Positions 1-64,000 of a DNA stretch of 64,000 nt are shown piece after piece. Position numbers and translations under genes: made by a program. The notes beneath the pieces are model-generated. The model saw nothing but the letters and a program-made list of their open reading frames with translations. It had not been told where the DNA came from and made no database searches. How positions within the stretch are numbered: the stretch's first letter is position 1; each line of letters begins with the position of its first letter. This DNA is from Nanobdellota archaeon (GTDB lineage Archaea; Nanobdellota; Nanobdellia; Woesearchaeales; GW2011-AR4). The stretch covers positions 389-64,388 of the forward strand of contig JBBSVT010000074.1 in assembly GCA_038046685.1 (NCBI GenBank), in the 5' to 3' direction.

Positions 1-2
1 TG

Positions 3-197
3 TTATAAGCGTTTCTGCTTATCCATTTGAATTCGAACCATGAGTATCCAATTCCAAAGCCATGCAATAAAGGCAAAATCCCAATCGCCAGTAATGCTAT
101 TGCAACTCCAAAAGACCACCATCCAACAACATTGCTGTTTGTTATCTCTATAACTGAATTTATTGCGAGGTAAAATCCAGCTCCTGCAACAACCCAT
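3..197 (-). CDS. membrane protein fragment (3' part runs off window start)
   Basis: ORF track; hydrophobic/Trp-rich translation; partial only. Confidence 0.25.
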   Translation of the reverse strand: MGCCRSWILPRNKFSYRDNKQQCCWMVVFWSCNSITGDWDFAFIAWLWNWILMVRIQMDKQKRL

Positions 198-366
198 GTG
201 AGCAAAGAAACCGGAAGATTGTTTAGGAAAGTAAACTTGCCGAGCAACGGGAATAAGCCAAGAAGAAGGATTATCAAGCCAACTGCTCCAGAAATCCAGT
301 CTCTGGTTTGCATCATTTTATGGCCTCTTTTTAGTATCAATCAAAAAATGGGATTGGCAGATTTTC

Positions 367-1377
367 TCAGGTTTTCGGCGCTCTTGCCGCTAATTCTGCA
401 AAGTATGTTGCCTCAACTGCAGCTTTTTTCTCAATTTCTTCAACTGCATGAATAACTATCCTAAATCCTTGCGCCACTGGGTGGAACTGAGCCAATATTT
501 TTTCCTCTATTTCTAGAACTTTGAGCTTAAATTTGTCAGTTGGTGCCTTTGGAAGATTATCTTGCTCAACATTTTTTTCAATAATTTCCTTAACTAAGTG
601 GACATCATATAACACCCTGAGAATTAAAATCATATCCCTTTTTTTGATGTTATAACTTTGATAAAATGCGTCTTTCAAGGCAAAAGCAACTTTTTTTGTA
701 TCTAAATAAAGCTGGCCTTCACCTTCTCTTAATTCTTCCTCTGTTTTGCGTTTATGTAAACTAAAATTATGTATTAATACATCTAGATCCCTAGCAATCT
801 GTATAAGATTTTGAATATCAATTTTTTCTCTTGTAACTCCTTTCTTCATTGGAATTTTAAATAATTTGCTTACATCCCCTTCCTTTATGAACATTTGTTT
901 AATTTTAGACATAAAAGTGTCTTTACCGCCTTTCGCCAAGTTCAGTATCATCTCTACATACTTATAGTCCTCCCTTTCCAGTCTGTCTCCATATTTTTTA
1001 GTTCCTTCAAGTATAGCCAAGGTCAACTCCCGTTCCCGATTTAACAATGTTTTGTTCATACCAGTTATCTTACTTAAATCAATCAGTCTTTCCAGAATGT
1101 CCTGCATGGCCCTTACTAACTGCTTGTCTACAGTAATTGCATTAAAGATAAATTTATCAGCATATTCAGCGGATTTTTCCAGCCTTTGAAGTGCCCTTCT
1201 TAATTCTTTTAATGCGCGCGTTACTCTATGAATCTCAATGTCAGTTCTCGCCTTTTTTATATCTTCCAAACCTCTGTACAAGGCATTAACAGCCCTTGTA
1301 GCCTCTATTTTTTCTTTCCAAGAAGTAGCACCAAGTCCTCTTAAAAACGTTGAAAAATACTTTGTCCAAAATCCCAT
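367..1377 (-). CDS. hypothetical alpha-helical/coiled-coil protein
   Basis: 336-aa ORF, charged helical repeats, no recognisable motif. Confidence 0.5.
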   Translation of the reverse strand: MGFWTKYFSTFLRGLGATSWKEKIEATRAVNALYRGLEDIKKARTDIEIHRVTRALKELRRALQRLEKSAEYADKFIFNAITVDKQLVRAMQDILERLIDLSKITGMNKTLLNRERELTLAILEGTKKYGDRLEREDYKYVEMILNLAKGGKDTFMSKIKQMFIKEGDVSKLFKIPMKKGVTREKIDIQNLIQIARDLDVLIHNFSLHKRKTEEELREGEGQLYLDTKKVAFALKDAFYQSYNIKKRDMILILRVLYDVHLVKEIIEKNVEQDNLPKAPTDKFKLKVLEIEEKILAQFHPVAQGFRIVIHAVEEIEKKAAVEATYFAELAARAPKT

Positions 1378-1476
1378 CTCATCTCACCATTTTAATTATC
1401 TTTAACTCTTTTTAACTGTCTTATTTAAATCTTTCTTTTTTGTTGAGTTTTTAAGAGTAGTAAAATATAAAATGAA

Positions 1477-3426
1477 TTGGCAAGGCTGAGCGATGTGCCA
1501 AAACAAAATAAAAAAACTATTATAAACCAGGGTATCATACCTATAAAGATGCTTACTGAAGAATTAAAAAAAGGGGTATATTTTCCTTATTCTGCTGTAA
1601 GGGATGTTCAAAGTGACATGATTTCTGATGTTTACAGCGCCATTAGTGAAAAAAAGCACGCCATTATGCATGCTCCTACTGGCATTGGAAAGACAATCGC
1701 GGTATTAGCCCCTGGTTTGTCCTTAGCCCTAAAACAAAACCTAACAATATTCTTCCTTACATCAAGGCAAACCCAGCATAAAATTGTGATTGACACCTTA
1801 AAGCAAATCAAACAGAAATTTAACCTTGATTTTGATTGCGCCGACATCATTGGCAAGCAGTGGATGTGCTTGCAAAACGGAGTCGAGTCAATGCCATCGG
1901 GTCAATTTCATGAGTACTGCAAATCATTAAGAGAGGAAAGCCAATGTGAATTTTACCTTAATACGAGAAAGCAAAATTTGCAGCCAACCGTTGATGCTAA
2001 GCAGTCAATTGAAGAATTAAAGCAGGAAGGGCCTTGCCATGTTCAAGAATATATTAAGAAAGGTAAGCAAAAAAAATTGTGCCCTTATGAGTTAGCAACA
2101 TTAACAGCAAGCAATGCGCAAGTAGTCATAGCAGATTATTATTACATATTTAATCAGGGAATAAGGCAGAGTTTTTTGCTCAAAATAAAGAAAGAACTTG
2201 AAAACATCATTTTAGTTGTAGACGAGGCGCATAACTTGCCAACACGAATAAGGGAGCTTTTGACGCAAAAAACTTCAAGCTTGGCGATTGAGAGCGCGAA
2301 AAAAGAGGCAAGAAAATATAATTATGAGGAAACAGCACAAAACCTTGAAATTGTTGAGAATGCCCTTTTTGAAGTTGGCAAAAATATAGAAAACGAAGGC
2401 ACTGTCAGCAGGAATGAGTTCATTGATGCAATATGTAAATGCAAAGATTATGGAAACATTTTAACAGAGTTATTATTCATTGGCGAAGACATAAGAGACA
2501 GGCAAAAAATAAGTTATATATTAAGCGTTGGTAAATTTCTCGAGGCATGGCTTGGAACCGATAATGGGTTTGGCAGAATACTTACAAAAACAGTTGACAG
2601 TAAGCTGAAAATAAGCTTAGCTTACAGATGCTTAGACCCTTCGCTGGCTGCAAAGGAGATTATTGAGAAAAGCTATGTAACCATACTTATGTCTGGAACT
2701 TTAACGCCAACCGCAATGTATAAAGACCTGCTTGGCTTTGCCGGCGATGTCGTTGAAAAAGAATACGAAAGCCCGTTCCCAAAGAAAAATCGGCTAAATT
2801 TGGTAATTCCAAGAACCACCACAAAGTTTGTCGAGAGAAATAACAGGCAGTTTAACGAAATATCGAGGATTTGCTCTGAAATTGTCAATTTAATAAATGG
2901 AAATTCAGCTATATTCTTTCCAAGTTATGAGCTGATGTTAAATATCAATGAGCATTTTAAGGAAAATTGCAGCAAACCAATATTTATTGAAAAACAAAAA
3001 ATGACGAAAAAAGAGAAAGAGGAATTATTGGCCGTTTTCAAAAGCTATAAGGATAAAGGTGCTGTGCTTCTTGGCATATCCACGGGCTCTTTTGGAGAAG
3101 GCATAGATTTGCCTGGTGTGCTTAAGTCAGTTATTATTGTTGGACTGCCTTTAAACAAACCAGATGTTGAAGCGAAGTTGTTGATTGAATACTATGACGA
3201 TAAATTTGGCAAAGGCTTTGAATATGGGTATGTGTCTCCTGCAATCACAAAATGCCTACAGAATGCTGGAAGATGTATAAGGTCAGAGACAGACAAAGGC
3301 GCAATTATTTTTCTTGATGAAAGATTCATTTATAGAAATTACTATCAATGCTTTCCAGAGGATTGGGATATGGAGGTTAGTTTGGATTATGAAGAGATTT
3401 TGAGGGAGTTTTTTGGGCGAAAATAA
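1477..3426 (+). CDS. xpd: XPD/Rad3 (DinG-like) DEAH-box DNA helicase with Fe-S cysteine cluster
   Basis: Q-motif FPYSAVRDVQ, Walker A HAPTGIGKT, DEAH box VVDEAHNL, four Cys between helicase motifs (CADIIGKQWMC, CEFY, CPYE). Track start is TTG; an ATG at 1546 is an alternative start. Confidence 0.85.
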   Translation: MARLSDVPKQNKKTIINQGIIPIKMLTEELKKGVYFPYSAVRDVQSDMISDVYSAISEKKHAIMHAPTGIGKTIAVLAPGLSLALKQNLTIFFLTSRQTQHKIVIDTLKQIKQKFNLDFDCADIIGKQWMCLQNGVESMPSGQFHEYCKSLREESQCEFYLNTRKQNLQPTVDAKQSIEELKQEGPCHVQEYIKKGKQKKLCPYELATLTASNAQVVIADYYYIFNQGIRQSFLLKIKKELENIILVVDEAHNLPTRIRELLTQKTSSLAIESAKKEARKYNYEETAQNLEIVENALFEVGKNIENEGTVSRNEFIDAICKCKDYGNILTELLFIGEDIRDRQKISYILSVGKFLEAWLGTDNGFGRILTKTVDSKLKISLAYRCLDPSLAAKEIIEKSYVTILMSGTLTPTAMYKDLLGFAGDVVEKEYESPFPKKNRLNLVIPRTTTKFVERNNRQFNEISRICSEIVNLINGNSAIFFPSYELMLNINEHFKENCSKPIFIEKQKMTKKEKEELLAVFKSYKDKGAVLLGISTGSFGEGIDLPGVLKSVIIVGLPLNKPDVEAKLLIEYYDDKFGKGFEYGYVSPAITKCLQNAGRCIRSETDKGAIIFLDERFIYRNYYQCFPEDWDMEVSLDYEEILREFFGRK

Positions 3427-3835
3427 GAATTGTTCGCTATTAATTTTTATTACCATTTTCAGGTATTGAAGGATTCACAAAATGACGGCTTTTCAATCCC
3501 GTCCGGGAGATTTTTGGTGAAACTTCTCTTACTAAGTCCTGAGGAAATTCTGATTATCTTCTTGGGATAAGTTTTCCTCTCTGAAGCTCGTCATTTACCA
3601 TACCCACAAGCGTTCTGAGACCTTGTCCATAAACCGTTCTCGGTGAATTAATATATTGAATAAAATCCTTAGCCACACTTATCAAATGCTCGTTAATATA
3701 CACTTGCATTTCAGTCATTATCCAAGAAAGTGGACTTCATCTTAAAATTTTTAGGTTATTGTAATTAATATACATTTCCCTATACTAGTATCTAAAATAG
3801 AAATATTTATATACTTGTAATGCTTTCTGCTAAAA

Positions 3836-4246
3836 ATGGTTATCCTTTTTGACAGGTTTAACCTGCCAGAGGACGTATATGAAGTTGTTTTTGCGACAAA
3901 GCAGCAAATCATTGTGGCTAAACTGCTTATAGAGATGATGAAGGATAATGGCGGTGAGATAGGCAAAACAGAGATGTCTTTGTTTGCAACCAAGCTTCAT
4001 GAAGGTAATCTGATTACAGATCTTATAGAGGAACCCCCCTATAAAGGGAAGAAAGTGAAAGTCAGCTACAATAAAAGGCAGTTTTATGACAGAATTTTAA
4101 CTCCAATGAAAAGCATGGGTATAATTGATTACGACCTTTACAAGAAAACATACAAGGTAAGCGACAAATTCAACAAAGATTTACAGCATATTGGCTTGAT
4201 GTGGATAAGGGAATTGCGTAAACCGCCAAAATCTCTAGTAAGATAA
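3836..4246 (+). CDS. hypothetical protein
   Basis: 136-aa ORF, no motif recognised. Confidence 0.4.
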   Translation: MVILFDRFNLPEDVYEVVFATKQQIIVAKLLIEMMKDNGGEIGKTEMSLFATKLHEGNLITDLIEEPPYKGKKVKVSYNKRQFYDRILTPMKSMGIIDYDLYKKTYKVSDKFNKDLQHIGLMWIRELRKPPKSLVR

Positions 4247-4428
4247 GCACGCTAAAATTTCATAATAATCAAATTCAAAAAGTATCAATACATGAAGCGA
4301 ACCATAATGGTAGAATAAGAAAACCTTATTTTCAATTTGGCCCCCAGCTTAATTCTTTTCAACACACCCCCACGTATAAAGAATAAAGGGGGCCAAATCA
4401 TTATAAAGAAGAAGTGAAATGATGTATA

Positions 4429-4773
4429 ATGGCCCATGAGAGTTTGATAAGAGAAGGCAGAAAAGCGTTAAGGCAGAATATTGGCCCAGAGGAAGTGAGA
4501 ATATATTTCTTAAAGAAAGGGATGGATAAAAAAGAGGCAAATAAAGCAATTAAAGAGATTCAGGCGGAAAAACTAATTAAAGATTCCAGGAAAGCGGCAA
4601 TAGAAAAAAAATTGAGGATAAATGCACAGAATGCTGAAAGCTCTCGAATTCAGAAAAAACCATCTTCTTTCTGGCTGTACATGTTGATTTTGCTGATTAT
4701 AGTGTTGATAGTATACATGATATCTAGGGAAAAATTAAGTCTGGGAACCTTTATCATAAAAAATTTTAAATAA
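4429..4773 (+). CDS. small protein with C-terminal transmembrane helix
   Basis: 114-aa ORF, Lys-rich N-terminus, hydrophobic C-terminus (FWLYMLILLIIVLIVYMI). Confidence 0.35.
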   Translation: MAHESLIREGRKALRQNIGPEEVRIYFLKKGMDKKEANKAIKEIQAEKLIKDSRKAAIEKKLRINAQNAESSRIQKKPSSFWLYMLILLIIVLIVYMISREKLSLGTFIIKNFK

Positions 4774-4794
4774 TCATTTTCTAAGCCTTAGGTT

Positions 4795-5439
4795 ATGGTT
4801 GATTTCGACAAGCTAAAAGAAGAGCAGCTTAAGTTAGCCAACAACATTGTCACAAAAGATTCGTTTGACAAGATTAGATTAATTGCAGGTGTAGATTGCG
4901 CTTTTAGCCATGACAAGATTATTGCAGTAATTGTTATTTGTGATTATAAGACAATGGAGCTGAAAGAAAAGGTATTCGCTGTTGTAAGCGCAAAAGTTCC
5001 TTACCTGAAAGGGTTTCTTGCTTACAGAGAAGGTCCTGCAATATCAGAAGCCTATTCAAGGCTTGGAAATAGGCCTGACATGATGCTTTTTGACGGCAAT
5101 GGAATTTTGCACCCAAGAAGGTGTGGGTTAGCATCGCATTTAGGAGTATCGCTTGAGCAGGCTTCAATTGGAATTGCGAAACAGCTGCTTATTGGAGAAG
5201 TCAAGGGAAATATTGTATATGTTGATAAAGAAGCAAGAGCGAAATTGATTGTCACACGGGAACATTCAAGACCAGTTTATGTAAGCCCCGGGCATAAAGT
5301 AAGCCTAAAAACAAGCGTAGATATTGTGAAAAACTGCCTAAGGTTTCCGCATAAATTGCCGGAGCCTTTGCATTTGGCTCACAGGTATGCAAATGGGATA
5401 AGAGAAAAGATTGGTAAAGGAGAAATAAAAGTAAGTTAA
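4795..5439 (+). CDS. nfi: endonuclease V (deoxyinosine 3' endonuclease)
   Basis: IAGVDCAF, PYLKGFLAYREGPA, DGNGILHPRRCGLASHLGV match the Nfi signature. Confidence 0.85.
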   Translation: MVDFDKLKEEQLKLANNIVTKDSFDKIRLIAGVDCAFSHDKIIAVIVICDYKTMELKEKVFAVVSAKVPYLKGFLAYREGPAISEAYSRLGNRPDMMLFDGNGILHPRRCGLASHLGVSLEQASIGIAKQLLIGEVKGNIVYVDKEARAKLIVTREHSRPVYVSPGHKVSLKTSVDIVKNCLRFPHKLPEPLHLAHRYANGIREKIGKGEIKVS

Positions 5440-5572
5440 GTGATAATTTTTTAGTGTTTTTTATGCTCAATTTATGTGAGGTGTGTAGTAGATACCAAAA
5501 GGTTTAGACTTTTTTCCCGGCTAAATCGTTCTCGGCGTACATTTGGCAAAATCAGGCAAAAGGTTTTTATAG

Positions 5573-5842
5573 TTGTTTAGATTGAGTATTCATATGCCAA
5601 TCACTATTACATCAGACGAAAAGGGGAATATACACATCCCAAGAGAATTCGGAATAAAGCCAAGAGAGAGGCTATTAATCGACAAAATGGATGATACAAT
5701 ACTTATTAAAAAAGTTAAGCACGAAGTTAAAAATGTAAAAGAAATAGGAGATGAAATAGTTGGAATTCTAAAAGAAAATCTGAAAGATGTTAAATGGGAA
5801 GATATTGAGAAAGGTAGAGAAGATAGAGAAAGAGAATGGTAA
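5573..5842 (+). CDS. AbrB/SpoVT-domain antitoxin (VapB-like); probable true start ATG at 5593
   Basis: MPITITSDEKGNIHIPREFGI swapped-hairpin motif; 4-nt overlap with the downstream PIN gene. Confidence 0.7.
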   Translation: MFRLSIHMPITITSDEKGNIHIPREFGIKPRERLLIDKMDDTILIKKVKHEVKNVKEIGDEIVGILKENLKDVKWEDIEKGREDREREW

Positions 5843-6234
5843 TTGGTGTGGATACAGGATTTTTTATTGAATTGACTAAAGATAATTCTGAAGCAGTTAA
5901 TATCTGGAATAAAATTTTAAGTGGAGACGAAGAATTAGCTGTTTCTGTTATTTCGTTAAATGAATTATCAGTTTATTTTTATAGAACAGGCAACATACAA
6001 AAGAAAGATAAATTAATTGATTTGATTAAATCAATTCCAAATATAGAATTAGTTCCAGTATCTACTTAAATTGCAGAAGAATCAGCAAAATATAGGCATA
6101 GTTTGGGAATTCCAACTGTAGACTCCATAATTTTAACAACTTTTATTCTTCAAGGTTGCAAAGAAATTGTTGCTACAGATAGACATTTTGAGAAGGCTGA
6201 TGAGCAGAATTTAATTAAAGTAAAGATAATCTGA
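5836..6234 (+). pseudogene. VapC PIN-domain toxin interrupted by an in-frame TAA (6067-6069)
   Basis: PIN N-terminus (IGVDTGFFIEL) ends at TAA; the same frame continues ...IAEESAKYRHSLGIPTVDSIILTT...ATDRHFEKA to TGA at 6232-6234; a likely GAA>TAA lesion in 'VPVST*IAEES'. Confidence 0.65.
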
Positions 6235-6351
6235 TTTTGCCAAATGTTTGTATAAAATCTTATTTTATGCGAAGCTGGGAAGAGAAACCCCATTTTCGAG
6301 TGTAGAATCGTTAGGGCTTAGGCGAATTTTGAATATTTTTTTTTACAATAT

Positions 6352-6816
6352 TTAAAATTTCTCATTAATATATTTGGACACAGCTTTCTGGAATTTTTCG
6401 GAATGACTTAACTCGCTCACTAGATATGTTGCTGCAGCAGCAACCCAATAACAAGCTATATCCTGATAATCAAAAACTCCCTCTTCAGGATGGATTACAG
6501 GATAATATTCATGAAGTGTTAGTGCAATTGGAACTAATATTGATGATAACGCTCTTGCAACCTTATCCTTACCAGATACCAACAAACCCATTGAAGTCAA
6601 TACACCAGAGAGGCCAACATCACTTAGATGTCCAGAAAGCCATGTATTTTTTAATGGAGTTCGCTGCAATACTTCACCAACTTGCATTGCAAAGTTATAC
6701 ATGGCAAATTGCATAGAGTTTGTTATTGCTGGAGTTGGATTTAAGCGAATCTCATTTATTTTAGAGAAAGTACCTTCAACTCCTCTTTCAACGATATCAG
6801 TTAATCCCATAAACAA
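6352..6816 (-). CDS. hypothetical protein (likely ATG start at 6810)
   Basis: 154-aa ORF; TTTATAAA box 25-34 nt upstream of the ATG on the minus strand. Confidence 0.5.
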   Translation of the reverse strand: MFMGLTDIVERGVEGTFSKINEIRLNPTPAITNSMQFAMYNFAMQVGEVLQRTPLKNTWLSGHLSDVGLSGVLTSMGLLVSGKDKVARALSSILVPIALTLHEYYPVIHPEEGVFDYQDIACYWVAAAATYLVSELSHSEKFQKAVSKYINEKF

Positions 6817-6859
6817 AACTCTAAGTTATTGCTTTTATAAATCTTTCGCTTTTCGCCAC

Positions 6860-6936
6860 AATCAAGTAGTAAATCAAGTGCCACAGAAACGGGTGGTTGG
6901 CGGGGCGAGTGGTGGCGGTTCGATTGATTTTGTTTA
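6860..6936 (+). ncRNA. candidate small structured GC-rich RNA (function unknown)
   Basis: GC/G-rich island (GGGTGGTTGGCGGGGCGAGTGGTGGCGG) in otherwise AT-rich spacer; CGCCAC(6854-6859)/GTGGCG(6914-6919) can close a stem; palindromic TATA TTTATAAA (6835-6842) about 25 nt upstream; oligo-T (6926-6935) downstream. Confidence 0.2.
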
Positions 6937-7122
6937 AGTTGCATTATTGGATTATCAACCTACAAAATTCAAATTTATTAAAAAACCTCAACTTTCAATC
7001 AAAACATTTCAAATTAAAAAACTTTTATAAACAAAATAAATTAACTAAATTATATTTCATTGCGAACGAAGTGAGCACTCGGGACTTTATGTCCCGCAAA
7101 GTGTCAACTGATTTTGCAGTTG

Positions 7123-7194
7123 GGGCCCATGGTCTAGTGGCTAGGACACAACCTTCACAGGGTTGGGGCAGGAGTTCAATTCTTCTTGGGCCCA
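7123..7194 (+). tRNA. tRNA-Val (anticodon CAC), CCA not encoded
   Basis: Manual cloverleaf: acceptor GGGCCCA/TGGGCCC, D-stem GTCT/GGAC, anticodon stem CAACC/GGTTG with loop TTCACAG, T-stem AGGAG/CTTCT with loop TTCAATT, discriminator A; 72 nt. Confidence 0.75.
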
Positions 7195-7206
7195 TTAAAT
7201 TATTTT

Positions 7207-7452
7207 TTATTGAATATTCTTCCGTTCATAAATTGAGTAAAGAAAATAGATCATTGCTGGAAGTGCAATCACAAATAAGAACAAGATAAGCGGATTGTTA
7301 CAGTAGAAAGGAGTGGGACCCATTGCGATGCGAAAACATAAAAAGGGGAGGAAACTATAGACAAAAAATCCCACAACAGCGACTGATAATGTTGTTACAA
7401 CTTTCCTAATATTTGGTTTTAGGTATTTTATATCCATATTAATTAAAATCAA
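7207..7452 (-). CDS. small membrane protein
   Basis: 81-aa ORF with two hydrophobic helices. Confidence 0.3.
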   Translation of the reverse strand: MILINMDIKYLKPNIRKVVTTLSVAVVGFFVYSFLPFLCFRIAMGPTPFYCNNPLILFLFVIALPAMIYFLYSIYERKNIQ

Positions 7453-7459
7453 AATTTAA

Positions 7460-7756
7460 TCAAATCCCCAAAGCAATTTTTGCCTCTTCAGACATCTTCT
7501 CAGAATTCCAAGCTGGGCTAAAGGTCAATTCAATGACACATTCACCAACACCGTCAATTGCAGAAACCTGCCTTCTTACATCATCCATGAGCATAGGCCC
7601 ATAGGGGCACATTGGCGATGTTAAGGTCATCAGAATATTTACCTTGCTTCCTTCAATTTCAATGTTATAGATTAATCCAAGACTCCATATATCATACTGT
7701 ATTTCAGGATCATAAACCTTCTTTAAGACTTCAATAACCTTCTCTTTCTCAACCAT
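7460..7756 (-). CDS. DUF59 (MIP18/SufT-like) Fe-S cluster assembly protein
   Basis: VLKKVYDPEIQYDIWSLGLIY...LTSPMCPYGPML is characteristic of the DUF59 family. Confidence 0.75.
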   Translation of the reverse strand: MVEKEKVIEVLKKVYDPEIQYDIWSLGLIYNIEIEGSKVNILMTLTSPMCPYGPMLMDDVRRQVSAIDGVGECVIELTFSPAWNSEKMSEEAKIALGI

Positions 7757-7926
7757 GCTGGTCGAAACCTTTTTATTCTATAAAAATGTTTTCATTTGGT
7801 ATGAATTTTTTTGAGCTGTCAGATAAAAACAATCTATCCTTAGTTTTTTATTGATTGTACCAGCTCAAAAAATTAATAATAACATTTAAATTAACATCCA
7901 TAAACTTAAGTATATAGAGTTTAGTC

Positions 7927-8577
7927 ATGATTCATATGGCCCAAAAAATCGAGCTGATAAATTTTTGGAAAGAGAACTTTAGTTTTAGAGATATGGAGCT
8001 AAATGCTTTTAAAGAAATAAATAGGGAAGATTTTGTGAATGATGACCTTAAAAATATAGCGTATCAAGACACGCCTTTGCCTCTGCTTCGAGGAAAAACC
8101 ATTTCACAACCGACCACAGTTATGATTATGACGCATGCGCTAGAGCTAGAGCCTGGTGAAAAGGTATTTGAGATAGGCACTGGCTCAGGCTATCAAGCAG
8201 CTATAATAGGAAAGATTGTAGGGCATAAAGGCAAAGTTATTACCACAGAAGTTGTTCCTGAATTGGTTGGCTTTGCAAAACAAAATCTAAGGAAAGCAGG
8301 CATAAGGAACGTTTTTGTATACGAAGATGACGGCTCAAACGGCATGCATAATGAGGCGCCTTTTGACAAGGTAGTAATCACAGCAGCATGCAAGGAATTT
8401 CCAAAGCCATTGCTTAAGCAGCTCAAGCCTTACGGCATAATAATTGGTCCGGTTGGAAATGAAAACGAGCAGGAAATGGTGAGGGGAATAAAAGACAAAA
8501 ATGACCACTTGCAACTAGAGTTCCTAGGACCTTTTTTATTTACACCAATGTACGGGAAATATGGCTTTGTGGTTTGA
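7927..8577 (+). CDS. pcm: protein-L-isoaspartate O-methyltransferase
   Basis: TISQPTTV, SAM motif EIGTGSGYQAAI, VVITAA; ends with TGA. Confidence 0.85.
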   Translation: MIHMAQKIELINFWKENFSFRDMELNAFKEINREDFVNDDLKNIAYQDTPLPLLRGKTISQPTTVMIMTHALELEPGEKVFEIGTGSGYQAAIIGKIVGHKGKVITTEVVPELVGFAKQNLRKAGIRNVFVYEDDGSNGMHNEAPFDKVVITAACKEFPKPLLKQLKPYGIIIGPVGNENEQEMVRGIKDKNDHLQLEFLGPFLFTPMYGKYGFVV

Positions 8578-8621
8578 AACATTAAATTAATAAATAGCTT
8601 ATCAACACTTATTGATGGAAA

Positions 8622-10124
8622 ATGACTGTCTCAATCAGCTTGTTTGAAAATGAATTAAGCAAAGTTAAAGACACTGCTTTGTTATTGGGATTCTTCAAAG
8701 GAAACTTGAGTTTGAGTGGCGAATTGCAAGAATTAGATAGCAGCCTTGGCAATGTTATTAGCTCGTTCATGAAAGACAATCATTTTAAAGCGGAAAAAGG
8801 GGAATTAAAGAATATTTACATTAGCAAAAACATAAGGAATATTGTTCTGGTCGGTTTAGGAGAAGAAAATAAGTATAATCTGGATGTTCTATCAACAGTC
8901 ATGGCAGATGCCTCAAAACGGTTAAGGGACAACGACACCGAAAGCTTCAGTATTTTTTTAGATTCTTTTAATCCCAAGAAATTTAAAGACAATGAAATTA
9001 TTGAGAAAACAGCATTAAGCGTTGCGATTGGTTTGTATAGTTTTACGGAATATAAGACAAAAGACAGGGATAAAGCAAAAAGCATAAAAAAAATAACATT
9101 AATAAAAAATATAAAAAACTCCAGCAAGAATTTTGAGAAGGAATTAAATTATGCTTCTATAATTGCAGATGCTGTAAATAAAACCAGGCATTTGGTGAAT
9201 ACTCCCCCAAATGTTGCAACTCCGGAATATATTGCAAATTATGCAGAAGAGCTTGCAAAAAAATCAAGCCTAAAATGTACGGTTTTTGATGAAAAGCAGA
9301 TTGAAAAACTCAAAATGGGGTGCTTTATTGGTGTTTCGCAGGGCAGTGTAAATAAGCCACGCCTGGTCATTCTTGAATATCATGGCGCTGAAAAAAGTCA
9401 AAAGCCAATAGCAATTGTTGGAAAAGGTGTTACATTTGACAGTGGAGGGCTAAACCTTAAGCCCTATCCGTTTATATTGAATATGAAAGATGACAAAGCA
9501 GGAGCAATTGCATCCATGCATATTATTGAAGCCTGCTCTAAGTTGATGTTGCCAATTAATGTCGTTGTTATAACGCCTCTTTGCGAGAATATGCCAAGCG
9601 GCGCCTCTTTCAGGCCTGATGATGTACTAAAAGCCTACAACGGAATGACAGTTGAAATAAAGAACACGGATGCAGAAGGCAGATTGATACTGGCAGATGC
9701 ATTGAGCTATGCTGCTGAATTTGAGCCGCAAGCCATAATCGACATTGCTACTCTAACAGGAGCTAGTCTAGTTGCCCTAGGAACCGCAGGAACCCCTTTC
9801 TTGAGTACTAGCGAAAAGATTAGAGAAAGGATAAAAGAGGCTTCAATAAAAAGCCTCGAGAAGGTTTGGGAATTCCCGCTTTGGCCTGAATATGAAGAAA
9901 ATATCAGGAGCGAAGTCGCTGACTTAAAACACATAAGCGAAGATGGCGATGCCGGAGTTATAATGGGAGCAACTTTCCTAAAGAATTTTGTCAATGAAAT
10001 ACCATGGGCCCATATAGATATTGGCACAACAGCCTGGTCAAAGGTTGATAAGGGGATGCTCACTAAAGGAGCAACTGGCGTAACTGTAAGGCTGTTGATG
10101 GAAATGCTGAGGGAATGGGAATAG
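8622..10124 (+). CDS. pepA: leucyl aminopeptidase, M17 family
   Basis: NTPPNVATPEY, GKGVTFDSGGLNLKP, MKDDKAGA, NTDAEGRLILADAL. Confidence 0.85.
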   Translation: MTVSISLFENELSKVKDTALLLGFFKGNLSLSGELQELDSSLGNVISSFMKDNHFKAEKGELKNIYISKNIRNIVLVGLGEENKYNLDVLSTVMADASKRLRDNDTESFSIFLDSFNPKKFKDNEIIEKTALSVAIGLYSFTEYKTKDRDKAKSIKKITLIKNIKNSSKNFEKELNYASIIADAVNKTRHLVNTPPNVATPEYIANYAEELAKKSSLKCTVFDEKQIEKLKMGCFIGVSQGSVNKPRLVILEYHGAEKSQKPIAIVGKGVTFDSGGLNLKPYPFILNMKDDKAGAIASMHIIEACSKLMLPINVVVITPLCENMPSGASFRPDDVLKAYNGMTVEIKNTDAEGRLILADALSYAAEFEPQAIIDIATLTGASLVALGTAGTPFLSTSEKIRERIKEASIKSLEKVWEFPLWPEYEENIRSEVADLKHISEDGDAGVIMGATFLKNFVNEIPWAHIDIGTTAWSKVDKGMLTKGATGVTVRLLMEMLREWE

Positions 10125-10193
10125 AATAAGCTATTTCTGCCGTAAAATAAAAGTTAAATATAAATATAAGCTCATAGAAGGATATCAAAAAAG

Positions 10194-12785
10194 ATGAACA
10201 AATTAATGAAATACCTGTCTTTATTGGTAATTCTACTTTTAGTTCCTAGTAACATTGCTTTTGCGAAGTATTCTGGCTCACCTGAACCTAATTTACATGA
10301 GGGAAGATCAATAGAGGATTCCAATGAAGGCGAAGAATACCACAAAGAAGGCAATATCGTCATCTATCCAGTTCAAACTAATTCTAACGAAAAAGAAATG
10401 ATGAATCGCGTTATGAGGGGCGAGTTGAGCGAAGAAGAAATGCAACGTATTGCAATGGCAAAAATGGGCGATAAATTTTCAGAAGAGGACTTCAAACGAG
10501 GCATGATGGAATTAAAGGAAAGAATGGGCAGAAGAGAGACCTTTTCTTATGAGCATGGCGGATATGGGACAACATATTATGCAGGGCCTTCATACGAGGG
10601 CTATTCCAAAGAACACATGATATTTGGCATGATTTTCGAATATATAGGGGATGAAATTGATCCGAGGGAGATTAAGAAAAATTGCGTTGAGCCTGAAAAG
10701 ATTGCTGACGGGGTATTAATTAAGTTAAAGGAAAAAACTGGGGATTTGCAAAACATTTGCACAAAGTTTGAAGAGCAGGAATCAAAGTGTGCAGACCACT
10801 CCAAAAAGTCTTGTTCGAATATTGGGACTGCTTTTGTCAGAGAAGATGCAAATGAAATAGAGAAAATAAATGCAGTCGCATACTCATGTCCTGTAAAAGA
10901 GGATGCAATCATAGAAGCTTGCAAGAGGAGGAGCAAGTTCCATATGGAACAGCGGCTTCAAAATATGGATGAACAATGCAAAAAAAGATTTGATTTTGAA
11001 GGGGATAGGCTAACTAGGGAATGTGAGAAGTTTAAGGAATATCAAGTTTGCGATAAAGTGAAGTATGTAAAACAATGCATGGGTAATTTTGGAGTTAAAA
11101 GAGAGGATTTTGAAAAACCAATAACTTGTAGCAAAGAAGAGTGCGGACCAGCACCAGCTATGCCAAATTACCTCTGCCCAGATGGAAATACATGGGCTGG
11201 TCATGGAGGATGTGTACGCAAAAGAGATGGAAGCTGTAGTTGGGAAATTATAAGTTGTCCATCAACTATTGACTGCCCAGAGGTTAGAATGCCAACTTGC
11301 GGAGCAGGTGTTACTGCTCAAAAACATACTGGAAAAAGTGGTTGCGTATTCTATATTTGCGCTTCAGTTCCAGACTGTCCACAAATTGCAATTAAAATGT
11401 GCCCAGAAGGAGCCACTCTTGAAAAAAAGACTGATGAAAGAGGATGTCCTGATTATACAAGTTATCAATGCATAAAAAATGAAATCCAATGTCCAGAGGT
11501 ATCAAGAGTAACTTGTGCTGAAGGGCAGAGCTTGATAACAAGGTACGATGACAAAAGATGTGTTGTTGGGTACGAGTGCATTAGCGTAACTACTAAATCA
11601 ACAACACAATCAACTGAAACTACTGCTACTACTAGTGGCACTACAACAGAAACATCTGCTACAACTGGCCAAGGAGCAACAACATCAGCAAGTACAACAA
11701 TCACAGGACAAGTTGTTTTAAACACTTATGATGACTTCTTAAGGCATTGTGAAAATAATTGGAGAGAGCAAGAAAGAATATGTCAAAATACACCAAGTGT
11801 TTGTGACAAAAGCGCTTTTATTGAGAACTGCAAAGAGCACGAAAGAAAAGGATATTCAGATTTTATATCAAGGATAGAAAAAAATTGTGAAATCCAAACA
11901 ATATCTGAGGTAAAATCTGCTGAGCGAAGATGCAGCAGAACAGACGAAGACAGAAAACGCTGCTTGGAAGATAGCGCAAAACGATGCGAGCATATGAAAG
12001 GAATAGCACAACAATGCAGAGATTTAATGACAGAAGAAAAAATAAGAAATTTCATTATTGAAGAAACAAAGAAAAGATGCAAGTTTACTGAAATACTCCA
12101 GGACACTAATGATGTGAGAAATGCAGAAAAAGCAGAAATTGTACTTGCAGTCTTAAATACCGCAACCAAAGATGATTTTGAGAAATTAATCCTTTTTGTT
12201 GACAATCTTCACGAAGACTTAAAACTGCAAGACACAACAGTCTATAAAGGAACAATCGAGCCTAATAGATTCAGAGACATAAAATTACTGCCATTTGTTG
12301 TAAATGCAAAGATAAGTGCTGTTCGGAGTACTGAAAGAGCAAAGGAAGTCAAGGCAAGAATTGTGGCAGGGCAAAAAGCTGAAGAAGCCGCAAGCAAACT
12401 TGTTTCATTACGAGACTCTGATGTGCCAAGCGAGTACCTTTACATTATTGAGGACAAAGCAAGCGAAGTCCTCGATGTTTCAGATGATTTGGAGGAGATT
12501 GAGAAAAAAGATGAGCAGAAAGGTATGGGTTATAAGATAAAGTTGTTTTTAGGGCTTGCCAAGAGAGCTGAGCAGGAAGAAATCAAGCAATTAGAAGGAA
12601 GCAAGGAAAAGTTAAGAGGCTCCATTGAAGCATTGGCAAAGCTGATTGATGAAGTTCCAAACGACGTTGCAAGAGCAATCTTAAAAGAGCAAGTAGAGAG
12701 CTTAAAGAACCAACAAGGAGAAATTGAAGTTTTAATTGAAACTAAGGAGAAGAAATCAAAAGGATTCTTTGGAATGTTTGGATAG
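10194..12785 (+). CDS. secreted protein: signal peptide, repeated Cys modules, Thr-rich linker, C-terminal coiled coil
   Basis: N-terminal MNKLMKYLSLLVILLLVPSNIAFA; repeated DCP[EQ]V...C...GC modules; TTKSTTQSTETTATTSGTTTETSATTG linker; heptad-like C-terminus. Confidence 0.6.
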   Translation: MNKLMKYLSLLVILLLVPSNIAFAKYSGSPEPNLHEGRSIEDSNEGEEYHKEGNIVIYPVQTNSNEKEMMNRVMRGELSEEEMQRIAMAKMGDKFSEEDFKRGMMELKERMGRRETFSYEHGGYGTTYYAGPSYEGYSKEHMIFGMIFEYIGDEIDPREIKKNCVEPEKIADGVLIKLKEKTGDLQNICTKFEEQESKCADHSKKSCSNIGTAFVREDANEIEKINAVAYSCPVKEDAIIEACKRRSKFHMEQRLQNMDEQCKKRFDFEGDRLTRECEKFKEYQVCDKVKYVKQCMGNFGVKREDFEKPITCSKEECGPAPAMPNYLCPDGNTWAGHGGCVRKRDGSCSWEIISCPSTIDCPEVRMPTCGAGVTAQKHTGKSGCVFYICASVPDCPQIAIKMCPEGATLEKKTDERGCPDYTSYQCIKNEIQCPEVSRVTCAEGQSLITRYDDKRCVVGYECISVTTKSTTQSTETTATTSGTTTETSATTGQGATTSASTTITGQVVLNTYDDFLRHCENNWREQERICQNTPSVCDKSAFIENCKEHERKGYSDFISRIEKNCEIQTISEVKSAERRCSRTDEDRKRCLEDSAKRCEHMKGIAQQCRDLMTEEKIRNFIIEETKKRCKFTEILQDTNDVRNAEKAEIVLAVLNTATKDDFEKLILFVDNLHEDLKLQDTTVYKGTIEPNRFRDIKLLPFVVNAKISAVRSTERAKEVKARIVAGQKAEEAASKLVSLRDSDVPSEYLYIIEDKASEVLDVSDDLEEIEKKDEQKGMGYKIKLFLGLAKRAEQEEIKQLEGSKEKLRGSIEALAKLIDEVPNDVARAILKEQVESLKNQQGEIEVLIETKEKKSKGFFGMFG

Positions 12786-12893
12786 TTCTTAGATTAGAAA
12801 AAAAGAAATAAGTCCAAGGGCACAAGAATTAGAATTAATTGGGCGAACTTTTTCGAAAAATTATAGATAATTACTTAAAGTGTGTATCTAAAA

Positions 12894-13919
12894 ATGATTA
12901 ATTATGTGGAAGAAATGCTAATAAGAAAGACTTTGAGGAATAAGTACGCCCTAGAAGTTATAGGTTTGGTAATTGGTCTAATAATTGGCGGGATTCAAGG
13001 ATTTAAAATAACTCCAGATTTTATTGAATTTTTTGCAGAAACATTGATAGGAGGAATTGTCGGGTTAGTATTATTTTCTGTTATACATTTATTCATATAT
13101 GCGCATCGTAGCTCTTCAACAACTCTACAAATTGAAAAAGAACCCAGATGGCCAAAAATTTTGGTTTGGGTTTTCGGTGGCCTATTTGGTTTAGCTTTAG
13201 GAAGTGTTCACTTTCTTGGAGGAGATTATCGTGATTATGCTGCTAGACCGTATTTTGATATCCTCAATTTTTTTACTGACGGTATTTTAGTTCCTCTATC
13301 TGGAGCAAGTGGTGAAGAGGTACTAGGTGTTTTGTTAATTGCTCCGTTCGTTGGGCTTCTTGTCGGTTTAATTATTAGTGCCTTGTTACTGCTAACGAAA
13401 ATCAATAGAAAGGTTTTAGCTACAGTCCTTGCAATATTATTTTTATTGATAGTAAGTGGTGGGTGGATATTGGGTGTTTTAGCAAAAAACGCTTCAGAAT
13501 CTGAAACACAGTTAATAGAGACAAAAATCGCAAGCAAAGGACAGAATATTATGCAACTTGCACTTGACGGAAGGCTACTTCCAAACTCTTGTGATGATGA
13601 TATTCACGCATGGCTAGATGCTAATGACAGAAGGTTTTGCCGTCTTATTGCTGGAATAAAGCAGGGAGGGGGTATTGATTGTACCCACGCTGAAGTTATG
13701 AGTGAAGAGACTTGTAAACGACTCTTTTCTTTACAAAAAGAAGATAAACTACTCCAATGGACAACTTGTAACGATAACGATTGCCGCATTCTTTTAGGAA
13801 TATGGTTTCAAGACAAGACTTACTGTAATCAAATCGAAAAAAGACTTGATGAAGAAGTGAATGTACAAAGGAGTGCACAAAGAGATAAAGATACTTGCCT
13901 ACGCTATATTTTTAGATAA
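12894..13919 (+). CDS. polytopic membrane protein with Cys-rich C-terminal domain
   Basis: Multiple hydrophobic helices; C-terminal CDDDIHAWLDANDRRFC...CTHAEVMSEETCKRL; TTATAGATAA box about 30 nt upstream of ATG 12894. Confidence 0.5.
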   Translation: MINYVEEMLIRKTLRNKYALEVIGLVIGLIIGGIQGFKITPDFIEFFAETLIGGIVGLVLFSVIHLFIYAHRSSSTTLQIEKEPRWPKILVWVFGGLFGLALGSVHFLGGDYRDYAARPYFDILNFFTDGILVPLSGASGEEVLGVLLIAPFVGLLVGLIISALLLLTKINRKVLATVLAILFLLIVSGGWILGVLAKNASESETQLIETKIASKGQNIMQLALDGRLLPNSCDDDIHAWLDANDRRFCRLIAGIKQGGGIDCTHAEVMSEETCKRLFSLQKEDKLLQWTTCNDNDCRILLGIWFQDKTYCNQIEKRLDEEVNVQRSAQRDKDTCLRYIFR

Positions 13920-14065
13920 ATCAAATTGACTGTCAAAATAGAAGTTTGTTATCTTAGGAGCGTTTTTTAGGATAGGGTGGTTAGTCGGGGGACTGGAAAG
14001 TGAGCTGGATTTTTGATTTTGTTTTTATTGCGTTTTTCGTTATTGAATTATATAAAAATTTAATT

Positions 14066-15418
14066 TTACCTGAATCTTCTGCGATAAGTTCCTCTTCGTT
14101 CACCAAAATGCTGGCTAGGTCTTCTTTCACCAGAATCGTGATAGCTTTTTTCTTCTCTTGAATGATAAGGCTTTTTCTGCTCCCCATACCTATGCGTTGG
14201 ACGGCCTTCATATCCTCGTCTTGGACCGCTTCTTGAATGAAAATCATTTCTCTGGCCTAAACCATGTCCTCTTTGCGATGCAAAAAACGGAACCCTCTGG
14301 AATTGTGGCAATTGAATCTGCTGCACAACTATTGACCTGTCATCGAGAACATTTCTAAAATTGTCATAGTCCGGCTCTGAAATCAAAGATATTACCTTGC
14401 CCTCGCTTCCTGCTCTTGCAGTCCTGCCAATCCTGTGTATGTACTCCTTTGAAGTCTTGGGGCAGTCATAATTAATTATATGGCTTACGTTCTTTATATC
14501 AAGGCCTCTGGCAGCAACATCACTTGCGACAAGTATCCTTGCTTCATTCCTGTGAAACATCTCTATTGATTTTTTTCTCCTGTTTTGTGAGAGGCCGCCG
14601 TGCAAACTTAATGATCTTACCCCGTTCATGGACAGATTTCTTCCTACAATATCCACCCTGTTCCTTGTTGCGCAGAAAATAATTGCCAGCTTAGGGGCTT
14701 CGTGCTTCAAGATGTGTATCAGGAGCGAAAATTTGTCTCTTGAGGTAATCTGATAGTAATACTGCTCCATCTTTCCCTTGTCAACATAAGACTGCAACTT
14801 GACTTTTGCTGGATTTTTCATGTAGTGTTCGACAATAGTGTGAACTTGATGCGAGATTGTTGCGCTGAAGAGCAGCGTCTGTCTTTCCCTTGGAACTTGT
14901 GATATTATCTTTTTGACATCCTCAATGAATCCCATCTCAAACATCTTATCAGCTTCGTCCAAAACTAGAATCTTGACTCTACTCAGGTCAATTGTAGCTC
15001 TCTGCAGATGGTCAAGGATTCTTCCAGGAGTGCCAACAACAATGTCCGCGTATCTAAGATGCTCAATCTGCGGGTTTATAGAAACTCCGCCATAAACAGA
15101 TATTGAATTTATTCTCTTGTATTTTGAGAATTTTCTTAGTTCAATAGCTACTTGCTCGCAAAGCTCTCTAGTCGGGACAAGAATTAGAGACTGAATGCCA
15201 TGATTATGCAAAATCTTTTCGAGTATTGGAAATCCAAATGCAGCTGTCTTGCCTGAGCCTGTCTGCGACTGGCCTATCACATCTCTTCCTTCTTGGATTA
15301 AAGGAATGCACTTTTTCTGTATATCGGTCATTTCCTCAAACCCAAGCTCCAAAAAAGCTTTCTTCAGCTCCGGCTGCAGATGAATTCCTGAAATCATTGT
15401 GTATTTACCTTCTTCCAT
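14066..15418 (-). CDS. DEAD-box ATP-dependent RNA helicase with basic Arg/Gly-rich C-terminal tail
   Basis: Q-motif, GQSQTGSGKTAAF, PTRELCEQV, TPGRILD, LDEADKMFEMGF, SAT, HRIGRTARAG; TATA ATATTTAAAA at -28..-19 of the ATG. Confidence 0.9.
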   Translation of the reverse strand: MEEGKYTMISGIHLQPELKKAFLELGFEEMTDIQKKCIPLIQEGRDVIGQSQTGSGKTAAFGFPILEKILHNHGIQSLILVPTRELCEQVAIELRKFSKYKRINSISVYGGVSINPQIEHLRYADIVVGTPGRILDHLQRATIDLSRVKILVLDEADKMFEMGFIEDVKKIISQVPRERQTLLFSATISHQVHTIVEHYMKNPAKVKLQSYVDKGKMEQYYYQITSRDKFSLLIHILKHEAPKLAIIFCATRNRVDIVGRNLSMNGVRSLSLHGGLSQNRRKKSIEMFHRNEARILVASDVAARGLDIKNVSHIINYDCPKTSKEYIHRIGRTARAGSEGKVISLISEPDYDNFRNVLDDRSIVVQQIQLPQFQRVPFFASQRGHGLGQRNDFHSRSGPRRGYEGRPTHRYGEQKKPYHSREEKSYHDSGERRPSQHFGERRGTYRRRFR

Positions 15419-15604
15419 TGGATAGAACTAGCTTGTTTTAAATATGTTTGTGTTTTTAGCTGCGGTTTGGGTTTGGATTTGTCATTAATAATGGGATAGA
15501 AACTAAGTGTGGCATTTGTTATATTCAACAGTTCTGAAGCTTAAACCAAAAGTATTAAAAAGATCAAATTAAAATGAAATAATATGATTGCATGATTAAA
15601 CCTC

Positions 15605-16009
15605 GTGGTTTTTCTGGGCAAATTGCAAGAGCACTGGAAGTCAATAAGTATTTGGAGAAAAGCATTTTATATTTCATTAGTCGGAACTGTTCTATGGTTT
15701 TTATATGGGGCAATAAAATCAACCATCGTAATTTTAAGAAATAAAACTGGAATTTATCAATGTGCTATTTTAGTTGATGTACCATGCGAACTTTCAAAAT
15801 TTATTCTCAAAAGTGATTATTCCATATTGTTTTATATTTCCGTTGTTCTTGTATTTATTCTATTGATGATTAGAACCAATACAATATCTGTTTTGTTTAA
15901 TTTATACAGAAAGGAGAATAAGAAATCATTTTGGATTACTTTTGTTATAGTAATTGTTATTTTAATCAGTTTGCCGTTCCTTATTCAACATTTGCAAGAT
16001 ATTTGGTAG
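15605..16009 (+). CDS. small membrane protein (start codon unclear)
   Basis: Hydrophobic ORF; GTG start in track and no early in-frame ATG. Confidence 0.3.
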   Translation: MVFLGKLQEHWKSISIWRKAFYISLVGTVLWFLYGAIKSTIVILRNKTGIYQCAILVDVPCELSKFILKSDYSILFYISVVLVFILLMIRTNTISVLFNLYRKENKKSFWITFVIVIVILISLPFLIQHLQDIW

Positions 16010-16058
16010 ATTACGTAACCCTTAGAAAACTACTCTTTGCCATTCAATAAAAAATAAA

Positions 16059-17534
16059 TCACCCCAAAAACCCTCTAACAAAACCAGCTCTTGTTATGTT
16101 CTCTGTCAGTTGTCTGTAATCCTTTCTTTTGAAATCCTGCATGATTATTGACGTTATTTTCTTGTGCTTTTGGTCAGTTTCGTAATCAATTAATTTGCTT
16201 GACGCTTTCACTTTATCAATAATCTCTTTAGGAAAAATTTGTAAGTTAGCTTCATTCAAATGTTTCAATGAATCCTCTAAATCGTTATCAAAATTCCTGT
16301 AAATATCCCTGATAAAATCAATCTCTTTGCCGGTTAAAGCGTTTAATCCAAGAATTTCAGGCGGCAAGCCATAAGAATATAATGCAGCACAAAATGTTAT
16401 TGCCCTTGGCAGCTTAATAGTACTGACATTTCTCGAATAGCCAAACAAGCCGATATGCAGCTTTCTTTTTCTCCTGGAAGGAATATACTGCGCCATGTCG
16501 TTGATGTGCTTTGCCAGCAATCTAACCTGTTTTTGATATTCTATTATCAATTTTTCAATAATTGGAATGCATCTTTTCTCATCAACAAAAATGGGTTTTG
16601 AGGGTTTTGTATTATTAAGGAAATCAACCGCTTTGTTCACTTCTTGGATATTATAGTCATATTTAAAAGCAGATTGCAGCGTGTATGTGAAAACACTTGG
16701 ATAGCCTTGAATGCAATTCTTAATATTTGTCGGCTTGAAATTGCCTCTGAAAGGCGCAGAGCCGCATCCAAGTATTGGCAGAATATCCACAGATATCTTT
16801 TCCTCCAGCTCTTTTAATTTCTGAAACGAAATCTTAAGCATAAGAATTGTTGCCAAATTGCCATAATTCAAAGCAGGATCGCTTCTTGCCAGCCAAACCC
16901 GCTGATAGTCTTTGATTTTTTCTTGAGTCAAGAACCCTTCGACAATTTTGTCAGCATTTAAAATTGGATTTTTTTCTTCAATCAATGGAATTACTCTTAA
17001 AAAATCCGGCTGGAAATTTCCAATCCATTCTGCGATTGTAATGTCACCGCTCAGCTTGTGGTGCTGTTTTCCGATTACATGCTTCTTGTAGTATTCAGCT
17101 ATTCTGACAAGCTCGTTGGAGTTAGTTGTCATTGGCAAAGCAATCTCAAAAATTGGAGCTACATCTTCGCCATAAAATAATCTTGCAGCATCAAAATTTC
17201 TTGGAATGCTTTCCAAAGTCTCGAGCAAAATCTTTGCCTCACTTTTCTCAACATTTGGATTTGGAACCCTTAGAGTTAGAAAAACGTCTTTTCCAAGAAC
17301 GTGCTTGCTGAAATATGGCTCATATTTGCTAAGCAGCTTTTTAACAACAAAATTATCAACTTCCTTGCCTTCACAATCCCATAGCTGCTCTTTGCAGTGT
17401 ATGTGGGAAAAAGAGTAGAAAACCTCCTTTATCTCGTCTTCGCCGCCAAGCTCTGAAGCGTCCGAAAAAAATGGATTGTGAACATTATCAGGATGCTGAG
17501 TGGACATTGTACGAGAAACATTGTAAGCTGGCAT
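16059..17534 (-). CDS. archaeal-type phosphoenolpyruvate carboxylase (PepcA)
   Basis: N-terminal ...RTMSTQHPDN... signature and a length of ~490 aa typical of the PepcA family. Confidence 0.8.
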   Translation of the reverse strand: MPAYNVSRTMSTQHPDNVHNPFFSDASELGGEDEIKEVFYSFSHIHCKEQLWDCEGKEVDNFVVKKLLSKYEPYFSKHVLGKDVFLTLRVPNPNVEKSEAKILLETLESIPRNFDAARLFYGEDVAPIFEIALPMTTNSNELVRIAEYYKKHVIGKQHHKLSGDITIAEWIGNFQPDFLRVIPLIEEKNPILNADKIVEGFLTQEKIKDYQRVWLARSDPALNYGNLATILMLKISFQKLKELEEKISVDILPILGCGSAPFRGNFKPTNIKNCIQGYPSVFTYTLQSAFKYDYNIQEVNKAVDFLNNTKPSKPIFVDEKRCIPIIEKLIIEYQKQVRLLAKHINDMAQYIPSRRKRKLHIGLFGYSRNVSTIKLPRAITFCAALYSYGLPPEILGLNALTGKEIDFIRDIYRNFDNDLEDSLKHLNEANLQIFPKEIIDKVKASSKLIDYETDQKHKKITSIIMQDFKRKDYRQLTENITRAGFVRGFLG

Positions 17535-17812
17535 GAATTCTAGAATTCAGCAACTATTTAAATAGATTGCGAGGTTGTGAAGTGAATTACATTTACAAAA
17601 TCAACAAAAAGTTTATATGCATAAAACCGAATTGAACGAGTATATCATTCAATATTTACATAAATACCGAGGGATGGCAATTTAGCTTAATCTTTGTTAG
17701 GTTCAATAATTTTTAGTGGCTAAACGGTGAATATGGGAACATTTCGACGGATAACGAAATGAATAAGGGGGTAGTTCTTAACGATGTAAACTAAATGAGA
17801 TGAGAAAACCTA

Positions 17813-18310
17813 TTACTTTGACGCTTTTTCTTCAATTGCTAGTTTTAGCATACCTCTACCATCATAATTCCAATATGTAATATCTTGCTCAATAAAAAGC
17901 CACTTTAAGATTTTAAGTAATAGTTCAACTTCAAGACCTTTTTTAAAAACCATCCTTCTTTTTTGTAAAATTTCGTCAGGTTCTTGGCAATTCCAAACTT
18001 CTTCAATTGCTTTCAATAAAATTGGAAAATCATTTGGATTATCTATTTTCTTTATCTCTAAATCCTTAAAAACAGTCTGGTGACTCGGCCTTTTATCAAT
18101 AACCTCTTCCATCTTTTCTACCCATACTTGAAAATCAATTCCTTTGTTAAGAAAGGTGGGTCTCAAAAGATAAATTTTTCTACCATCTTTTAGAGTTTCA
18201 ACATAGTATCTATACCTTGTTACATGTTTTTTACCTTCTTTCCAATAACCTCCTTTTTCAGATAGAAATTTATTTACAGTTTGCTTTCGTAATTCATCTC
18301 TAAACAACAT
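17813..18310 (-). CDS. hypothetical protein
   Basis: 165-aa ORF, no motif. Confidence 0.4.
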   Translation of the reverse strand: MLFRDELRKQTVNKFLSEKGGYWKEGKKHVTRYRYYVETLKDGRKIYLLRPTFLNKGIDFQVWVEKMEEVIDKRPSHQTVFKDLEIKKIDNPNDFPILLKAIEEVWNCQEPDEILQKRRMVFKKGLEVELLLKILKWLFIEQDITYWNYDGRGMLKLAIEEKASK

Positions 18311-18503
18311 TATTTATAAAAATAAATTTGATAAATTTTCTTAACATTTTTTTGTTATGACTATTTAATGGGATTATTGTATTTATCTCTATATTGCAAT
18401 CAGTTTTATTGAAAGCGTCTTCAATACTTTTTGCATTGATTAGTTCAATATTTTTTATAACATTTTCACCATTATAAAAACAGTAGATTACACCATACTT
18501 CAT
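18300..18503 (-). CDS. hypothetical small protein
   Basis: 67-aa ORF overlapping the previous stop; very AT-rich. Confidence 0.25.
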   Translation of the reverse strand: MKYGVIYCFYNGENVIKNIELINAKSIEDAFNKTDCNIEINTIIPLNSHNKKMLRKFIKFIFINNVV

Positions 18504-18586
18504 TTTAGTTAAAATTAAATAAAAACAATGTTTATATAGTTTATGTAGATTTATGTATAGAAATCAATAGAAATAAAGAATTAAAG

Positions 18587-19357
18587 ATGAACCTATCTAT
18601 ATACCAAAAAGAAGTTTTTGAAAAATACCATAGCAATTCACAAATAGCTAGAGTTCTTACAGAAAGTTGGTTCAAAGAAGAGATGTACTGTCCAGCTTGT
18701 TTACACGAAGAATTGATAAAAAATCCTAATAATACGAAAGTTATAGATTTTTTATGTAGTAATTGTGACAATTCTTTTCAATTAAAGAGCCAATCCTCAT
18801 CATTTCACTCTAGAGTTTTGGATGGAGCATTCAATCCAATGATTGAAACAATAATAGAAAGGACAAATCCGAACTTCTTTTTTATGCACTATTCAAATGA
18901 AGATTGGGAAATAAATAATTTATTACTCATTCCAAAATTCTTTTTTTCAGAATCCATTATAGAAAAACGAAAACCCCTTTCTGAATCAGCAAGGCGTTCT
19001 GGATGGATTGGATGCAATATATTGCTATCAAAACTGCCTATTTCTGGAAAAATTGGTATAATAGAAGATAAAAAGATAATGCCAAAAAATCAAGTTCAAA
19101 GAAATTGGGAAAAATTATATTTCTTAAATAATCAAAAACCAGAAAAAAGGGCATGGACTGCTGATGTATTGTACTGCATTGAAAAGTTAAATAAGAAAGG
19201 ATTTACTCTAAATGATATTTACAATTGTGAAGGTTATCTATCCAAGCTTCATCCAAATAATCAACACATACAAGCAAAAATTCGACAACAATTACAAATT
19301 TTGAGAGATAAAGGAATTCTTGAGTTCAAAAATAAAGGGAATTACACAATAAAATAA
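18587..19357 (+). CDS. DpnI-like (Dam-replacing/DRP family) methyl-directed type IIM restriction endonuclease
   Basis: Blocks recalled from S. pneumoniae DpnI: YCPxC...DFxCxxC, NPNFFF, ARRSGWIGCNI, KIRQQLQILRDKGILEF at the C-terminal winged helix. Confidence 0.75.
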   Translation: MNLSIYQKEVFEKYHSNSQIARVLTESWFKEEMYCPACLHEELIKNPNNTKVIDFLCSNCDNSFQLKSQSSSFHSRVLDGAFNPMIETIIERTNPNFFFMHYSNEDWEINNLLLIPKFFFSESIIEKRKPLSESARRSGWIGCNILLSKLPISGKIGIIEDKKIMPKNQVQRNWEKLYFLNNQKPEKRAWTADVLYCIEKLNKKGFTLNDIYNCEGYLSKLHPNNQHIQAKIRQQLQILRDKGILEFKNKGNYTIK

Positions 19358-20139
19358 TTGTTGGAGATTCTTTAGAAGAATTAAAAAAGATTCTTTCTGA
19401 ATCAGTAGATCTAGTATTTGCTGATCCGCCATATAACATGTCTAAGAAAAAAGGGTTGGGATGGAAATACAGCAACCACATAACTATGCAAGAAGAATGG
19501 GATATATTCTCTAAAGATGATTATCTTCAATTTAATCAAAAATGGATAAAAGAATGTTTAAGAACTTTAAAGCACGGTGGCAGTTTATGGATATGTGGTT
19601 CTTTTCACAATATTTACCAAGTTGGATTTATCTTACAACACATAGAAGATGTAAAAATCAACAATAGTATAGTATGGTTTAAGCCAAATGCTCAGCCAAA
19701 CATAACTTGCAGAATGTTTACAGAAAGCACAGAACATTTAATCTGGGCATCTAAAAATGGGAATGGGCAGAAATGGAAATTCAATTATGAAGAAACCAAA
19801 AAATTAATTCAAGATCCTCTAAATCCTGAAGGTAAACAAACTAGAAATGTTTGGTGGATTCCATTAACCCCAAGAAAGGAAAAATGGGCAGGATCCCATC
19901 CAACTCAGAAACCTTTAGAGTTACTCAGAAGAGTGATCTTATCCTGCACCAATGAAGGAGATACTGTTTTAGATCCATTTTTAGGTTCTGGGACTACTTC
20001 TGTGGCATCAAAAATGCTTGGAAGAAATTCCATCGGTATTGAGAAGGACAAAAGATATTATGATATTATAAAAAAAAGGTTAAATGAGCCGCAAAAGAAA
20101 ATAGAAGAATATGTCGAAGTTGGTCATTTAAATGGCTAA
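19354..20139 (+). CDS. beta-class N6-adenine/N4-cytosine DNA methyltransferase (motif IV DPPY N-terminal, motif I FxGxG C-terminal); non-ATG start inferred
   Basis: Frame open from 19336: KIIVGDSLEELKKILSESVDLVFADPPYN precedes the first ATG (19438); C-terminal VLDPFLGSGTTSVASKMLGR. Only ATA/ATT candidates lie upstream of DPPY. Confidence 0.75.
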   Translation: MIVGDSLEELKKILSESVDLVFADPPYNMSKKKGLGWKYSNHITMQEEWDIFSKDDYLQFNQKWIKECLRTLKHGGSLWICGSFHNIYQVGFILQHIEDVKINNSIVWFKPNAQPNITCRMFTESTEHLIWASKNGNGQKWKFNYEETKKLIQDPLNPEGKQTRNVWWIPLTPRKEKWAGSHPTQKPLELLRRVILSCTNEGDTVLDPFLGSGTTSVASKMLGRNSIGIEKDKRYYDIIKKRLNEPQKKIEEYVEVGHLNG

Positions 20140-21100
20140 TGAGATCGTTAGAGAAATACCTGTAAACCTGTTTGAGATTAATCCTGAAAATCCAAGACTA
20201 ATTTTTGACCAGGAAAAACTCGATAGACTTCTAGAGTCAGTTAAAGAACGAGGAATTCTTGTTCCGTTAAATGTATTTATCAATGATAATAAAAAGTATA
20301 CAATAATAGACGGAGAAAGAAGGTATAAAGTAGCATTGCAACTTGGTTTGACAAAATTACCAGTTATAATAAATGAAAGGCCACGATCTGAAGATTATGT
20401 ACAAGATATGTTCCATATACACAACTTACGTGAACCATGGGAATTAGTTCCAACGGCCATTAAACTCAATCAGGTTATAGAAAATTTTTCAAAAAAACAA
20501 GGACACAAACCTACGGAAAGAGAATTAAACAAATTAACTGGGTTAACTATATCGGAGATTAGACGATGTCGTCTTATTCTTACATTTCCTGAAAAAATCC
20601 AAGACCTAATGTTACAAGATGAAGCTAAAACTAGCAAAGAAAAAAGCATTATTGGAAAGGATAAACTTCTAACAGAAGATTTTTTTATAGAAATGGCTAA
20701 AAATATAATTTCCCCTTTAGAAAAAAATAATCCAAGAGCCTTTAAAGAAATTGGAGGGAGTAAAAAGATATTTGAAGCGGTTATAGAAAAAAGAAAAAGT
20801 GGGCTAATAAAAAACATCGTATCATTGAGACCCTTATCAAAGTGTATAAGAGATCGTCCAATAAAAGGTGGTCAAGCCATTAGAAGTTTTGTTCAAAATC
20901 AAAATTTATCCTCTGAAGATTTGATATCCAAGGTGGGATTGGTATTCGATTTATATAAATTTGAAAGGAATATGAATGTTTTTTATGGTGCCCTCGATAA
21001 TATTCCAAAAGATTTAGTTGCAAAAGATAAAGAGAATATAGTTAAAATTTTAAGAAAAATGAAAAATTCTATCGAACAAAAATTGAAAGAGTTAAGGTAA
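20132..21100 (+). CDS. ParB-like nuclease (ParB/Srx) domain protein
   Basis: ILVPLNVF...YTIIDGERRYKVALQLG (GERR box); ATG overlaps the MTase stop, implying translational coupling. Confidence 0.7.
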   Translation: MANEIVREIPVNLFEINPENPRLIFDQEKLDRLLESVKERGILVPLNVFINDNKKYTIIDGERRYKVALQLGLTKLPVIINERPRSEDYVQDMFHIHNLREPWELVPTAIKLNQVIENFSKKQGHKPTERELNKLTGLTISEIRRCRLILTFPEKIQDLMLQDEAKTSKEKSIIGKDKLLTEDFFIEMAKNIISPLEKNNPRAFKEIGGSKKIFEAVIEKRKSGLIKNIVSLRPLSKCIRDRPIKGGQAIRSFVQNQNLSSEDLISKVGLVFDLYKFERNMNVFYGALDNIPKDLVAKDKENIVKILRKMKNSIEQKLKELR

Positions 21101-21104
21101 TGGT

Positions 21105-21932
21105 ATGGCACTTCTCAAACCAAACGAGCTAGATAGTAAGATTCGTAATAAGCTATTCTCATTCTTAAAGAAAAAATACAAAGTTTATGTACATAAAAAT
21201 TATAGTGTTTATAATAATTTTGCCCCAGATTACTATTTAAAACAAAAAAATGGTAAGAAAACAATTGTTATATATAGAAATCCTCCAGAATTTCCAAATG
21301 TTCAGAGCGAGGATATTAGGACAGCTTTAAAAGAAGGTATAAGTGTTTATATTGCTATATTCAATCATGATTATAATCCATTATTAGACGAGTTAATAAA
21401 TAAGTGCGATACTATTTATGGTGCAGGGGTACTACAAATATCAAATTCTTTCGATTGTGTAGTTCTACAACCTGCTCTTCTTGATGTACCAAAATCAGAT
21501 AATATTATTGAAAATAGAATAAAGATTTTTATAAGTTCAAAGTTATGGATTCCCGAGAGAGATATAACTAGAAATGTTTTAAAAAAAGTTAAATATCAGC
21601 CAATATGTGTAGAAAGGATTCCTGGAGAAAAAACAATTCAAGAAAATTGTTTCAAATGGATAGAAAAAAGTCAATTTTTTATAGCGATCGTAACACGTCA
21701 ATATAGGCAGATGGTAGATAAAGAAATAAAACATGCACTTAAAAAGAAAAAAAAAGAAAAATGCTTATTCTATATTAAAAATGATTGTTTTCAAGAGAAA
21801 AAACTAAAACTTAAAAATTTAATTAAATTTATTCAGAAAGAAGCAACTTTTCACAAATTTGTTAATGAAACCGAGCTTAGAAAAATGCAACCAAAGCAAA
21901 TTGCTGAATTGATTGGTAAAAATACAAAATAA
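21105..21932 (+). CDS. hypothetical protein, C-terminal half weakly TIR-like
   Basis: KIFISS...GEKTIQENCFKWIEKSQFFIAIVTRQY resembles TIR betaA and the alphaC/betaD pattern; no further support. Confidence 0.35.
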   Translation: MALLKPNELDSKIRNKLFSFLKKKYKVYVHKNYSVYNNFAPDYYLKQKNGKKTIVIYRNPPEFPNVQSEDIRTALKEGISVYIAIFNHDYNPLLDELINKCDTIYGAGVLQISNSFDCVVLQPALLDVPKSDNIIENRIKIFISSKLWIPERDITRNVLKKVKYQPICVERIPGEKTIQENCFKWIEKSQFFIAIVTRQYRQMVDKEIKHALKKKKKEKCLFYIKNDCFQEKKLKLKNLIKFIQKEATFHKFVNETELRKMQPKQIAELIGKNTK

Positions 21933-22072
21933 TTTTTTCTGAACTAAAAACGGAACTCCCATAACAAACGAAACGACTAAAACTAAATGTCCCCCTTAAT
22001 ACTTGTTCTTGATTGCTCACTTTGTTCGCCTGATAGAACTACGAGCCACTAAAAATTACTTTGCGGACGCAG

Positions 22073-22098
22073 GTTTTCGGAACTTCGTAACCGAAAAC
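22073..22098. terminator. 8-bp perfect hairpin between convergent genes
   Basis: GGTTTTCGG-aacttcgtaa-CCGAAAAC lies between the 3' ends of 21105..21932(+) and copA(-). Confidence 0.3.
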
Positions 22099-22112
22099 GA
22101 TCTTAACAAAGA

Positions 22113-24749
22113 TTAACCTTTCCATCTTCTCATTACCAAACTATTGCTTACAACACTTACCGAGCTGAAAGCCATTGCTGCCCCTGCTATGATTGGATTT
22201 AAAAGGAATCCAAAGAACGGGTATAAAATTCCTGCAGCTATTGGGATTCCTGCTGTATTGTAAAAGAAAGCCCAGAACAAGTTCTGCTTTATTTTTTTTA
22301 TAGTATATGAACTTAATTTGATAGCCTTGGTTACATCCCTTAAGTCATTTTTTATCAAGACTATTGAGCCAGTTTCGATTGCAACATCAGTACCAGCGCC
22401 TATTGCAATGCCAACATCTGCTGCTGCCAATGCAGGCGCGTCATTTATGCCATCTCCGACCATGGCAACAACCCTGCCTTCTTTTTGCAGCTGTTTTATT
22501 TCGTTTTCTTTGTCTTGCGGCAGAACTTCTGCCAGAACCCTATCAATTCCCGCCTGAGAAGCTATTTCCTTTGCGACTCTTTCATTGTCGCCTGTAATCA
22601 TAATCACTTCTTTGCCTATTTTATGAAGCTCTTCAATCGCTTCTTTGGAATTTTCTTTTAAAGTGTCAGTGATTGCAATCAGCCCAATTGCTGATTTATT
22701 AACAGACACTATTACTGTTGTTTTTCCCTGTTCCTCAAGCACGCTTATTTTTTGCCCTATTTCATCATCAATTTTTATTTTGTGCTGCTGCAATAATTTT
22801 TTATTCCCGACAAGAATGTTATATTTCTTATATCTTGCAATAACTCCTTTGCCGCTTACCGCCTCAAATTCAGATGCCTCGCTAACTGCAATATTTTTGC
22901 TTTTTGCAGAATTAATTATAGCCTCTGCTAAAGGGTGCTCTGAGCCCTTTTCGGCAATTGCAGCAAACCTTATAACATCATTTTCAGCATATTTATCGTC
23001 TAAAACAACTATGTCCGTTGCCTCAGGTTTGCCTTTTGTCAATGTGCCTGTTTTGTCAAAAACTATTGTTGTCAGCTTATGGGCTGTTTCAAGAGCCTCT
23101 GCATTTTTTATCAGAATTCCATTTTCAGCGCCTTTTCCGGTGCCAACCATAATGGCAGTGGGAGTTGCCAAGCCAAGAGCGCAGGGGCATGCAATTATCA
23201 GGACAGCCACAAAAACTTCAAATGAGAAAATAAATGGGTTGGTTGGTTGCATAAAATTCGGCGCTATGAAATACCAAAAGGAGAATGCAAGAATGGCAAT
23301 TAAAATTACGACAGGCACAAAAATACCTGAAACTTTATCTGCAAGCCTTTGGATTGGGGCTTTTGAAGCCTGGGCTTCTTCAACAAGTTTGATGATTTGG
23401 GAAAGCGTTGTCTCAGAGCCAACCTTTATCGCTTTAATCTTAAGCAGGCCGTTTTTGTTTAATGTTGAGCCTATTACAATGTCATCTTTGTTCTTTGAAA
23501 CTGGAACGCTCTCTCCTGTGATCATTGACTCATCTACATAAGAAGAGCCGAAAATTACAATGCCGTCAGTTGCTATTTTTCCACCTGGTTTTGCAATGAA
23601 GGCATCGCCAACCTGCAATTCCTCAACTGGAACTTCAAGTTCTTTGTCGTTTCTGATTACAATTGCGGTTTTTGGCTGCAATCCAATTAGCTTCCTTATC
23701 GCTTCAGAGGCTTTGCCTTTCGTTAAAGCTTCTAGATATTTGCCCAGCAATATGAAAGATATTATTATTGCAGAAGTATCATAATAAATTCCTCCGGTAA
23801 AGGAGTTTGGGAATAATGTTGCTAACATGCTATATACATATGCCGCAGAAGTCCCAAGTGCAATCAAAGTATCCATATTTGCTGATTTGTTCATTAAGCC
23901 AATGTAGGTTCCTACATAAAACCGGTAACCCAAGAGAATTTGGATAGGAGTTGCCAGCAACAGCAATGCATAGTTTTGATAAGGGAAAGATACCTTGAAC
24001 CATTCTGGAAAAGAAAGAATAAAAATAGGGATGCTTAACAAAAATCCAATAATTACTTCAATTTTTAGCTTTTTTATTTCTTTTTCCCTTGCTGCCTTTT
24101 CCGTGTCAGCCAACGCGCCAGAAGCTTCAACTGGCTCATAGCCGGCTTTCTTAATCGCATTTTTGATTTCCTCTGGATTCGTCAATTCAGGGTCATATTT
24201 TATAAAAGCATTTTCATTGGCATACAGCTCTTTTGAAGTTATTCCCTTCAGCAAATTTAGGGAACCACTGACAGTTCCTACGCAATGAGGGTTGTCCATT
24301 CCAATTATTTTTAATTTGATGCTGGCAGCATTTCCAGCTGTGTTATTCTCCTCAATAACTTTATAGCCTGCCTTCCTGACTGCATTTTTCAATGAATCCT
24401 CATTTGTTTTTGTCCTGTCAAATTCTACATTAGCTTTTTCAGACGCGAAATTCACGTTTGCTTTCACTACACCTTCTGTCCCGGAAAGTGCCTTTTCAAT
24501 AGTTTGGGCGCATGTTGCGCAATGCATTCCTAAAATGGAAATTGATGTTTTTTTGACATCGCTTTCATACAAATTCTTTGGCTTTTCATTCAATGAAATT
24601 TTTTTAAATGATTTTTTGTCAGGTGTTTTTTTGTTAAACTTATCGCAGCAGCTTTTGCTGCAGAAATAGTATTTTTTTCCACTTCTAGTTAATTTAAACT
24701 TCGCTGTTCCCTCAGCAATTTCCATTCCGCATACAGGGTCTTGTGGCAT
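22113..24749 (-). CDS. copA: copper-translocating P1B-type ATPase with N-terminal TRASH/YHS-like domain and two HMA domains
   Basis: N-terminal PVCGMEI...YYFCSKSCC; two GMxCxxC HMA motifs; [18 protein letters not shown]. Confidence 0.9.
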
Positions 24750-24772
24750 TTTTGTCGTATTAATCCAAATGG

Positions 24773-24973
24773 TTACTGGCTTTTATTGTCTACGCCTAAT
24801 GCCTTATGCACCCAGCACCAGCCTATAAAGCTTTCAATTAATGCAATCCAGCCAACAAATGCTACAGCCCAATTAACCAATTCAATATTAAACTTTGGAG
24901 CAAAAGGCCCAAGCCACCAAAAAGCAAGAGCAAATCTCAAAATTCTGTCCAGTTTTCCCAAATTATGTTTCAT
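24773..24973 (-). CDS. DUF2892 (YgaP-like) small membrane protein
   Basis: [22 protein letters not shown] pattern. Confidence 0.45.
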
Positions 24974-25163
24974 CTTTACCTCGCCATATCTTTTTTATTC
25001 TAACTCAGGAATCGATTGAATGCTTTACTATTTCAAAATTGCAGCTATGATATTTCCTGCAATGCTGCTCGCATTTTTCAGCCCAATTTTTGTCTTTGTA
25101 ATTGAATCTGCACTCTTTACATTGAAAATACAATTTTTTATTATCCTTTACCTTTTTTACCAT

Positions 25164-26009
25164 CTAATCTAAATTCCATTTAAACTCCCTTTTAGTGCTG
25201 TCCCTTATTTCAAGCTTAATTGATTTTGTAATACTATTTATCTCTGGAAATTTCAAAATTCCGCTTCTGTGATGTCCGCCAGGCTCAGAGCCTTCCCATT
25301 TTAACGGCTTATAAATGTTGCCTAAACCATCATTTAACGTTGAAATTTGAGTTAAATCAAAATCCAAATCAACAGAATGGGTGCTTATCACAATCTGGAA
25401 TTCTGAAGGGCTAACCGGAGTGACTTGGAATTCCACATTATTTTCGTTGCTGATTAAAGTTTGGAAAGCATTTCGAGTTGGTTCAACGTTTTGACTTTTT
25501 AATGTAAAGTAGTATGATGAAGATAGGGATATAACTGATACTGCAAGGAGAGAATAAAAAACTAGCTTAATTTTTTGCTTTTGGACTCCTGCGTACATCA
25601 AACTTGCCATATAGGCTATGCCAAGCACATTGGAGAAAATCCCCATCAAAAGGAATGTCGATTGATATTTTGTTAGAAACAAGCCTAAAGCCGAAATTCC
25701 AAGAAAAGGGGCAATGTCTGCAACATGGTGGGCACAGCAGGCAACCATAGAAGTTGCCGAGATTCCAGCAGATGCTGCAGCCTCGGCTGATGCTTTCCTG
25801 TGCATCTCACCCTTAATGTAGAAAAACATAGCCATCTGTATCCCAAAACCGACAATCAGTGGAATCATCCAGTACCATAGCTTAACAAAATTATCAACTG
25901 CAAAAGAAACTCCACCAAGTAATGAAGCTACCGTAAAATAAAATATCAAAAGAACCGTACCTGCCAATAAACCTACTACAGTGTATTTATCATAATTCTT
26001 TTCCAACAC
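25164..26009 (-). CDS. polytopic membrane protein with CCAHH motif and His-containing extracytoplasmic C-terminal domain; possibly metal-handling
   Basis: About six hydrophobic helices; MVACCAHHVADIAPF; C-terminal soluble domain with GGHHRSG; adjacent to copA. Confidence 0.45.
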   Translation of the reverse strand: MLEKNYDKYTVVGLLAGTVLLIFYFTVASLLGGVSFAVDNFVKLWYWMIPLIVGFGIQMAMFFYIKGEMHRKASAEAAASAGISATSMVACCAHHVADIAPFLGISALGLFLTKYQSTFLLMGIFSNVLGIAYMASLMYAGVQKQKIKLVFYSLLAVSVISLSSSYYFTLKSQNVEPTRNAFQTLISNENNVEFQVTPVSPSEFQIVISTHSVDLDFDLTQISTLNDGLGNIYKPLKWEGSEPGGHHRSGILKFPEINSITKSIKLEIRDSTKREFKWNLD

Positions 26010-26144
26010 GAAACACCTTTTCTTAAACCGATATATCTATTTTCGATATATTACACAGTAAGTATATAAACCTTTCTATTTATATCTAAATCCGATATGT
26101 CAAAAATAGAAAATTATTTATAGACGGGCAGTTATTGCCATGTC

Positions 26145-26552
26145 ATGACTCGTGTAAAAGTAACAAATATGCTGAAATTCTATACTATATGCCTTTTGAC
26201 CAGCGGGCCAAAGCATGGCTATGACTTGATTAAGGAGCTGGAGGAAAAATTTGGACGAAGGATAAGTGCGAGCAGTGTGTATCCGTTCCTAGATACCTTG
26301 CGAAAAAACAAATTAATCAAATTTAACAGGATTGATAAGAGAGACAAAAAGGTATATCACATGACGGCAGATGGCAAAAATTTTGCAAAGCAAATGTTCG
26401 GCAAGTTTGGACATCTCATCAACATTGCGATCGAGCCAAATATATATAAATGCCCTTGCGGATGCAGGATTTACGCTGGCGGCCATATTGAAAGGGTTAA
26501 AGGCAAAATAATGAAGTTTTGTTGCCAGCATTGTGCAAAGACTTACAGATAA
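26145..26552 (+). CDS. PadR-family transcriptional regulator fused to a C-terminal TRASH-like Cys cluster (putative copper-responsive regulator)
   Basis: GPKHGYDLIKELEE...SVYPFLDTLRKNKLI...KVYHMTADG is a PadR wHTH; C-terminal CPCGCRIY...FCCQHCAKTY; divergent from copA; TATA ATTATTTATAGA about 30 nt upstream. Confidence 0.7.
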   Translation: MTRVKVTNMLKFYTICLLTSGPKHGYDLIKELEEKFGRRISASSVYPFLDTLRKNKLIKFNRIDKRDKKVYHMTADGKNFAKQMFGKFGHLINIAIEPNIYKCPCGCRIYAGGHIERVKGKIMKFCCQHCAKTYR

Positions 26553-26567
26553 GGCATTAATCATTCA

Positions 26568-27071
26568 TTATTCTTTGCAGCAATCTACAATCTTTTTTAT
26601 AATAAGGGAGAATTTGCCCATGATTCCGTCTTCTTTAGCATCCAGTTTCGCTGGATATTTCATTTCCTCAATCTCAAAGGCTTTTAAATTAATCCCAAAA
26701 AATAATGAATATAGCTGAAATGCTGAAGTAAAGTAGAGATTTGCCTCTTCCTTGTTTTTATTGCCTAATTCCTTTGTGCCAACTTCGATTAAGCGCATGC
26801 TCGCAGCCAGCAGATGCTTGCTGATGCACCACTCTTCTCCTTGCGGATTTGTTACAATCTTTGCAAGAAGGATTTTTCTTAAATTTCTTACGGAATTCAG
26901 CATTTCCAGATATTTTTGGTTGTCGGTTTTCATCGCTGTGAAATAGAAGTGCTCCTCAAGACTAATAAGGTTCATTAATGCTATGCTTAAATCCTCATCT
27001 CTGGACAAATCAGAATTTCCTTTTTTTACTTCCTCTACTTTTGCCAGCCATTTATTAATTTTGTTTTCCAT
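26568..27071 (-). CDS. hypothetical protein
   Basis: 167-aa ORF, no motif. Confidence 0.4.
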   Translation of the reverse strand: MENKINKWLAKVEEVKKGNSDLSRDEDLSIALMNLISLEEHFYFTAMKTDNQKYLEMLNSVRNLRKILLAKIVTNPQGEEWCISKHLLAASMRLIEVGTKELGNKNKEEANLYFTSAFQLYSLFFGINLKAFEIEEMKYPAKLDAKEDGIMGKFSLIIKKIVDCCKE

Positions 27072-27072
27072 T

Positions 27073-27606
27073 TTATTTGAAAATAAAAATTAATCCTGAA
27101 CTAGCCACAATAAGCAAAAGTAATGTAAGAGCAATTCCTTGGAACGGGAATAAAACCTTGCCATTAAGTTTTTTGAGGTGGATATGCAGAAAATACGAAA
27201 TAAGCGTAATAAAAAAGCCGACAATGCTGCCAAAAAACAGCTTGTTTACCCAATAAACCTTGTTTAGGAAGGAGCCTGCTGCGCCAAACCATAATATTGG
27301 CAAATAAATTGCTTCGCTGCTGACGTACATCAAAGGCATAATTGTCAATATGTAAGATAGCAATACAATTACCGGCAATTGAAATGTAAAATATTGTTTT
27401 TTTATTCTTAATCCAATCCACAGGCCTGTTGAAACCCCAAATGCGCCTATGAGCAAGCCAATTGCGCTTTCGTCCAACCCATAATATTTTGCAGAGATAG
27501 CCGCTGTGCCAACAGCAGCAGTGCACAATGGGCAATGCGCATGGGTTGCTGGGATAATTACCAGTGACAGCATTAAAATTAATGACACTAGGATTATTTT
27601 TTTCAT
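27073..27606 (-). CDS. membrane protein with signal peptide and HAHCPLC motif
   Basis: Signal-like N-terminus; HAHCPLCTAAVG; four or more TM helices. Confidence 0.45.
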   Translation of the reverse strand: MKKIILVSLILMLSLVIIPATHAHCPLCTAAVGTAAISAKYYGLDESAIGLLIGAFGVSTGLWIGLRIKKQYFTFQLPVIVLLSYILTIMPLMYVSSEAIYLPILWFGAAGSFLNKVYWVNKLFFGSIVGFFITLISYFLHIHLKKLNGKVLFPFQGIALTLLLLIVASSGLIFIFK

Positions 27607-27637
27607 TGATGCTCACCTGCTATGTTTGGCTCATCTG

Positions 27638-28411
27638 TTATTGGGATTTTTGCTGCAGTCTCGCAGGAAGGGTCCCATGATGCTCATACATCATCTTCTC
27701 ATCTTCAGTCCAGCCCGTCATGTCCACTTGTGTTTTGGCTTGTTTTGTTTGAGATTGGCTTTCAATTCTCCTGTATTTATTCGAGGCAAGATTTATGTAA
27801 TTTAATTCAATGCTCTTCTCTCTAAGCACTTTTGCTTTTTGAGACATTTGAGATGGAAAAAACAAAGTTTTCCACTTGCCTAATTCCTCCAGTATTTCAT
27901 CATTTGAGAGTTCGTTTCCATGATTCTTGATCAAATATTTGGCTAAGCCCCTCATTGCGAAGCTATGGGCGCATCCGCATGCTGGCTCCCCATTTCCAAA
28001 AATAATCGCTTCAACTCCGCAGCAATACTCGCAGCTTATTTGGCTCCCAACCTTGATATACCTGTCTAAGTCGTTCCCGCTTAATTTTATTTGCCGGTCG
28101 AGGATACCTAGCTTGTTTATAGTTAAATCAGATTTCTGCTGATTATTTGCCGAGATATCATCAAAGCTTAAACCCAATTCGCTGCCGTAAACATTTGGAA
28201 TGCCTCTTGGTAAAACATCAAATGAGGCAGTTTTCATTTGAATATTGCTTCCAATATTCCCAATTGGATTTGTGCCTGCAATAGCATTTCCAGTTATTGG
28301 AGGTTTCTTTAATTGGTTTAGTTGAACTAAATTAAAAACCACCACAAGCAAGGCTGCTATTGCTAATACAGTGAGCAGCATTCCCATGGCTTTGTTTTTT
28401 TCAAAATCCAT
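27638..28411 (-). CDS. membrane-anchored protein with Cys-rich extracytoplasmic domain
   Basis: N-terminal TM; CEYCCGVEAIIFGNGEPACGCAHSF. Confidence 0.45.
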   Translation of the reverse strand: MDFEKNKAMGMLLTVLAIAALLVVVFNLVQLNQLKKPPITGNAIAGTNPIGNIGSNIQMKTASFDVLPRGIPNVYGSELGLSFDDISANNQQKSDLTINKLGILDRQIKLSGNDLDRYIKVGSQISCEYCCGVEAIIFGNGEPACGCAHSFAMRGLAKYLIKNHGNELSNDEILEELGKWKTLFFPSQMSQKAKVLREKSIELNYINLASNKYRRIESQSQTKQAKTQVDMTGWTEDEKMMYEHHGTLPARLQQKSQ

Positions 28412-28510
28412 ATTTTTCTCCTTTAATTTGGATTTAATACCTATAGCAAGAAAGAGTTATGAAACACCTTTTTAAAGTAATGATGAAACCAGTTTCAAAA
28501 TATTATTTGA

Positions 28511-28996
28511 TTATTTTAATACTATTATATTAGTCATCCCTCTTCTTTTCCTCTCAAGGACCACTTTTGACTCTAACTTATCCAGCAATCTTGTCACTTT
28601 TACCTTGCTAAAACCAGTTTCTTTCATTAAATCGCTCTGGTATGCAGAACCGGATTTATTTCTTATGATGCCATAAATATTTTTCTCTTCATCAGTAAGC
28701 TTAGTTATGTCTATTTCCTTGAAATCCTTTACGTCTTTAGCAGCTGGTTTATGGAAAAATGATAAATATACTCCAACCCCCAAAATCAAAAATCCAATCC
28801 CAAAAGCAGATACAAGAAGCCAGGAAATATTGCTTTTGTGGGCTGGGCATTGCTGCATGTCTAATTGGTTTTCATGAAATTTCTCGCACAAGAATGCAGA
28901 CTGCTCATCGGAGTCAATTTTAACAAAAGTCAGTATAAAAACTAATATTATTGAGAATCCAGCTAAAAAATACCCGATAGTCTTATTCTGAAACAT
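28511..28996 (-). CDS. membrane-anchored winged-helix transcriptional regulator (two TM helices plus C-terminal wHTH)
   Basis: Two hydrophobic segments; C-terminal YQSDLMKETGFSKVKVTRLLDKLESKVVLER. Confidence 0.5.
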   Translation of the reverse strand: MFQNKTIGYFLAGFSIILVFILTFVKIDSDEQSAFLCEKFHENQLDMQQCPAHKSNISWLLVSAFGIGFLILGVGVYLSFFHKPAAKDVKDFKEIDITKLTDEEKNIYGIIRNKSGSAYQSDLMKETGFSKVKVTRLLDKLESKVVLERKRRGMTNIIVLK

Positions 28997-29168
28997 TTTG
29001 ATTCATAGATGCAACTGGCTGCAATTTAAATATATTGCTATAATCGCAGAACTCAAATCTTATAAATAATAGTGGTTAAATGCAACTGAGTTTGGGTTTC
29101 AATTTGAATAGTCACCTCGCTATTAAAACCGAAACATTTAAATAACAAGTGTAATAATATTATTACAT

Positions 29169-29708
29169 ATGTTACAAAAAGATAACAGGTATAAAATATT
29201 AAGATTGTTCTTTGAAGATCCATCACCGAAAGGCATAGGCTTTCAACTTAGGGAAATAAGCAGAAAAGTAGCTATTGCACCTCCATCTGTAAAAAAGTAT
29301 CTAACGGAAATTGAAAAAGAAGGGCTCATAACCAAAGTAAAGCATAGGATTCACGGATATCCTGTTTACTATGCTAATAGGAACAATGATAACTTTAAAT
29401 TTCTTAAGAGATTGGATACGTTAATGAAAATAAAGGAATCCGGGTTAGTAGACTATCTATCAGAAAGTTGTATGCCTGACGTCATCATACTTTTTGGCTC
29501 GTCTGCAAGTGGAGAAGACTTAAAAGATAGTGATATTGACTTATTTATTGCGTCAAAAGATGAAAAACTTAGCTTGGACAAGTTTGAAAGATATCTTAAC
29601 AGGAAAATTAATATATTGTTTAGTGACAGTTTTGGCAAAATGAGCAAAGAACTAAAAAATAACATAATTAATGGTATAATATTAAAGGGCTATTTGAAGG
29701 TTTTTTAA
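29169..29708 (+). CDS. minimal nucleotidyltransferase (MNT-type antitoxin) with N-terminal HTH
   Basis: IILFGSSASGEDLKDSDIDLFI is the NTase GS...DxD motif. Confidence 0.7.
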   Translation: MLQKDNRYKILRLFFEDPSPKGIGFQLREISRKVAIAPPSVKKYLTEIEKEGLITKVKHRIHGYPVYYANRNNDNFKFLKRLDTLMKIKESGLVDYLSESCMPDVIILFGSSASGEDLKDSDIDLFIASKDEKLSLDKFERYLNRKINILFSDSFGKMSKELKNNIINGIILKGYLKVF

Positions 29709-29709
29709 A

Positions 29710-30114
29710 ATGGAAGAAGACTTAATAAAAATAACGCCGAATAAGGAAAAAGCGCACTCTATTTTTAAAATGGTAGAGATAACTCTTGAAATGATAAAGC
29801 AAATAGACAAAAGCAAATTCCCATCAAATATCACAAAAGAATATTATGAAGTAGTAAGGGAGTTGATAAGTATAATTCTGTTGCTGGATGGATACAAAAC
29901 AATGGGTGAAGGAGCACACAAAAGGCAGATAGAGTATTTGGAGGCAAACTATAAAGACTTTAGTAAACATGAGACTGCTTTCATAGATGATTTGAGAGTG
30001 ACAAGGAATTAAATAGCATATGACGGCTTCTTTGTTAAAGAAAGTTATATTGAAAGAAAACTGGTAGATATTCAAAGTATTATAAAAAAAATTGAAAGAG
30101 ATTGTAAAAAATAA
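29710..30114 (+). pseudogene. HEPN-like partner of the MNT, interrupted by an in-frame TAA (30010-30012)
   Basis: Starts 2 nt after the MNT stop; ...DDLRVTRN*IAYDGFF...ERDCKK continues in frame to 30114; total ~134 aa fits a HEPN domain. Confidence 0.45.
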
Positions 30115-30157
30115 GTTGAATTAATTTTTCGCACCAAGAGATTATCGGAACAGCGTT

Positions 30158-31159
30158 TTACTGTAAACTTAATATTTTTTCAAGAAGAGGAAATTCCCTA
30201 TAGGCTTGGTTGTAAGTGCCAGAACCAAAATGACCTTGGGCGTGAAGGATAGTAAGTACTCCACCTATCTTATCAAACATATATTTTCCCTCTTCAGCAT
30301 TACAACCCCAAGGGTCATCATCGGAATTGATGAAAATTATTTGCCCCACGTGATACCTGATTTTAACCCAGTCATATTCCTCTTGTAATAAATTTAGTAG
30401 TGGGCTACCTTCGTAACGTCTTGCAATACCTGCAACTAAAACTGCCATGTGGATTTTAACATTAATATTTTGTAAAATGCTCAATGTCAAGGGGCAACCT
30501 GCAGAATGGGCAATAATTGTTGTATGTTCGCTAAATCTTCCATTTTGGAGCACAAACGGTAATTGTATGTTTAAATAAGGCGGTTGATTAAGGTCTGGAA
30601 GTTGTGGTGCCCATACTACATACTTATTACTTTCAAGAAATCTTTTAATGCTTGGAAACCAATAAGAGTCAGGTGTTTCAAAACTTCCATGAAGCATTAT
30701 AGCATTTTTCTTTCCTAATGCTTGAAAAAGATGCCACTTGTTTTCTCGGTAGATAGAGGTTATTCCCAAAAAAACTTCCTGGGTAATTGTAAACACATAG
30801 TTGATAAAAAATTCTGATGCACTGATAAATTGGCTAAAAATTTGCAAAAATGGTAACAGATATTGGTAAGAGCTCAATTTAAGATGTATCTGCTTGTCTC
30901 TTTTAATTTTTAGAATAGACTCGTCAAAGCGATATAAAACATAGTCAATTCCTTTATTATCCTCTTCACTAAGTAGCTTTAAAAGTTTATGAAATCTGGA
31001 ATAATGAGATTCATAATACAAGAAAGTTCGTAACAGGATTCTTGTGGGCAAGTCATTTTGCGCTAATTGAGCCAGTTTCTTTAGTTCACCTAGTGACTCC
31101 AATAACCTTTGGTAAGCATCGCTAAAATCTCTAATGACCGTAAATTTTTCCTCATTCAT
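30158..31159 (-). CDS. predicted alpha/beta hydrolase (YdeN/Ser_hydrolase-like C-terminal domain)
   Basis: IIAHSAGCPL nucleophile-elbow-like motif and a downstream His. Confidence 0.45.
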   Translation of the reverse strand: MNEEKFTVIRDFSDAYQRLLESLGELKKLAQLAQNDLPTRILLRTFLYYESHYSRFHKLLKLLSEEDNKGIDYVLYRFDESILKIKRDKQIHLKLSSYQYLLPFLQIFSQFISASEFFINYVFTITQEVFLGITSIYRENKWHLFQALGKKNAIMLHGSFETPDSYWFPSIKRFLESNKYVVWAPQLPDLNQPPYLNIQLPFVLQNGRFSEHTTIIAHSAGCPLTLSILQNINVKIHMAVLVAGIARRYEGSPLLNLLQEEYDWVKIRYHVGQIIFINSDDDPWGCNAEEGKYMFDKIGGVLTILHAQGHFGSGTYNQAYREFPLLEKILSLQ

Positions 31160-31238
31160 TTATCTCACTCTAAGATTAGCGACAGTACCTGTTTTCATAT
31201 TTTTTGTGTTTCTACTTACAACAAAAACCAAAATCATC

Positions 31239-32030
31239 TTATTCTGTTGTTTTGCTTAATCTAAAAATCATGTACGAGCCTAAAAGGAAAAGTGGAATGC
31301 TCAGAAGCTGCCCCATTGTGAAATAATGAAATATTAATCCAATCTGCTCATCCGGTTGCCTGAAGAACTCTACCATAGTCCTAAACAATCCATACAAGGC
31401 TACAAAACTCCAGAACATAAAGCCCCTAGGCAATTTCTTGTCCTTGATAAGCCACAAGGCAGCAAAAACTGCAAGATTCTTAATGGATTCATAAATCTGG
31501 GAAGGATGTCTGCAGCCACTGGGCAAATTTTGCACAAATTGATTTTTTGAGTAGTCTATGCACCAGCTTAAATCAGTTACTCTTCCATAAAGCTCAGCAT
31601 TCATGAAATTGCCGAGCCTTCCCAGAGCCAATGCCAGAGCGACAGGAACAACTGCTATGTCTGCCAAATCATAAAATTCTATTTTCTTTCTCCTGCAAAA
31701 CAAAAAACCAGAGGCTATTGCGCCTATCAAACCCCCATGAAAGCTTAAGCCGCCATGCCAGACTGCAAATATTTCCAGAGGATTTTGAAGATAATAGAGC
31801 GGGTTGTAAAAAATAACATAAATAAGTCTTGCGCCCAAAACAATTCCAAAAATCTCATAAACCAATAAATCTGAAGCATCATCTTTTGTTATGCCTAATC
31901 CCTTTCTTTTTGCAAGATAAGCAATTAAAAAATAGGCGATTATGAAACCGAAAGCATAAAATAAGCCATAGTACCTAATTTGAAAAGGGCCGAGTTCAAG
32001 CAATACCGGATTTAGATTGTGATAAAACAT
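31239..32030 (-). CDS. lgt: prolipoprotein diacylglyceryl transferase (bacterial type)
   Basis: GGLSFHGGLIG, GRLGNFMNAELYG, HPSQIYES, EFFRQPD match the Lgt signature; length and TM pattern fit. Confidence 0.85.
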   Translation of the reverse strand: MFYHNLNPVLLELGPFQIRYYGLFYAFGFIIAYFLIAYLAKRKGLGITKDDASDLLVYEIFGIVLGARLIYVIFYNPLYYLQNPLEIFAVWHGGLSFHGGLIGAIASGFLFCRRKKIEFYDLADIAVVPVALALALGRLGNFMNAELYGRVTDLSWCIDYSKNQFVQNLPSGCRHPSQIYESIKNLAVFAALWLIKDKKLPRGFMFWSFVALYGLFRTMVEFFRQPDEQIGLIFHYFTMGQLLSIPLFLLGSYMIFRLSKTTE

Positions 32031-32046
32031 TTTATTGATTAATAGG

Positions 32047-32880
32047 CTAATGAATCTTTTGCATATCCTCTCTTATCAATTCATAAAATGAAATCCTGTT
32101 GATTAAGATTATCCAATATAAGACGAAATCAAAAGCAATAATAGCTATTTGTTTGAAATAAGCATAGGCAATTAGATAATTGCCATAATTTTTGGAAGTA
32201 GCCATTCGTAATAAATACCCGCTGCCAAAGAATAAAAGCAGCAAGAGCAAAGCCGACAAAATCATTACAAGAATTGTTTCTCTGTATAACCTTATTCCTG
32301 TAAATGCCAGCTTAAAACTATCCTTGACGGATTGTTTTATTGAAGCCCCTTCATAAAATAGCGAATGTGATGCGTTAGTAATGATATAAAGAAGCAATAA
32401 GTATGGAATTGCCAAAAAAATAAAAGTGTATGGGGCATATTCCTGCTTTATGCTTTCCAATATAAAGCTAGCCATCAGCAATATTCCAAGGAATATGCCA
32501 CCTATTATGATGTTTAATATATAAAACTGCCCAAGCCGTCTAAATGTAAATTCTGTTTTATGGAATAGTGATTTTATAAAATCCAGCAGGCAATATTTAA
32601 AGAAAGAGTAGGAAAATAGGATTAGCAAATAATAAGCCAAGACAAATATAAGCATTATAATGACCCAAGCCCGCGTACTTGGCTGCCCAGGAATTGTCCC
32701 TAAATAACTTCCTAAAGTCTTGAAACCAAAAAGAGAAAGGATAAACATTGCATCAAACAAAATCATCAAGCCAGTTTTACCGGGGTTTGATTTTGCAAGC
32801 TTAAGGCTTTTAATGAACAACCATTCTTTATTTGGATCCGCTTTGTGAACTATATTTTTTGGCTTCATCCGGGAAAACAA
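32047..32880 (-). CDS. polytopic membrane protein
   Basis: 277-aa hydrophobic ORF. Confidence 0.45.
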   Translation of the reverse strand: MFSRMKPKNIVHKADPNKEWLFIKSLKLAKSNPGKTGLMILFDAMFILSLFGFKTLGSYLGTIPGQPSTRAWVIIMLIFVLAYYLLILFSYSFFKYCLLDFIKSLFHKTEFTFRRLGQFYILNIIIGGIFLGILLMASFILESIKQEYAPYTFIFLAIPYLLLLYIITNASHSLFYEGASIKQSVKDSFKLAFTGIRLYRETILVMILSALLLLLLFFGSGYLLRMATSKNYGNYLIAYAYFKQIAIIAFDFVLYWIILINRISFYELIREDMQKIH

Positions 32881-32902
32881 AGCAGAGTAGTATATAAAGG
32901 TT

Positions 32903-33595
32903 TTATTTTTTGTATTTTGTGGTTTTTATTAGCTGGTCTTTTTTCTTGAGCTCTGCCATTCGTTTTTCTGCAATTTTAAGCAATTCTTTTGTCACTTTTT
33001 TAGGAATATCAATCCTGTAATTTTCCATTAATTCAGTAAAAAAATCGTAAAGTAGTAGTGGAAAAGCTGCGATACCAATCTTAATTTGCATAGAAGTTTC
33101 ATTTAAGATAATGCCCCAATTGACATTAAATTTTTTAATTAGTTCAGCAGCATCATCCCTGTCTTTTTCTCTTTCAGTGCATGATTTCATCATCAAAATA
33201 TCTTCGGGACTTGCTGTTTTTACCAAGAAATTTCCAAATTCGTGGATTTCTTTTATTCTTTTAAGAGTTTCTAAATGGATTTTAAACCCTATAACTTCGT
33301 TCAAAAAAAGATCAAACCTCGTATCCATTCCGTCCATAATAGTTGGCTTGACTTCCGCATCTTCCCTGAATATATTTCTTATATTCCTTCTTTCATCGAA
33401 TCCTGCATTAACAAGAACTTTTTTAACATCCTCTAAATCTTCTTTTTTTAAAAAAACCAAGTCAACATCTTTTGTTGTTATTTTAGCTCCGTAAAACATC
33501 ATTGCAGAGCCACCTATTGCCACACATTCCACTTTATTTTTTAACTGGCTGCCAATTATCTTAAAAAGTCCTATTTGTTCTTCAAGGTTTATCAT
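32903..33595 (-). CDS. AbiEii-like nucleotidyltransferase (putative type IV TA/Abi toxin)
   Basis: VAIGGSAMMFYGAKITTKDVDLVF NTase motif; 4-nt overlap with the upstream HTH gene. Confidence 0.5.
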   Translation of the reverse strand: MINLEEQIGLFKIIGSQLKNKVECVAIGGSAMMFYGAKITTKDVDLVFLKKEDLEDVKKVLVNAGFDERRNIRNIFREDAEVKPTIMDGMDTRFDLFLNEVIGFKIHLETLKRIKEIHEFGNFLVKTASPEDILMMKSCTEREKDRDDAAELIKKFNVNWGIILNETSMQIKIGIAAFPLLLYDFFTELMENYRIDIPKKVTKELLKIAEKRMAELKKKDQLIKTTKYKK

Positions 33596-34218
33596 TCTTT
33601 ATAAGCCTTTAAGTCTGCTTTGTTGAAAGGCAAGTGCACTTTCCATTCTTTTTCTATGTGTTTTAAGTCTTTTGTTTTTATATGTTTCACTATCTCTTTA
33701 TCTTTTACTTGGCTGTTCAGCAGAGCCTTTCTTGTTCTTTCATCCATGTGTTTGACTCTTATGATGCTTCTTGCAGTATCATATAATGCGCCTACTTTTC
33801 TGCCGACTAACTCTTGCGTTGCAAGTTGGCTCAGCCTTTGCCAATTTGTTACCCTGTTAAACAATGCTAATGATGACAGTATTGTCCTTAAGTCGCCTGT
33901 TTTAACCGATTTAACAATCATCTCTTCTGCAGTTGGCTTATGGTCATAAATTCTTTCAGCATATGGCGGATAAATTTTTATCTTGGAATGCTGGTTCAAA
34001 TATTCATAAAGTCCATTGTATCCAAGCTTTTTCACAATTAATGGAGCTATCTTGTACATTCTTATCTTTCTTTTTCCATACTTTGTTTCTACAAAGCCCT
34101 CTTTTCTTAGATTCCAAATGCGGTTAATGGCGGTTCTTCTATTTATGTTGAGGACCCTTGATACGCTATTAACCGTTTGCAATCCTTCAAGTTTCTTGGC
34201 AAGTTCAATTGAATCCAT
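33592..34218 (-). CDS. AbiEi-like HTH transcriptional regulator / antitoxin
   Basis: N-terminal wHTH (SVSRVLNINRRTAINRIWNLRKEG); operonic with the NTase. Confidence 0.45.
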   Translation of the reverse strand: MDSIELAKKLEGLQTVNSVSRVLNINRRTAINRIWNLRKEGFVETKYGKRKIRMYKIAPLIVKKLGYNGLYEYLNQHSKIKIYPPYAERIYDHKPTAEEMIVKSVKTGDLRTILSSLALFNRVTNWQRLSQLATQELVGRKVGALYDTARSIIRVKHMDERTRKALLNSQVKDKEIVKHIKTKDLKHIEKEWKVHLPFNKADLKAYKE

Positions 34219-34365
34219 CTTACATCACTTAATTCAGTAAATTTTAATGATGTGAAAGAACTAATATTTAAAGTTTTCTATACTTAATCTCAAAAATAGG
34301 CAAAAACAAATTGCTGATAGAGATTATAACATGAAAATTTTCCAAACGTAATGATTTTAATCTAT

Positions 34366-36552
34366 TCAGCGAAAGCAATCAGCTATTCCATCTTTTAAAT
34401 TGTCTATGGTTATGGACTCATTTCTAAAATACTCTTGAAGTTTAGCAAAAATTCTTGTGTATAACTGCTGTAGATGTTTGTCACCAACTCTATCAGGATG
34501 AAATATTTTTGCTAATAGCCTGTAACTGAGAATGCTAATCCCATATTCTCTTTGCGTTTGTAATCTTTCTCGCTTTTCCTTATTCGCACTTGCCATCTCC
34601 AAAAATCTTTGCCTTATTGAAGGATGAGCATTCAAAGTTTCTAAAATAGGTTGCAAAATATCATGAATTAGAAGAAAAAAATTCTCGCTACCTCCAACAC
34701 AACCACTACTTGAAATTTCCCTTAGAAAATGCGCAAATTCATTAATACTTACGCTGTGGTTTCTGACATAGCGGCTTTTTATTTCTTCCCATTGTTGTTG
34801 TTTTTGCCTTAGTTCTGCAGAAGGTTGTACTGGTTCTGCCCCATCTGTTGCCTCTCTGTCTTCAGCCCCAGCTCCTGGCTGTGCTCTTCCTCTTGTACCC
34901 CCTTCACCAGCTCTTGACTTAGCTCTTTCGCTTGCTATTCTATGTTTCTCTTCGGCAATTTTTGTAAGTTCTAGAAGAATACGTAAACGAGGTTTAAAAG
35001 ATTCAAAATGTTCTATAACCGAATCGTTTTGCAAGAAATAATCCAACTCAGTCCAGTTGAAATCGATTAACAATTGAGCATACACCGATAATTCATTTCC
35101 TTGATCTACATTCAAAATATTTTGCCCTTCTCCCTGAACTAGATGTTTATTTACTTCATCAAATGGCAATGGTTCGCTCCTTAACATTGTAAACAAACTA
35201 TCAAAAAAAGAGACTATGCTCCGAGATTCTGCACTTTCTTCACCACCAACTCCTGCACCTCTTGTTTTTCTGATCAATTGTTCAGCTAATCTTCCCAATA
35301 GCGCAATTTGCTTTTCAATCTTTTCGGTTAGAGCTTTAATAATCAAATTTTCTATTTTATGATAGTAACTTAATTTTCTTGTATCTTCTATCTCTTTCTT
35401 ATATTTGCCCTTCACAAGCTCCCCTATATATTTTATCTCCAATAATGCTTCTATTTCTTTGGCTAAAATTTCTTCATGCTTTAATGCGTCAAAGCAAATA
35501 AAAATCAGATGAATTATACCGATTTTTCTTAGATCGTTTATTGTTGCACGGTCGATTCTTCTTATCTCATCTACAACTATTGATGTATACATTAAATTAT
35601 TATATTCCTCTTCATGCTGGCTTGTATTCTTATGTTGTTTGCAAAGCTTAAATATTATTAAGAAATCTCGCTCTATTTCTCTTAATTCCACAAGATACTT
35701 ATTTAAAGTTCTTTCTAATTTAACAAATCTTTCAAAAAGGTCGTGTTCACTTCTAATATCGTCAATAGCCGGATCTGTATAGAGATTAGGTGGCGATTTG
35801 CTGAACTCCTCAAAAATAGCCTGTTCTACATCTCCGGCCTCGAGTATTGCCTTTTTTTCCTTGTTGGTGGCATTTATTTCATCTATTGCTCTTTTTTTTT
35901 CCGCTTTTAACTTATCTATGTGGCCAATAATCTCCTCAACTTTCATTGGCTCCTTTTTTTTCCTTTTTTTCAATCTTCTACGCACAAAAAATCCGCCGGC
36001 AATTAATATTAAAATGCCAATGGCAATCAAAATTTTAACCCATGGCAAGCCTTCTGTTGTCCTGGAAATCCATGAAGGAGCAGGTGCTGAAGAGGGCGTA
36101 GTTGGTTGTGTTATTTCAGGAGAAGGGGCTGTAGGAAATCCTTCAGGAGAAATTCCCCCAGGAGTCGAAGATGGTGTTGCTTTAGGGGAGGGAGTTGTTA
36201 CAGAAGGTTTTGGTTCAGCTGGTGTTGGCGGAGTGACTTGCTTAGCTTCGATATCAATGGGGGATTTGACTGATATAGGGGCAAACAAGTCTTGGGCGTA
36301 AGAAGATACATCTGGAGGGCTTTTAACTTCAGGAAACTGAATGCCTTTAAATGTTTCTGTGATTGAGCTCAAGAACCCAGTGGCGGGAGCTTTCACATCT
36401 GGAAGCGTAAGACTATCAAAAAGGATTTTGAATATGATTATGGTCAGCACAGTCAATACCAAAGCCAATGTGAAGCGCCAAAATTTGTTTTTGATTCCTA
36501 TCATCCTAATAACCACCACCAAAACCAAAATATCAGGAAGTAAAATACCCAA
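34366..36552 (-). CDS. membrane protein with Pro/Thr-rich linker and C-terminal J-domain-like (HPD) region
   Basis: TM helices; linker PTPAEPKPSVTTPSPKATPSSTPGG...; C-terminal YGISILSYRLLAKIFHPDRVGDKHLQQLYTRIFAKLQEYF resembles a DnaJ J-domain. Confidence 0.5.
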   Translation of the reverse strand: MGILLPDILVLVVVIRMIGIKNKFWRFTLALVLTVLTIIIFKILFDSLTLPDVKAPATGFLSSITETFKGIQFPEVKSPPDVSSYAQDLFAPISVKSPIDIEAKQVTPPTPAEPKPSVTTPSPKATPSSTPGGISPEGFPTAPSPEITQPTTPSSAPAPSWISRTTEGLPWVKILIAIGILILIAGGFFVRRRLKKRKKKEPMKVEEIIGHIDKLKAEKKRAIDEINATNKEKKAILEAGDVEQAIFEEFSKSPPNLYTDPAIDDIRSEHDLFERFVKLERTLNKYLVELREIERDFLIIFKLCKQHKNTSQHEEEYNNLMYTSIVVDEIRRIDRATINDLRKIGIIHLIFICFDALKHEEILAKEIEALLEIKYIGELVKGKYKKEIEDTRKLSYYHKIENLIIKALTEKIEKQIALLGRLAEQLIRKTRGAGVGGEESAESRSIVSFFDSLFTMLRSEPLPFDEVNKHLVQGEGQNILNVDQGNELSVYAQLLIDFNWTELDYFLQNDSVIEHFESFKPRLRILLELTKIAEEKHRIASERAKSRAGEGGTRGRAQPGAGAEDREATDGAEPVQPSAELRQKQQQWEEIKSRYVRNHSVSINEFAHFLREISSSGCVGGSENFFLLIHDILQPILETLNAHPSIRQRFLEMASANKEKRERLQTQREYGISILSYRLLAKIFHPDRVGDKHLQQLYTRIFAKLQEYFRNESITIDNLKDGIADCFR

Positions 36553-36890
36553 TGGATGAAAGGTAAGAATATAGTAACAGAAAAACCAGCTGCAACAAGC
36601 AGGAATGCTGTCATTGAACCGAGAGAAATAGCCATAATGCGTTCTGGCCTGTGCACTTCCTTGAATGAGTATCTGACTCCAATCATATAAATTATTATGA
36701 AAATCAATGCAAAGAAGAAAAAGTCTATGGTCTTTGAATAGGCCACATACTCCTCATTTTCAAAGAAATCGTTTATCTGGATTAAACCACCTAGGAAGGC
36801 ATCTGTCAAAGGTTTGGCATGCGCAATACCAGAAAGCAAAGCGAATACTAAAATTGTTGCAAATATTATTTTTATATTTGTTGTTTTCAT
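36501..36890 (-). CDS. secreted/membrane protein, tandem paralog 1
   Basis: Signal peptide; conserved block INDFFENEEYVAYSKTIDFFFFALIFIIIYMIGVRYSFKE shared with the neighbour. Confidence 0.5.
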   Translation of the reverse strand: MKTTNIKIIFATILVFALLSGIAHAKPLTDAFLGGLIQINDFFENEEYVAYSKTIDFFFFALIFIIIYMIGVRYSFKEVHRPERIMAISLGSMTAFLLVAAGFSVTIFLPFIHWVFYFLIFWFWWWLLG

Positions 36891-36892
36891 GT

Positions 36893-37399
36893 TTATCCAA
36901 AATCTTCGGGAGCTAAACTTTCAAACAGCCCTTCAATCAAAAAAATCGCTATAAATGTAAAAAACAACGCTAAGACAAAGCGCAGGAATTTGCTTTCCAC
37001 ACCTTTAAACATAAGCCAAAACAAAAGAAAGATTAAGAGGTAGAGCAGAAGCGGGACATAAGGTATAAGAGATAGTAATGAGTAATCTTTCGACACCATC
37101 AAGAAAGCGCTCATTATTCCGAGCACAACTGCAATAGCCTTCTCAGGCTTATTAGCTTCTTTGAAAGCATACCTGACGCCTATAAGATAAATTGATATAA
37201 ACAGCAATGCAAAGAAGAAAAAGTCAATAGTTTTTGCATATGCCCCATATTGCTCTTTTTCAAAGAAATCATTGATTTGCATCAAGCCATTAGCGAAAGT
37301 ATCCGAAAAAGCATCCGAATGGGCCGCTGTTGAAAGCAATGATATTAGTGTAACTATCAAAATTCCCGCTTTAGTTAATTTTTTGTTTATCAGTTTCAT
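36893..37399 (-). CDS. secreted/membrane protein, tandem paralog 2
   Basis: INDFFEKEQYGAYAKTIDFFFFALLFISIYLIGVRYAFKE. Confidence 0.5.
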   Translation of the reverse strand: MKLINKKLTKAGILIVTLISLLSTAAHSDAFSDTFANGLMQINDFFEKEQYGAYAKTIDFFFFALLFISIYLIGVRYAFKEANKPEKAIAVVLGIMSAFLMVSKDYSLLSLIPYVPLLLYLLIFLLFWLMFKGVESKFLRFVLALFFTFIAIFLIEGLFESLAPEDFG

Positions 37400-37633
37400 C
37401 TTGAGATATTTAAATATAAAAGGAACAATTTAAGTTTTCTGATGAAGAGTGTTTTCTATCTGGTACATACAGCGAAAGATATTGGTTATGGAAAAAAAAC
37501 GAAAACCTTTTATAATCAAGATTGTTAGCCCTTATTGTGATGGGTGCTACGCTGATTGTGAGAAAGCATATGCTAGGCTCGCTGTAGGTGTATATTACGT
37601 TGCTGTGCAACGTCCCTTGATTATTACTTTTTT

Positions 37634-38071
37634 TCATAGCAAACTTTCAACCTCCTTTTTAGTTACGATTTTATTTGGAGCTAACTTTCCAGTAAAGGTT
37701 TGATATGCAATTCTATGGGCATTTGAATTCTTGCCAATTCTGGAAAATATAATTAAATTTTTGTCAAAATCAAAATATTCTTTCCTTATGAATCCTAGAA
37801 GATGTTTCTTAATGTCTGCTTCCCTTCTTTCATATTCTACATCTATAACTATCAATTGTATCCTATGAAGGTGATTTCTTATACAGTAAAAAATCAAAAT
37901 GGCAAATAATCTGTAATGGATATCTACGTGCTTGTTTCTGTATTCTGTTAAAATTTCCACTTTTATTTTTTTCTTCAGCAAAACTGAGTATTGCTCATCG
38001 TTCCTAAAAGCTACAACTGAATCTATATCAGTTTGTTCTATTTTTCCACTTTGGTCAACTTCAATTTTCAA
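37634..38071 (-). CDS. hypothetical protein
   Basis: 145-aa ORF. Confidence 0.35.
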   Translation of the reverse strand: MKIEVDQSGKIEQTDIDSVVAFRNDEQYSVLLKKKIKVEILTEYRNKHVDIHYRLFAILIFYCIRNHLHRIQLIVIDVEYERREADIKKHLLGFIRKEYFDFDKNLIIFSRIGKNSNAHRIAYQTFTGKLAPNKIVTKKEVESLL

Positions 38072-38072
38072 C

Positions 38073-38594
38073 TTAAAACCTCGAAATGCAGTTTTTTATT
38101 ATTTCAACCAGCTTTTCCTCTCCGAACAAAACAGCGCCATTTTTCAGAATCTGAATAGCTTGAGAATCCTTTTTTCTCAACAAATCAATAATTTCATCTT
38201 CTGATTTAAGGATGACATCAATATTTGGGGTTATTGCATCAGGAAATGCCCCATTGTCAGTTATCAGAAGCAAACTTTTTTTATCAAGAATGGCAGCTTT
38301 GGCTTGTTTTAAATTCCCAATATTTGCTGTTTCAGTTTTTTCTTCAGAGTAAAGCAGGACAATTTTAGCCAAATGCTCAGCTATTCTGTTTTCAAAATTG
38401 ATTGAATAAAACAGGCCGGTTCCAAGTTTTTGTCCGGCAACGATGTTCTGTTTTTCCAGCTTTTTAAGAATGTTGAAAACTCCCGCCGGGCTAAAGCTAA
38501 GCCTATGCGCAATATTCCTAATAGTAAGCTTTTCAGTGAAATTCCTGACTAAAAAATTCAATACGCTAAATTCGTTGTCCGATAAAGAGAGCAT
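38073..38594 (-). CDS. winged-helix transcriptional regulator
   Basis: FSVLNFLVRNFTEKLTIRNIAHRLSFSPAGVFNILKKLEKQNIV is a wHTH. Confidence 0.5.
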   Translation of the reverse strand: MLSLSDNEFSVLNFLVRNFTEKLTIRNIAHRLSFSPAGVFNILKKLEKQNIVAGQKLGTGLFYSINFENRIAEHLAKIVLLYSEEKTETANIGNLKQAKAAILDKKSLLLITDNGAFPDAITPNIDVILKSEDEIIDLLRKKDSQAIQILKNGAVLFGEEKLVEIIKNCISRF

Positions 38595-38791
38595 TGTTTG
38601 TTTTTTATAAATAATTATTTATTATTTAAATATAATTAATTATTTTTTATAATTTATTAATTGTTTTTTACTAATAATTACTTTTTTTTTATATATTATT
38701 ATATATTTATTAAGAACTAATATTCATTATTTTTAAATGTTTTGGTTTTTGAGAAAGGAAAAGTTTTATGCCTTAATGAGTCCATTAATTA

Positions 38792-39034
38792 ATGGATATG
38801 ATAAAGAAAATATCCAAAGGGTACCGCATAACGATTCCCGCAGAAATAAGGAAGCAATTTGATTTAACCATAGGCACACCCATAGATATAGAAGTTAAAA
38901 AAGAAGAAATAATAATAAAACCATTTAATGCCAAAAAAGAAATGGAGAGGCTTTTCGAAGAAGCAGATAAACTGCCTATGCATAATTTGAGTCCAGAAGA
39001 TTTAGAAAAAATGGAAGAGGAAATATATGAATAA
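38792..39034 (+). CDS. AbrB/SpoVT-domain protein (orphan antitoxin-like)
   Basis: KGYRITIPAEIRKQFDLTIGTPIDIEV. Confidence 0.6.
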   Translation: MDMIKKISKGYRITIPAEIRKQFDLTIGTPIDIEVKKEEIIIKPFNAKKEMERLFEEADKLPMHNLSPEDLEKMEEEIYE

Positions 39035-39212
39035 ATTTATTGACTCAAATGATATAATATTTACGTTCACTAACAGCAGTCAAAAGCACAGATGCAGAAA
39101 AATTTTAATTGAAGAAAATATTACTATGACAAGCATTTTGATAAGCTTGAAATAAAAAGGGTTGAGCCGTAGAGATGCTCTACTTTTTGTTTAAGGTCTT
39201 TTTTGTTTCAGA

Positions 39213-41000
39213 TTAACTTCTTGGCTTGAAGGGATTTCTCGGCAAGTCGTGTCCCCAGTATTTTGTACCACTAAATTTACCTCCCTCAGTTACAAGCCCT
39301 ATATTAGGTCCGATATCATAGCCGCCTATGGCATCACCTATCGCCTCCAACACTTCCATAACTCCTGCTTTATTTGGGTCGCCGGTGCCGCCCCAATACT
39401 TGGTTTCTTCAATAACACGGTGCAAAATGTATAACGCCGCTCCTCTGGTAGTTATTGTTGGCTTTTCAGACTGATGGCTTAATATATTCTCCTGCAAGTC
39501 GTAATAGTACTTTCTACCAATATGCTTATCTTTGTCTTCTGCTCTCGGGTCAAAAGCAGGATTAAGATGGCTTGGCCTTATTGTCATTTCAACATATTCC
39601 GGATCTGAAGGTGGCCTTAAAGATGTCTCTGTTGTTTTCCCGGAAAGCTTATTTAATATCATCCTAACCTTAGCGTGTCTTCCGTGGTCAATATCTCTTT
39701 TTGTCTGTGGATGCACATTGTACTTCTCAGCCAAAGATTTTGGTTTTCTTGGGTCAATAGATTTTAATTCAGTCATTATTCTTTCCATTACTGTAATTGC
39801 ATTCTTGTGATACCTTCCGTCTCTCAAATCATCCCTGTACGCATCATAACTGACATAAACCCAATATGCTATATCTAACAAATCACAATCTTCTATGAAA
39901 TGTGAAGGTACTGTTCGTACTTCACTTCGAGGGCGTCCTTCATAAATGTCAATGAGCACTTTTCCTTTTTCCAATGGTTTTCCCTCAAACAGAGTTTCAC
40001 CATCACCAACTTCAAGAGGATATCCATTCTTGTCAAGCCCAGGCGCAACTTCTTCAGGTCTTTTAAAGTTTGCAGGAAGTGTGTTAATGTTATCATTTGT
40101 TGGATTTTCAGCATCATCCAAGAGACGCCCATCACTGTCCAAAGGCTTGATGACTTTGTAGGTGTGTGCATAATGCACCTTTTGATATCCCAATCGTTTT
40201 TTCATCACATTCTGTCTTAGCTTTCTTAGTTCTGCATGCCTGCCTAATACGCCGCCTTCACCCTTGCTTCCTCCAAGTGCCTTTCTATGCTCTTCTTCAA
40301 AATTCACCATCTTTTGTTGCAAATACTTTTTCAAGTCCATTATTTTGCTGTGGATAATTTTTATGTTATCCCCAACACGTTGATTATTAGGCAACGCTGC
40401 CTTAACGTCTGCACATATCTTTTCAATATCCCTATCTAATTGATTCCAGTATTCACTATTCCGGGCCCCAAAGTAAGCAACTTGGTATCTTAAATTTTTA
40501 TGGACTATCCACTTTTCAGGGGGAAGATTAAATCTCACATTAATGATTCCACCCCCACTTGCTGTTAAGTCAATAGGAAGTTCAACGGGAGGTTGTTCTG
40601 TAGGGCTAGAGAAAGTTCCAGAATCGGACAATTTATACTCCTGTAATAGCGATTTTTCATTAATAAAAGGCCCTATGCTTGAGCCTATTTCATGCTTGTC
40701 AGACACAAATTCAGAATATAATTCTCTAAGTCTATTTCTATAAAATTGCGCACTCGGTTCTTGTCCTTTACCCTCAAGGCCGTCCCAACTCAGTTCCGCT
40801 TCCACCATCTCCTTATTCAATTTTTGTATTGTGTCAAATTCTATCTCCTTCTTCAATTTTTGGTAAATGCCAATATTTTTAATATCTTCTTCAGGACCAA
40901 AATGTACCGGAAAACCTATAAACCTTAAACCTCTCCAAAGGTTGGTTCTCCAATTAAGAAATCTTCTGGGTAAAGGTTTTTGCTCAGCCATAGCGCTCAC
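39213..41000 (-). CDS. large uncharacterised protein (operon gene 5)
   Basis: 595-aa ORF, no recognisable motif; 17-nt overlap with the upstream gene. Confidence 0.5.
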   Translation of the reverse strand: MSAMAEQKPLPRRFLNWRTNLWRGLRFIGFPVHFGPEEDIKNIGIYQKLKKEIEFDTIQKLNKEMVEAELSWDGLEGKGQEPSAQFYRNRLRELYSEFVSDKHEIGSSIGPFINEKSLLQEYKLSDSGTFSSPTEQPPVELPIDLTASGGGIINVRFNLPPEKWIVHKNLRYQVAYFGARNSEYWNQLDRDIEKICADVKAALPNNQRVGDNIKIIHSKIMDLKKYLQQKMVNFEEEHRKALGGSKGEGGVLGRHAELRKLRQNVMKKRLGYQKVHYAHTYKVIKPLDSDGRLLDDAENPTNDNINTLPANFKRPEEVAPGLDKNGYPLEVGDGETLFEGKPLEKGKVLIDIYEGRPRSEVRTVPSHFIEDCDLLDIAYWVYVSYDAYRDDLRDGRYHKNAITVMERIMTELKSIDPRKPKSLAEKYNVHPQTKRDIDHGRHAKVRMILNKLSGKTTETSLRPPSDPEYVEMTIRPSHLNPAFDPRAEDKDKHIGRKYYYDLQENILSHQSEKPTITTRGAALYILHRVIEETKYWGGTGDPNKAGVMEVLEAIGDAIGGYDIGPNIGLVTEGGKFSGTKYWGHDLPRNPFKPRS

Positions 41001-42732
41001 TCATAAATTTGCTGGTTCTTTCGGTTACATACCCAACATCTTCTAAAAGTATTCTTTGTTTAGACCAATTCACTAAAGTTAGATAGGCATTAATCATTCT
41101 TTGAACTCCTTTCCTTATTAGCGTTAAATCATAGTTGCTCAAAGCATTATCCTTTTGCTTGATTTGTTCTATAAAGTCGCCGAATTGATTGTGGAACTCA
41201 CCAAGCCGAGCAAAATCAAAGTCTAGCATAAGCAGATATGAAAACTTTGCTGGGTCTAAAATGTTTACAGCTTCCAATACTTTCTCTTTGTGCTCTGAAA
41301 ATTTCACAATGCTTCCTCCTTGAGTAGCCAATTGTTCAGCTTCAGCTTCTATATCAAACATCTCTTCCAATTTTTCAAAATGCTCAGCAATGTCCATATA
41401 CATCACGTCAACCCTGTCATAAGTATATATAAATCTTTTTTTTCTGTTTTTCCAGAGCCTATCGACGTCTCTTTTGAGCGCGTCAATGCCCTTTTGGACT
41501 GCTGATACTAGATTGATTTCACCGCTTTCAGCCATAATTGCCCGGTTAATTTGCAGGATAAGCCTTGCAATTGCATCTCTTAATAGTCCACTTCTCTTTT
41601 CAAATACGGCAGCGAGATATTTTCCTGCATCACCAATCACAGCATTCTTTCTTCTCATTAACTCCTCTAAGCGGCCTCTCCATCCGTTTAATATGGTTAT
41701 CCACTTAAGTGGTTGCTGTCCTATTCTTTCTTTATTTTTCAGTAAGTAGCTTGCAAAGGGATTATCAGCATATTCTGTTCTGAAAGTGGCAGCATACTCC
41801 TCTATATGTTTACAAAATTCCTCAGTAGCCTCAGCCCTCATCCATTTAGACTTGCCAAATTTGTCAGTTTGTATATCCCTCTGCAGCATTGAAATCAATC
41901 GTGAGATAAATCCTATTTGCTCAGCAACCTTGTGTGTGAATCGAGCTACGTAATAAAGCATTTGAACCTCTCTGCTGCCAAACACGGCTTTTCTTAAGAT
42001 CTGGTCTTTGTTGAATGTATCAAGTCCCTTGAGCAGTTTCCCATCTGGTGTTTTTACATCTTCTTCAAAATAAGAACGCGTTCTGTCAGTGAAAAAAAGA
42101 ACATCAAAATGCACATGCTGGCTCCAATCATTGACATCTCTTAAGGCATAATTTAAAGACTCAATTTCACCCATATACCTTTTTATTAAAGTTAGCCTAT
42201 TGCGAATGTTCGCTTTTAATTTCTCATCTTCCAACAATTCAACAATATGCAACAGCGAAGCAATATCTTTCTCCAATTTTCCTAAGTCATTAATATCACC
42301 AGAAATTTTTTGAAGCACGCCAATTCCCCTCTCTCTTGCCAACCCGTGTTTTCTTATTAACTGCATCAGCTCTTTGTCTATCAATCGCGCAAATTCTGGG
42401 TTATTTGTCTTGAATTCTTCCAGTCTTCGCTCCAGAATCTCATCTAAAGCCCCTAAACTTAATGTTCCGCTTCTAACTTGTGCCATCAACTTTTGTAAGT
42501 GGAAAATGAACATGTAATCAAATGCCTTTTTCTCCAATTCTTCTTTATTGCCAATAATAGAATTTGCATTATCCACAACAAGCCTTAGATTTTCAATTGT
42601 GTTCAGCGCTTCTTCCAAAAATCTTGAAACTTCATTGTCAAATAATCTTTGAGGCGTATCAATTCCAGGTTTGTCTAAGTCAGTTCTTGTCATTAGGTTA
42701 TCTGAAGTTGGATTATTTGGCAACTGTTTCAC
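40984..42732 (-). CDS. large uncharacterised alpha-helical protein (operon gene 4)
   Basis: 582-aa ORF; 20-nt overlap upstream. Confidence 0.5.
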   Translation of the reverse strand: MKQLPNNPTSDNLMTRTDLDKPGIDTPQRLFDNEVSRFLEEALNTIENLRLVVDNANSIIGNKEELEKKAFDYMFIFHLQKLMAQVRSGTLSLGALDEILERRLEEFKTNNPEFARLIDKELMQLIRKHGLARERGIGVLQKISGDINDLGKLEKDIASLLHIVELLEDEKLKANIRNRLTLIKRYMGEIESLNYALRDVNDWSQHVHFDVLFFTDRTRSYFEEDVKTPDGKLLKGLDTFNKDQILRKAVFGSREVQMLYYVARFTHKVAEQIGFISRLISMLQRDIQTDKFGKSKWMRAEATEEFCKHIEEYAATFRTEYADNPFASYLLKNKERIGQQPLKWITILNGWRGRLEELMRRKNAVIGDAGKYLAAVFEKRSGLLRDAIARLILQINRAIMAESGEINLVSAVQKGIDALKRDVDRLWKNRKKRFIYTYDRVDVMYMDIAEHFEKLEEMFDIEAEAEQLATQGGSIVKFSEHKEKVLEAVNILDPAKFSYLLMLDFDFARLGEFHNQFGDFIEQIKQKDNALSNYDLTLIRKGVQRMINAYLTLVNWSKQRILLEDVGYVTERTSKFMSERYG

Positions 42733-44374
42733 CTGCTGTTTGCTCTAAAAATTCCGATTGCATCCTAAAATAATCATTTAAATATTTTCTTATTTGCTCA
42801 GCTTCCTTTGAATGCTGTTTGGCAACCGTGCTAATGAAGTTCCACAATCCTTCCAACGATACTGTTGGATAAGGATTTGCAGGGTTAAATCTTGGACTGT
42901 CTACACTCTCATCATAATAATGTTTTCTGCCCCAATATACAAATTTATCAGGCTGTTTTAACGCTTCTCTATCAAATGCAGTTTGATTTTCCTTCAATAA
43001 GCTGCTAAAGCGTGCATTTTCAAAATCGAGCCTACCTTTTTTTTCCATTATAGCCGCATAGTCCTCTGTTGTTCTACTATACGGGTGATAGACTCCTTTT
43101 TGCATATCCTGAACATTGAAATCCCAGTCACTTTCAGAAAAAGTAAGTATTTGGGAAAATTTACCTCTGGTATCTAAATGGAAAAGTGTAAGATCTTCTT
43201 TTTTAAATCTCCTTACCCTAAATTTGCCATTTACCTCAGGGTTTTTTCTTTCAGTCTGAATGGCATTAATATCACTTACAGCATAACCAAATAAATTCAC
43301 TTCTACAAGACATTCTGCTGTGCCTTCTTCATACTCAGCAGGACTTCCATTTTTAATAGCCCTTGCAGTTTCCCATTTTATATCCCTTGTTACCTTATTG
43401 TCATCTGTTTCAACTTCGTATATCTTAGGAATAGCTCCTTTTTTTGCAAAGCCATAGCCTCTAACGTATTGACCATACATATTATACATATCTTGGAAAT
43501 AAAGTCTGGTAGCTTTGATATAATTTAATACCTTAATTCTTGATATGGTTGCCTTATATCGGTCATAAGCATCATCGAGTTGTGTTACGTTAACATCAAC
43601 AATTGAACCCATTTTGTTTTCCACATATTTGTCTGATTTTATAATTTCGGGTGTTTCACCAGCTAAATTCAACTCCAATATTTCCTTTAGCTCTTTCATG
43701 AGCTTGTAAATAACTATGTCCTTTCTTGCAATTCCCCAAGTATTTGCATGTTTTTTTGTTGTTTCATTCTTTCCAAGTACCCAGTCAACTATTCTTCCAT
43801 TGCTCACTACAGGCTCTACTTTGCCACCCTCCACATCCCTTATCATGCTCTTGCGTAGTTCTTCCTCATCTAATTCAACAGATTGCATTGGTCCTTCTTT
43901 CTTCAAAACTTTTTCTATAGTGTCTGCAAATGCCAAACGCTTTGTCTTGTATATTTCATGCCTCAATAAGTAATTCATCAAAACATAGAGTTCAATCCTA
44001 AGCTCTTTCAGCAGAGGGTGCAGTTCATCAGGTGGGCCTCTTAGCCTGTAACCAAGCCAATTGGAAAGCAATGACCCAATCACCCTCTGTTTCTTAAGCC
44101 GCTTTAGTATCTTAAATCCAACTCTTATTCTCCCTTCCCTTATCCATCTAGCTCTTTTTTCACCATTTGCCCACGCCATAAATATAAAGAAGAGTATCAT
44201 TAAAACAGCTAATGCACCCAAAGAAATTTTTAGATTTCCATATGTAAGTTTTGGATAGAAATAGCTATTACCAAAAATCAAGTACCAAACATAATCTGCT
44301 ATACCTGCGAATATAAAGGCCACTACCCATCTCACAAGCCACGACATATTGCGCATAAAGTCTATGACTGTCAT
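42713..44374 (-). CDS. membrane-anchored uncharacterised protein (operon gene 3)
   Basis: Two N-terminal TM helices then a ~480-aa soluble domain; ATGA overlap upstream. Confidence 0.5.
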   Translation of the reverse strand: MTVIDFMRNMSWLVRWVVAFIFAGIADYVWYLIFGNSYFYPKLTYGNLKISLGALAVLMILFFIFMAWANGEKRARWIREGRIRVGFKILKRLKKQRVIGSLLSNWLGYRLRGPPDELHPLLKELRIELYVLMNYLLRHEIYKTKRLAFADTIEKVLKKEGPMQSVELDEEELRKSMIRDVEGGKVEPVVSNGRIVDWVLGKNETTKKHANTWGIARKDIVIYKLMKELKEILELNLAGETPEIIKSDKYVENKMGSIVDVNVTQLDDAYDRYKATISRIKVLNYIKATRLYFQDMYNMYGQYVRGYGFAKKGAIPKIYEVETDDNKVTRDIKWETARAIKNGSPAEYEEGTAECLVEVNLFGYAVSDINAIQTERKNPEVNGKFRVRRFKKEDLTLFHLDTRGKFSQILTFSESDWDFNVQDMQKGVYHPYSRTTEDYAAIMEKKGRLDFENARFSSLLKENQTAFDREALKQPDKFVYWGRKHYYDESVDSPRFNPANPYPTVSLEGLWNFISTVAKQHSKEAEQIRKYLNDYFRMQSEFLEQTAGETVAK

Positions 44375-45357
44375 TTAGGTGTACCTCCTGTTGTGCCTGT
44401 AGTTCCGCCAGGTGATCCTTTCCACCACCTACTGAATGCTTTCCAGCCGATTGTTCCAAAAATAAATGAAACTATAAGCGAACCATATTGGCGCCAATCA
44501 TCTCCCCTCCATGGATAAGGGAAAGCATTTTGCCAAAACCAAGTTATGACTCCTCTTCCTGGAAATACAATGTAGGATATCCACAAAACAAGTCCTACGG
44601 CAACAAAGTAGTTGTACCATTTGCCTCCAAGCTGCTTTCCTAAAACTATAATTGAAAGGAGTTCTCCCAACTTGATTATTGTATCAGTTGTGGTGCCACT
44701 TTTGGCAATATCAGCAGCAATGATTAGCGCCATTGCATACGAAAGCTTGTTGTACCCTTCTCCCATCTTGAGGAAACCAACAAAGAACCACGATAGTAAT
44801 ACTGCAGAACCTATAAAAACGTACAACCTGTTGTCTTCTGGACTTAAGATGCCTTTTTCGCCTAAAAGGTAATTATAAAATTGTTGCAAAGTTTGTGTAT
44901 TCCATACATAACTTTCCAGCCTTAATGAAATTATTGCAGCAATAAAAGTTATCAACAATAATGCCCCAACCTTTCCCTGTTTTGATTCAAGAGGTACTCC
45001 AAGCAATCCCAAACTGAAATAAACAACTCCCGAAATTAATATTGTGTTGACTATGACGACTGGGTTAAACATACCAGCAAAAGCTCCGACTTCCCAAATA
45101 AAGCCGCTAGAGCCAATAAATACCCACGCTATAATAAACGATAATCCAAAAGTTGCAATCCACAATATTGCTTTTTCTTTGTCTGACTTTTCCGGCATTA
45201 GTATGTATTGCAGCAAAAATAAAATAACCCATATTATTGCCGTATTTATTGCTAAAACAACCCATGGATTTCTTGGCGACACTTCCTGAGCAAAAACTGA
45301 GGGAATTCCAATTACCAAGATTAATGCGCTAATCCAAAGCATTTTGCCTATTTTCAT
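44371..45357 (-). CDS. polytopic membrane protein with Gly/Thr-rich C-terminal tail (operon gene 2)
   Basis: About eight hydrophobic helices; ...WKGSPGGTTGTTGGTPK; ATGA overlap with the ATPase gene. Confidence 0.5.
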   Translation of the reverse strand: MKIGKMLWISALILVIGIPSVFAQEVSPRNPWVVLAINTAIIWVILFLLQYILMPEKSDKEKAILWIATFGLSFIIAWVFIGSSGFIWEVGAFAGMFNPVVIVNTILISGVVYFSLGLLGVPLESKQGKVGALLLITFIAAIISLRLESYVWNTQTLQQFYNYLLGEKGILSPEDNRLYVFIGSAVLLSWFFVGFLKMGEGYNKLSYAMALIIAADIAKSGTTTDTIIKLGELLSIIVLGKQLGGKWYNYFVAVGLVLWISYIVFPGRGVITWFWQNAFPYPWRGDDWRQYGSLIVSFIFGTIGWKAFSRWWKGSPGGTTGTTGGTPK

Positions 45358-46499
45358 AATTCTTTTGCTACCTCTTCCAAAATTTTATCGTCAGGAGCAT
45401 CATCAAACTCATAACCATGAGAAGTTAACTTAACCCAAAGGCGGAGCACATTGTCAGCAAAGTAGAACATGTTGTTTTTCTTGTAAATGATGTCAACTTC
45501 CATCAATCTTTCAATAATGCTTTTTGCCACAGGAGCACTTCTGTAAATTTTCCTTGCAATATCGCTCAGGCGAAGCTCTTCGTTTGCGATAACTTTCAAA
45601 ATCGATTTAAGCAGTGTTTGTCCTCTTGCCCTGCTGTAATAGTAATTCAAAGACTCTTTGCAGTAATTGTGAAGTGAACTGTTTTTTTGAAGAAGCTCAA
45701 TCAAGAATGCCTTTTTAGCTTCCTTAATTTCATTGCATTTCTTAGAAATTAATGAAGCAACAAATGGATGGCCATTGCTTAATGCAAAGATTTCTTCGCC
45801 TAAATTTATATCTCTTTTGCCGACAATGCTTTCCACAAGCTCAATTGTTTCATTCTTGTCAAGATTTTTTATTTCATAGCACTCAAATTTTCTTAATATG
45901 GACAAAGACTCCTTGATAGCGGAGCTTGTTGCTATGTAGCTTATGCTTTCGGAATCAAAATCAATAAGTGAGATAATGTCCCTAATTTGAGAGAAATTGT
46001 TTAAGTCAAGCAGATTTTCAAAATTGTCAAGCGCAATCAGGAATTTTTTGCTGTTTTCCTTTCCTAGGATTCCAGCAAAATCAAAGGCGCTCTGAGCAAG
46101 AAGCTTTTGGTCGGGCTTTATTTTAAGCAATTCATTGTGAACTGATTTTATCACAGAAAAAGCGTTTTTGCTTTTTAGCTCCTGCTCACATTCCAGCAAA
46201 TTTTCAATCAATAAAAACTTTTTATATTCATATAGCGGCTTTCTTAAGAAATGAAATATAATATTGCCGATAAACTCGATTGAGAAATTTTCAGGATTAA
46301 GGCTTATTTTTTCCAAATCAATGTAAACTGGAACAAGATCCTTGACATGCTTAAGATGCACCTTGACAATTGATGTTTTGCCTGATTTTCTGGAGCCGAG
46401 CAATGCAATGTTCTTCTTGATTCCGTTCCGGAAGGAATTTGTATTTTCATCTAATAGCTTTAAGTAATAGCTTCTTCCGATAACCGAATCATCTGTCAA
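45354..46499 (-). CDS. Arch_ATPase-family (AAA+-like) ATPase with C-terminal wHTH/DUF234-like region (operon gene 1)
   Basis: Walker A IALLGSRKSGKTSIV, Walker B LIALDNFE, and architecture typical of the PF01637 family. Confidence 0.7.
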   Translation of the reverse strand: MTDDSVIGRSYYLKLLDENTNSFRNGIKKNIALLGSRKSGKTSIVKVHLKHVKDLVPVYIDLEKISLNPENFSIEFIGNIIFHFLRKPLYEYKKFLLIENLLECEQELKSKNAFSVIKSVHNELLKIKPDQKLLAQSAFDFAGILGKENSKKFLIALDNFENLLDLNNFSQIRDIISLIDFDSESISYIATSSAIKESLSILRKFECYEIKNLDKNETIELVESIVGKRDINLGEEIFALSNGHPFVASLISKKCNEIKEAKKAFLIELLQKNSSLHNYCKESLNYYYSRARGQTLLKSILKVIANEELRLSDIARKIYRSAPVAKSIIERLMEVDIIYKKNNMFYFADNVLRLWVKLTSHGYEFDDAPDDKILEEVAKEL

Positions 46500-46733
46500 T
46501 TTATTCTCGATTTATTCTAAGTCCAAAATTCTCTCAACAAATTTCTATTCCATTTGGTATATATACTATTAATATAAAAATGTTGCTATTTTAAAAAGTT
46601 ATACTAAATGGTATATTTTTTTAAGATTTATAATCCAATCTGTAAAGAACTGATATATAAAACTTGTCTTTTTAATTATTATATTAATTGGTATATATAT
46701 TTTTTGGTATAAAAATTACAACTTTTTTATTTT

Positions 46734-47045
46734 TTGAACAAAAACTATCTAAAATTTTTGAGTCAAAACATTTATATACATAGATATCCACGTATCTACA
46801 TAATGAGTGATATTTACTTTCAAGGTAAGCAAATTATCATCAAAGTCCATGCAATAAAAAGAGCAAGGGAAAGAGAAATTGCATTTCCGGACCAAGTTTA
46901 TGATGTTTTGCAAACAGGCAAAGTAAAAAGATTTGGGAAACATGGAATTAAGTTTGTCAAAAGGAGCAAAGACGGCTCAATAATCTGTGTCGGAGAGGAT
47001 TTAGGTTATTGTATAATTATTAAAACGATAGAGCGAGGTAACTAA
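46734..47045 (+). CDS. BrnT/RelE-fold (DUF4258-like) toxin; likely start at the internal ATG (~46802)
   Basis: IKVHAIKRAREREI...DGSIICVGEDLGYCIIIKTIER. Confidence 0.45.
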   Translation: MNKNYLKFLSQNIYIHRYPRIYIMSDIYFQGKQIIIKVHAIKRAREREIAFPDQVYDVLQTGKVKRFGKHGIKFVKRSKDGSIICVGEDLGYCIIIKTIERGN

Positions 47046-47046
47046 C

Positions 47047-47355
47047 ATGAAATGTCCAACATGCCAAAAAGGAAAGATGGAAAAGAAGAAAGAGATTATG
47101 GAACAGGATGGGATAGAGTTTGAGGCTTACAAATGTTCAGAATGCGGAGAAGAGATAATGAATATGGAGCAATTGAAAGTTTTAGCAGGCAAATACAGAA
47201 AATTAAGGCACGCAAAAGATATAACTTTCGCGAAATGGGGGAACAGCATTGCAGTCAGAATTCCACGCGACATTGCAGACGAATACAATATTTTTGCTGG
47301 AAAGCATGGAACATTAACTAAAGTTAAAGAAGGAATTAAAATAATTCCAACGTAA
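47047..47355 (+). CDS. zinc-ribbon plus AbrB/SpoVT-like antitoxin (BrnA-like)
   Basis: CPTCQKG...CSECGEE zinc ribbon; ITFAKWGNSIAVRIPRDIADEYN swapped hairpin; immediately follows the toxin. Confidence 0.5.
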   Translation: MKCPTCQKGKMEKKKEIMEQDGIEFEAYKCSECGEEIMNMEQLKVLAGKYRKLRHAKDITFAKWGNSIAVRIPRDIADEYNIFAGKHGTLTKVKEGIKIIPT

Positions 47356-47533
47356 TAAAAACTACTTCTTGTCCTTTTGACTGGGTTAAAATTAGGCAGC
47401 CCTTTACCCTTTATGCTATTTTTACATAAATGGTGTAACTATTCTAAAGTAATAACAATTAAGAAAGATTTAAATAGGGAAATGAAATACTGTGAACGAT
47501 TAAAAACTTGAATAAACAAACAATATCACTAAA

Positions 47534-48358
47534 ATGGCCGAAACACTAGAACAAAAAGTTGGAGCGCCTCCAACCGCAAAAAACCCAGTAGAAAACCCAG
47601 AAGAAAAAAAGCCAAAGTTTTTTGAAAATATGCGAAAAGAGTTTTCAGAATTACCTAAATGGATTGGAAATTCTGCGCTCAGCGCAACTATGCTTGGAAC
47701 ATCATATGCATTAGGCGGCTTAGACGCTTTGGCGCTTGTAGGCTCTTATCCAATAAGCGGAATGGTAAAAAAAAGCATTAAGAAAAAGCCATTTGACTCA
47801 TCTGAATTAAGAGACCAAACCGGAAAAGGTCTTGTAGGCGGATTACTCACATTTGGCGCGATAAAATCAATACAAAATTTATCTGATTCTTATGGATTGG
47901 ATGGTTTGGCGAATGGCTTTAATGCTGCTGTGCCAATAGCTTTTGGCTTAACATTAGCTGCTATGCCAGCGATAAATTTTGGATACGAATTTTTTAAGTA
48001 TATAATTGACAACAAAAAGATTAAAGGAGTAATCAAGCATTATAAGGACAATTTTTTAGGCGATACAAAAAAATATATGCTTCGCTTATTGCCGGTTGCC
48101 GGAATGGTTGCAGCGTCAGTAGCAATACCCGCTTATTCTTATTTATTATTTCCCGCTGTTGCAGCCTACAACGTTCTCAATAGAGCCACATATAATCTAT
48201 CTGCTTATGTTTCATCTGCATACAAAACAGTGAAGGACATAACAGTAACAACATTTAAATTATGTGACGGGTTTATGAATTCATTTTATAGAATGGGGCA
48301 GTCAATTAGTAAATTCATGGAAGGCAGACCAAAAGCACCGGAGAAACAACCAGCCTAG
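47534..48358 (+). CDS. hypothetical protein with hydrophobic patches
   Basis: 274-aa ORF. Confidence 0.4.
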   Translation: MAETLEQKVGAPPTAKNPVENPEEKKPKFFENMRKEFSELPKWIGNSALSATMLGTSYALGGLDALALVGSYPISGMVKKSIKKKPFDSSELRDQTGKGLVGGLLTFGAIKSIQNLSDSYGLDGLANGFNAAVPIAFGLTLAAMPAINFGYEFFKYIIDNKKIKGVIKHYKDNFLGDTKKYMLRLLPVAGMVAASVAIPAYSYLLFPAVAAYNVLNRATYNLSAYVSSAYKTVKDITVTTFKLCDGFMNSFYRMGQSISKFMEGRPKAPEKQPA

Positions 48359-48400
48359 ATTGAGAATTGGAATATCTCCATTTAAACGTATAGGTGAGTT

Positions 48401-48997
48401 ATGACTATCTTACTATTTGATGTTGGGAATGTAATTGTAAAAGCAGATCATGAGATAACTTATAGAAAGCTTCAGGATTATGGAGTTCCAGGAGATATTT
48501 CTCGATTATTCTTCAAAAATGCAGAATATTATGACTTTGGAAGAGGTAAAATAGACGGCATGGGGTTTTATAGAGCCGTAATTGAAAAGTATCTTGGAAT
48601 TCCGTTAGAATACCAACAGGTTAAAGATGCTCACGACAGTCATCTTCATGAAATTGACAGAGCTGTTGTCTCCATTTTGGAGAGAATACCTAAAAGTCAG
48701 TTGGCATTTGCTACAAACACAAATGACTGGCAAACAGAAAAGGAGAGAAGATTGATAGATTTAACATTGTATTCTGATAAAATTTTCAGATCAAATGAGA
48801 CTCATATGTTAAAAACCGATAATGCTTGTTTTCCACATATCGTAAGTCAATTGCATGTTGAAAGTGGGCAAATAATTTTGGTTGATGATAATCTGGAGAA
48901 TATATTGAAAGCTCGAGAACACGGTCTGAAAACTATACAATTTTCAAATGCTGGGCAATTGTTAAGAGAATTAGAAAGAAGAGGAATTATTTCTTGA
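48401..48997 (+). CDS. HAD-superfamily hydrolase
   Basis: Motif I LLFDVGNVI; C-terminal VDDNLENILKAREHGLKTIQF. Confidence 0.6.
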   Translation: MTILLFDVGNVIVKADHEITYRKLQDYGVPGDISRLFFKNAEYYDFGRGKIDGMGFYRAVIEKYLGIPLEYQQVKDAHDSHLHEIDRAVVSILERIPKSQLAFATNTNDWQTEKERRLIDLTLYSDKIFRSNETHMLKTDNACFPHIVSQLHVESGQIILVDDNLENILKAREHGLKTIQFSNAGQLLRELERRGIIS

Positions 48998-49029
48998 CTA
49001 TTGCATATGATTTTCTGTGTCTTTCCTGC

Positions 49030-49569
49030 TTATTTGCCCAATGCATTTATAATCTCCCTGCAGAATGCTGGCAAATCACTTGGCATTCTTGATGTTATAA
49101 TGTTATTGTCAACAACAACTTCTTTGTCAAAATATTTTGCGCCTGCATTTATCACATCATCTTTAATTGCGCTTACGCAAGTTAATTTTTTTCCTTTTAG
49201 TATTCCGGCACTTACAAGTACCCATGGACCATGGCATATCGCTGCAATCACCTTATTATTTTTGTGCATTTCCCTCACAAAATCCAGAACTTCCTTGTAC
49301 CTCCTTAATCTGTCAGGCGCATAGCCGCCAGGAATAACAACAGCATCAAAATCTTTTGCTTTATAATCCTTAATATTGCCATCAACTTCAATTGGATAGC
49401 CATTTTTGCCTTTGTAAGTTTCTTCTCCTGTTCCTGCGACAATTACTTTTGCGCCTTCCTCAGCCAACCTCAATTTTGGGTACCATAATTCCAAATCTTC
49501 ATAATATGATTCTGCAAAAATCATTATTTTTTTGTTGTTTATCATCATTAATTTCCCTAATGTGTCCAA
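49030..49569 (-). CDS. DJ-1/PfpI family protein
   Basis: VIAAICHGPWVL nucleophile elbow. Confidence 0.8.
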   Translation of the reverse strand: MDTLGKLMMINNKKIMIFAESYYEDLELWYPKLRLAEEGAKVIVAGTGEETYKGKNGYPIEVDGNIKDYKAKDFDAVVIPGGYAPDRLRRYKEVLDFVREMHKNNKVIAAICHGPWVLVSAGILKGKKLTCVSAIKDDVINAGAKYFDKEVVVDNNIITSRMPSDLPAFCREIINALGK

Positions 49570-50492
49570 TCCAATACAGCCCCTTTACCGCCTGTTAGCC
49601 ATCTGTAGCATTCAAGAGCAGCCTTTGCCCCCTCGCCTGCCGCAATTACGGTCTGCTTGAACGGAACAGGAGTTACATCGCCTGCAGCAAATATTCCAGG
49701 GCATGAAGTGTTGCACCTTTCGTCTACAACTATCTCCTTTTTCTCATTGACTTTCACAAGATGCTGGACAAATGATGTATCCACCACATACCCGATCTCA
49801 ATAAAAATACCATCAACATTCATTGTCTTTCTTTCTTTGGAGTTGATGTTCTCAACTTCAATTCCATCAACATTTTTGTCACCAATTACTTTTATTGGTA
49901 TTGAATTCAATACAAGCTCAATAACATTGGCGGTTTTCAGCTTTTGCATTGTAACTTCGTCAGCTCTAAAAGAGTCCCTCCTATGTATCAAATAAACTTT
50001 TTTTGCTATTGTCGCAAGCTCTAAAGCGCCTTCAACAGCTGAATTGCCTCCGCCTATTACCGCTACATTCCTGTTTTTGTATAAAGGCGCATCGCATGTT
50101 ACGCAAGTGCTAACCCCCCTTCCCATAAATTTTTCCTCTCCTTCAATGCCCATGCTCTTCGGGACTTTTCCATAGGCAAGAATCAATGCCTTGCTTTCGT
50201 AAGCCTCGCCGTTTACCAGGCCAATCCTAAAATGATTCTCAATTTTATCAACCTTGTTTGATTTTCCCATCACCAATTCTGCTCCAAAGCCGAGAGCCTC
50301 ATCTTGAAATTTTCGCATTAACTCTATGCCACTCATTGGCCCTGTCCCGGGATAATTCTCAATATGGCTTGTCAAATTTGTTTGCCCTCCTATGTCTATG
50401 CTCAATATCAAAGTCCTAAGTTTCTTTCTGCAGGTGTAAATTGCAGCAGTCAATCCTGCAGCGCCTGCTCCGACAATAATCACATCATACAT
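49557..50492 (-). CDS. trxB: thioredoxin-disulfide reductase
   Basis: YDVIIVGAGAAGLTAAIY, redox CVTCDA, GGGNSAVEGA, FAAGDV. Confidence 0.85.
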   Translation of the reverse strand: MYDVIIVGAGAAGLTAAIYTCRKKLRTLILSIDIGGQTNLTSHIENYPGTGPMSGIELMRKFQDEALGFGAELVMGKSNKVDKIENHFRIGLVNGEAYESKALILAYGKVPKSMGIEGEEKFMGRGVSTCVTCDAPLYKNRNVAVIGGGNSAVEGALELATIAKKVYLIHRRDSFRADEVTMQKLKTANVIELVLNSIPIKVIGDKNVDGIEVENINSKERKTMNVDGIFIEIGYVVDTSFVQHLVKVNEKKEIVVDERCNTSCPGIFAAGDVTPVPFKQTVIAAGEGAKAALECYRWLTGGKGAVLDWTH

Positions 50493-50567
50493 GGATTTTA
50501 GGAATTTTGCTGGTTTTAAAAATGTTTTTGAATAAGTTTATAAATTAAAAGATTAAAGATAATAAAA

Positions 50568-51569
50568 ATGCAAAAAAAAGGGCAAGTGACTTTGTTTTTA
50601 ATCTTAGGATTATCTTTAATTGCAGTATTTGGTGCAGTCTATTATTTTGGAGGCTATAAAACTGCCACAACTGCAAAAACTCAAGCTCAAGCTGCAGGAA
50701 GCTCAGACGCCAAAGACATTGTTAAGTCATACGCAGAAAATTGCTTGAAAAAGGTAACAGAAGAGGTATTGTTTAATAAGATTGGAGTGCAGGGTGGGTA
50801 TATAAATCCAAGTGAGATTAGTCCTGCTCCAACATTTTTTGATGGGTATAATGTGCCTGTTTATTTGGAAGTCAGATGCAATATGCAATGTAGGGACAAA
50901 ACTATACCACAATGTGGTCCTTGTCCTCCGCCTTCTACTGAACAATGTTGTGAAGATGTTCGAGTATGTGATTATTGCTGGTGTGATTGCCCTTACACCA
51001 GAATTATTGATAGAAGTTTAACCCTAGGTTCAATTAACAACAAATTAAAGAGGTACGTTGAAGACGAGTTTGAGAACTGTTTTGATAGAAATGTCTTTAA
51101 AAATGTCGGTATAGAGGTTATACAGTCTGGAACAAGCATAACCGCTGATGTAAGTTTAGATGCAGAAGATGTTTCTGTAAATTTATATTATCCTTTAACA
51201 ATTAGAAAAGATGGAACTGAGTCAAAGTTGGATTCATTTGTAGTTACTCTGCCAATTAGGCTAGAAAAATTATATAAAGGTGCAAAAGATTTTGTAGATC
51301 AAGTAATACGTAAACTTCCAGATTCCTCGCCCAAACCTTGTTATCCCATATGCACAGTCCAATACGACATAAGACAAGATTGTCAGAGTGGTGTGATATA
51401 CAACAAAAACCGCCTAACAAACGTTTATGCAAAAACTGCTGACTCAAACACAAAAGTTATCCAATTCTTTGATTTCAGCACTTATTTAGAAAAATACTTC
51501 AAATCTTTCATTTTCCAATTTGCTGTTAGGCTTAATGGTGTGAATATCGAAGGTGCTTGTACTGGATGA
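50568..51569 (+). CDS. membrane-anchored/secreted Cys-rich protein
   Basis: N-terminal TM; CRDKTIPQCGPCPPPSTEQCCEDVRVCDYCWCDCPY. Confidence 0.5.
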   Translation: MQKKGQVTLFLILGLSLIAVFGAVYYFGGYKTATTAKTQAQAAGSSDAKDIVKSYAENCLKKVTEEVLFNKIGVQGGYINPSEISPAPTFFDGYNVPVYLEVRCNMQCRDKTIPQCGPCPPPSTEQCCEDVRVCDYCWCDCPYTRIIDRSLTLGSINNKLKRYVEDEFENCFDRNVFKNVGIEVIQSGTSITADVSLDAEDVSVNLYYPLTIRKDGTESKLDSFVVTLPIRLEKLYKGAKDFVDQVIRKLPDSSPKPCYPICTVQYDIRQDCQSGVIYNKNRLTNVYAKTADSNTKVIQFFDFSTYLEKYFKSFIFQFAVRLNGVNIEGACTG

Positions 51570-51635
51570 AGAAATAGATTGAATTAACTCAATTTTTTTC
51601 AAATTCCTAATCATCTCTTCTTTTTTTAGTTTGAA

Positions 51636-51683
51636 TTTTCTTGGGTTTTTGTTAGTGGTGGGAATGGGTTTGGTTGTTTAATC
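51636..51683 (+). other. orphan 5' gene fragment encoding only the signal-peptide core (FLGFLLVVGMGLVV*) shared with the two giant secreted-protein genes
   Basis: ttcttgggtttttgttagtggtgggaatgggtttggttgtt matches 52474-52520 and 55160-55195 at 21-33 nt stretches; followed immediately by a stop. Confidence 0.4.
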
Positions 51684-51762
51684 AAATCGAAAACGATAAT
51701 TATTTATATTTTGTAAGTTAAGGATTTCTGCGACATATAAAAACCATAAATTAATATAAAGA

Positions 51763-52120
51763 TGAAAGAAGAAGTAAAGAGATGGTGAGCAAAAGCAAAA
51801 GACGACTTAGATAAAGCTGTAATCTTATTCAATAATGGGAAAATGATGGTACTGCATTTTTTTGTCAACAATCTGTTGAGAAGGGGTTAAAAGCATTAGC
51901 TCTTAAAGAAAAGAGTTTTATAAACAAAATTCATGACCTTGTTGAATTAGGAAAAGATGTCAACTTGCCACAACATTTGATTGTTTACTGCAGTGAATTA
52001 ACTTTATCCTATATCTATTCAAGGTACCCTGACGTTGAGGATAAAGACATAAAATCTGTGTCAGATAATTTCTTAAAATATACCAAAGAAATACTAAAAT
52101 GGATAGAAAAGAAGCTATAG
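51763..52120 (+). pseudogene. HEPN-domain toxin paralog with in-frame TGA at codon 9 and a homopolymer frameshift
   Basis: MKEEVKRW-TGA-AKAKDDL...; after a T8 run the reading continues in another frame (FCQQSVEKGLKALALKEKSF...KEILKWIEKKL*) matching the intact paralog at 57769..58161. Confidence 0.6.
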
Positions 52121-52416
52121 CTAAGCTGAAAAGTTTTAAAAAATTGGTAAGTAAGGATTTAACAATTAGTGATATGTATTTTTTTGGTTCCATAGCAACT
52201 GGTAAACCGCATAAATACAGTGATATAGATTTAGTCATAGTGAGTCCTAAATTTAGAGAGTTAAATTTTTTTAAAAGAGGCGCACTTATGTATAATTATT
52301 GGAATTTAAGATACCCAGTTGACTTCCTTTGCTACACTCCAGAAGAATTTAACAAATTGAAGAAACAAATAACAATTGTAAAGGAAGCTGTTGAGAATGG
52401 AATAGAAATTCGATAG
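52099..52416 (+). CDS. minimal nucleotidyltransferase (MNT antitoxin), paralog of 58137..58454
   Basis: MYFFGSIATGKPHKYSDIDLVIV; C-terminus identical to its paralog (YPVDFLCYTPEEF...IVKEAVENGIEI). Confidence 0.7.
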   Translation: MDRKEAIAKLKSFKKLVSKDLTISDMYFFGSIATGKPHKYSDIDLVIVSPKFRELNFFKRGALMYNYWNLRYPVDFLCYTPEEFNKLKKQITIVKEAVENGIEIR

Positions 52417-52452
52417 CTTTATATACAACTTCTTTCAGTTACAAAAGCGAGA

Positions 52453-55074
52453 ATGAAAAGAGGTAAATTAGCTTATTTTCTTGGGTTTTTGTTAGTAATG
52501 GGTATGTCTTTGGTGGTGAGTGGGGTTGGGTATGCTCAACCAGCCTGTGAGCAAGTGGCTGGACAAATCCGAGATTCTGACTCCGATGGTGCGTGTGATC
52601 GCACTACTGATGGGGGCACACCTGATAAATGTATTGCGGCTGCTGGTTCTCCTGATTTTGGAAGCCATAATGTTGATTCAAACGGATGCACGTGCAGACA
52701 AAAAGTTTCATCAGCTTGCTCGTCAACATATTCAGGGGCTGCATGTTGCTCTGCCAATCAATGCTGTGGTAGATTCGGTGCAGCTAGTTATTCATGTTTG
52801 GATGATTGTGTGGGTAATGTTGCTTCAACAGGCGCCGGTGCTCCAAGTGGCACTGGTTCTTCTACTGGCACAACTGCAACTGGCTGCAGCCCAGGCTCTG
52901 GTCCAACATCACAAGATCCAGTTTTAAGAATAAATGCAAATAGATACACACCGGTCGACAGAGGGCGTTTAATAGCCGAACAGGACATAGCAATAGGTGG
53001 TGGTCCGTCTGGAACTCCAATATACAGCAATAATGCTAATAGCCCTGTTGAGTTGCCAGCTGGAACAAATCCTGTTTTGATTGTTAGAAGATTAAGGATT
53101 GCGCCTGAAAATGGAGCTGCACAGCCAATAAGGATTTATCTCAGCAAGAAACCGTGTCAGGCAGGTGGATATTGGTATGATGTTATATGGGGAACTGTTA
53201 TAGGTAATATAAGGTTTGGTGAAGAAGATTTTAGATTTAATCTTGGCTCATCATTAGAACAAGGAGTTATACATTCTGTTTATGTTGTGATTGGCAACGA
53301 AGGCAGCAATGACTTGTCATCATCAACAGAGCTTTTCTTTAGAGTTGGACCTGCGAATACCGTAATTGTAAGTCCGCCCTCAGGCTCTTCTCCAACCCCG
53401 ACAACTTGCACTCCAAGAATAGAAGCTTTTGATTATAATTTTGTAGTTGGCAAAGTAGGAAGACTTAAGGTAATATCCAATAAACGAGGAAAGATAATAA
53501 TCTTAGCAAAAGGAGTGTCATCCCCTTCTAATGATTATAGAATAATGAAAGAATGCGGTTCAATTAACGATCCAAAGACTGAATGTGAATATAAATTTTT
53601 AGAGGATTCTAGTCATCAAGATGGACAAGTAATAACATCTATGTGGAGTGGATCTTTAATTAATTATTACGCTGAGTTGCAAACACCTTCTGGTGAATGT
53701 GTTCAATCCACACCAGAACGAGCATGCAGATGGCCAGATGTCAATGCTAAGATTATGCAGATAAAACAAGCAGGTGCGTTAGGTTACTGCACTGATGAAA
53801 CTCATATTTATAATGGAGGAGCTGATCCTTTAGGAAGTCTTTGTACCTCAAGTCCACCTAACACATGTAATCCTGGTTATTGTGGCAGAGATAGTGGTAA
53901 TCCAGTATGTATTTACCCAACAAATTGTGTAAGCAATCCTGATAATTCAATGAAAGCATTAAGGACATTTTTGCCATTGTGTGATAGTGTGACGGGAACG
54001 GCTGGACCTAGTGCTCCTGGTGGAACTGGTGCATGGGATTTGTGCGCAACTCTCACAGGAGGTATTCCAACAGCCATGCAGCCATTGCAAGGACCGTATA
54101 CACCAGCCTCAAGTTTGAATATGCCATTGCGTCCATATCTGAGAATTAATGGGCTTCCTGGCAGTGGTGATGCTAATAGCGAAAGCAGTCCTATAGTTAT
54201 CACAAAAGGCGAGCAAGTTACTGTAACTGTTGCAAGCTATAATGGCAATTTACCTGTTAATCTACCAATTAGAATATATATAGAGCAGAAGTCACAGGAT
54301 GGGAGTTGGAGTGTAATAAGTCCAGGTAGTTTAGGATACACTCAACCAGGATGCTGGTATTCCAATACTATTCCAGGTTCTGCTACGGCTGGTTGGCCCG
54401 CTGGCACATATAGAACATATTTGGTTGTTGGCGAAGATGTAAATCAACGCTCTTCTTCATCTTATGTGTATTTTAAGATTCAAACTCCTCCAGGAACTTC
54501 GGCATGTACACCTGTTCTTGGAGGCAACCAATATGCTGTGGATTTAAGCAGGTCAAAATATACAGGATGCAATGTCCAAGCAATTCAAGATTTATCTAAC
54601 ACTATTACATGCGATCAATTAGCACCGACATGGTCTCATAATAATCCAACTGGTACCATGACGTTTTGGTGGCCAATAATTCCAGGCGCTACCTCATATA
54701 ACATAAGGCTTGAGGAATTTGACGCCACAACAAATACAGCTACAGGAGCAAGAATAAGGGATTCTGGAACTGCTCCTCCAATTGCAAGTAACTGTGGTGG
54801 TGATCCTCATTATTATTGTGTTAATGGTATTACTGCTGCTACACCAGGAATAATAGTAATTGGTGGACAGCTAAGCATTGATAATATTAGACTTGACAGA
54901 AATAAAAAATATGCTTTTTGGGTTGACCCTGTAAGTGTCCCAGGATGCGGCACTAATTATGTTCAGGGAAGTGTGACTTTTAGAACTACAAACCTTGTCG
55001 TTCCTCGACCTATTAATCCAAGCACTGCCACATCAACATGCCCAGCTGCAAGCATTTCAGCTGAATTAACATAA
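52453..55074 (+). CDS. giant secreted Cys/Gly/Thr-rich surface protein carrying a novel ~100-aa repeat module
   Basis: Signal peptide MKRGKLAYFLGFLLVMGMSLVVSGVGYA; Cys-rich N-terminal region; C-terminal module TSYNIRLEEFD...DPHYYCVNG...NKKYAFWVDPVSVPGC. Confidence 0.6.
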   Translation: MKRGKLAYFLGFLLVMGMSLVVSGVGYAQPACEQVAGQIRDSDSDGACDRTTDGGTPDKCIAAAGSPDFGSHNVDSNGCTCRQKVSSACSSTYSGAACCSANQCCGRFGAASYSCLDDCVGNVASTGAGAPSGTGSSTGTTATGCSPGSGPTSQDPVLRINANRYTPVDRGRLIAEQDIAIGGGPSGTPIYSNNANSPVELPAGTNPVLIVRRLRIAPENGAAQPIRIYLSKKPCQAGGYWYDVIWGTVIGNIRFGEEDFRFNLGSSLEQGVIHSVYVVIGNEGSNDLSSSTELFFRVGPANTVIVSPPSGSSPTPTTCTPRIEAFDYNFVVGKVGRLKVISNKRGKIIILAKGVSSPSNDYRIMKECGSINDPKTECEYKFLEDSSHQDGQVITSMWSGSLINYYAELQTPSGECVQSTPERACRWPDVNAKIMQIKQAGALGYCTDETHIYNGGADPLGSLCTSSPPNTCNPGYCGRDSGNPVCIYPTNCVSNPDNSMKALRTFLPLCDSVTGTAGPSAPGGTGAWDLCATLTGGIPTAMQPLQGPYTPASSLNMPLRPYLRINGLPGSGDANSESSPIVITKGEQVTVTVASYNGNLPVNLPIRIYIEQKSQDGSWSVISPGSLGYTQPGCWYSNTIPGSATAGWPAGTYRTYLVVGEDVNQRSSSSYVYFKIQTPPGTSACTPVLGGNQYAVDLSRSKYTGCNVQAIQDLSNTITCDQLAPTWSHNNPTGTMTFWWPIIPGATSYNIRLEEFDATTNTATGARIRDSGTAPPIASNCGGDPHYYCVNGITAATPGIIVIGGQLSIDNIRLDRNKKYAFWVDPVSVPGCGTNYVQGSVTFRTTNLVVPRPINPSTATSTCPAASISAELT

Positions 55075-55116
55075 ATCATAAAACACATTATTAAATTACA
55101 ACTAAAAAACATTAAA

Positions 55117-56547
55117 ATGTTACAAGAACAAATGAAAAAAGGTGTTAAGTTTTTTCCTGTATTTTTGTTAGTGATGGGAATGGGTTTGGTTGTCTTGGAT
55201 GTTTATGCAACAGATCCGGAACCTACACCAATTCCACAAGTTGTTAGTTGCAGTCAATTTCAGTCAGCTAATTCTTTTTATGCTAGTTGGACGTGCACTC
55301 TATCCTTTTCTACCAATTGTGATGGTGGTGTGATTAATAATGATATTCATTACTGGCGGCGGGATAATGGTGAGGGTGGTTGCTTGATTCTTACAAGACC
55401 AGGCGGTCCAGCACCCCCTCCTGTTTCTTCACAGCGACTAATGCGAATTAGCTGGACAGCAATACAAAATGCGATCTCTTATAATCTGCGAGTGGAAGAT
55501 ATGACCGATAATACATATAATACAGTACGTACAAATCGTCAGGAAGATTTCCCCGCTTCTGATACTTGCGATCCAAGTCCCCATTATGTTTGTGAAAACA
55601 ATGTAAATACATTGTTCTTGGCTGGTATTCGGGTTGTCCCAGGACATACTTATAGGTATTGGTTTGATACAAATCCTGCAATTGCTGGATGTGCTCCGAC
55701 TGGAATAATTAGTGTGCCATCAAGTCCTGCTTCAGGTGCTCCAAGTGGTGGCGCTCCAACCCAACCGACAGGCGCTGCGCCTTGCCCAATAACTATATCT
55801 CCACCACAGGTTTCTGGCGGTGCTTTTGATGGAGGCCGTACCTTTGTTACTATATCTTGGAACAATGTTAATAACGCCAACAGCTACAAGTTATACGCAA
55901 CACCATCTGGTTCTGAGGATCAACCAGCAGACCAACCACAAGGTTTCTCTGCATGCACCGACATACCGGGATTTGTTATTTGCAAGTCCGTAAATACCAA
56001 TTCAATACCTTATTTCCCAATTTTCCCTGGAAGACCTTACAAATTCATGGTACAAGCTTCAGTTCCCAATTGCGGTGCAGTAAATTCCCCAGAAACAGAC
56101 TATCGTTATGGTCAAGGAGTTACTTTTACTGCCAACCCTACTAGTCCGGAACAACGTTGTGGTAGAGTTGGCGTTTTTGACCCTCAACTAATAGGTACAA
56201 TTAGTGGAAGTGGCGATTCCTCCGCAGAATTGAGATGGCAATATTTTCCTCCTGCTGGCGTAAGCCCTGTTCCTACTCCAACATCATATAATGTAAGATT
56301 AGATGATAGATCAGGCGAAAGGTCTGGTCTTAATAATTGCCCAGATAATCCTCCTTACTACTTATGCGTAAATGGTGTGAGAGTCAATGCATTGCGAGAT
56401 GTGCTCATTAGAGCTGGAAGAAATTATCTTCTCTGGGTTGAGCCTGTTATTCCTGGATGCACAGACCAACCTGGTGGCTACATAAAAGGAGAAAGAACAA
56501 TATATCTGCCTGTACCTCCACCGTCGGAAGGGGGGGGTAATCGATAA
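55117..56547 (+). CDS. secreted protein made of three copies of the same ~100-aa module
   Basis: Signal peptide shares FLLVMGMGLVV; repeats ISYNLRVED...PHYVCENN...YRYWFDTNPAIAGC, NSYKLYATP...FVICKSV...YKFMVQASVPNC, TSYNVRLDD...PYYLCVNG...YLLWVEPVIPGC. Confidence 0.6.
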   Translation: MLQEQMKKGVKFFPVFLLVMGMGLVVLDVYATDPEPTPIPQVVSCSQFQSANSFYASWTCTLSFSTNCDGGVINNDIHYWRRDNGEGGCLILTRPGGPAPPPVSSQRLMRISWTAIQNAISYNLRVEDMTDNTYNTVRTNRQEDFPASDTCDPSPHYVCENNVNTLFLAGIRVVPGHTYRYWFDTNPAIAGCAPTGIISVPSSPASGAPSGGAPTQPTGAAPCPITISPPQVSGGAFDGGRTFVTISWNNVNNANSYKLYATPSGSEDQPADQPQGFSACTDIPGFVICKSVNTNSIPYFPIFPGRPYKFMVQASVPNCGAVNSPETDYRYGQGVTFTANPTSPEQRCGRVGVFDPQLIGTISGSGDSSAELRWQYFPPAGVSPVPTPTSYNVRLDDRSGERSGLNNCPDNPPYYLCVNGVRVNALRDVLIRAGRNYLLWVEPVIPGCTDQPGGYIKGERTIYLPVPPPSEGGGNR

Positions 56548-56606
56548 AATAACAAACCAAATCCCCATCAAAAAAACTTTAAAATCAAAAACTTTAACAA
56601 TTTATT

Positions 56607-56680
56607 AAAAAAATCAATGTCAAAATAAAATATTCAAATAACAGAAAAATAAACACAAAAAATCAATGTCAAAATAAATT
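56607..56680. repeat. tandem copies of the AT-rich motif AAAAAATCAATGTCAAAATAAA in an intergenic region
   Basis: Copies at about 56607-56630 and 56656-56678; related copies at 57651-57674 and 57701-57720 in a paralogous spacer. Confidence 0.6.
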
Positions 56681-56750
56681 AATGTGGCAAAAATATTTAC
56701 AGGAAAATCAAAACATTTAAATATTTAACATTGTTTAACTATGTTTAACA

Positions 56751-57254
56751 ATGAAGATTGCCATAGACTCGTGCAGCGTTATATTGCTGGCTAAAGCGAC
56801 TGTTTTAGAGGCAGTGGCTAGCAACTATGACTTGTTAATATCAGATAATGTTTATAAAGAAATTTTGCAGGGTAAAGATAAGAAATTCATTGATGCTTTA
56901 GTGACAGAAAAACTTGTAAAAGACGGCAAGTTAAAAATAAGTAAAGTTAAGGAAGCTAAAATAATCAAAAAATTAATTAGAGATTTTAGCTTAGGAATTG
57001 GAGAAGCAGAGACCTTAGCATTTGTGTTAGGTAGCCAGTGTGAAGCCATAAGTACTGATAACAAACAAGGCAGAAAAGTGGCAAAGATATATAACTTAAA
57101 TTTGATAGGAAGTATCGATTTAATAATCAGCCTATTTAAGTTGAAGATTATAGATAATTACAAAGCGATTAGCGCTTTGAAGATGTTAAAAGAATTTGGA
57201 TGGTTTCAGGATTATTTAATTGACAGTGCTTTAGAGGAAGTTAAAAATGTATAA
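56751..57254 (+). CDS. DUF3368-like (PIN-like) putative toxin
   Basis: IAIDSCSVILLAK...; paired with a UPF0175-like gene at a 8-nt overlap. Confidence 0.45.
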   Translation: MKIAIDSCSVILLAKATVLEAVASNYDLLISDNVYKEILQGKDKKFIDALVTEKLVKDGKLKISKVKEAKIIKKLIRDFSLGIGEAETLAFVLGSQCEAISTDNKQGRKVAKIYNLNLIGSIDLIISLFKLKIIDNYKAISALKMLKEFGWFQDYLIDSALEEVKNV

Positions 57255-57567
57255 GACAAAATTTTTGGGTTTGAGGATGGAAAAGGAAATTTATGATATT
57301 ATAGATAAAGTTACTCACGAAGAAAAGTTAGATAAAACATCAGCCATAAAAATATTAATTCAGGAAGGATGGAAAGAATTGAGATTAAAAAAAGCTTTGA
57401 ACGAGTATCAAAATGGATTGGTGTCTGTAGATAGAGCATCAAAAATAGCAGGGCTAACAATAAGCGAGATGATGAAAGAAATTGCTTCGCATGGCATAAA
57501 ATCAGATGAGACTTTAGAGGAATATAGAAAAGGCATAAAAATATTACAAAAATTGGAGGCAAGATAA
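57247..57567 (+). CDS. UPF0175-like putative antitoxin
   Basis: ALNEYQNGLVSVDRASKIAGLTISEMMKEIASHGI. Confidence 0.45.
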   Translation: MYKTKFLGLRMEKEIYDIIDKVTHEEKLDKTSAIKILIQEGWKELRLKKALNEYQNGLVSVDRASKIAGLTISEMMKEIASHGIKSDETLEEYRKGIKILQKLEAR

Positions 57568-57650
57568 GTGTAAGGTGCTATGAAGAATCAGTTGTGATTT
57601 TGTGATGGGAACTAACAAAAGCACAAATTAAAAAAATTCAACAATTTTTT

Positions 57651-57720
57651 AAAAAATCAATATCAAAATAAAATTATGTGTTAAAACAGAAAAATAAATC
57701 AAAAAATCAATGGAAAAATT
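57651..57720. repeat. second locus of AAAAAATCAAT(A/G)TCAAAATAAA-type intergenic repeats
   Basis: See the 56607-56680 repeat; also shares ACAGAAAAATAAA with that spacer. Confidence 0.55.
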
Positions 57721-57768
57721 TTTAATCGCAAAGATTGAAAATTTTTATAGTTAATTATTTAAATCAAA

Positions 57769-58161
57769 ATGTATCAAGAATTATTGGTAATAACAATGAA
57801 AGAGGAAATTAAGAGATGGATGGAATTTGCAAAAGATGATTTGAAGAAGGCGCATGATAATTTTAATATTGAAAATTATAATCTAAGTTCTTTTTTATGC
57901 CAGCAAGCAGTTGAAAAGGCTTTAAAAGCCATGTTAATTAAAAAAATGAATAAGTATCCAAAAATACATGATTTAGTAATGTTGGGAAATTTGGCTGGTT
58001 TGGATAAAAACTTATTAAAATATTGCGAAAAATTGACTTTTGTGTACACTGAAACAAGGTACCCAGATACAAGTTATCGAAAATACTCAAAAGAAGAGTC
58101 AGAAGAGGATATTAAAAATACTGAAGAAATCTTGAAATGGATAGGAAAAAAACTATTATAA
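57769..58161 (+). CDS. HEPN-domain protein (toxin of a HEPN-MNT pair), intact
   Basis: 130 aa; C-terminal ...ETRYPD...; pairs with the downstream MNT at a 25-nt overlap. Confidence 0.65.
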   Translation: MYQELLVITMKEEIKRWMEFAKDDLKKAHDNFNIENYNLSSFLCQQAVEKALKAMLIKKMNKYPKIHDLVMLGNLAGLDKNLLKYCEKLTFVYTETRYPDTSYRKYSKEESEEDIKNTEEILKWIGKKLL

Positions 58162-58454
58162 AAAAACTTGAAAGGTTTAAAGGTCAAATACAAAACAATA
58201 TTGATGTAGATAAAATTATATTCTTCGGTTCTAGAGTTCATGGAAAACCGTATAAGGATAGCGATATAGATTTAATAATAGTCTCAAAAGATTTTAGAGA
58301 AAAAAAATTCAGATATAGGCCAATAGGATTTTATGATTATTGGGACTTAGATTACCCAGTTGACTTCCTTTGCTACACTCCAGAGGAATTCAACAAATTC
58401 AAAAAACAAGTAACAATAGTCAAGGAAGCAGTAGAGAATGGAATTGAGATTTAG
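58137..58454 (+). CDS. minimal nucleotidyltransferase (MNT antitoxin)
   Basis: IIFFGSRVHGKPYKDSDIDLIIV. Confidence 0.7.
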   Translation: MDRKKTIIKKLERFKGQIQNNIDVDKIIFFGSRVHGKPYKDSDIDLIIVSKDFREKKFRYRPIGFYDYWDLDYPVDFLCYTPEEFNKFKKQVTIVKEAVENGIEI

Positions 58455-58505
58455 TGTCTAAAAATTCACATAAAACAAAAAACTTTAATTTTCAACAATT
58501 TTTGA

Positions 58506-59252
58506 ATGAATAATCCAAAGACAATAAAAAAACAAAAAATGAAACACCATAAGCCGTATTTGACAAGAATCCTGATTTTGCCTGCACTAATTTTATTGCT
58601 CTCAGCGCTTTTGGTAAATGCCCAAGTATCAGCCAAAATCTACGCTATTACGCTTAATTACAAAAGTTCAGTGCTATTGGAAAGACTATCTTTGGTAGAC
58701 ATTCGCGAAGCTCAGGGAACTCCGCAGGATTTTAGCGCGATAACAAAAGGCTACAGATTGGACATCCTTTCAGCCGATAACAAATTATTAAAGAGCATAA
58801 GGTTTAATATACCTATTCCGGAATTACAGGAAGGTGACCTAAATTTGGACTTTACAATGGGTTTGCCTTATCACAACAATGCTAAACAAATAAACATTTA
58901 TGATGCGGGCAATAACAAAGTACTGGAAATTCCATTGCAGTCTTCAAGTCCAACAAGCGCAAAGCCGCTGCAGGAATTATCCCAAATTGATAAGAAACAA
59001 AACATAGTATGGCTTGTTGTTGCTTTGCCGCTGTTTGCTGTGATTTTATTTTTGGCCTACATCGAGCTGAATCGCAAAAAAAGCCATGCAGAGCTAATGC
59101 AGCATCTGAGCAAGCAAAATGCGCTTGCACTGAGAAATTATATTATGGCAAATTCAAGAAAAGGTTATGGCAAGGATCAATTAAGAAATGTTCTGCTTAA
59201 AAACAATTATACTAAAGACGAAATTAACGAGGCTTTTAAGGGGCTGAAGTGA
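58506..59252 (+). CDS. type I membrane/secreted protein (signal peptide, extracellular domain, single TM, cytoplasmic tail)
   Basis: LTRILILPALILLLSALLVNAQVSA; later IVWLVVALPLFAVILFLAYI. Confidence 0.45.
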   Translation: MNNPKTIKKQKMKHHKPYLTRILILPALILLLSALLVNAQVSAKIYAITLNYKSSVLLERLSLVDIREAQGTPQDFSAITKGYRLDILSADNKLLKSIRFNIPIPELQEGDLNLDFTMGLPYHNNAKQINIYDAGNNKVLEIPLQSSSPTSAKPLQELSQIDKKQNIVWLVVALPLFAVILFLAYIELNRKKSHAELMQHLSKQNALALRNYIMANSRKGYGKDQLRNVLLKNNYTKDEINEAFKGLK

Positions 59253-59334
59253 AGCTTAAAAATTTGCAATTTAGCAACGAAATACTCCATTAGGGATTAA
59301 ACAGCGGAGCATAATTGATTTTTCCTCCTATTCC

Positions 59335-60972
59335 CTATTTCATTTCGTTGTTCAACAGCATATCTACGGCAATAGCATATGCCGATGCGAAATAGCCAAA
59401 ATTTGAATAGTTGTCAGAAAAAAATAATAAAGTTTTTTCAGCAACTTTTTTATATTCCTCTTCTTTAAGCAAAAAATACAGCTTTAAAAATACAATTGCA
59501 CAGAATGTATTTTCCAAGAAGCTTTTTTCTTGATGTTTTAGCTTGCCTAAGTCATCTTTGTCTAGTACCTTGTCAAAAAAACCATACTTTTTGCTATCAT
59601 AAAAACTTTTTAAAATAAATCCTGAAATTTTTTTTGATGCCTCCAGATACCCTTGTTCATGGGTAATAGAATATGCGTCAATCAAGCAGTTTAAAAAATA
59701 AATATTGTCGCTTAACAATCCCTTAACATTTGGTTTTCCATCAAAAAAATGACACAAGCCGTATTTCGGGTCATAGCAATTTTTTAGAATAAAATTAATT
59801 GTTTTAACCGCAAAATTAATCATTTCTTTGTCGTTGAGTATTATTCCAGATTTTAAATAGGAAGAAGTCATCATTGCGTTCAAATCAGTATAGATTGTTT
59901 TGTCGACGTAAGGAGGCTGCATATTCTTCCTTTCCTCTGGTCTTAAGCGGTAAAATTCCTCATCAGCGTCCTGTGAGCCATAGAAACCGGCGTTGTTCTG
60001 GTCCGACAAAGATTTGCTTATGTAAATTGTTATTTCTTCTGTTACTTTCCTGTATCTTTCGTCTTTAGTTATGCTAAAGGCATCGGCATAATTTCTCAGC
60101 GCACCGGCATTGGTGTCAAGCATTTTTTCATAGTGTGGCATTTTCCAGTCTTGAGTTACAGAGTACCTAAAAAAACCAAAGTCAGTTTTATCATAAATTC
60201 CTTCATACATTCCATCCAGGGTTTTTAATGCCACCTCAAGATATTTTTTATTATGTGTTTTTTTGTATTGAAGAAAAAGTAAATCCAGAACGTCTGGAAA
60301 GGGGAATTTTGGCTGAGCCCCAAAACCGCCATAAAACCTGTCAAAATTGTCTTCTACCGCTAACAAAACTTCATTTACAATATCCGGCCTTATACCGGAT
60401 TTTGAAAATATCTTTTCTTTTTGTATTTTTGCAGGTTGCTCGATAACATTTTTGTTGATTTCACCTTTACTCTTTTTCCAGGCTTCCTTAACTTTTTCCA
60501 ACATAAGTTTGAGTCTTGCAGGCGGAACATATGTGTCGCCTGCTATTATGTCGCCTTTGGGACTAAGAAAAACTGTTGACGGAAATCCGCCCATGTTGTA
60601 CCTTTCCCTAATGTCGGGCCTTTTGTCAATGTATACCTTAATCGGTATAAAACCGTTCTTAATAATGTTTGCGATCTCATCATCCGAATATGAAATCGAG
60701 TCCATAACGTGGCACCAGTGGCACCAAATAGCAGTTAAATCCAGCAGAATAGGTTTGTCCTCTTTATTTGCCTTTTCAAATGATTCTTTGTTCCAGTCGA
60801 GCCAATTTATTTTTGTTTTCAATTTTTGAAAAAATAAGCTAAACTTACAAACCCAATAACTGGTATACAAGTCCCAACCAAAAAGTTTAATATCTTCGGA
60901 AACTTTAAAATTTAGTGTTCCAAATATAATGGATGCTATTGTTCCGGAAAGTGCAACATATAATTGATGCAA
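59335..60972 (-). CDS. thioredoxin-domain protein of the DUF255/YyaL family (thioredoxin-like plus six-hairpin glycosidase-like domains)
   Basis: LLDLTAIWCHWCHVMDSISYSD... redox-like CxxC in a thioredoxin fold; length ~545 aa. Confidence 0.7.
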   Translation of the reverse strand: MHQLYVALSGTIASIIFGTLNFKVSEDIKLFGWDLYTSYWVCKFSLFFQKLKTKINWLDWNKESFEKANKEDKPILLDLTAIWCHWCHVMDSISYSDDEIANIIKNGFIPIKVYIDKRPDIRERYNMGGFPSTVFLSPKGDIIAGDTYVPPARLKLMLEKVKEAWKKSKGEINKNVIEQPAKIQKEKIFSKSGIRPDIVNEVLLAVEDNFDRFYGGFGAQPKFPFPDVLDLLFLQYKKTHNKKYLEVALKTLDGMYEGIYDKTDFGFFRYSVTQDWKMPHYEKMLDTNAGALRNYADAFSITKDERYRKVTEEITIYISKSLSDQNNAGFYGSQDADEEFYRLRPEERKNMQPPYVDKTIYTDLNAMMTSSYLKSGIILNDKEMINFAVKTINFILKNCYDPKYGLCHFFDGKPNVKGLLSDNIYFLNCLIDAYSITHEQGYLEASKKISGFILKSFYDSKKYGFFDKVLDKDDLGKLKHQEKSFLENTFCAIVFLKLYFLLKEEEYKKVAEKTLLFFSDNYSNFGYFASAYAIAVDMLLNNEMK

Positions 60973-61024
60973 AGTCTCGCCATTATTGAATTGTTATTTT
61001 CGACATATATAAAATTATCTTAAT

Positions 61025-61693
61025 TTACCTACTTCTTGTTACACCGATTTTAGGGCAGTAACTATTTATAGCACAACGACTGCAAAATGGAGAAATAGGC
61101 AGGCATACATTCTGCCCAAAAGTCACAAAAATGTCATTAAAATCTTTCCAATATCCCTTAGGCAATATTTTCCTAAGTTCCCCTTCAGTCTGCAGTGGCG
61201 TTTTGGTGCTAATCCAGCCTAACCTATTGGGAATGCGGTGGCAGTGCGTATCTATGGCCAAATAACCCAACTTGAAAAATCCATAACACATGGTTATCGA
61301 CATGCACTTCCTTCCAATTCCCGGCAATTTCAAAAGCTCATCTTCTTTATCTGGCACTTTCCCATTATACTTTTCAACCAAAATTTTACAGGTTTTTTTT
61401 ATATATTTCGCTTTCGTTGGATAAAAGCCCACTGGAAAGATTGCCCTTTCAATTTGTTTTTTAGTTAGTTTTACCATATCATAAGGATTGTCTGCAAGCT
61501 CAAATAATCTTTTTGAGGCTGGCCCAGTTGTCGTGTCTTTAGTTCTTAAGCTTAGAATGCAGGAAATGAGCACGAGAAAAGGGTCTTTCGTTTTTTCTCC
61601 GATTTCTGTTGCAACGGGGTTTTCAAATGGTTTTATCTCTTCTTTTAAGAGCTTCATGATTTTGTCGATGTTTTTAATTGATGATTTGGGCAT
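61025..61693 (-). CDS. nth: endonuclease III (HhH-GPD, 4Fe-4S)
   Basis: LRTKDTTT, HhH LPGIGRKCMSIT, C-terminal CLPISPFCSRCAINSYC. Confidence 0.85.
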   Translation of the reverse strand: MPKSSIKNIDKIMKLLKEEIKPFENPVATEIGEKTKDPFLVLISCILSLRTKDTTTGPASKRLFELADNPYDMVKLTKKQIERAIFPVGFYPTKAKYIKKTCKILVEKYNGKVPDKEDELLKLPGIGRKCMSITMCYGFFKLGYLAIDTHCHRIPNRLGWISTKTPLQTEGELRKILPKGYWKDFNDIFVTFGQNVCLPISPFCSRCAINSYCPKIGVTRSR

Positions 61694-61722
61694 TGTGAGA
61701 GCAATAATAACTTTGTAAATTA

Positions 61723-62312
<590 letters not shown>

Positions 62313-62503
62313 TTAATTGATTAATTTATAAATTTATCGTTGCAGTCGGATTTTCAAATTTTTGGACTTCTTCTTTTAACAAATTTATTATTCCCTTGAT
62401 GTTCTTGATTTTATTTTCAGCCATTTTTGGTCATTTAAGGATTCTTATTATACGCCGGTTTTTCTACCATATACTGCCTGATTACCGAATAATATTTAAA
62501 TTT

Positions 62504-63202
62504 TCACTTCAAAATCCTTCCGTTTTTTCTGCTCCACAACAGCAAATCCATTTCGTCTATGTCAATTCCCATCTGCCCTGAGAAATCTATAAACTTTTTT
62601 TCAATTTCTAAATATTCTTTATTGTTTTTCGGCTTTTCATTTGTCTTTAAAACTCCAAACTCGTGCAAAGAATTTATTATATGCTTATCCAATATTGCGT
62701 AGCCTTTAAACCCGATGTTTCTCAAAAAATGCGATGACTCTTTCATGCCCAGCCCCTTGATGTCCTTGTTCAGGGCAAAAAAGTTCCTGAGGTCATCTTT
62801 ATTTTTAAATGAGCTTATTTTATCTTTAAGCCTAAAATTCAATGTATTTTTTAGGTAAGCTCTAGTGTGGGCGATATGCGCAGGCCTTACATTGTTAAAT
62901 CTATAGACACCTTCCAGCCTTCTTGACATTTCTTCAGCAGTCCCGCTTATCAAAATATTTCTGACAGCGTCAACTGCTTTTCCGCTCATCTCAGCGCTTG
63001 TATTTGCCGTAAAAATACAAAAAGCAAGCTCTTCAAAAATTCTGTAGTCGTCTTTTGTTTCAACGGGTAGCAAAATCAAATTTCCATCTCTATAAAACCA
63101 AGAATATGCTTCGTTGAAGAATTGTTCAAATTGTCTCAGCCTTTCCCTTATTTTTTGTTTTTTGTTTGCATAGTCAATTCTAAGCAGCTCTGTTTTATCC
63201 AT
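62504..63202 (-). CDS. ogg: Ogg2-type 8-oxoguanine DNA glycosylase (HhH-GPD)
   Basis: HhH DIKGLGMKESSHFLRNIG with catalytic Lys, and ILDKHI Asp. Confidence 0.65.
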   Translation of the reverse strand: MDKTELLRIDYANKKQKIRERLRQFEQFFNEAYSWFYRDGNLILLPVETKDDYRIFEELAFCIFTANTSAEMSGKAVDAVRNILISGTAEEMSRRLEGVYRFNNVRPAHIAHTRAYLKNTLNFRLKDKISSFKNKDDLRNFFALNKDIKGLGMKESSHFLRNIGFKGYAILDKHIINSLHEFGVLKTNEKPKNNKEYLEIEKKFIDFSGQMGIDIDEMDLLLWSRKNGRILK

Positions 63203-63226
63203 AGTATGTGAATTCCTTGGAGTTAT

Positions 63227-63562
63227 TTAAAGTTTATTGGAATCAGGGTTTGATATTAGGCTGTCGATGTAGCCTTCATAAACCACGTCGCGCAGAAATC
63301 TATCTGCTTCCTGCTCTTTCAAACCATACCCAAGAAGTCTTTTTTTGATGCAGTATTCATGACTGGATATTGCTGAGTAAACTATCTCTTTAAGCCTTGA
63401 GTAATCATTCTTTGATGTATCTCCTCGTTGATTCTTGCCGGATGCATATACAGCACTCAACACAGCAGCTGCCACAGCCAGTGTTGGTGATACAAGGGTT
63501 GCAGCTATTGTGCCGAAAATCAGATCGGCATTACTCCCGGACCTCGTGATAAAGTCATCCAA
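63227..63562 (-). CDS. hypothetical protein
   Basis: 111-aa ORF. Confidence 0.3.
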   Translation of the reverse strand: MDDFITRSGSNADLIFGTIAATLVSPTLAVAAAVLSAVYASGKNQRGDTSKNDYSRLKEIVYSAISSHEYCIKKRLLGYGLKEQEADRFLRDVVYEGYIDSLISNPDSNKL

Positions 63563-63671
63563 AGTCTTTTTGTTTTCATCGTATCTTGTTTTTGCATTTA
63601 ATCACCTCATTACAAATATTATTATTCATATATAAATATTTTATTGATATTAATATTCCTATCAGAATAAA

Positions 63672-63992
63672 TTAATGAATCTTTCTTATTTTTAGTCTTG
63701 GATTGAAATATGCAATTAAAACAAAAACTATCAAAAGAGACGAATAATTAATAACCATAAACCAAGGCGTTGCCCAGCTAATTCCATCAAATTTGTAGTC
63801 CAGCAGAGGCCACAAAAATGGGGTTGGAAAAAATCTGAATGAATGAGTCGGTATGTCTATCAATACATGAATGCCCCATGCAGTCAAAGGCCAGAACCAT
63901 TTTTTTGTTGCTAAATAGATCAATACAAAAGCAGTAATAAAAACTACTAAACTATGAGTCATGTTGTATGCGGCAAAAAGCCACTTTGGCAA
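63672..63992 (-). CDS. small membrane protein
   Basis: Hydrophobic 106-aa ORF. Confidence 0.3.
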   Translation of the reverse strand: MPKWLFAAYNMTHSLVVFITAFVLIYLATKKWFWPLTAWGIHVLIDIPTHSFRFFPTPFLWPLLDYKFDGISWATPWFMVINYSSLLIVFVLIAYFNPRLKIRKIH

Positions 63993-64000
63993 TGAGCTTA

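What the first reader, a model, noticed from the sequence alone, without database searches (positions are those of the whole stretch)
5836..6234. Recurrent inactivation of toxin genes while cognate antitoxins stay intact (VapC TAA; HEPN TAA; HEPN TGA plus frameshift)
Three separate toxin ORFs carry lesions: VapC at 6067 (TAA at a likely Glu codon), the HEPN partner at 30010 (TAA), and the HEPN paralog at 51763-52120 (TGA at codon 9 plus a frameshift in a T8 run). The adjacent AbrB and MNT antitoxin genes are intact. I considered stop-codon reassignment and rejected it, because TAA, TGA and TAG all terminate conserved housekeeping genes here. The pattern suggests ongoing decay or domestication of TA toxins, or it may reflect assembly errors at homopolymers.
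Basis: seen in the sequence. Interest (0 to 1): 0.55.

Follow-up and report, generated by a model that had tools for sequence, protein, structure and literature searches.

The report
Decaying toxin genes beside intact antitoxins
In this 64-kb piece of a groundwater DPANN archaeon, four of about nine predicted toxin genes of toxin-antitoxin pairs are broken by stop codons, 1-base indels or a deletion while every partner antitoxin gene is intact; the lesions are real, but this toxin-first decay is already known from bacteria.

Summary

**Source.** The window is contig Hain_H14_02um_R1_53, from a Hainich groundwater MAG that NCBI names 'Nanoarchaeota archaeon'. Its relatives are Woesearchaeota.

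**Lesions, by comparison with intact homologues:**
- **VapC, 5836-6234:** Lys78 AAA to TAA.
- **HEPN-fold gene, 29710-30124:** near-invariant Lys101 AAA to TAA inside its R..RNKI.Y.G motif.
- **HEPN, 51762-52120:** invariant Trp9 TGG to TGA, plus a 1-nt deletion in the Tyr28 codon. The frameshift is not in the T-run.
- **Fourth case, 39027-39172:** a VapC remnant with a deletion of about 235 nt, next to an intact MazE/AbrB antitoxin.

**Rivals tested.**
- All substitution lesions are identical in independent assemblies, so they are not assembly errors.
- The 65 intact ORFs end in TAA, TGA or TAG with no internal stops, so the code is standard.
- Only toxins are hit: 4 of 9 toxins versus 0 of 60 other genes (p about 1e-4).
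- Five predicted toxins in the window remain intact.

**Explanation.** This is ordinary toxin-first erosion of toxin-antitoxin (TA) modules. Only the toxin can be lost safely while it is still active.

**Verdict.** A known phenomenon in a new host. Interest is modest.

The parts
5594..5842 (+).
   Evidence: The ORF is intact and overlaps the VapC start by 7 nt. The same 82-aa gene precedes an intact 132-aa VapC in L018. pN/pS against L018 is 0.21. No Pfam or NCBIfam hit.
5836..6234 (+). VapC (PIN) toxin pseudogene with in-frame TAA at 6067-6069 (codon 78)
   Evidence: The joined ORF matches PIN at E=2.9e-13. More than 20 intact 132-aa homologues exist, and the nearest have Lys AAA at the stop column. 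D6, E43, D96 and D115 are retained. Downstream of the stop there are 14 synonymous and 1 nonsynonymous differences to P0001. The sequence is identical in L001-L003.
29169..29708 (+). Intact wHTH plus nucleotidyltransferase (MNT-type) predicted antitoxin
   Evidence: Pfam NTP_transf_2 E=2.9e-8, Polbeta and HTH_24. The GS...DxD motif is present in the sequence. Weak NCBIfam MntA hit. It is 38% identical to an intact paralogue in L012.
29710..30124 (+). HEPN-fold partner pseudogene: TAA at 30010-30012 (codon 101) plus an extra A in the A8 run at 30084-30091
   Evidence: The family has more than 400 members of 136-137 aa. The stop column is a near-invariant Lys inside R..RNKI.Y.G. The AF2 model of the 87%-identical homologue P0033 has pLDDT 94.5, and the top Foldseek PDB hits are HEPN proteins at TM 0.5-0.68. 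TAA is identical in four assemblies. The A-run reads A7 only in the error-prone SRR32696688 assembly.
38792..39034 (+). Intact MazE/AbrB-type antitoxin, now orphaned
   Evidence: Pfam MazE_antitoxin E=1.7e-10 and NCBIfam AbrB domain E=2.9e-10. It is 76-79% identical to orthologues that sit upstream of intact VapC genes.
39027..39172 (+). VapC remnant: the N-terminal 32 codons are fused out of frame to the C-terminal 15 codons, an internal deletion of about 235 nt
   Evidence: Sequence and ORFs. Alignment to intact 126-aa PIN orthologues in L019, L020 and L022. The L022 orthologue matches Pfam PIN at E=1.2e-19. The same remnant is present in L016.
51762..52120 (+). HEPN (PF05168) toxin pseudogene: TGA at 51786-51788 (codon 9) and a 1-nt deletion in codon 28 (51843-51844)
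   Evidence: The reconstructed protein matches Pfam HEPN at E=7.9e-22. Family alignment shows invariant Trp at the TGA column and near-invariant Tyr at the shift site. The sequence is identical in the R1 and R2 ENA assemblies and in the Logan ERR3858140/41 assemblies.
52099..52416 (+). Intact MNT antitoxin of the broken HEPN
   Evidence: Pfam NTP_transf_2 E=2e-13 covering profile positions 2-89 of 93. It is 62% identical to, and the same length as, the MNT of the intact pair.
57769..58454 (+). Intact paralogous HEPN (57769-58161) and MNT (58137-58454) pair, used as comparator
   Evidence: Pfam HEPN E=1.7e-27 and NTP_transf_2 E=2.9e-11. It is 50% identical to the broken HEPN.
56751..57567 (+). 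Intact DUF3368 (PIN-like) plus UPF0175 pair, used as comparator
   Evidence: Precomputed Pfam DUF3368 hit and UPF0175 at E=1.5e-7.
61723..62294 (-). Intact DUF433 plus DUF5615 (PIN-like) pair, used as comparator
   Evidence: Pfam DUF433 E=2.6e-21 and DUF5615 E=1.6e-18.
32903..34218 (-). Intact DUF6036 (AbiEii-like nucleotidyltransferase) plus wHTH protein, a possible AbiE-like pair; weak assignment
   Evidence: Pfam DUF6036 E=1e-6, AbiEii E=0.018 and TrmB wHTH E=0.003.

Best explanation
These are real, recently formed pseudogenes. They were produced by the usual one-way erosion of chromosomal toxin-antitoxin (TA) modules.

The window holds about nine TA-like pairs. In four of them the predicted RNase toxin has been knocked out:
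- two PIN/VapC genes;
- one classical HEPN gene;
- one HEPN-fold gene of an unnamed family.

The lesions are ordinary spontaneous mutations: AAA to TAA twice, TGG to TGA once, two 1-nt indels, and one deletion of about 235 nt. All four partner antitoxin genes remain full length.

The asymmetry follows from how TA modules work. While the toxin is active, any mutation that removes the antitoxin kills or arrests the cell. Only toxin-inactivating mutations can therefore survive. Antitoxin loss becomes neutral only afterwards. A snapshot of a genome that is shedding TA modules consequently shows broken toxins next to intact antitoxins.

What is shown and what is inferred:
- Shown: the lesions, their ancestral states, their reproducibility across assemblies, their restriction to toxins, and the standard genetic code.
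- Inferred: that the intact versions are toxic RNases, that the partners neutralise them, and that the antitoxins persist only because too little time has passed.
For: **Ancestral states.** Intact homologues of identical length exist for every broken gene, and the lesion columns are conserved sense residues:
- Lys (the nearest homologues' AAA codon) for VapC.
- Near-invariant Lys101 for locus 2.
- Invariant Trp and near-invariant Tyr for locus 3.

**Multiple hits.** Loci 2 and 3 each carry two independent lesions. A fourth toxin is a deletion remnant flanked by an intact antitoxin, while its orthologues in three Woesearchaeota-like MAGs are intact 126-aa PIN proteins.

**Reproducibility.** The lesions are base-for-base identical in ENA assemblies of replicates R1 and R2 and in Logan assemblies of several runs. 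No intact allele closer than 89%, 87% or 79% identity was found among 5.8 billion proteins.

**Standard code.** Sixty-five intact ORFs have no internal stop and use all three stop codons. There is no suppressor tRNA in the window.

**Specificity.** Four of 9 toxins are disrupted versus 0 of 60 other genes, p=1.5e-4. Against the antitoxins (0 of 9), p=0.04.

**Recency of the VapC lesion.** All four catalytic acidic residues are kept. Downstream of the stop, pN/pS is 0.02 (14 synonymous, 1 nonsynonymous difference).

Against: - No read-level data were available, so minor intact alleles in the population cannot be excluded.
- The A8-run insertion at locus 2 reads A7 in one assembly.
- Toxicity and neutralisation are untested for all of these proteins.
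- Neither HEPN-type family has the canonical Rx4-6H motif.
- The 5594-5842 'antitoxin' has no family assignment.
- The strong purifying-selection signal downstream of the VapC TAA fits a very recent lesion. It would equally fit continued translation of that region.
- The enrichment test is biased, because broken genes of unknown family would go unnoticed.
- Only 64 kb of the genome was examined.
Confidence: 0.85

Rival explanations
1. The antitoxins are retained by selection rather than by lack of time. After toxin loss they would serve one of three roles: immunity ('anti-addiction') against related TA modules arriving on mobile elements, cross-neutralisers of the intact paralogous toxins in the same genome, or DNA-binding regulators. 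This refines the decay model rather than replacing it.
For: - All four antitoxins are intact, including the partner of the oldest-looking lesion, the deletion remnant.
- Intact paralogous pairs exist for the HEPN/MNT pair and the wHTH-NTase pair.
- The orphan antitoxin shows no excess of lineage-specific replacements: 6 versus a mean of 4.3 in lineages with intact toxins. Its pN/pS of about 0.15 is the same as between intact lineages.
Against: - The numbers are too small to tell. Given the gene sizes, the chance that both 'second hits' fell in the toxin rather than the antitoxin is about 0.23 under neutrality (my calculation from the coordinates).
- Synonymous divergence to the available orthologues is near saturation (pS about 0.7), so constraint after toxin loss cannot be isolated.
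- The MNT paralogues are only 62% identical, and TA pairs are usually specific.
Confidence: 0.2
2. The lesions are sequencing or assembly artefacts, and the real genes are intact.
For: - One lesion lies in a homopolymer: the A8 run at 30084-30091, which reads A7 in the Logan SRR32696688 assembly.
- No raw reads could be inspected.
Against: - The three nonsense changes and the locus 3 deletion are not in long homopolymers.
- All are identical across ENA R1/R2 assemblies and several Logan assemblies made with a different assembler.
- The assembly with A7 also carries 1-nt deletions that break a leucyl aminopeptidase gene and other genes, so it is the less reliable witness.
- Artefacts would not fall only on toxins.
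Confidence: 0.03
3. The stops are programmed. They would act through readthrough, frameshifting or a variant genetic code, keeping toxin dosage very low.
For: - The stop columns align with Lys, Lys and Trp, as a reassignment would predict.
- The VapC region after the TAA shows strong purifying selection, pN/pS 0.02.
Against: - Lys AAA and Trp TGG are simply the commonest one-step precursors of TAA and TGA. AAA makes up 6.4% of codons here.
- None of the stops is conserved in any homologue.
- Two of the genes also carry frameshifts, and a fourth carries a deletion.
- Sixty-five ORFs use TAA, TGA and TAG as terminators with none internal.
- There is no suppressor tRNA in the window.
- RNA folds around the lesions are no more stable than shuffled sequence: z = 0.04, -0.35 and 1.06.
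Confidence: 0.03

Closest known systems
Two-step erosion of chromosomal type II TA systems (Photorhabdus, PMC13617665; also the decay of ccdO157 in E. coli, recalled from my own knowledge of Mine et al. 2009)
   Same: Toxin genes carry truncations, point mutations or small deletions while antitoxins remain. Toxin inactivation precedes antitoxin loss. Different modules in one genome sit at different stages of decay.
   Different: The host here is a DPANN (Woesearchaeota-like) archaeon from groundwater. The modules include HEPN/MNT-type pairs as well as VapBC. Nothing here has been validated by kill-rescue assays. Only one 64-kb contig was examined, not a genus-wide comparison.
VapBC type II TA modules (PIN-domain RNase toxin with an upstream overlapping antitoxin)
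   Same: Both VapC genes have a PIN domain with the four acidic residues. Each has a small upstream gene overlapping its start, and the pairing is conserved in relatives.
   Different: Both VapC copies discussed here are inactivated. The antitoxin of the first pair matches no known antitoxin family.
HEPN/MNT type VII TA modules (HepT/MntA of Shewanella, PMC7641770; HEPN-T family PF05168 as classified in PMC3710099)
   Same: A HEPN-domain or HEPN-fold protein is paired with a minimal nucleotidyltransferase carrying GS...DxD. The genes are adjacent or overlapping.
   Different: The characterised HepT belongs to DUF86 and has Rx4-6H. Locus 3 belongs to HEPN-T (PF05168), with R-Y-P-D and a conserved His elsewhere. 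Locus 2 belongs to an unnamed family of about 137 aa that has R-N-K-I-A-Y, with Tyr where His is expected. Gene order at locus 3 is HEPN then MNT, the reverse of the usual order (PMC3710099). The locus 2 NTase has an extra N-terminal wHTH domain.

Membership tests
VapBC type II TA (locus 1, 5594-6234) | Toxin has a PIN domain with four conserved acidic residues | tested here: met
   Pfam PIN E=2.9e-13 on the joined ORF. D6, E43, D96 and D115 align with the conserved acidic columns of the family: D115 invariant, D6, E43 and D96 nearly invariant.
VapBC type II TA (locus 1, 5594-6234) | Small antitoxin gene immediately upstream, with the pairing conserved | tested here: met
   The genes overlap by 7 nt. 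The same pair of 82 aa and 132 aa is found in L018.
VapBC type II TA (locus 1, 5594-6234) | Antitoxin belongs to a known DNA-binding antitoxin fold (AbrB/SpoVT, RHH, PHD, HTH) | tested here: not met
   No Pfam hit up to E=5 and no NCBIfam hit. No similarity to the MazE/AbrB antitoxin at 38792. Structure was not predicted.
VapBC type II TA (locus 1 and remnant 39027-39172) | Toxin arrests growth and the antitoxin rescues it | not testable with these tools
   This needs a kill-rescue assay with repaired alleles.
HEPN/MNT type VII TA (locus 3, 51762-52416) | HEPN domain protein adjacent to a minimal nucleotidyltransferase | tested here: met
   HEPN PF05168 E=7.9e-22 and NTP_transf_2 E=2e-13. The genes overlap by 22 nt.
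HEPN/MNT type VII TA (locus 3, 51762-52416) | Canonical Rx4-6H RNase motif in the HEPN protein | tested here: not met
   The invariant residues are R88-Y-P-D91 and H58. No His follows the Arg at a spacing of 4-6 residues. This matches the 'D replaces H, conserved H elsewhere' variant of HEPN-T in PMC3710099.
HEPN/MNT type VII TA (locus 2, 29169-30124) | Partner protein is a HEPN domain | tested here: inconclusive
   Sequence profiles fail: HEPN_Swt1 E=0.008, below the cut-off; hhalign probability 0.2% against the PF05168 family; no PDB sequence hit. Predicted fold agrees: AF2 pLDDT 94.5, and the best Foldseek hits are HEPN proteins 2hsb, 1ylm, 3o10 and 5yep at TM 0.5-0.68 but with E >= 5e-3.
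HEPN/MNT type VII TA (locus 2, 29169-30124) | Canonical Rx4-6H motif | tested here: not met
   The invariant motif is R96..R99-N-K-I-x-Y104-x-G, with Tyr at the His position. There is an invariant H70 elsewhere.
HEPN/MNT type VII TA (loci 2 and 3) | MNT nucleotidylylates the HEPN toxin to neutralise it | not testable with these tools
   Biochemical assay required. Only the GS...DxD motif can be seen in the sequence.
Pseudogene formed by TA erosion (toxin-first decay) | Disabling lesion relative to intact, conserved homologues of the same length | tested here: met
Pseudogene formed by TA erosion (toxin-first decay) | Lesion is real, meaning reproducible in independent data | tested here: met
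   Identical in ENA R1 and R2 and in multiple Logan assemblies. The A8-run insertion is the one exception, reading A7 in one error-prone assembly. Raw reads were not inspected.
Pseudogene formed by TA erosion (toxin-first decay) | Cognate antitoxin is full length with its motifs intact | tested here: met
   Lengths equal those of orthologues or paralogues: 82 vs 82, 80 vs 78-85, 105 vs 105, and 179 vs 176 aa. The NTase domains are covered in full.
Pseudogene formed by TA erosion (toxin-first decay) | Relaxed selection on the dead gene | tested here: inconclusive
   For VapC downstream of the stop, pN/pS is 0.02, so no relaxation is visible yet. The remnant N-terminus has 4 lineage-specific replacements against a mean of 2, including V9D, but the numbers are tiny.
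Stop-codon reassignment or programmed recoding | In-frame stops are widespread in conserved genes or conserved across homologues, with a suppressor tRNA or a recoding signal | tested here: not met
   No internal stops in 65 ORFs, and all three stop codons terminate genes. Homologues have sense codons at the stop columns. Only tRNA-Val was found. Fold z-scores are about 0.

The most novel reading that the evidence does not exclude
The orphaned antitoxins are not just leftovers. Selection keeps them in this TA-dense DPANN genome. They would act as immunity against related TA modules carried by invading mobile elements or by the host organism. Alternatively they would buffer the still-intact paralogous toxins. 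A less likely variant is that the single-lesion VapC is still made at trace level by TAA readthrough, which would explain the strong constraint downstream of the stop.
Probability: 0.15. Interest if true: 0.5.

Novelty: new member of a known kind. Interest (0 to 1): 0.28.

Why it matters
- **Annotation.** These four genes should be marked as pseudogenes, not as short hypothetical proteins as the public records do now.
- **Biology.** This is a clean archaeal (DPANN) snapshot of TA modules caught at several stages of toxin-first erosion. It extends to a reduced-genome, probably host-dependent archaeon a pattern so far documented mainly in bacteria.
- **Resource.** It supplies matched broken and intact paralogue pairs that could be used to test whether orphan antitoxins are kept for a reason.
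- **Limit.** It does not reveal a new mechanism.

Tried and rejected
- **Stop-codon reassignment.** Rejected. Sixty-five ORFs end in TAA (39), TGA (16) or TAG (10) with no internal stop. The only tRNA found is tRNA-Val(CAC), and there are no other Rfam hits.
- **Recoding signals.** Rejected. 101-nt RNA windows around the three lesions fold no better than shuffled sequence, with z = 0.04, -0.35 and 1.06.
- **Frameshift in the T-run at locus 3.** Rejected. The T7 run is in frame with the family's A-F-F-C, and the shift lies in the Tyr28 codon.
- **Sequence-profile link between the locus 2 partner and HEPN.** This failed with Pfam, hhalign and a PDB profile search. Only the predicted fold links them.
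- **AbrB assignment of 5594-5842.** No support was found.
- **Timing the orphan antitoxin's constraint after toxin loss.** The orthologues are too diverged, with pS about 0.7.
- **Other disrupted genes.** No intergenic gap exceeds 409 bp. All genes with Pfam families have typical lengths. None was found, but unknown-family fragments could be missed.
- **One look-up failed.** The ORF at 40984-42732 has a GTG start that differs from the public gene call.
- An off-window sequence was in the alignment. The job was rerun with homologues only.
Full report
**Source and setting**

The window is 100% identical to ENA contig Hain_H14_02um_R1_53 (67.5 kb, sample ERZ1292646). This comes from groundwater well H14 of the Hainich site. 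NCBI carries the same proteins as 'MAG: Nanoarchaeota archaeon' with locus tags AABX33_. The nearest genome relatives are Woesearchaeota MAGs from groundwater. G+C content is 35.5%.

**Checking the observation**

The three reported lesions are present.

- **Locus 1.** The region 5836-6234 translates to a 132-codon PIN protein interrupted by TAA at 6067-6069. The joined sequence matches Pfam PIN at E=2.9e-13.
- **Locus 2.** The region from 29710 is interrupted by TAA at 30010-30012.
- **Locus 3.** It has TGA at 51786-51788 and then changes frame. The reconstructed protein matches Pfam HEPN (PF05168) at E=7.9e-22.

The neighbouring genes are uninterrupted:
- 5594-5842 (82 aa);
- 29169-29708 (wHTH plus nucleotidyltransferase);
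- 52099-52416 (minimal nucleotidyltransferase).

The two nucleotidyltransferases have full domain matches.

**Ancestral states, from intact homologues**

*VapC.* More than 20 intact 132-aa homologues were found at up to 89% identity.
- The two nearest homologues compared at DNA level have Lys AAA at the stop column. More distant ones have Glu or Arg.
- The lesion is therefore a single AAA to TAA change.
- The four acidic PIN residues (D6, E43, D96, D115) are all retained.

*Locus 2.* The gene belongs to a family of more than 400 proteins of 136-137 aa that has no Pfam model.
- The stop replaces a near-invariant Lys inside the invariant motif R..RNKI.Y.G.
The window's C-terminus (…KKIERDCKK*) departs from the family. 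Deleting one A from the A8 run at 30084-30091 restores …KKLKEIVKNKLN* and the family length of 137 aa.

*Locus 3.*
- The TGA replaces an invariant Trp (TGG to TGA).
- The frame change is a missing base in the near-invariant Tyr28 codon: GGG AAA [T]AT GAT GGT, at 51843-51844.
- The nearby T-run has seven T's, not eight. It reads in frame as A-F-F-C, exactly as in the family.
- The frameshift is therefore not a homopolymer event.

**A fourth case**

The gene 38792-39034 encodes an intact MazE/AbrB-type antitoxin (Pfam E=1.7e-10; NCBIfam AbrB domain E=2.9e-10).

It is followed by a 42-codon ORF beginning MNKFIDSN…. In another frame the region ends …YDKHFDKLEIKRVEP*.

In three related MAGs the orthologous antitoxin is followed by an intact 126-aa PIN protein (Pfam E=1.2e-19). 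The first 32 and the last 15 residues of that protein align with the two window fragments.

The window copy has thus lost about 235 nt from the middle of the gene. The deletion is out of frame.

**Are the lesions real?**

- Locus 1 is identical in the Logan assemblies of SRR32696688 and SRR32696715.
- The TAA at locus 2 is identical in the assemblies of SRR32696715, SRR32696688 and SRR32696693.
- Locus 3 is identical in the separate ENA assembly of replicate R2 and in the Logan assemblies of ERR3858140 and ERR3858141.
- The VapC remnant is identical in SRR32696681.

The only discordance is the A8 run, which reads A7 in the SRR32696688 assembly. That assembly also has 1-nt deletions at two CAGGCCTG sites and in an A5 run, and these split an M17 aminopeptidase gene and other genes. 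I therefore treat it as error-prone and regard the A8 insertion as probable but not certain.

No intact allele closer than 89%, 87% or 79% identity exists in the protein collection. I could not inspect raw reads.

**Genetic code and recoding**

- I compiled 65 intact ORFs covering 86% of the window. They end in TAA (39), TGA (16) or TAG (10) and have no internal stop.
- The only tRNA or Rfam hit is tRNA-Val(CAC).
- RNA folding around the lesions is indistinguishable from shuffled controls.
- The stops align with Lys, Lys and Trp. This is what one-step mutation predicts in an A+T-rich genome where AAA makes up 6.4% of codons.

**Specificity**

Gene calls and Pfam assignments were gathered for the whole contig. 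They give about nine predicted toxins.

Four are broken. Five are intact:
- DUF3368, a PIN-like protein, paired with UPF0175;
- HEPN, paired with MNT;
- DUF5615, a PIN-like protein, paired with DUF433;
- a DUF6036/AbiEii-like nucleotidyltransferase with a wHTH partner;
- a weak DUF4258-like gene with a MazE-like partner.

None of about 60 other genes is visibly disrupted, and no intergenic gap exceeds 409 bp.
- Toxins (4 of 9) versus other genes (0 of 60): one-sided Fisher p=1.5e-4.
- Toxins (4 of 9) versus antitoxins (0 of 9): p=0.04.

The test is biased, because broken genes of unknown family would be missed.

**Age of the lesions**

I compared the VapC DNA with its 89% and 81% identical homologues. 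The 54 codons after the TAA differ from the nearest homologue by 14 synonymous changes and only 1 nonsynonymous change (pN/pS 0.02). On the window's own branch there are 8 synonymous changes and 1 nonsynonymous change.

Almost all of that divergence therefore accumulated under purifying selection, so the stop is recent. The same signal would arise if the region were still translated. I consider that unlikely but cannot exclude it for this single-lesion gene.

Loci 2 and 3 have two lesions each, and the remnant has lost two-thirds of its length. The modules therefore appear to sit at different stages of decay.

For the orphan antitoxin at 38792, the orthologues are too distant (pS about 0.7) to detect constraint after toxin loss. 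Its lineage-specific replacements (6) are not clearly more than in lineages with intact toxins (mean 4.3).

**What the proteins are**

*Locus 3* and its intact paralogue (50% identity) belong to HEPN-T (PF05168).
- They have invariant R-Y-P-D and a conserved His elsewhere.
- This matches the variant described in the HEPN census (PMC3710099), not the canonical Rx4-6H motif.

*The locus 2 partner* is linked to HEPN by predicted fold only.
- The AlphaFold2 model of the 87%-identical intact homologue has mean pLDDT 94.5.
- The best Foldseek matches are HEPN proteins: AF_0298, YutE, sacsin HEPN, and the SO_3166 HepT toxin. TM-scores are 0.5-0.68, but E-values are no better than 5e-3.
- Sequence profiles give nothing significant.
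- Its motif has Tyr where His is expected.

*The 82-aa gene upstream of VapC* matches no antitoxin family.

Toxicity and neutralisation are inferred from family membership and gene arrangement for all of these proteins.

**Mechanism**

The best explanation is ordinary toxin-first erosion of chromosomal TA modules. While a toxin is active, loss of its antitoxin is lethal or arresting. The only viable route to module loss therefore begins with toxin inactivation, and the antitoxin becomes dispensable only afterwards.

[quoted passage not shown] From my own knowledge, the decay of ccdO157 in E. coli is an earlier example.

The data cannot decide whether the antitoxins here persist through lack of time or through selection (anti-addiction, cross-neutralisation of paralogous toxins, or regulation). 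Given the gene sizes, the chance that both second hits fell in the toxins under neutrality is about 0.23.

**Verdict**

- The finding is real, reproducible and statistically non-random.
- Several details needed correction, and the pattern is stronger than reported.
- It is a new instance, in a DPANN archaeon, of an already described evolutionary process. It is not a new kind of system.

Noticed in passing
It is a VapC remnant with an internal deletion of about 235 nt, next to an intact MazE/AbrB antitoxin. Orthologues in three MAGs are intact 126-aa PIN proteins.
   Followed up: yes
window 30084-30091: A second lesion in the locus 2 toxin: an extra A in an A8 run shifts the last 11 codons out of frame. 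One Logan assembly (SRR32696688) has A7, so this could be polymorphic or a homopolymer miscall.
   Followed up: partly
L002 and L007 (Logan SRR32696688), aligned to window 9613, 27423 and 30725: This assembly has 1-nt deletions inside the same 8-mer, CAGGCCTG, at two unrelated sites, and in an A5 run. The deletions split an M17 peptidase gene, a 177-aa gene and a serine hydrolase gene. The recurrence at one motif suggests a systematic sequencing error, possibly linked to a methylation motif, rather than real mutations.
   Followed up: partly
window, whole; e.g. 5594-6234, 29169-30124, 32903-34218, 38792-39172, 46803-47355, 51762-52416, 56751-58454, 61723-62294: TA density is unusually high for a small-genome DPANN archaeon, with about nine TA-like pairs in 64 kb. 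Another intact wHTH-NTase plus 137-aa pair lies just beyond the window end (L012 16236-17176).
   Followed up: partly
window 29710-30124 and homologues P0033-P0152: A family of more than 400 proteins of 136-137 aa with no Pfam model. It is always about the same length, has invariant R..RNKI.Y.G and H70, and is predicted with high confidence to adopt a HEPN fold. It is paired with wHTH-NTase genes in Woesearchaeota and Nanoarchaeota MAGs. It may deserve its own HEPN subfamily model.
   Followed up: partly
window 52291-52410 vs 58332-58451: The two MNT paralogues are 62% identical overall, but their last 40 or so residues are nearly identical (87% nt identity over 120 nt). This could reflect gene conversion or a strongly constrained C-terminal segment.
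   Followed up: no
window 6061-6069: Codons 76-78 of VapC differ from both close homologues at three consecutive first codon positions: ACT GCT AAA became TCT ACT TAA. The nonsense change may be part of a clustered multi-nucleotide event.
   Followed up: no
window 18587-21932: A gene cluster of a DpnI-like methyl-directed restriction enzyme, an N6/N4 DNA methyltransferase, a ParB_N-domain protein and DUF4062 (weak hit). It looks like a defence cluster with an odd pairing of a methylation-dependent nuclease and a methyltransferase.
   Followed up: no
window 39213-46499 (- strand): Five tightly packed genes of 592, 569, 553, 328 and 381 aa with no Pfam hit. A homologue of the first gene lies next to the orthologous VapBC pair in a Woesearchaeota MAG (L020 3663-5582), so the neighbourhood is conserved.
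   Followed up: no
window 7025-7195 (- strand) vs tRNA-Val 7123-7194 (+): The public gene calls include a 56-aa ORF that overlaps the tRNA-Val(CAC) gene. It is probably a spurious call.
   Followed up: no

Follow-up and report, generated by a model that had tools for sequence, protein, structure and literature searches.

A DpnI-family nuclease gene and a small ORF (orf67) were found to occupy the divergent control region of a GATC restriction–modification cassette in the window, i.e., the whole 64,000-nucleotide stretch of DNA that was analysed, and the methylase gene of this cassette lacked a canonical start codon. In related cassettes, the gene order was partner (−), regulator (+), and methylase (+), as exemplified by L098. 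In the window and in L087, which carried the same cassette in another genomic context, orf67 and the DpnI gene stood in place of the regulator gap, with the junction within the first six methylase codons. Compared with the relatives, the cassette lacked the small regulator gene, the methylase ATG along with the first six methylase codons, and the first ~18 codons of the partner gene (orf165). The sequence-only reading of this DNA had correctly recognised the adjacency of the DpnI-like gene and the methylase, whereas the missing start, the divergent partners, and the insertion of DpnI into a GATC cassette had been overlooked.

Boundaries and accessory genes of the cassette

The G+C content was 27–32% over 18–22 kb and 35–41% on either side, which bore out the AT-rich defence island proposed earlier. 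The island was ~4.4 kb long and had inverted repeats at both ends. The left arm of this bipartite repeat (17684..17721) bounded the island, and the right arm (22044..22119) overlapped the 3′ end of the Cu-ATPase gene. Positions 17684–17704 paired with 22099–22119 (18 of 21 complementary), and 17707–17721 paired with 22044–22058 (15/15); neither motif was found elsewhere in the window. DNA homology to L087 started at 17688, and the inverted-repeat core TTTTTAGTGGCT was also present beside the cassettes of L087, L011, L068, and L148. The mobility of the cassette was supported by the low G+C content, the flanking inverted repeats, and the L087 copy in a different genomic context. The four ORFs of the earlier description were real and correctly placed (18587–19357, 19438–20139, 20132–21100, and 21105–21932, all on the plus strand), but its extent for the unit missed the flanking inverted repeats and two minus-strand ORFs (17813–18310 and 18300–18503).

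The first of these minus-strand ORFs, orf165 (17813..18310), was a shortened member of a 183-aa family and, by comparison with this family, lacked its first ~18 residues. It is a candidate GATC nuclease and partner of the methylase; its family (orf183) also pairs with Dam-class methylases. The second, orf67 (18300..18503), overlapped the start of orf165 by 11 nt. Its homologues occurred only in L087 and L088 (84% identity), so that it was confined to the DpnI-carrying variant of the cassette, and searches of Pfam, PADLOC, and further profiles gave no family match. The divergent region between orf67 and the DpnI-like gene (18504..18586) had a core of ~60 nt that was nearly identical to L087, whereas the flanking genes shared ~80% DNA identity (judged by eye). 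This region contained the repeats TTTATATAG, TTTATGTAG, and TTTATGTATAG and may serve as a promoter or operator.

Downstream of the methylase, a ParB/Spo0J/Noc-like protein of 322 aa (20132..21100, plus strand) combined an N-terminal domain with a GERR motif, an HTH, and a 140-aa C-terminus. It matched Pfam ParB_N (E 4e-19) and TIGR00180 (79.6 bits, cut-off 58.45), and residues 4–178 matched Spo0J, Noc, and ParB in the PDB with E values from 2.5e-13 (best) to 1.6e-8. Although described previously as split, it was one intact ORF; its proposed translational coupling to the methylase agreed with an overlap of 8 nt between the ORFs. In L092 (76% identity) and in L121/L123 (36% identity), the ParB-like gene likewise came after this methylase, its start codon overlapping the methylase stop. 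The next ORF (21105..21932, plus strand; 275 aa) encoded an N-terminal alpha/beta domain (1–135) and a C-terminal TIR-like/DUF4062 domain (about 140–270). The TIR-like C-terminus suggested earlier was matched in the profile search by DUF4062 (E 6.5e-7; 29.9 bits, cut-off 24.7), but TIR_2 (24.1 bits) remained below its cut-off of 28. The methylase, ParB-like, and TIR-fold genes are a conserved operon, and a PADLOC search found no system match for this grouping.

Identity of the nuclease and the methylase

The DpnI-like gene (18587..19357, plus strand; 256 aa) encoded a Type IIM endonuclease with a PD-(D/E)XK domain and a winged helix, which was predicted to depend on Gm6ATC. It matched Pfam DpnI (E 1.6e-67) and DpnI_C (E 1.2e-29), PADLOC mREase_II (E 1e-85), and DpnI in the PDB (4esj, E 7e-67), and was 47% identical to DpnI. 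The blocks NPNFFF, RRSGWIGCNI, and KIRQQLQILRDK were present, and the protein was a genuine member of the family, as had been claimed. Functional residues were compared with those reported for DpnI (PMC3424567; PMC4117772). E25, D53, and K66 were kept as E26, D54, and K67, and so were all four Zn cysteines, the DNA-contact and methyl-pocket residues N48, R126, L129, R135, W138, and G140, and the winged-helix residues K229, R231, and Q232. Every Gm6ATC-contact and methyl-pocket residue was thus retained, and only the catalytic Glu was altered (E64 to Q65). The loss of catalytic residues, against which the sequence-only reading had cautioned, was therefore half observed, at E64 but not at E26, D54, or K67. 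Glutamine stood at the E64 position in 116 of the 120 closest homologues, with E26, D54, and K67 invariant, and is the norm in this clade. Among the GTDB homologues, the Q variant occurred in 12/12 methylase-adjacent copies and in 30/68 others (Fisher P = 2e-4).

The methylase (19354..20139, plus strand) belonged to the beta class of N6-adenine DNA methylases, in the DpnA/CcrM lineage. The gene (called as 19438–20139, 233 aa) matched Pfam N6_N4_Mtase (PF01555, E 3e-55), with CcrM as the best PDB match (E 2e-53), and DPPY preceded FxGxG, in agreement with the class assigned previously. Among plasmids, the best match was a DpnA-type enzyme, the second methylase of the pSRQ700 operon, in which a Dam-like methylase, a beta methylase, and a nuclease are encoded. 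The identity was 45–46% to DpnA-type and ~40% to CcrM-type enzymes. At 80 metagenomic loci, the methylases were 73–89% identical to that of the window, and some of these loci were operons with DpnII-family nucleases or DpnM-like methylases. In the nearest relative, L091 (89%), a DpnII-family nuclease (PF04556) preceded the methylase by 15 nt. L148 and L155 combined a DpnII-family nuclease, a methylase of this family (74–77% identical), and a DpnM-like methylase. A DpnM-like methylase directly followed the methylase homologue in eight loci, and these enzymes retained the equivalents of EcoDam K9, L122, R124, and P134. The methylase family is hence linked to DpnII-type partners, and the window methylase is most likely a GATC m6A enzyme. 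A methylase of different specificity, which had been offered as a way out of the conflict with DpnI, was not supported by these relatives; at the level of prediction, the window has a GATC methylase beside a nuclease that retains DpnI specificity, the combination that had been considered lethal if both are expressed.

Methylase start and selection

In the translation of 19336–20139, the catalytic motif IV (DPPY, 19423..19434) preceded the first ATG (19438), and the ORF as called therefore began downstream of this motif. No ATG, GTG, or TTG was found in the methylase frame between 19336, where the frame opens, and 19438. On direct reading of the sequence, the only possible initiation or restart codons ahead of DPPY were ATA and ATT (19354..19359), which overlapped the DpnI stop codon (TAA, 19355–19357); the ATAATT/TAA overlap was also present in L087. 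The methylase may be initiated at these codons. The N-terminus of the family reads MKTTHK-IIIGD, and a canonical in-frame start upstream of IIIGD, mostly an ATG at −6, was present in 78/78 relatives checked. Compared with these 78 loci, the start codon was missing only in the window and L087, both of which were DpnI-linked. The D of DPPY was kept in 76/76 methylases without a DpnI link, and the sole D-to-N change (NPPY) among 81 aligned copies occurred in the DpnI-linked L100/L089. No other difference between the DpnI-linked copies and the rest was found in the conserved columns. The methylase lesions are therefore specific to DpnI-linked copies, although the DpnI-linked methylases of L106 and L157 carried no lesion.

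Purifying selection acted on all four genes, with dN/dS values of about 0.05–0.10. Compared with L087, dN/dS was 0.10 for the DpnI-like gene (dS 1.2), 0.08 for the methylase (dS 1.3, protein identity 83%), and 0.047 for orf165 (dS 0.43, protein identity 96%); the value for orf67 was 0.11. Methylase copies without a DpnI link had values of 0.02–0.09, i.e., the same range as the window copy. The 27 codons (81 nt) before ATG 19438 differed from L087 by 10 changes, of which 7 were synonymous and 3 non-synonymous (binomial P ~0.003). Moreover, stops and frameshifts were absent from the methylase (260 codons) and orf165 (165 codons) in both lineages, and these genes are not decaying. The low dN/dS and the constrained codons before the ATG suggest that a useful methylase is translated and that DPPY is part of it, which a gene that is simply switched off would fail to explain. 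Recombination with functional alleles might also produce such values, and dS indeed differed between the genes.

Competing readings and known systems

In 22 of 80 GTDB loci, DpnI homologues sat amid the remnants of DpnII cassettes or near DpnA-like methylases that were damaged, e.g., L011 (dpnA′ – DpnI – dpnB′), L068, L074, and L061. The presence of DpnI genes within GATC-cassette remnants, across phyla and flanking Neisseria drg, is known biology. In Acidobacteriota, the pairing of a DpnI homologue with an intact DpnA-like methylase located 13 nt upstream was kept over deep divergence. The proposed check of GATC depletion was positive; GATC was the most depleted short palindrome in host DNA, with 45 sites observed and 154 expected outside the island. 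Such depletion is typical of genomes with DpnI-like enzymes (PMC4687349).

The favoured reading, held tentatively and at slightly below even probability, is that DpnI was inserted into a GATC cassette as its active arm and that the methylase was curbed by the loss of its start. The setting would be a Nanoarchaeota (DPANN) genome and, in it, a mobile defence cassette of ~4.4 kb between inverted repeats. The cassette would be built on a GATC restriction–modification module, widespread in DPANN metagenomes, that combines a divergently oriented small nuclease gene (here orf165), a short regulator gene of the winged-helix type, and a DpnA-like beta-class m6A methylase, to which some copies add the co-translated ParB-like gene and the TIR-fold gene. 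The DpnI-family gene and orf67 would have arrived jointly and recombined into the divergent control region, deleting the regulator gene, the methylase ATG with six codons, and ~18 orf165 codons. Since one cell cannot accommodate DpnI and a GATC methylase at full activity, the missing start is read as conflict management. DpnI would be the active restriction arm, host GATC sites would be essentially unmethylated, and the methylase would be made in trace amounts, if any, by ribosomes that restart at AUA/AUU upon termination at the DpnI stop codon. Both this low output of the methylase and the unmethylated state of the host sites are predictions. Counter to this reading stand the constraint on the methylase and orf165, the lesion-free DpnI-linked methylases of L106 and L157, and the intact Acidobacteriota pair.

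It is also conceivable, but unlikely, that all parts are active in a joint 'mark-and-cut' system, in which a trace of the strand-separating DpnA/CcrM-type methylase acts mainly on incoming DNA that is single-stranded or hemimethylated and turns it into fully methylated GATC, the substrate that the DpnI-like enzyme then cuts. Unmethylated duplex host DNA would be a poor substrate and safe, and the weak DpnI-coupled translation of the methylase would be design, not damage. Purifying selection on every gene, including the methylase codons before the ATG, the stop/restart overlap kept in two lineages with DpnI dS 1.2 apart, the conserved Acidobacteriota operons, and the Q variant in all methylase-adjacent homologues are consistent with this. 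DpnA reportedly methylates single strands, an observation ascribed to Cerritelli and co-workers in 1989. To recognise its site, CcrM opens up the two strands and reads the target one (PMC6787082). However, in most relatives the methylase has to shield duplex host DNA from the partner nuclease, so that double-stranded DNA must be among its substrates. The single strands exposed at host replication forks would be marked too, single-strand methylation followed by copying would yield hemimethylated sites only, methylases next to DpnI genes elsewhere are often visibly broken, and the scheme is without experimental precedent. Improbable as well is a Q-type DpnI that is not a constitutive double-strand nuclease, but instead reads Gm6ATC, acts as a nickase, or is cryptic or kept inhibited (perhaps by orf67). 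The host may then be GATC-methylated, the orf165–methylase system would work classically, and an enzyme unleashed upon infection would make the cassette an abortive-infection device. The E64A mutation abolishes DpnI activity (PMC3424567), and the experimentally active Neisseria Drg has E beside a broken methylase (PMC4269198); the Q in 12/12 methylase-adjacent homologues and the restriction of orf67, itself under selection, to DpnI-carrying cassettes point the same way. Against it, the invariance of E26, D54, K67, and the Zn cysteines among Q-type homologues argues for retained catalysis, and the QXK variant is on record for active modification-dependent nucleases of the Mrr type (PMC3874153 Table 4; PMC11037411). 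Furthermore, 30/42 Q-type GTDB homologues stand alone, as expected for working Type IIM enzymes, and a harmless nuclease would make the methylase lesions unnecessary.

That the methylase and orf165 are relics of a recent inactivation, with low dN/dS due to repeated homologous recombination of the DpnI cassette into functional alleles, was considered similarly improbable. The fourfold variation of dS between neighbouring genes (0.43–1.3), the closer identity of the methylase to the unlinked L091 (89%) than to L087 (83%), the lost 5′ ends of both genes, and decay as the common outcome elsewhere would fit. But the junction-proximal 81 nt must travel with the cassette and still show only 10 differences with synonymous bias, the 260 and 165 codons are free of stops and frameshifts in both lineages, and the orf165 protein is 96% identical despite its dS of 0.43. 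The least probable account is that of two independent defence genes, the methylase having a specificity other than Gm6ATC. This would explain long coexistence under selection most simply; Loop-2B, which reads the first site bases in CcrM, resembled neither DpnA nor CcrM types, and the DpnA-type identity barely exceeded the CcrM-type identity. It is opposed by the DpnII-family and DpnM-like neighbours of relatives that are 89% and 74–77% identical, by D-to-N as the only conserved-column change in DpnI-linked copies, and by the pairing of orf183 with Dam-class methylases, and it leaves unexplained why start loss and NPPY are limited to DpnI-linked copies.

The insertion of the favoured reading would be of one kind with the exchange of DpnI and DpnII cassettes in pneumococcus and with the 'dam-replacing gene' of Neisseria. 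The S. pneumoniae cassettes are described as complementary in PMC4687349, which cites Lacks et al. (1986). As there, a DpnI-type nuclease and a DpnA-methylase GATC system compete for one locus, and the closest annotated relatives of the methylase are DpnA-type, from operons of a Dam-like methylase, a beta methylase, and a nuclease. The pneumococcal cassettes are alternative alleles that are never combined, whereas the window DpnI gene is embedded in the GATC cassette, where it overlaps the methylase gene and shares its transcript; moreover, the partner nuclease is not of the DpnII family, DpnM is absent, and the host is archaeal. Neisseria drg/NmeBII (PMC4269198; PMC516771) is likewise a low-G+C DpnI-family gene that was inserted at the locus of a GATC methylase. 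The DpnA-like methylase of N. gonorrhoeae, about 240 nt downstream of drg, is broken into two ORFs, whereas that of the window is intact and constrained and lacks only its start codon; gonococcal Drg has E as the catalytic residue and H in place of W138, where the window protein has Q and W. In their work on 'avoidance of genomic conflict' and PD-(D/E)XK-wH proteins, Helbrecht et al. (2024; PMC11037411) found DpnI-like genes adjoining predicted 4mC/6mA methylases, which were described as frameshift-inactivated. In contrast, the methylases of the window, L106, L157, and the Acidobacteriota operons had no frameshift and were under purifying selection. The ParB-like protein resembles phage and plasmid ParB–methylase fusions and chromosomal ParB/Noc CTPases in its GERR-motif N-domain and HTH and in its tie to a beta-class methylase. 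In the window, however, the genes are separate, the methylase comes first, a full ParB/Noc-like protein is encoded instead of ParB_N alone, ParA is missing, and a TIR-fold gene follows. In E. coli dcm-vsr, methylase and nuclease genes overlap, the nuclease acts on the sequence context of the methylase, and the downstream gene is translated by coupling. The window pair resembles it in layout only, since in dcm-vsr the methylase comes first, the nuclease serves repair of m5C deamination, and the products are without conflict.

The unusual point is the purifying selection on all four genes, the DpnI/methylase pair included, together with the ParB-like/TIR-fold operon and the inverted repeats. A Gm6ATC cutter directly before a probable GATC methylase ought to be lethal, and still the two genes appear to be maintained in evolution.

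Layout and boundaries of the island

The four plus-strand open reading frames (ORFs) proposed by the sequence-only reading were present at the coordinates it gave, and Pfam domains were found in all of them: DpnI and DpnI_C in the DpnI-like gene (18587-19357), N6_N4_Mtase in the methylase (19354-20139, called from 19438), ParB_N in the ParB-like gene (20132-21100), and DUF4062 with a sub-threshold TIR_2 in the TIR-like gene (21105-21932). The AT-richness attributed to the island was also borne out, with a G+C content of 27-32% over 18-22 kb compared with 35-41% on either side. The contig was derived from a groundwater metagenome (Hainich), and NCBI lists an identical DpnI-like protein under a Nanoarchaeota MAG. 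Two other low G+C ORFs, orf165 (17813-18310) and orf67 (18300-18503), were located on the minus strand just upstream of the four, and neither had a family match in Pfam, NCBIfam or PADLOC. The island interrupted an otherwise ordinary chromosomal stretch of housekeeping genes. The flanking genes encoded a DEAD-box helicase with a long R/G/E-rich tail (14066-15418), an archaeal-type PEP carboxylase (16059-17534), a Cu-ATPase with YHS and HMA domains (22113-24749) and one tRNA (7123-7194).

A bipartite inverted repeat bracketed the island at 17684-17721 and 22044-22119, and its motifs had no further copy within the window. Homology to L087, a related DpnI-carrying cassette in a different genomic context, began at 17688. 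The repeat core recurred beside other DpnI or methylase cassettes in unrelated genomes. The end element spanned about 100 nt and consisted of the core TTTTTAGTGGCT, TTAATCTTTGTTAG before it and G-runs after it, in inverted orientation at the two island flanks. Its other sites were in L087 (7106-7225) and in the comparison loci L011 (5990-6100), L068 (4069-4080) and L148 (9-20). This element may serve a non-autonomous mobile cassette as its terminal repeat or recombination site. The divergent orf67 and DpnI-like genes were separated by an intergenic core of about 60 nt, near-identical between the window (18520-18580) and L087 (7925-7985); the genes flanking it were only about 80% identical. The core contained three TTTAT(A/G)TA(TA)G repeats and the TATA-like TTTATATA; its probable role is that of a bidirectional promoter that includes an operator.

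A viral origin was rejected, because the methylase and the ParB-like protein had no relatives in IMG/VR, where only six weak DpnI-related loci were detected; the whole cassette was not found there either. The Rfam scan of the island gave a sole sub-threshold tmRNA-like match inside the ParB-like gene (20984-21071; 13.4 bits, gathering score 47, E 0.02), which is almost certainly due to chance.

The ParB-like protein matched PF02195 (E 4e-19) and TIGR00180 (79.6 bits, cut-off 58.45, residues 6-168), contained DGERRYKVA (the GERR arginine patch) and a helix-turn-helix, and was similar to Spo0J and Noc in the PDB (E about 1e-13). From its sequence, it is assigned as a full ParB/Spo0J/Noc-type protein. 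The island contained no ParA-like ORF. For the 275-aa TIR-like product, TIR and DUF4062 models had been suggested; DUF4062 was matched (29.9 bits, cut-off 24.7), whereas TIR_2 remained below its cut-off (24.1 bits, cut-off 28). The fold of the protein was of the TIR-like flavodoxin type, and a Glu following strand C was conserved. The genes for the methylase and for the ParB-like and TIR-like proteins recurred together, their stop and start codons overlapping, in L092 (identities of 76% and 60%) and in L121 and L123 (36%); hence, they constitute a conserved operon. No PADLOC system matched it.

The DpnI-like protein and DpnI homologues beside GATC-system genes

The placement of the first gene product in the DpnI family was confirmed by scores over the cut-off for both Pfam domains (PF06044, 227 bits, cut-off 26.7; PF17726, 103 bits, cut-off 23) and by end-to-end similarity to crystallised DpnI (PDB 4esj; E 7e-67, residues 7-253). 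The roles of the DpnI residues were taken from PMC3424567 and PMC4117772. The PD-(D/E)XK catalytic residues of DpnI are E25, D53, E64 and K66, and E64A abolishes its activity (PMC3424567). E25, D53 and K66 were kept as E26, D54 and K67 in the DpnI-like protein, and the metal ligand E64 was replaced by Q65. The Zn-binding Cys4, the residues of the G:C readout (N48, R126, R135) and the methyl pocket (L129, R135, W138, G140) were kept, as were K229, R231 and Q232 of the wH recognition helix, in which only E228 was changed (to Ala).

Among the 120 nearest homologues, 116 had Q at position 64, and the other catalytic residues were invariant. The view that the E-to-Q change denotes a dead nuclease was therefore rejected in its simple form, and Q65 was read as a clade trait rather than a lesion. 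HinP1I, a putative QXK precedent, was not used as evidence. In reviews, Mrr-type modification-dependent nucleases are given the motif (D/E/Q)XK (PMC3874153, PMC11037411). The DpnI-like protein is predicted to cleave in a Gm6ATC-dependent manner.

A total of 6,752 DpnI homologues were found. In a comparison of 80 DpnI-family loci from GTDB genomes, DpnA-, DpnM- or DpnII-type genes or fragments adjoined the DpnI gene in 22, and many of them were visibly damaged. Position 64 was Q in 12 of 12 methylase-adjacent homologues, compared with 30 of the 68 remaining homologues (P = 2e-4 by Fisher's test, with no correction for phylogeny). A clean replacement scar was observed in the woesearchaeotal locus L011 (6271-8856), in the order dpnA', DpnI homologue, 68-aa ORF and dpnB'; dpnA' was 3'-truncated just after FxGxG, and dpnB' encoded a PF04556 DpnII-family nuclease with an internal stop. 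Only fragments of GATC-system genes remained in L068 and L074, and L061, L071 and L076 were frameshifted. In Neisseria gonorrhoeae (NZ_CP119142.1, 7000-13000; locus L186), drg (locus positions 2131-3000) was followed by a DpnA-like methylase in two ORFs (3237-3614 and 3660-3938), and a 151-aa ORF overlapped the end of the split methylase. Gonococcal Drg differed from the island protein at position 64, which was E, and at W138, which was H. This 2.17-Mb record is filed as a plasmid in PLSDB, and its size is that of a chromosome. Frameshifted methylases beside DpnI-like genes were described by Helbrecht et al. 2024 (PMC11037411), and the recurrent presence of DpnI in GATC cassettes agrees with that work, with published pneumococcal cassette exchange and with the 'dam-replacing gene'.

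Broken methylases do not explain the loci of Acidobacteriota. In these genomes, a conserved two-gene operon (L048, 5774-7741; also L065, L026, L043 and L086) consisted of a DpnA-like methylase gene, whose product had a conserved extension of about 100 aa at its C-terminus, and a gene for a Q-type DpnI homologue 13 nt downstream. Both genes were intact over a deep divergence, with protein identities of 62-68% for the methylases and 54-57% for the DpnI homologues.

Predicted target site, usual cassette and missing start codon of the methylase

The beta-class assignment of the methylase was upheld by a PF01555 match over the cut-off (188 bits) and by the location of motif IV, DPPY (19423-19434), N-terminal to motif I (FxGxG, in DPFLGSGTT). 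Its best PDB match was CcrM. A CcrM-like GANTC target was rejected, because the G-reading Arg44 and the rest of Loop-2B of CcrM were not conserved and the operon partners of its relatives indicated GATC; moreover, GANTC was not depleted (observed/expected 0.8). Loop-45 resembled that of DpnA, and Loop-2B was distinct. The best plasmid matches were the second, DpnA-type methylases of pSRQ700 and staphylococcal plasmids, whose operons combine genes for a Dam-like methylase and a beta methylase with a nuclease gene.

A metagenome scan yielded 80 loci with methylases 73-89% identical to that of the window. A PF04556 DpnII-family nuclease ended 15 nt upstream of the methylase in L091 (89% identical), and L148 and L155 contained a DpnII-family nuclease, a window-type methylase and a DpnM-like methylase. 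The DpnM-like methylase was directly downstream in eight loci (2dpm, E 6e-55) and kept the equivalents of EcoDam K9, L122, R124 and P134. The DpnI-linked methylases matched the other copies at conserved columns, apart from a D-to-N change. The sequence-only reading had offered a methylase of different specificity as one way out of the conflict; this was not supported, as orthologues 74-89% identical shared operons with PF04556 nucleases and with DpnM-like methylases. On this strong though indirect evidence, in which the operon partners were regarded as decisive, the specificity is very probably GATC m6A. In the window, tblastn with R.LlaDCHI, its S. aureus homologue, a DpnM-like protein and M.LlaDCHIA detected no DpnII-family nuclease or DpnM-type methylase.

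The suggested GATC count showed that GATC was the most depleted 4-mer palindrome in the window (56 observed, 168 expected), with an observed/expected ratio of 0.29 outside the island. Such depletion is a known signature of genomes with DpnI-like enzymes (PMC4687349). Ten of the 56 sites were in the methylase, ParB-like and TIR-like genes (19408-21686), and orf165, orf67 and the DpnI gene had none. The GATC density of the window methylase, 7.6 per kb, was above that of all its 80 relatives. The idea that GATC had been purged, so that methylating and cutting would be harmless, was rejected: 56 sites remained, and pair-bearing genomes had ratios of 0.3-1.1, like non-pair genomes.

Clustering of the neighbours of the 80 methylases revealed a recurrent layout, in which a small gene in a divergent or convergent slot was followed by the methylase, often with a 95-aa winged-helix gene immediately upstream of it (18 loci). 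The slot was occupied by the orf165 family in about 23 loci (9 by direct tblastn), a second unannotated family in 27, the PADLOC REase_II family in 7, a NOV_C-like protein in 6 and a DpnII-family nuclease in 4. In the window and L087, orf67 and the DpnI gene took the place of the regulator and the intergenic region, and homology to the canonical loci restarted at 19349, within the first six methylase codons. The nuclease slot of the window was occupied by orf165, which had lost the first 18 or so residues of its 183-aa family (orf183). The 254-287-aa 'fusions' of relatives proved to be false extensions of the reading frame upstream, running antisense to the regulator gene, and orf67 and orf165 were accordingly not regarded as a split or fused protein. 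In other DPANN contigs, orf183-family genes adjoined D12/Dam-class rather than beta-class methylases (L183, 3501-5078; L184 and L185, 3501-6041; L182, 3501-7543). Because the family is linked to two unrelated methylase classes, it was tied to GATC methylation, a pattern to be expected if it encodes a cognate GATC nuclease. Two members (P0243 and P0249) are named 'DNA adenine methylase' by NCBI and contained no methylase motif. Family searches gave no match to a nuclease fold or motif for orf165, and a confident orf183-family model (pLDDT 92) matched no fold in the PDB; the proposed nuclease role therefore comes from context. By position and by an obligate-looking linkage to GATC-type methylases, orf165/orf183 is a candidate cognate GATC nuclease.

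The first ATG of the methylase (19438) fell after the catalytic DPPY, and public gene calls gave a 233-aa product without this motif. The frame was open from 19336, after an in-frame stop at 19333-19335, and contained no ATG, GTG or TTG between this stop and 19438. The sole conceivable starts were ATA (19354) and ATT (19357), both of which overlapped the DpnI stop codon TAA (19355-19357). Each of the 78 related methylases checked had a canonical start codon in frame ahead of IIIGD, mostly an ATG six codons before it (N-terminus MKTTHK-IIIGD); such a start was missing only in the window and L087 methylases. Of the changes that separated the window from L087 in the 27 codons upstream of the ATG, 7 were synonymous and 3 non-synonymous (binomial P ~0.003), and in view of this synonymous bias these codons appear to be translated. 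A -1 frameshift DpnI-methylase fusion at A-AAA-TAA was possible in the window; by inspection, the slip in L087 would land on TAA, and this fusion was rejected as not conserved. The D-to-N change in DPPY was a single case among 81 aligned copies and was also DpnI-linked. The occurrence of start-codon loss and D-to-N only in DpnI-linked copies looks like attenuation rather than loss.

Selection and competing readings

Between the window and L087, dN/dS was 0.047 for orf165 (dS 0.43), 0.11 for orf67 (dS 0.76), 0.10 for the DpnI-like gene (dS 1.18) and 0.08 for the methylase (dS 1.31). The values were 0.02-0.09 for methylases without a DpnI link and 0.08 for a third DpnI-linked pair (L106 and L157). 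The four genes are under strong purifying selection, unlike simple decay.

The best reading, held tentatively and at somewhat less than an even chance, is the capture of a DpnI gene by a GATC restriction-modification cassette. The resulting conflict would be handled by leaving translation of the methylase to weak restarting at AUA/AUU, over the stop codon of the DpnI gene. Four rival readings were kept alive because the methylase and orf165 are under constraint. The foremost of these, cooperative 'mark-and-cut', is unlikely; in it, invader DNA that is single-stranded or hemimethylated would be converted by a trace of DpnI-coupled methylase into the sole form that DpnI cuts. It is slightly less likely that the cassette, with both DpnI- and DpnII-type GATC restriction arms and a GATC methylase, is kept by selection and works as a unit, through mark-and-cut or as an epigenetically bistable or abortive device. 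In the latter case, a methyl-directed nuclease would be restrained, perhaps by orf67, against the methylated host genome. If the cassette works as a unit, the Acidobacteriota operons of a DpnA-like methylase and a Q-type DpnI would be the same system.

An inhibited, cryptic or non-cutting DpnI-like nuclease receives a little less weight again; the replaced metal ligand would suit it, and the clade-wide Q beside invariant catalytic residues argues against it. Marginally below this is the reading of the methylase and orf165 as relics masked by recombination, with which the damaged genes of other loci are consistent; the low dN/dS values would then reflect recombination. A non-GATC methylase is the least probable of the four; the distinct Loop-2B would allow it, and the operon partners oppose it.

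DpnI-type and DpnII-type systems are textbook examples of mutually exclusive restriction alleles, and the rare cases of a DpnI-like gene next to a methylase are accounted for in the literature by broken methylases. In the window locus and its relatives, a DpnI gene is joined stop-to-start to a predicted GATC methylase under strong purifying selection, and either a very weak restart at a non-AUG codon would keep the conflict in check or the enzymes would cooperate. Furthermore, the locus provides three leads: orf183, a widespread DPANN family tied to two classes of GATC methylase, with an unmatched fold, is a candidate new GATC nuclease; no catalogued defence system corresponds to the conserved operon of methylase, ParB-like and TIR-fold genes; and the end element of about 100 nt may mobilise such cassettes.

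Follow-up and report, generated by a model that had tools for sequence, protein, structure and literature searches.

Can an archaeon carry, and use, the bacterial enzyme that attaches lipid to exported proteins? This question is raised by a gene at positions 31239..32030 on the minus strand of a 64-kb stretch of DNA (hereafter the window, meaning the whole stretch that was analyzed). A first-pass annotation, made from the letters alone, had identified its product as a bacterial-type Lgt in a setting whose promoters and gene repertoire looked archaeal. It left two readings: either a DPANN-type archaeon had acquired lgt horizontally, implying bacterial-style maturation of lipoproteins, or the organism was a bacterium with an unusual archaeal-like gene set.

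The same annotation held that Lgt is regarded as absent from archaea, and the specialist literature does say so. Two specialist papers (2025-2026) deny that archaea have homologues of Lgt or Lsp. One of them describes AliA and AliB (arCOG02177 and arCOG02178), two Haloferax volcanii proteins that are alone among archaeal components of lipoprotein lipidation in having been described experimentally; it states that homologues of Lgt or Lsp had not been found in archaea, and this absence motivated the discovery of the two proteins (PMC12462473). Databases, however, already annotate archaeal Lgt automatically. The gene call is thus not new, as GenBank pipelines name both the Woesearchaeal Lgt and the Woesearchaeal signal peptidase II correctly. 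Full-text literature searches returned no earlier description of either Lgt or signal peptidase II in Woesearchaeota or in DPANN archaea generally. What is new is the recognition of the bacterial pathway in a widespread archaeal lineage, together with the operon in which lgt lies.

The window encodes a complete member of the Lgt family

The open reading frame at 31239..32030 starts with ATG and is complete, with 263 codons. By every sequence and fold criterion that we applied, its product belongs to the family of phosphatidylglycerol--prolipoprotein diacylglyceryl transferases, and it is predicted to be an active enzyme. The Pfam LGT profile (PF01790) aligns over positions 1 to 239 of 240 with an E-value of 1.7e-79 and 267 bits (cutoff, 24.9), and the NCBIfam equivalog TIGR00544 scores 225.8 bits against a cutoff of 118.9. 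E. coli Lgt (5AZB/5AZC) is the sole PDB sequence match (E 4.3e-51), and the two proteins align in two blocks with a shorter “head” region between them. All four motifs that had been quoted as the Lgt signature are present: GGLSFHGGLIG at residues 93-103, GRLGNFMNAELYG at 137-149, HPSQIYES at 175-182, and EFFRQPD at 221-227. In E. coli numbering, the signature motif G142-RLGNFINGELWG-154 and H103-GGL correspond to G137-RLGNFMNAELYG-149 and H98-GGL of the window protein. Both motifs are invariant or nearly so among 29 close homologues and among 76 archaeal Lgts.

The residues known to matter in E. coli Lgt are retained. We mapped them through an alignment of 217 Lgt sequences that includes E. 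coli Lgt, whose sequence agrees with the 5AZB alignment in its N- and C-terminal blocks. Roles have been assigned in the E. coli enzyme to Y26, H103, D129, R143, N146, E151, G154, Y235, R239, E243, and R246: Y26, H103, R143, and E151 are essential by mutagenesis or structure, N146, Y235, R239, E243, and R246 form a conserved polar network, and G154 belongs to the signature motif (PMC4728403). These positions correspond, in the same order, to Y21, H98, D124, R138, N141, E146, G149, Y213, R217, E221, and R224 of the window protein. All 11 are kept there, and each is kept in 71-76 of the 76 archaeal homologues. Other cavity and arm-2 residues are also kept in archaeal Lgt (G27, Y80, G99, S101, F102, G142, and N149). 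The alignment was searched for archaeal-clade-specific substitutions at lipid-contact residues, as a possible sign of ether-lipid use, and none was found.

The predicted structure agrees with the sequence. An AlphaFold2 model of the window Lgt has a moderate pLDDT of 70.9, with low confidence in the head and L6-7 regions, and shows an Lgt fold of seven TM helices, with head and arm subdomains on the periplasmic side. In a fold search, 5AZB was its sole PDB match (E 3.6e-10, probability 1.00, TM 0.72/0.67). Window and E. coli Lgt align over their full length except in the head region, with 35% identity over the structural alignment, and have in common the signature GRLGNFxNxELxG, the HGGL motif, and the essential Y/H/D/R/N/E/G/Y/R/E/R set. 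They differ most visibly in the head region itself, which has 42 residues in E. coli, 26 in the window clade, and 19 in other archaeal Lgts. In the window clade, it carries two invariant cysteines, C157 and C173.

The gene is under strong purifying selection. Pairwise dN/dS between the window lgt and relatives that are 79-82% identical is 0.04-0.10, with dS saturated.

The host genome is archaeal

Record titles, gene content, and promoters all place the host among the archaea (DPANN/Woesearchaeota). The identical protein in NCBI is titled [quoted passage not shown], and more than 100 Lgt clusters lie at 71-82% identity, many of them named “Candidatus Woesearchaeota archaeon”. Hainich groundwater from well H14, collected on a 0.2 um filter, yielded a 67,553-bp contig that encodes the exact protein; so does a 68,103-bp contig from a replicate assembly.

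We also scanned GTDB with one genome per species, which yielded 500 confirmed Lgt relatives, and inspected the best 80 by record title. Archaeal titles were found on 78 of these 80 genomes, mostly Woesearchaeota or Nanoarchaeota; the others among the 78 read Nanoarchaeia, “uncultured archaeon”, or “uncultured Methanosarcinales archaeon”. The Methanosarcinales title stands on binchicken assemblies with Woesearchaeal synteny and is probably a placeholder. Among these best 80 of 500, Lgt identity falls from 82% to 48% across the archaeal-titled genomes, and the first bacteria to appear are Desulfarculaceae, at 47-49%.

The gene content of the window points the same way. A 649-aa helicase is nearest to archaeal XPD (Thermoplasma Ta0057, 184 bits, versus 52 bits for bacterial DinG). 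The phosphoenolpyruvate carboxylase noted in the first-pass annotation as PepcA is indeed one (PF14010, E 2.3e-180), and it is of the archaeal type (TIGR02751 PEPCase_arch, 580 bits). Most of the other genes listed there could be verified as well: an Ogg2-type glycosylase is present (PF22175, E 2.8e-44), a YHS/TRASH-type N-terminus was found on a Cu-ATPase, and the single tRNA, reported as having a CNN anticodon, is tRNA-Val(CAC) at 7123-7194. The exception is the proposed Arch_ATPase, since 45354-46499 gives only weak AAA matches below the cutoffs.

Promoters in the window are archaeal in kind. Among the 42 genes preceded by a spacer of 40 nt or more, 16 have the hexamer TTTAWA starting between -42 and -24 relative to the start codon (expectation, 4-11%). 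This bears out the claim of archaeal-style TATA boxes. Bacterial sigma-70 promoters, named beforehand as a sign that would speak against an archaeal host, show no excess in the window (58 sites found versus 58.9 +/- 7.1 in shuffled sequences), and Shine-Dalgarno-like motifs are rare (11 of 71 window genes).

We therefore reject the reading of a bacterium with an unusual archaeal-like gene set, given the archaeal titles on 78 of 80 genomes, the archaeal XPD and carboxylase, and the BRE/TATA promoters. The NCBI naming and these same lines of evidence support the other reading, that of a DPANN-type archaeon with a bacterial-type lgt.

lgt is the second gene of a conserved archaeal operon

The gene that immediately precedes lgt on the same strand encodes a lineage-specific polytopic membrane protein of 273 aa (32047..32868, minus strand), here called F1, and is the first gene of an F1-lgt operon. 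The two genes are separated by a 16-nt spacer from the F1 stop codon to the lgt ATG (32031..32046, minus strand); it has no obvious Shine-Dalgarno sequence, and the two genes are presumably co-transcribed. A BRE/TATA promoter, ATAAAACC-TTTATATA, occupies 32891..32905 on the minus strand, and its TATA box begins 30 nt before the F1 ATG. This arrangement implies a bicistronic F1-lgt mRNA that would be leaderless or nearly so. The window protein differs from E. coli Lgt in being encoded in an archaeon, behind a BRE/TATA promoter, and as the second product of an operon that starts with a membrane protein specific to the lineage.

The operon is conserved among relatives. Upstream sequence was available for 71 archaeal lgt genes. 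In 43 of them, F1 is the adjacent upstream gene in the same orientation, and in 3 more it lies elsewhere in the locus; beside the two Desulfarculaceae lgt genes it was not found. The gap between F1 and lgt in related loci is mostly 1 nt, or the two genes overlap. Of 44 related F1-lgt pairs, 32 have a “aaAACaTTTAtATAct” box about 30 nt (mostly -28 to -33) before the ATG of F1. As both the operon and its TATA box are conserved in relatives, lgt is fully integrated into archaeal transcription.

F1 itself is a conserved membrane protein that we flag as a candidate new component of the pathway. Only 149 homologues were detected, all of the named ones being “hypothetical protein” entries of Woesearchaeota or Nanoarchaeota. 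About six TM helices and an N-terminal amphipathic helix are predicted, and the AlphaFold2 model is all-helical (pLDDT 83.5). Searches with F1 gave no Pfam family, no PDB sequence match, and no PDB fold match for the model (Foldseek, best E 1.1), and hhalign detected no relation to Lgt. Judging by the model helices and the positive-inside rule, both termini are probably cytoplasmic. The best-conserved motifs (YSFFKYxxLDFIKSLF, NxSHSLFYEGxSIK, YRET, and ILINRISFY) would then lie on the cytoplasmic side, whereas the Lgt active site faces outward.

Woesearchaeota appear to run the bacterial Lgt/Lsp pathway

Bacterial-style lipoprotein maturation, which the first-pass annotation took to be implied by lgt, is supported at the level of the lineage, but its further components were not found on the contig itself. 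We searched for lspA with tblastn and with a profile HMM built from the LspA proteins of E. coli, B. subtilis, and S. aureus, and confirmed matches with Pfam. Neither method found lspA in the 64-kb window, nor was it found in the extra 3-4 kb that the 68,103-bp replicate contig holds outside the window. On two related Woesearchaeal contigs that carry F1-lgt (L066 and L071), however, LspA is encoded 4-5 kb downstream (E about 1e-33), and the L071 protein matches Pfam Peptidase_A8 (PF01252) with an E-value of 3.9e-36. When an archaeal LspA was used as the query, all named matches among the 120 closest clusters were “signal peptidase II [Candidatus Woesearchaeota archaeon]”. LspA is thus widespread in MAGs of Woesearchaeota.

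Woesearchaeal LspA proteins are 28-41% identical to the bacterial signal peptidase II (PF01252) of E. coli, B. subtilis, and S. aureus. In contrast to bacterial lspA, their genes are embedded among archaeal housekeeping genes. At most of the sites inspected, the genes after lspA encode a membrane protein that has no annotation and then aIF-1A, and genes for the proteasome, aCPSF1 (KH plus beta-CASP), RpoH/RpoB, or ribosomal protein S8e lie nearby. Five LspA clusters whose surroundings were inspected all came from samples other than that of the window. Such a neighbourhood is unmistakably that of an archaeal, vertically inherited gene.

The presumed substrates are present in the lineage as well. 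We used a rule-based scan on naive ORF calls, looking for an n-region with K/R, an uncharged hydrophobic h-region, and [LVI][ASTVI][GAS]C. Across about 1.1 Mb of loci from related Woesearchaeota, this picked out 26 textbook lipoprotein signal peptides (e.g., MKKSAIIIILGMSLLLVAGCSSQ and MKKILLAILAVLVLIISACAQQ), 10 of which belong to the close clade of the window. Cysteine follows the lipobox triad in 5.2% of cases at positions 15-35, compared with 1.3% elsewhere (odds ratio 4.2, Fisher P 4e-9). The same scan returned no lipobox signal peptide in the 64-kb window, which is unremarkable because the density in relatives gives an expectation of only about 1.5 in 64 kb.

A lineage that has Lgt, a genuine LspA, and lipobox signal peptides therefore appears to use the bacterial Lgt/Lsp pathway. 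A conserved Lgt under selection is carried by at least about 76 Woesearchaeota genomes at species level. Together with the LspA and lipobox proteins of the lineage, this revises the known phyletic distribution of lipoprotein biogenesis.

A proposed route to archaeal lipoproteins

The reading that we favor, and consider likely, is that the window encodes a functional Lgt in a Woesearchaeal archaeon (DPANN; Nanoarchaeota in GTDB), gained anciently from bacteria and expressed via the F1-lgt operon. An ancestor of the lineage would have gained lgt from bacteria long ago, with mainly vertical inheritance since. The gene is now expressed second in the leaderless F1-lgt unit, from a canonical BRE/TATA promoter. 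By homology with E. coli Lgt, the seven-TM enzyme would sit in the cytoplasmic membrane with its central cavity open to the outer leaflet. A phospholipid with a glycerol headgroup would be bound in that cavity near R138 and R217 (R143 and R239 in E. coli), and the lipobox peptide would be bound at the HGGL motif. At the outer face of the membrane, the glyceryl-diradyl moiety would then pass to the thiol of the invariant lipobox cysteine ([LVI][ASTVI][GAS]C) of exported pre-proteins, forming a thioether. LspA, known from relatives, would finally cleave off the signal peptide.

Two lipids are candidate donors: archaetidylglycerol, an ether lipid with a G1P backbone, and bacterial-type phosphatidylglycerol scavenged from a host. 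Bacterial phosphatidylglycerol and archaetidylglycerol have glycerol backbones of opposite stereochemistry, and their chains are joined by ester and ether bonds, respectively. DPANN archaea are generally thought to take lipids from their hosts. In contrast to those of E. coli Lgt, the lipids open to the window enzyme are presumably archaeal, or scavenged. No sequence features that tell the use of archaeal lipids from that of bacterial lipids were found in the window Lgt. Bacterial-type GpsA/GlpK occur in some Woesearchaeota (PMC6431249). The lineage offers a natural test case, either for a bacterial-type Lgt acting on archaeal ether lipids of opposite stereochemistry or for host-dependent archaea with bacterial-type lipids.

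A bolder proposal, which we regard as doubtful, is that F1 and Lgt constitute a two-component lipidation module adapted to archaea. F1 would be an obligatory partner that enables a bacterial-type Lgt to act in an archaeal or host-scavenged membrane, for example by bringing the donor lipid with its glycerol headgroup to the outer leaflet or flipping it there, and Lgt would use either G1P ether lipids or scavenged G3P phospholipids. If true, such a module would mean that a bacterial-type lipid transferase works across the “lipid divide”, or that DPANN cells contain G3P phospholipids of their bacterial hosts.

It is improbable, in our view, that the protein is a real archaeal Lgt homologue that has been re-purposed, either for a non-lipobox acceptor or for lipid remodelling or scavenging together with F1, while AliA/AliB-type enzymes carry out lipidation. 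AliA and AliB are like Lgt in being polytopic membrane proteins with two key arginines, and the job that they presumably have in common with the window Lgt is lipidation of the lipobox cysteine on exported archaeal proteins. AliA (arCOG02177) has been reported in DPANN “with some gaps” (PMC12462473). A change of function would also fit the tight coupling of lgt to a novel membrane protein that is absent beside the two bacterial lgt loci examined, the distinct 26-residue head region with two invariant cysteines in the window clade, and a contig with neither a lipobox protein nor lspA. However, all residues for the canonical reaction are kept, including the peptide-binding HGGL motif, and the lineage shows a significant enrichment of canonical lipobox signal peptides. 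Furthermore, LspA has been kept too, on the lgt contigs L066 and L071, and the only LspA substrates known to us are Lgt-modified prolipoproteins.

Origin and descent of archaeal lgt

The reading of a genuine archaeal gene could be mistaken if the contig, or its lgt segment, were mis-binned or chimeric bacterial DNA (e.g., from CPR), so that the archaeal Lgt would be a contamination artefact. Woesearchaeota and CPR bacteria do co-occur in 0.1-0.2 um groundwater filtrates, a Peregrinibacteria cluster is among the nearest non-archaeal Lgts (45% identity), and we found no rRNA or ribosomal-protein gene in the 64-kb window. Yet this possibility is largely refuted, and we hold it to be very remote: lgt lies mid-contig, flanked by genes common to Woesearchaeal contigs; GC near lgt (0.353) equals the window average, so there is no anomaly; the same neighbours recur on several shorter, independently assembled contigs, and the arrangement was found in at least five independent assemblies; and the operon has its BRE/TATA promoter at -30, kept in 32 of 44 relatives. 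The archaeal XPD and carboxylase of the window count against it as well. So do the orthologues in 78 species-level, archaeal-titled MAGs from many studies, and archaeal information-processing genes on other lgt contigs. Contig L066 also encodes aIF-1A (TIGR00523, 114 bits; cutoff, 102.9) and A/V-type ATPase subunit I, and contig L071 encodes an eIF-1a-domain homologue of the L066 aIF-1A. Another lgt locus (L081) lies on a 681-kb Woesearchaeota contig, CAWIGF010000003.1.

A recent, sporadic, and functionally neutral acquisition of lgt in one organism is hardly credible, being contradicted by orthologues that are 48-82% identical over 78 species genomes and keep the same operon structure and promoter, by strong purifying selection, and by native composition, even though many cross-domain transfers are reported in DPANN genomes (PMC8407392) and a few archaeal Lgts fall outside the main clade described below.

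The acquisition of lgt from bacteria was instead probably old and lineage-wide and was followed mainly by vertical inheritance. We infer this from the spread of identities, the conserved operon and promoter, and purifying selection. The earlier suggestion of horizontal acquisition thus stands in so far as a bacterial-type lgt is present in a DPANN archaeon; it is refined in that the event belongs to the lineage and not to this one organism.

For an Lgt phylogeny, proposed in the first-pass annotation as a check, we built a quick and rough neighbor-joining tree of 217 Lgt sequences, in which the bacterial 50%-cluster representatives are mostly unnamed and the deep and internal branches are short. 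One clade of this tree takes in about 73 of the 76 archaeal Lgts, along with one unnamed representative. The named non-archaeal neighbours are Desulfarculaceae, at 47-49% identity, and Peregrinibacteria (CPR), at 45%. Given these short deep branches and the lack of labels on most representatives, we name no donor lineage. Three archaeal sequences (L074, the second copy in L036, and L084) lie outside the main clade, with unnamed sequences, and a few additional transfers of lgt into archaea are therefore likely.

Lipoprotein pathway genes in Woesearchaeota

Woesearchaeota encode a genuine signal peptidase II (LspA), the pathway partner of Lgt (L071:14010-14471 and L066:15024-15503; also in the related loci L086-L108). 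This contradicts published claims that Archaea have no Lsp homologues. The surroundings of lspA form a conserved archaeal gene neighbourhood, in which an EndoIII-like gene and two small ORFs precede lspA and an unannotated membrane protein of 177-217 amino acids follows on the opposite strand; beyond this lie aIF-1A, proteasome, aCPSF1, RpoH or S8e genes.

The first gene of the F1-lgt operon (window 32047-32868, reverse strand) belongs to a lineage-restricted family of six-TM membrane proteins with 149 homologues (including those in L006-L078), for which Pfam, PDB sequence and fold searches returned no match. The leaderless F1-lgt operon is conserved in 43 of 71 Woesearchaeal loci. The conserved F1 motifs are on the predicted cytoplasmic side. 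F1 may act in the lipoprotein pathway as a new component, or as a partner that handles lipids.

In two marine Woesearchaeota, which carry lgt and lspA on a single contig, two genes lie ahead of F1-lgt, one for a DsbA/thioredoxin-like protein and one for a protein of 448 aa that contains CxxC (L071:6864-9218, L066:6851-9224). Together, these genes may form a cluster for envelope-protein maturation.

Lgt diversity among relatives

Residues 150-175 of the window Lgt (nt about 31506-31583) correspond to the head region, where the window clade has a seven-residue insertion relative to other archaeal Lgts. Two cysteines, C157 and C173, are invariant in this region within the clade and could form an extracellular disulfide.

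One Hainich Nanoarchaeota MAG (L036) harbors a second lgt paralogue less than 15 kb from the first copy. In the neighbour-joining tree, the main archaeal clade includes neither this second copy nor the Lgts of two other loci (L074 and L084), a placement that hints at additional independent transfers.

About 30 GTDB species genomes from binchicken TPA assemblies, whose records bear the title “uncultured Methanosarcinales archaeon” (L006-L008, L015, L017-L019, L022-L024, and L028, among others), also have an Lgt with 48-82% identity to the window copy. Many of these genomes display Woesearchaeal F1-lgt synteny, often as F8-F9-F1-lgt. This title appears to be either a stand-in taxon name or a mislabel.

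Other features of the window

A low-GC island (window 18587-21932, forward strand; GC 0.29 vs. about 0.35) probably represents defence genes that were acquired. Its products are a methyl-directed endonuclease resembling DpnI (PF06044, E = 1.6e-67), an N6/N4 DNA methylase, a protein with ParB_N, and one of DUF4062/TIR-like type.

The highest-GC stretch (up to 0.42 at 54-56 kb) is occupied by genes for two large secreted proteins of 873 and 476 aa, rich in Cys, Pro, Gly, and Thr (52453-56547, forward strand). Neither has a Pfam match; by eye, the same internal module (…SYNxRLxD…YxFWVDP…GC) seems to be repeated in both, and they may serve at the cell surface or in adhesion.

A five-gene block on the reverse strand (39213-46499) codes for an AAA-like protein of 381 aa, a membrane protein of 328 aa, and three further products (553, 582, and 595 aa) with stop and start codons that overlap. 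None of the five has a Pfam family above threshold, and conservation in related loci is slight.

The contig is also rich in toxin-antitoxin-like pairs (5573-6069, 38792-39034, 52099-52416, 56751-58454, and 61723-62294), of HEPN/nucleotidyltransferase, DUF433/DUF5615, DUF3368/UPF0175, and MazE/AbrB types.

What the first reader, a model, noticed from the sequence alone, without database searches (positions are those of the whole stretch)
39213..46499. Five-gene translationally coupled operon: Arch_ATPase + polytopic membrane protein + three large proteins with no recognisable domains
The five genes overlap head-to-tail (ATGA, ATGA, 20 nt, 17 nt) on the minus strand, so they are almost certainly co-translated. 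The first encodes a Walker A/B ATPase of the poorly understood Arch_ATPase family. It is followed by an ~8-TM protein with a Gly/Thr tail, a 2-TM-anchored 553-aa protein, and two 580-600-aa proteins in which I recognise no known motif. The operon is flanked by regulators and TA modules and by an AT-rich divergent spacer carrying TGGTATAT repeats. A membrane-associated ATPase machine of unknown function, whether defence, secretion or surface-structure related, is the best candidate here for an undescribed system.
Basis: partly seen in the sequence, partly recalled or inferred. Interest (0 to 1): 0.75.

Follow-up and report, generated by a model that had tools for sequence, protein, structure and literature searches.

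The report
Unknown five-gene membrane operon in Woesearchaeota
A real five-gene operon, conserved in order across tiny groundwater DPANN archaea, encodes a regulator-like ATPase and four membrane-associated proteins that resemble no known protein family or fold, so it looks like an undescribed cellular system whose function is still open.

Summary
Five minus-strand genes (39213-46499) overlap head to tail. The same order g1-g2-g3-g4-g5 recurs in every related locus with enough sequence: 29 complete cassettes, all from Woesearchaeota/Nanoarchaeota MAGs. g2 and g3 are fused in about half.

g1 is a divergent Arch_ATPase/ORC-like P-loop protein with a Walker B of D-N and a C-terminal winged helix. 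g2-g5 match nothing in Pfam, NCBIfam, PADLOC, PHROGs or PDB sequences. A confident AlphaFold model of g5 (pLDDT 86) matches no PDB or viral fold.

New findings:
- g3 and g5 share a novel C-terminal domain of about 180 residues.
- The roughly 200 bp upstream of g1 is conserved at the DNA level. It carries a TATACCAA array that is about 200-fold enriched there.
- Two loci that lack g1 also lack the motif.
- g2-g5 diverge far faster (21-49% identity) than flanking housekeeping genes (81-87%), but under purifying selection (dN/dS 0.07-0.40).
- The cassette is absent from the viral and plasmid collections searched.

Best reading: g1 autoregulates an operon that encodes a membrane-anchored complex facing the cytoplasm. 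The function of that complex is unresolved. Defence and secretion remain live rivals.

The parts
45354..46499 (-). g1: 381-aa divergent Arch_ATPase/ORC-like P-loop NTPase. Walker A is at residues 35-42 and Walker B is D158-N159 with E161. The C-terminal winged helix carries an invariant YR-AP--K----RL motif.
   Evidence: AAA_14 hits 25 of 26 orthologues and ATPase_2 hits 14 of 26. The PDB profile hit is 2fna_A at E 0.0019. g1 is 60-78% identical among the main-clade cassettes.
44371..45357 (-). g2: 328-aa polytopic membrane protein with a signal-peptide-like N-terminus, about 9 hydrophobic segments and a Gly/Thr tail. The inferred topology is N-out, C-in. It is fused to g3 in 16 loci.
   Evidence: There is no Pfam or PDB match for the family.
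42713..44374 (-). g3: 553-aa protein with an N-terminal TM hairpin followed by a large domain. That domain is inferred to be cytoplasmic because 13 Lys/Arg follow TM2. Its C-terminal part (about residues 408-532) is homologous to the C-terminal domain of g5.
   Evidence: The AF2 model is poor (pLDDT 62).
40984..42732 (-). g4: all-alpha soluble protein of about 569-582 aa. The likely start is the TTG at 42723 (579 aa, preceded by AGGTGA). It is the fastest-evolving member and is unrelated to g3 or g5.
39213..41000 (-). g5: 592-595-aa soluble protein, with a likely ATG start at 40991. Order of elements: N-terminal helices, a beta meander, a long helical hairpin, then a conserved alpha/beta C-terminal domain with motifs GLDxNGxPLE, DAYRDDLRDGRYH, NPAFD, GRKYYYD and PTITTRG.
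46545..46712 (-). Conserved promoter/operator region. TATACCAA half-sites lie at 46704-46711 and 46688-46695 (16 bp apart) and at 46608-46615. A TATA-like TTTTTATATTA lies at 46570-46580. The palindrome GTATATATACCAAATGGAATAG lies at 46545-46566, just upstream of g1.
   Evidence: Of 88 TATACCAA occurrences in 656 kb, 62 fall within 300 bp upstream of g1. The nucleotide alignment of 12 loci is conserved.
39150..39158 (-). Oligo-T tract about 55 nt after the g5 stop codon. It is a probable archaeal transcription terminator and so the probable end of the operon.
   Evidence: sequence reading; the function is inferred.
47534..48358 (+). Linked sixth gene: a 274-aa Gly-rich membrane protein. In most relatives it is transcribed divergently from g1 across the shared spacer. 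In the window a TA-like pair (46734-47355) has been inserted between them.
   Evidence: The gene is linked to the cassette in 20 loci. 7 of 22 family members hit Mpv17_PMP22 weakly, but the window copy does not.

Best explanation
This is a genuine operon specific to Woesearchaeota-type DPANN archaea.

Shown: the five genes are tightly coupled and their order is invariant. g2 and g3 are often one polypeptide. g3 and g5 carry the same novel domain. The upstream DNA carries a conserved TATACCAA array that is specific to the cassette.

Inferred:
1. g2 plus g3 form an 11-TM membrane platform whose large domain faces the cytoplasm.
2. g5, the soluble paralogue of g3, and the all-helical g4 dock onto that platform, giving a membrane-anchored cytoplasmic complex. 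Its conserved Asp/His/Asp/Tyr pocket binds a ligand or metal, or catalyses a reaction.
3. g1 is not the motor. It is a nucleotide-dependent switch with a degenerate Walker B. Its winged helix binds the three upstream half-sites and the palindrome next to the TATA-like element. In this way g1 autoregulates the operon and the divergent membrane-protein gene.
4. g1 activity is possibly fed back by sequestration on the complex made alongside it. This step rests on analogy only.

The cellular role is unresolved. My best guess is a chromosomally inherited membrane or envelope function of these host-dependent cells, not a mobile defence island.
For: Gene order and coupling.

g2-g3 fusions: 16 loci.

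Shared g3/g5 domain: hhalign probability 97.8-99.6%, E 1e-12 to 4e-24.

Cytoplasmic orientation: inferred from the positive-inside rule and consistent with the fusions.

g1 classification and winged helix.

Operator: 8.3 copies per kb upstream of g1 against 0.04 per kb elsewhere, with conserved spacing and a palindrome beside a TATA-like element. The g1 recognition-helix residues are invariant even in cassettes whose g1 is only 28-40% identical. The two loci that have g2-g5 but no g1 also lack the motif. Instead they carry a 54-55-aa ORF and a different repeat.

Vertical, chromosomal character: conserved flanks TrxR, DJ-1, PAC2 and P5CR; no relatives on IMG/VR contigs, no g1 match in plasmid records, and no PHROG match.

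Functional constraint: dN/dS 0.07-0.40 for all genes.
Against: No experiment or structural homology links g2-g5 to any activity.

Topology rests on hydropathy and charge rules only.

DNA binding by g1 is inferred. The winged helix could instead be the structural WHD of an ORC/STAND module, and another factor could bind the operator.

Only two loci without g1 were found.

The ATGA coupling of g1 to g2 would also fit g1 being a stoichiometric subunit or motor.

The very fast divergence of g2-g5, the uneven dS along the operon and the TA/R-M-rich neighbourhood fit a conflict system as well.

The cassette is missing upstream of the MarR module in 5 of 10 independently sampled loci, so prevalence and positional stability are not established.
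Confidence: 0.5

Rival explanations
1. Anti-virus or anti-MGE conflict system. g1 is a STAND/ORC-like sensor ATPase, and g2-g5 are membrane-anchored sensor and effector subunits that act on infection.
For: g1 orthologues give weak hits to AAA_16, NACHT, NB-ARC and nSTAND3. g2-g5 are 21-49% identical where TrxR is 84-87%. dS is mosaic along the operon, and a duplicated g5 3' fragment sits in L005, both suggesting allele exchange. TA and R-M genes are nearby.
Against: No PADLOC model matches any of the five proteins. The flanking housekeeping synteny is conserved across cassettes whose g5 is down to about 25% identical. No copies were found on viral contigs (g1, g5) or in plasmid records (g1). 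There is no recognisable nuclease, protease, NADase or pore domain. Gene-wide selection is purifying. TA modules are everywhere in this genome, so their proximity says little.
Confidence: 0.2
2. Secretion or cell-contact apparatus. g1 energises or chaperones a g2/g3 translocon, and the leaderless g4 and g5 are exported or delivered to the host cell. That would explain their fast evolution.
For: The g2-g3 platform is polytopic, and g1 is translationally coupled to g2. These archaea are host-dependent. g4 and g5 diverge rapidly, and g5 carries variable insertions that bring it to 800-1100 aa in some relatives.
Against: g1 belongs to the ORC/Arch_ATPase class, not to the VirB4, VirB11, FtsK or SecA-type translocation ATPases. 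Two cassettes work without g1. g3, which is predicted cytoplasmic, shares its conserved domain with g5. g2 and g3 have only short external loops.
Confidence: 0.15
3. DNA-to-membrane tether or segregation device. g1 binds the TATACCAA array as a centromere-like site and couples it to the membrane complex.
For: A repeat array lies immediately upstream of the operon, as in plasmid and archaeal partition loci (from general knowledge of par and SegAB systems). g1 combines a winged helix with an NTPase. Membrane partners are present.
Against: g1 lacks the deviant Walker A of ParA-type proteins: it has GSRKSGKT. The palindrome sits beside a TATA-like element, the classic position of an operator. A segregation machine would not be expected to diverge as fast as g2-g5 do. 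Some cassettes lack both g1 and the motif.
Confidence: 0.05
4. Remnant of an integrated virus or other mobile element, with g1 as a packaging or replication ATPase.
For: All the proteins are orphans. In one relative (L010) an integrase lies about 4 kb downstream.
Against: No PHROG hits. No relatives in 2.9 million IMG/VR contigs. The chromosomal flanks are the same in many genomes. There are no capsid, portal or integrase genes within or adjoining the cassette, and selection is purifying.
Confidence: 0.03

Closest known systems
Arch_ATPase (Pfam PF01637 ATPase_2; structure 2FNA, S. solfataricus SSO1545) and the related AAA_14/DUF815/ORC-like P-loop ATPases
   Same: The Walker A P-loop, the beta-strand order around Walker B, the helical lid and the C-terminal winged helix. 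The family profile aligns to 2FNA over residues 19-232. AAA_14 hits 25 of 26 orthologues and ATPase_2 hits 14 of 26.
   Different: The window protein is below threshold for every model. Walker B is D-N instead of D-E. It heads a fixed operon with four orphan membrane-associated proteins and has its own conserved operator. I know of no such context for PF01637 proteins.
MalT-type STAND transcription activators controlled by their cognate membrane machinery (analogy from general knowledge, not tested here)
   Same: An ATP-binding NTPase carries a DNA-binding winged or HTH module. It regulates the operon of a membrane complex and could be controlled by sequestration on that complex.
   Different: g1 has no sensor repeats. 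No homology to MalT was shown. The partner is not an ABC transporter. The feedback step is pure inference.
Module 98 of Castelle et al. 2021 (PMC8204110): 51 protein families specific to Pacearchaeota and Woesearchaeota, mostly of unknown function
   Same: The same lineages and the same 'conserved but unannotated' status.
   Different: That paper lists families by presence and absence. The text searched gives no operon, operator, domain relationship or structure. Whether g1-g5 belong to module 98 was not checked.
Membrane-anchored multi-gene defence systems such as Zorya or Kiwa (from general knowledge)
   Same: A membrane component combined with large helical cytoplasmic proteins, and rapid evolution.
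   Different: No PADLOC match. No MotAB-like, nuclease or helicase domains. The chromosomal context is syntenic.

Membership tests
Arch_ATPase (Pfam PF01637 ATPase_2) | Match to the PF01637 model at or above its gathering score | tested here: not met
   The window g1 gives no PF01637 hit at E <= 1. 14 of 26 orthologues hit it weakly, with a best E of 8.9e-7.
Arch_ATPase (Pfam PF01637 ATPase_2) | Walker A P-loop GxxxxGK[ST] | tested here: met
   GSRKSGKT at residues 35-42. G35, G40 and K41 are invariant across 26 orthologues.
Arch_ATPase (Pfam PF01637 ATPase_2) | Walker B hhhhDE | tested here: not met
   The motif is LIALD158-N159-F-E161. N159 is present in at least 90% of orthologues, whereas 2FNA has LDEAQE at the aligned position.
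Arch_ATPase (Pfam PF01637 ATPase_2) | Sequence relationship to a solved family member, and a C-terminal winged helix | tested here: inconclusive
   The profile hits 2fna_A at E 0.0019 over the NTPase domain only. Winged-helix models HTH_Cmi2_C (22 of 26) and HTH_45 (18 of 26) hit weakly.
STAND NTPases (NACHT/NB-ARC/AAA_16) | An NBD-HD-WHD module joined to sensor repeats and an effector domain in one protein | tested here: not met
   g1 is 381 aa with no extra domains. Only scattered weak hits were found: AAA_16 in 17 of 26 orthologues, NACHT in 3 and NB-ARC in 1.
Known anti-phage defence systems (PADLOC-DB 2.0) | At least one component matching a system model | tested here: not met
   Zero families at E <= 1 for all five proteins.
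Secretion/translocation machines (VirB4, VirB11, FtsK, SecA-type ATPases) | An ATPase of the corresponding Pfam family | tested here: not met
   None of these families appears among the listed g1 hits (top 25 of 40 families).
ParA/SegA-type partition systems | Deviant Walker A (KGGxxK[ST]) ATPase together with centromere repeats | tested here: not met
   The Walker A is the classical GSRKSGKT. Upstream repeats are present, but they lie next to a TATA-like element.
Virus-encoded protein families (PHROGs v4) and IMG/VR contigs | Homologue in a viral protein family or on a viral contig | tested here: not met
   No PHROG at E <= 0.01. No tblastn-confirmed locus for g5 or g1 in viral contigs.
Mpv17/PMP22 (PF04117), for the linked 274-aa gene | Match to PF04117 | tested here: inconclusive
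   7 of 22 family members hit, with a best E of 2.6e-7. The window copy does not hit.

The most novel reading that the evidence does not exclude
g2-g5 build a previously unseen kind of membrane-embedded machine peculiar to Woesearchaeota-type DPANN cells. It would be made of novel folds, one of them a new paralogous Asp/His/Asp/Tyr domain pair, and would mediate a process these host-dependent cells need, for example exchange of lipids or metabolites at the host contact site. A dedicated ORC-like ATPase repressor would control it by reading a private operator code.
Probability: 0.3. Interest if true: 0.85.

Novelty: categorically new. Interest (0 to 1): 0.68.

Why it matters
Woesearchaeota and their relatives are among the most abundant uncultured archaea in groundwater and sediments. 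How such reduced cells manage their membrane and their dependence on hosts is an open question.

This locus offers a concrete handle:
- a fixed set of four orphan protein families, one with a confident new fold
- a membrane platform
- an unusually well-defined regulator/operator pair that can be tested in vitro without cultivating the organism

If g1 binding to TATACCAA is confirmed, it would also give the large and enigmatic Arch_ATPase class a first clear job as a transcription switch.

Tried and rejected
Searches that found nothing useful:
- Pfam, NCBIfam, PADLOC and PHROGs on all five proteins gave nothing above threshold.
- Pfam on long g5 variants and on g2-g3 fusions found no informative fused domains, only weak DUF5752 and coiled-coil noise.
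- PDB profile searches for the g5, g4, g2 and 274-aa families gave nothing significant.
- The AlphaFold-database library was unavailable.
- The word-indexed search for g4 returned only itself, so g4 could not be modelled with an alignment.
- The g3 model was too poor to search (pLDDT 62).

Ideas tested and rejected:
- g4 as a third paralogue of g3 and g5. hhalign probability was below 1%.
- The MarR-like neighbour as the operator-binding factor, or as part of the operon. It always pairs with a DUF8208-type giant membrane protein, and it occurs without the cassette in 5 of 10 independent loci. TATACCAA is not found upstream of it.
- The 54-55-aa ORF in the g1-less clade as a ribbon-helix-helix protein. 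It looks like one by eye, but neither Pfam nor PDB confirmed it.

Literature searches found no description of the cassette.
Full report
**Observation**

The g1/g2 and g2/g3 junctions are ATGA overlaps. The 20-nt and 17-nt overlaps result from taking the longest ORFs. Public gene calls give g4 579 or 569 aa and g5 592 aa. Shine-Dalgarno-like motifs favour a TTG start for g4 (11-nt overlap) and an ATG start for g5 (8-nt overlap). An oligo-T tract follows g5. The contig comes from Hainich groundwater and NCBI labels it a Nanoarchaeota archaeon.

**Conservation**

g3 has only 8 relatives in the word-indexed 5.8-billion-protein set. g5 has 47 relatives there and 264 cluster representatives at E <= 0.001 in an exhaustive profile search of 1.84 billion proteins. 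Contexts of relatives show the same order: ATPase, membrane protein, g3, g4, g5.

A scan of one genome per GTDB species found 38 loci. All come from Woesearchaeota/Nanoarchaeota MAGs. Several carry a placeholder label, 'uncultured Methanosarcinales'. HMMs built locally from the orthologues found the five families in the same order in every locus with enough upstream sequence: 29 complete cassettes. g2 and g3 are fused into one protein in 16 loci. Five more cassettes turned up in metagenome contigs that had been selected through a different gene.

**What the proteins are**

No protein reaches a curated cut-off in Pfam, NCBIfam, PADLOC or PHROGs.

- **g1** has a classical Walker A motif. Its Walker B is D158-N159 (N in at least 90% of orthologues), with E161 nearly invariant. 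Its C-terminal winged helix has core residues Y319, R320, A322, P323, K326, R331 and L332 that are invariant across all 26 orthologues. Per-member Pfam scans hit AAA_14 (25 of 26), DUF815 (21), AAA_16 (17), ATPase_2 (14) and winged-helix families. The family profile finds the PF01637 structure 2FNA at E = 0.0019. g1 is therefore a divergent relative of Arch_ATPase, not a demonstrable member.
- **g2** has a signal-peptide-like N-terminus and about nine hydrophobic segments. The positive-inside rule gives N-out, C-in, which matches its fusion to the N-in TM hairpin of g3. The hairpin of g3 is followed by 13 Lys/Arg.
- **g4** is all-helical and has no relatives of known function.

Profile-profile comparison shows that g3 and g5 share a C-terminal domain of about 180 residues (probability 97.8-99.6%, E 1e-12 to 4e-24). 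Four features are conserved in both: an Asp and a His (D391 and H398 in g5, D423 and H430 in g3), an FD motif, GRKxYYD, and a PTxxxxG motif. g4 is unrelated to either protein.

**Regulatory DNA**

Three exact TGGTATAT copies cluster in the spacer. Across all loci the core TATACCAA occurs 62 times in the 7.4 kb lying within 300 bp upstream of g1. It occurs only 26 times in the remaining 649 kb, which is 8.3 against 0.04 copies per kb. Spacing is conserved: a pair 16 bp apart, a third copy about 80 bp downstream, and an inverted copy near the start codon.

A nucleotide alignment of 12 loci shows about 200 bp of conserved non-coding DNA. It includes a TATA-like TTTTTATATTA immediately followed by the palindrome GTATATATTCCAAATGGTATAG. 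This DNA is better conserved than the g2-g5 proteins.

Two loci of a divergent clade (L033, L034) have g2-g5 but no g1 and no TATACCA. In place of g1 they carry a 54-55-aa ORF that overlaps g2, and a different repeat, GTTACTA. The motif therefore tracks g1. Together with the invariant recognition helix, this is the basis for proposing that g1 binds the array and autoregulates the operon. That proposal is an inference, not a demonstration.

**Evolution and context**

Among genomes whose TrxR is 84-87% and DJ-1 81-84% identical to the window, g1 is 60-78% identical. g2 is 32-45%, g3 23-44%, g4 21-41% and g5 25-49%. For close pairs, dN/dS is 0.07-0.40 for all genes and is highest for g4. All five genes are therefore under purifying selection.

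dS is uneven along the operon: saturated or at least 1.5 in g1, and 0.25-0.55 in g4-g5. This suggests recombination within the cassette.

The flanks recur across loci: TrxR, DJ-1, PAC2, P5CR and aldehyde dehydrogenase. A roughly 275-aa membrane protein is linked in 20 loci, usually transcribed divergently from g1. In the window a TA-like pair has been inserted between that gene and g1.

A MarR_2 regulator plus a DUF8208-type giant membrane protein often follow the cassette, but they form a separable module. No relatives of g5 or g1 are found on IMG/VR contigs, and g1 has none in plasmid records.

**Interpretation**

I favour an autoregulated operon for a membrane-anchored, cytoplasm-facing complex. 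g2/g3 would be the platform, g5 the soluble paralogue of g3, and g4 a helical partner. g1 would be a nucleotide-dependent DNA-binding switch (confidence about 0.5). The cellular role is open.

Rivals and their confidences: a conflict or defence system (0.2), a secretion or contact apparatus (0.15), a DNA-membrane tether (0.05) and an MGE remnant (0.03).

The papers I searched contain no description of the cassette. The nearest mention is the set of unannotated families specific to Pace- and Woesearchaeota in PMC8204110. Because four of the five proteins, including one confidently modelled fold, have no detectable relation to anything characterised, I rate the system as lying outside known kinds. 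The caveat is that function is unknown.

Noticed in passing
window 34366-38594 (-); L072 10692-17234; L074, L075, L079: A second conserved module. A MarR_2 winged-helix protein (173 aa, 66-80% identical across loci) is always followed by a protein with a DUF8208-like N-terminal membrane domain. In relatives this partner is one giant protein of up to about 2180 aa. In the window it is split into a 168-aa ORF, a paralogous 129-aa ORF and a 728-aa ORF, and an extra 145-aa gene sits after MarR.
   Followed up: partly
window 34366-36552 (-): The 728-aa protein has two N-terminal TM segments, a Pro/Thr/Ser-rich stretch and a third TM segment followed by RRRLKKRKKK. Its long helical C-terminal part contains an 'IFHPDR' motif reminiscent of a J domain. 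Pfam gave no DnaJ hit.
   Followed up: partly
window 46734-47355 (+): A toxin-antitoxin-like pair sits between g1 and its usual divergent partner gene: a weak DUF4258 match, then a Zn-ribbon plus MazE/AbrB-like protein. Relatives have a single spacer of about 400-500 bp there instead.
   Followed up: yes
L033 2693-2857 and L034 2915-3082: In a cassette clade without g1, a conserved 54-55-aa ORF overlaps the start of g2. The upstream DNA carries GTTACTA-type repeats instead of TATACCAA. The ORF looks like a small DNA-binding protein, but Pfam and PDB gave no support.
   Followed up: partly
L005 11117-11452; L021 9536-11244: L005 carries a 111-aa duplicate of the g5 C-terminus just downstream of its full g5. 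In L021, g5 is split into two ORFs. These may be traces of allele replacement, frameshifts or assembly errors.
   Followed up: no
L014/L015/L053 and L016/L017 cassettes: Synonymous divergence differs about three-fold along the operon, high in g1 and low in g4-g5. g1 stays near 70% identity whether g5 is 25% or 89% identical. This suggests recombination breakpoints inside the cassette.
   Followed up: partly
window 18587-21932 (+): A low-GC stretch (0.29 against about 0.35) carries DpnI-like, N6/N4 methyltransferase, ParB_N and weak DUF4062 genes. It is probably a horizontally acquired restriction-modification island.
   Followed up: no
window 50568-51569 and 52453-56547 (+): Three further sizeable ORFs of 333, 873 and 476 aa have no Pfam match at all. 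The last two are adjacent on the same strand.
   Followed up: no
L013, L015, L018, L019 and other 'binchicken' MAGs: Many contigs that carry this Woesearchaeota-type cassette are titled 'uncultured Methanosarcinales archaeon'. Synteny and protein identity with the Woesearchaeota MAGs indicate that this is a placeholder or wrong label.
   Followed up: no
window 47534-48358 (+) and family A8: The linked 274-aa membrane protein family gives weak hits to Mpv17/PMP22 in 7 of 22 members. Mpv17/PMP22 is a family known mainly from eukaryotic organelle membranes.
   Followed up: partly
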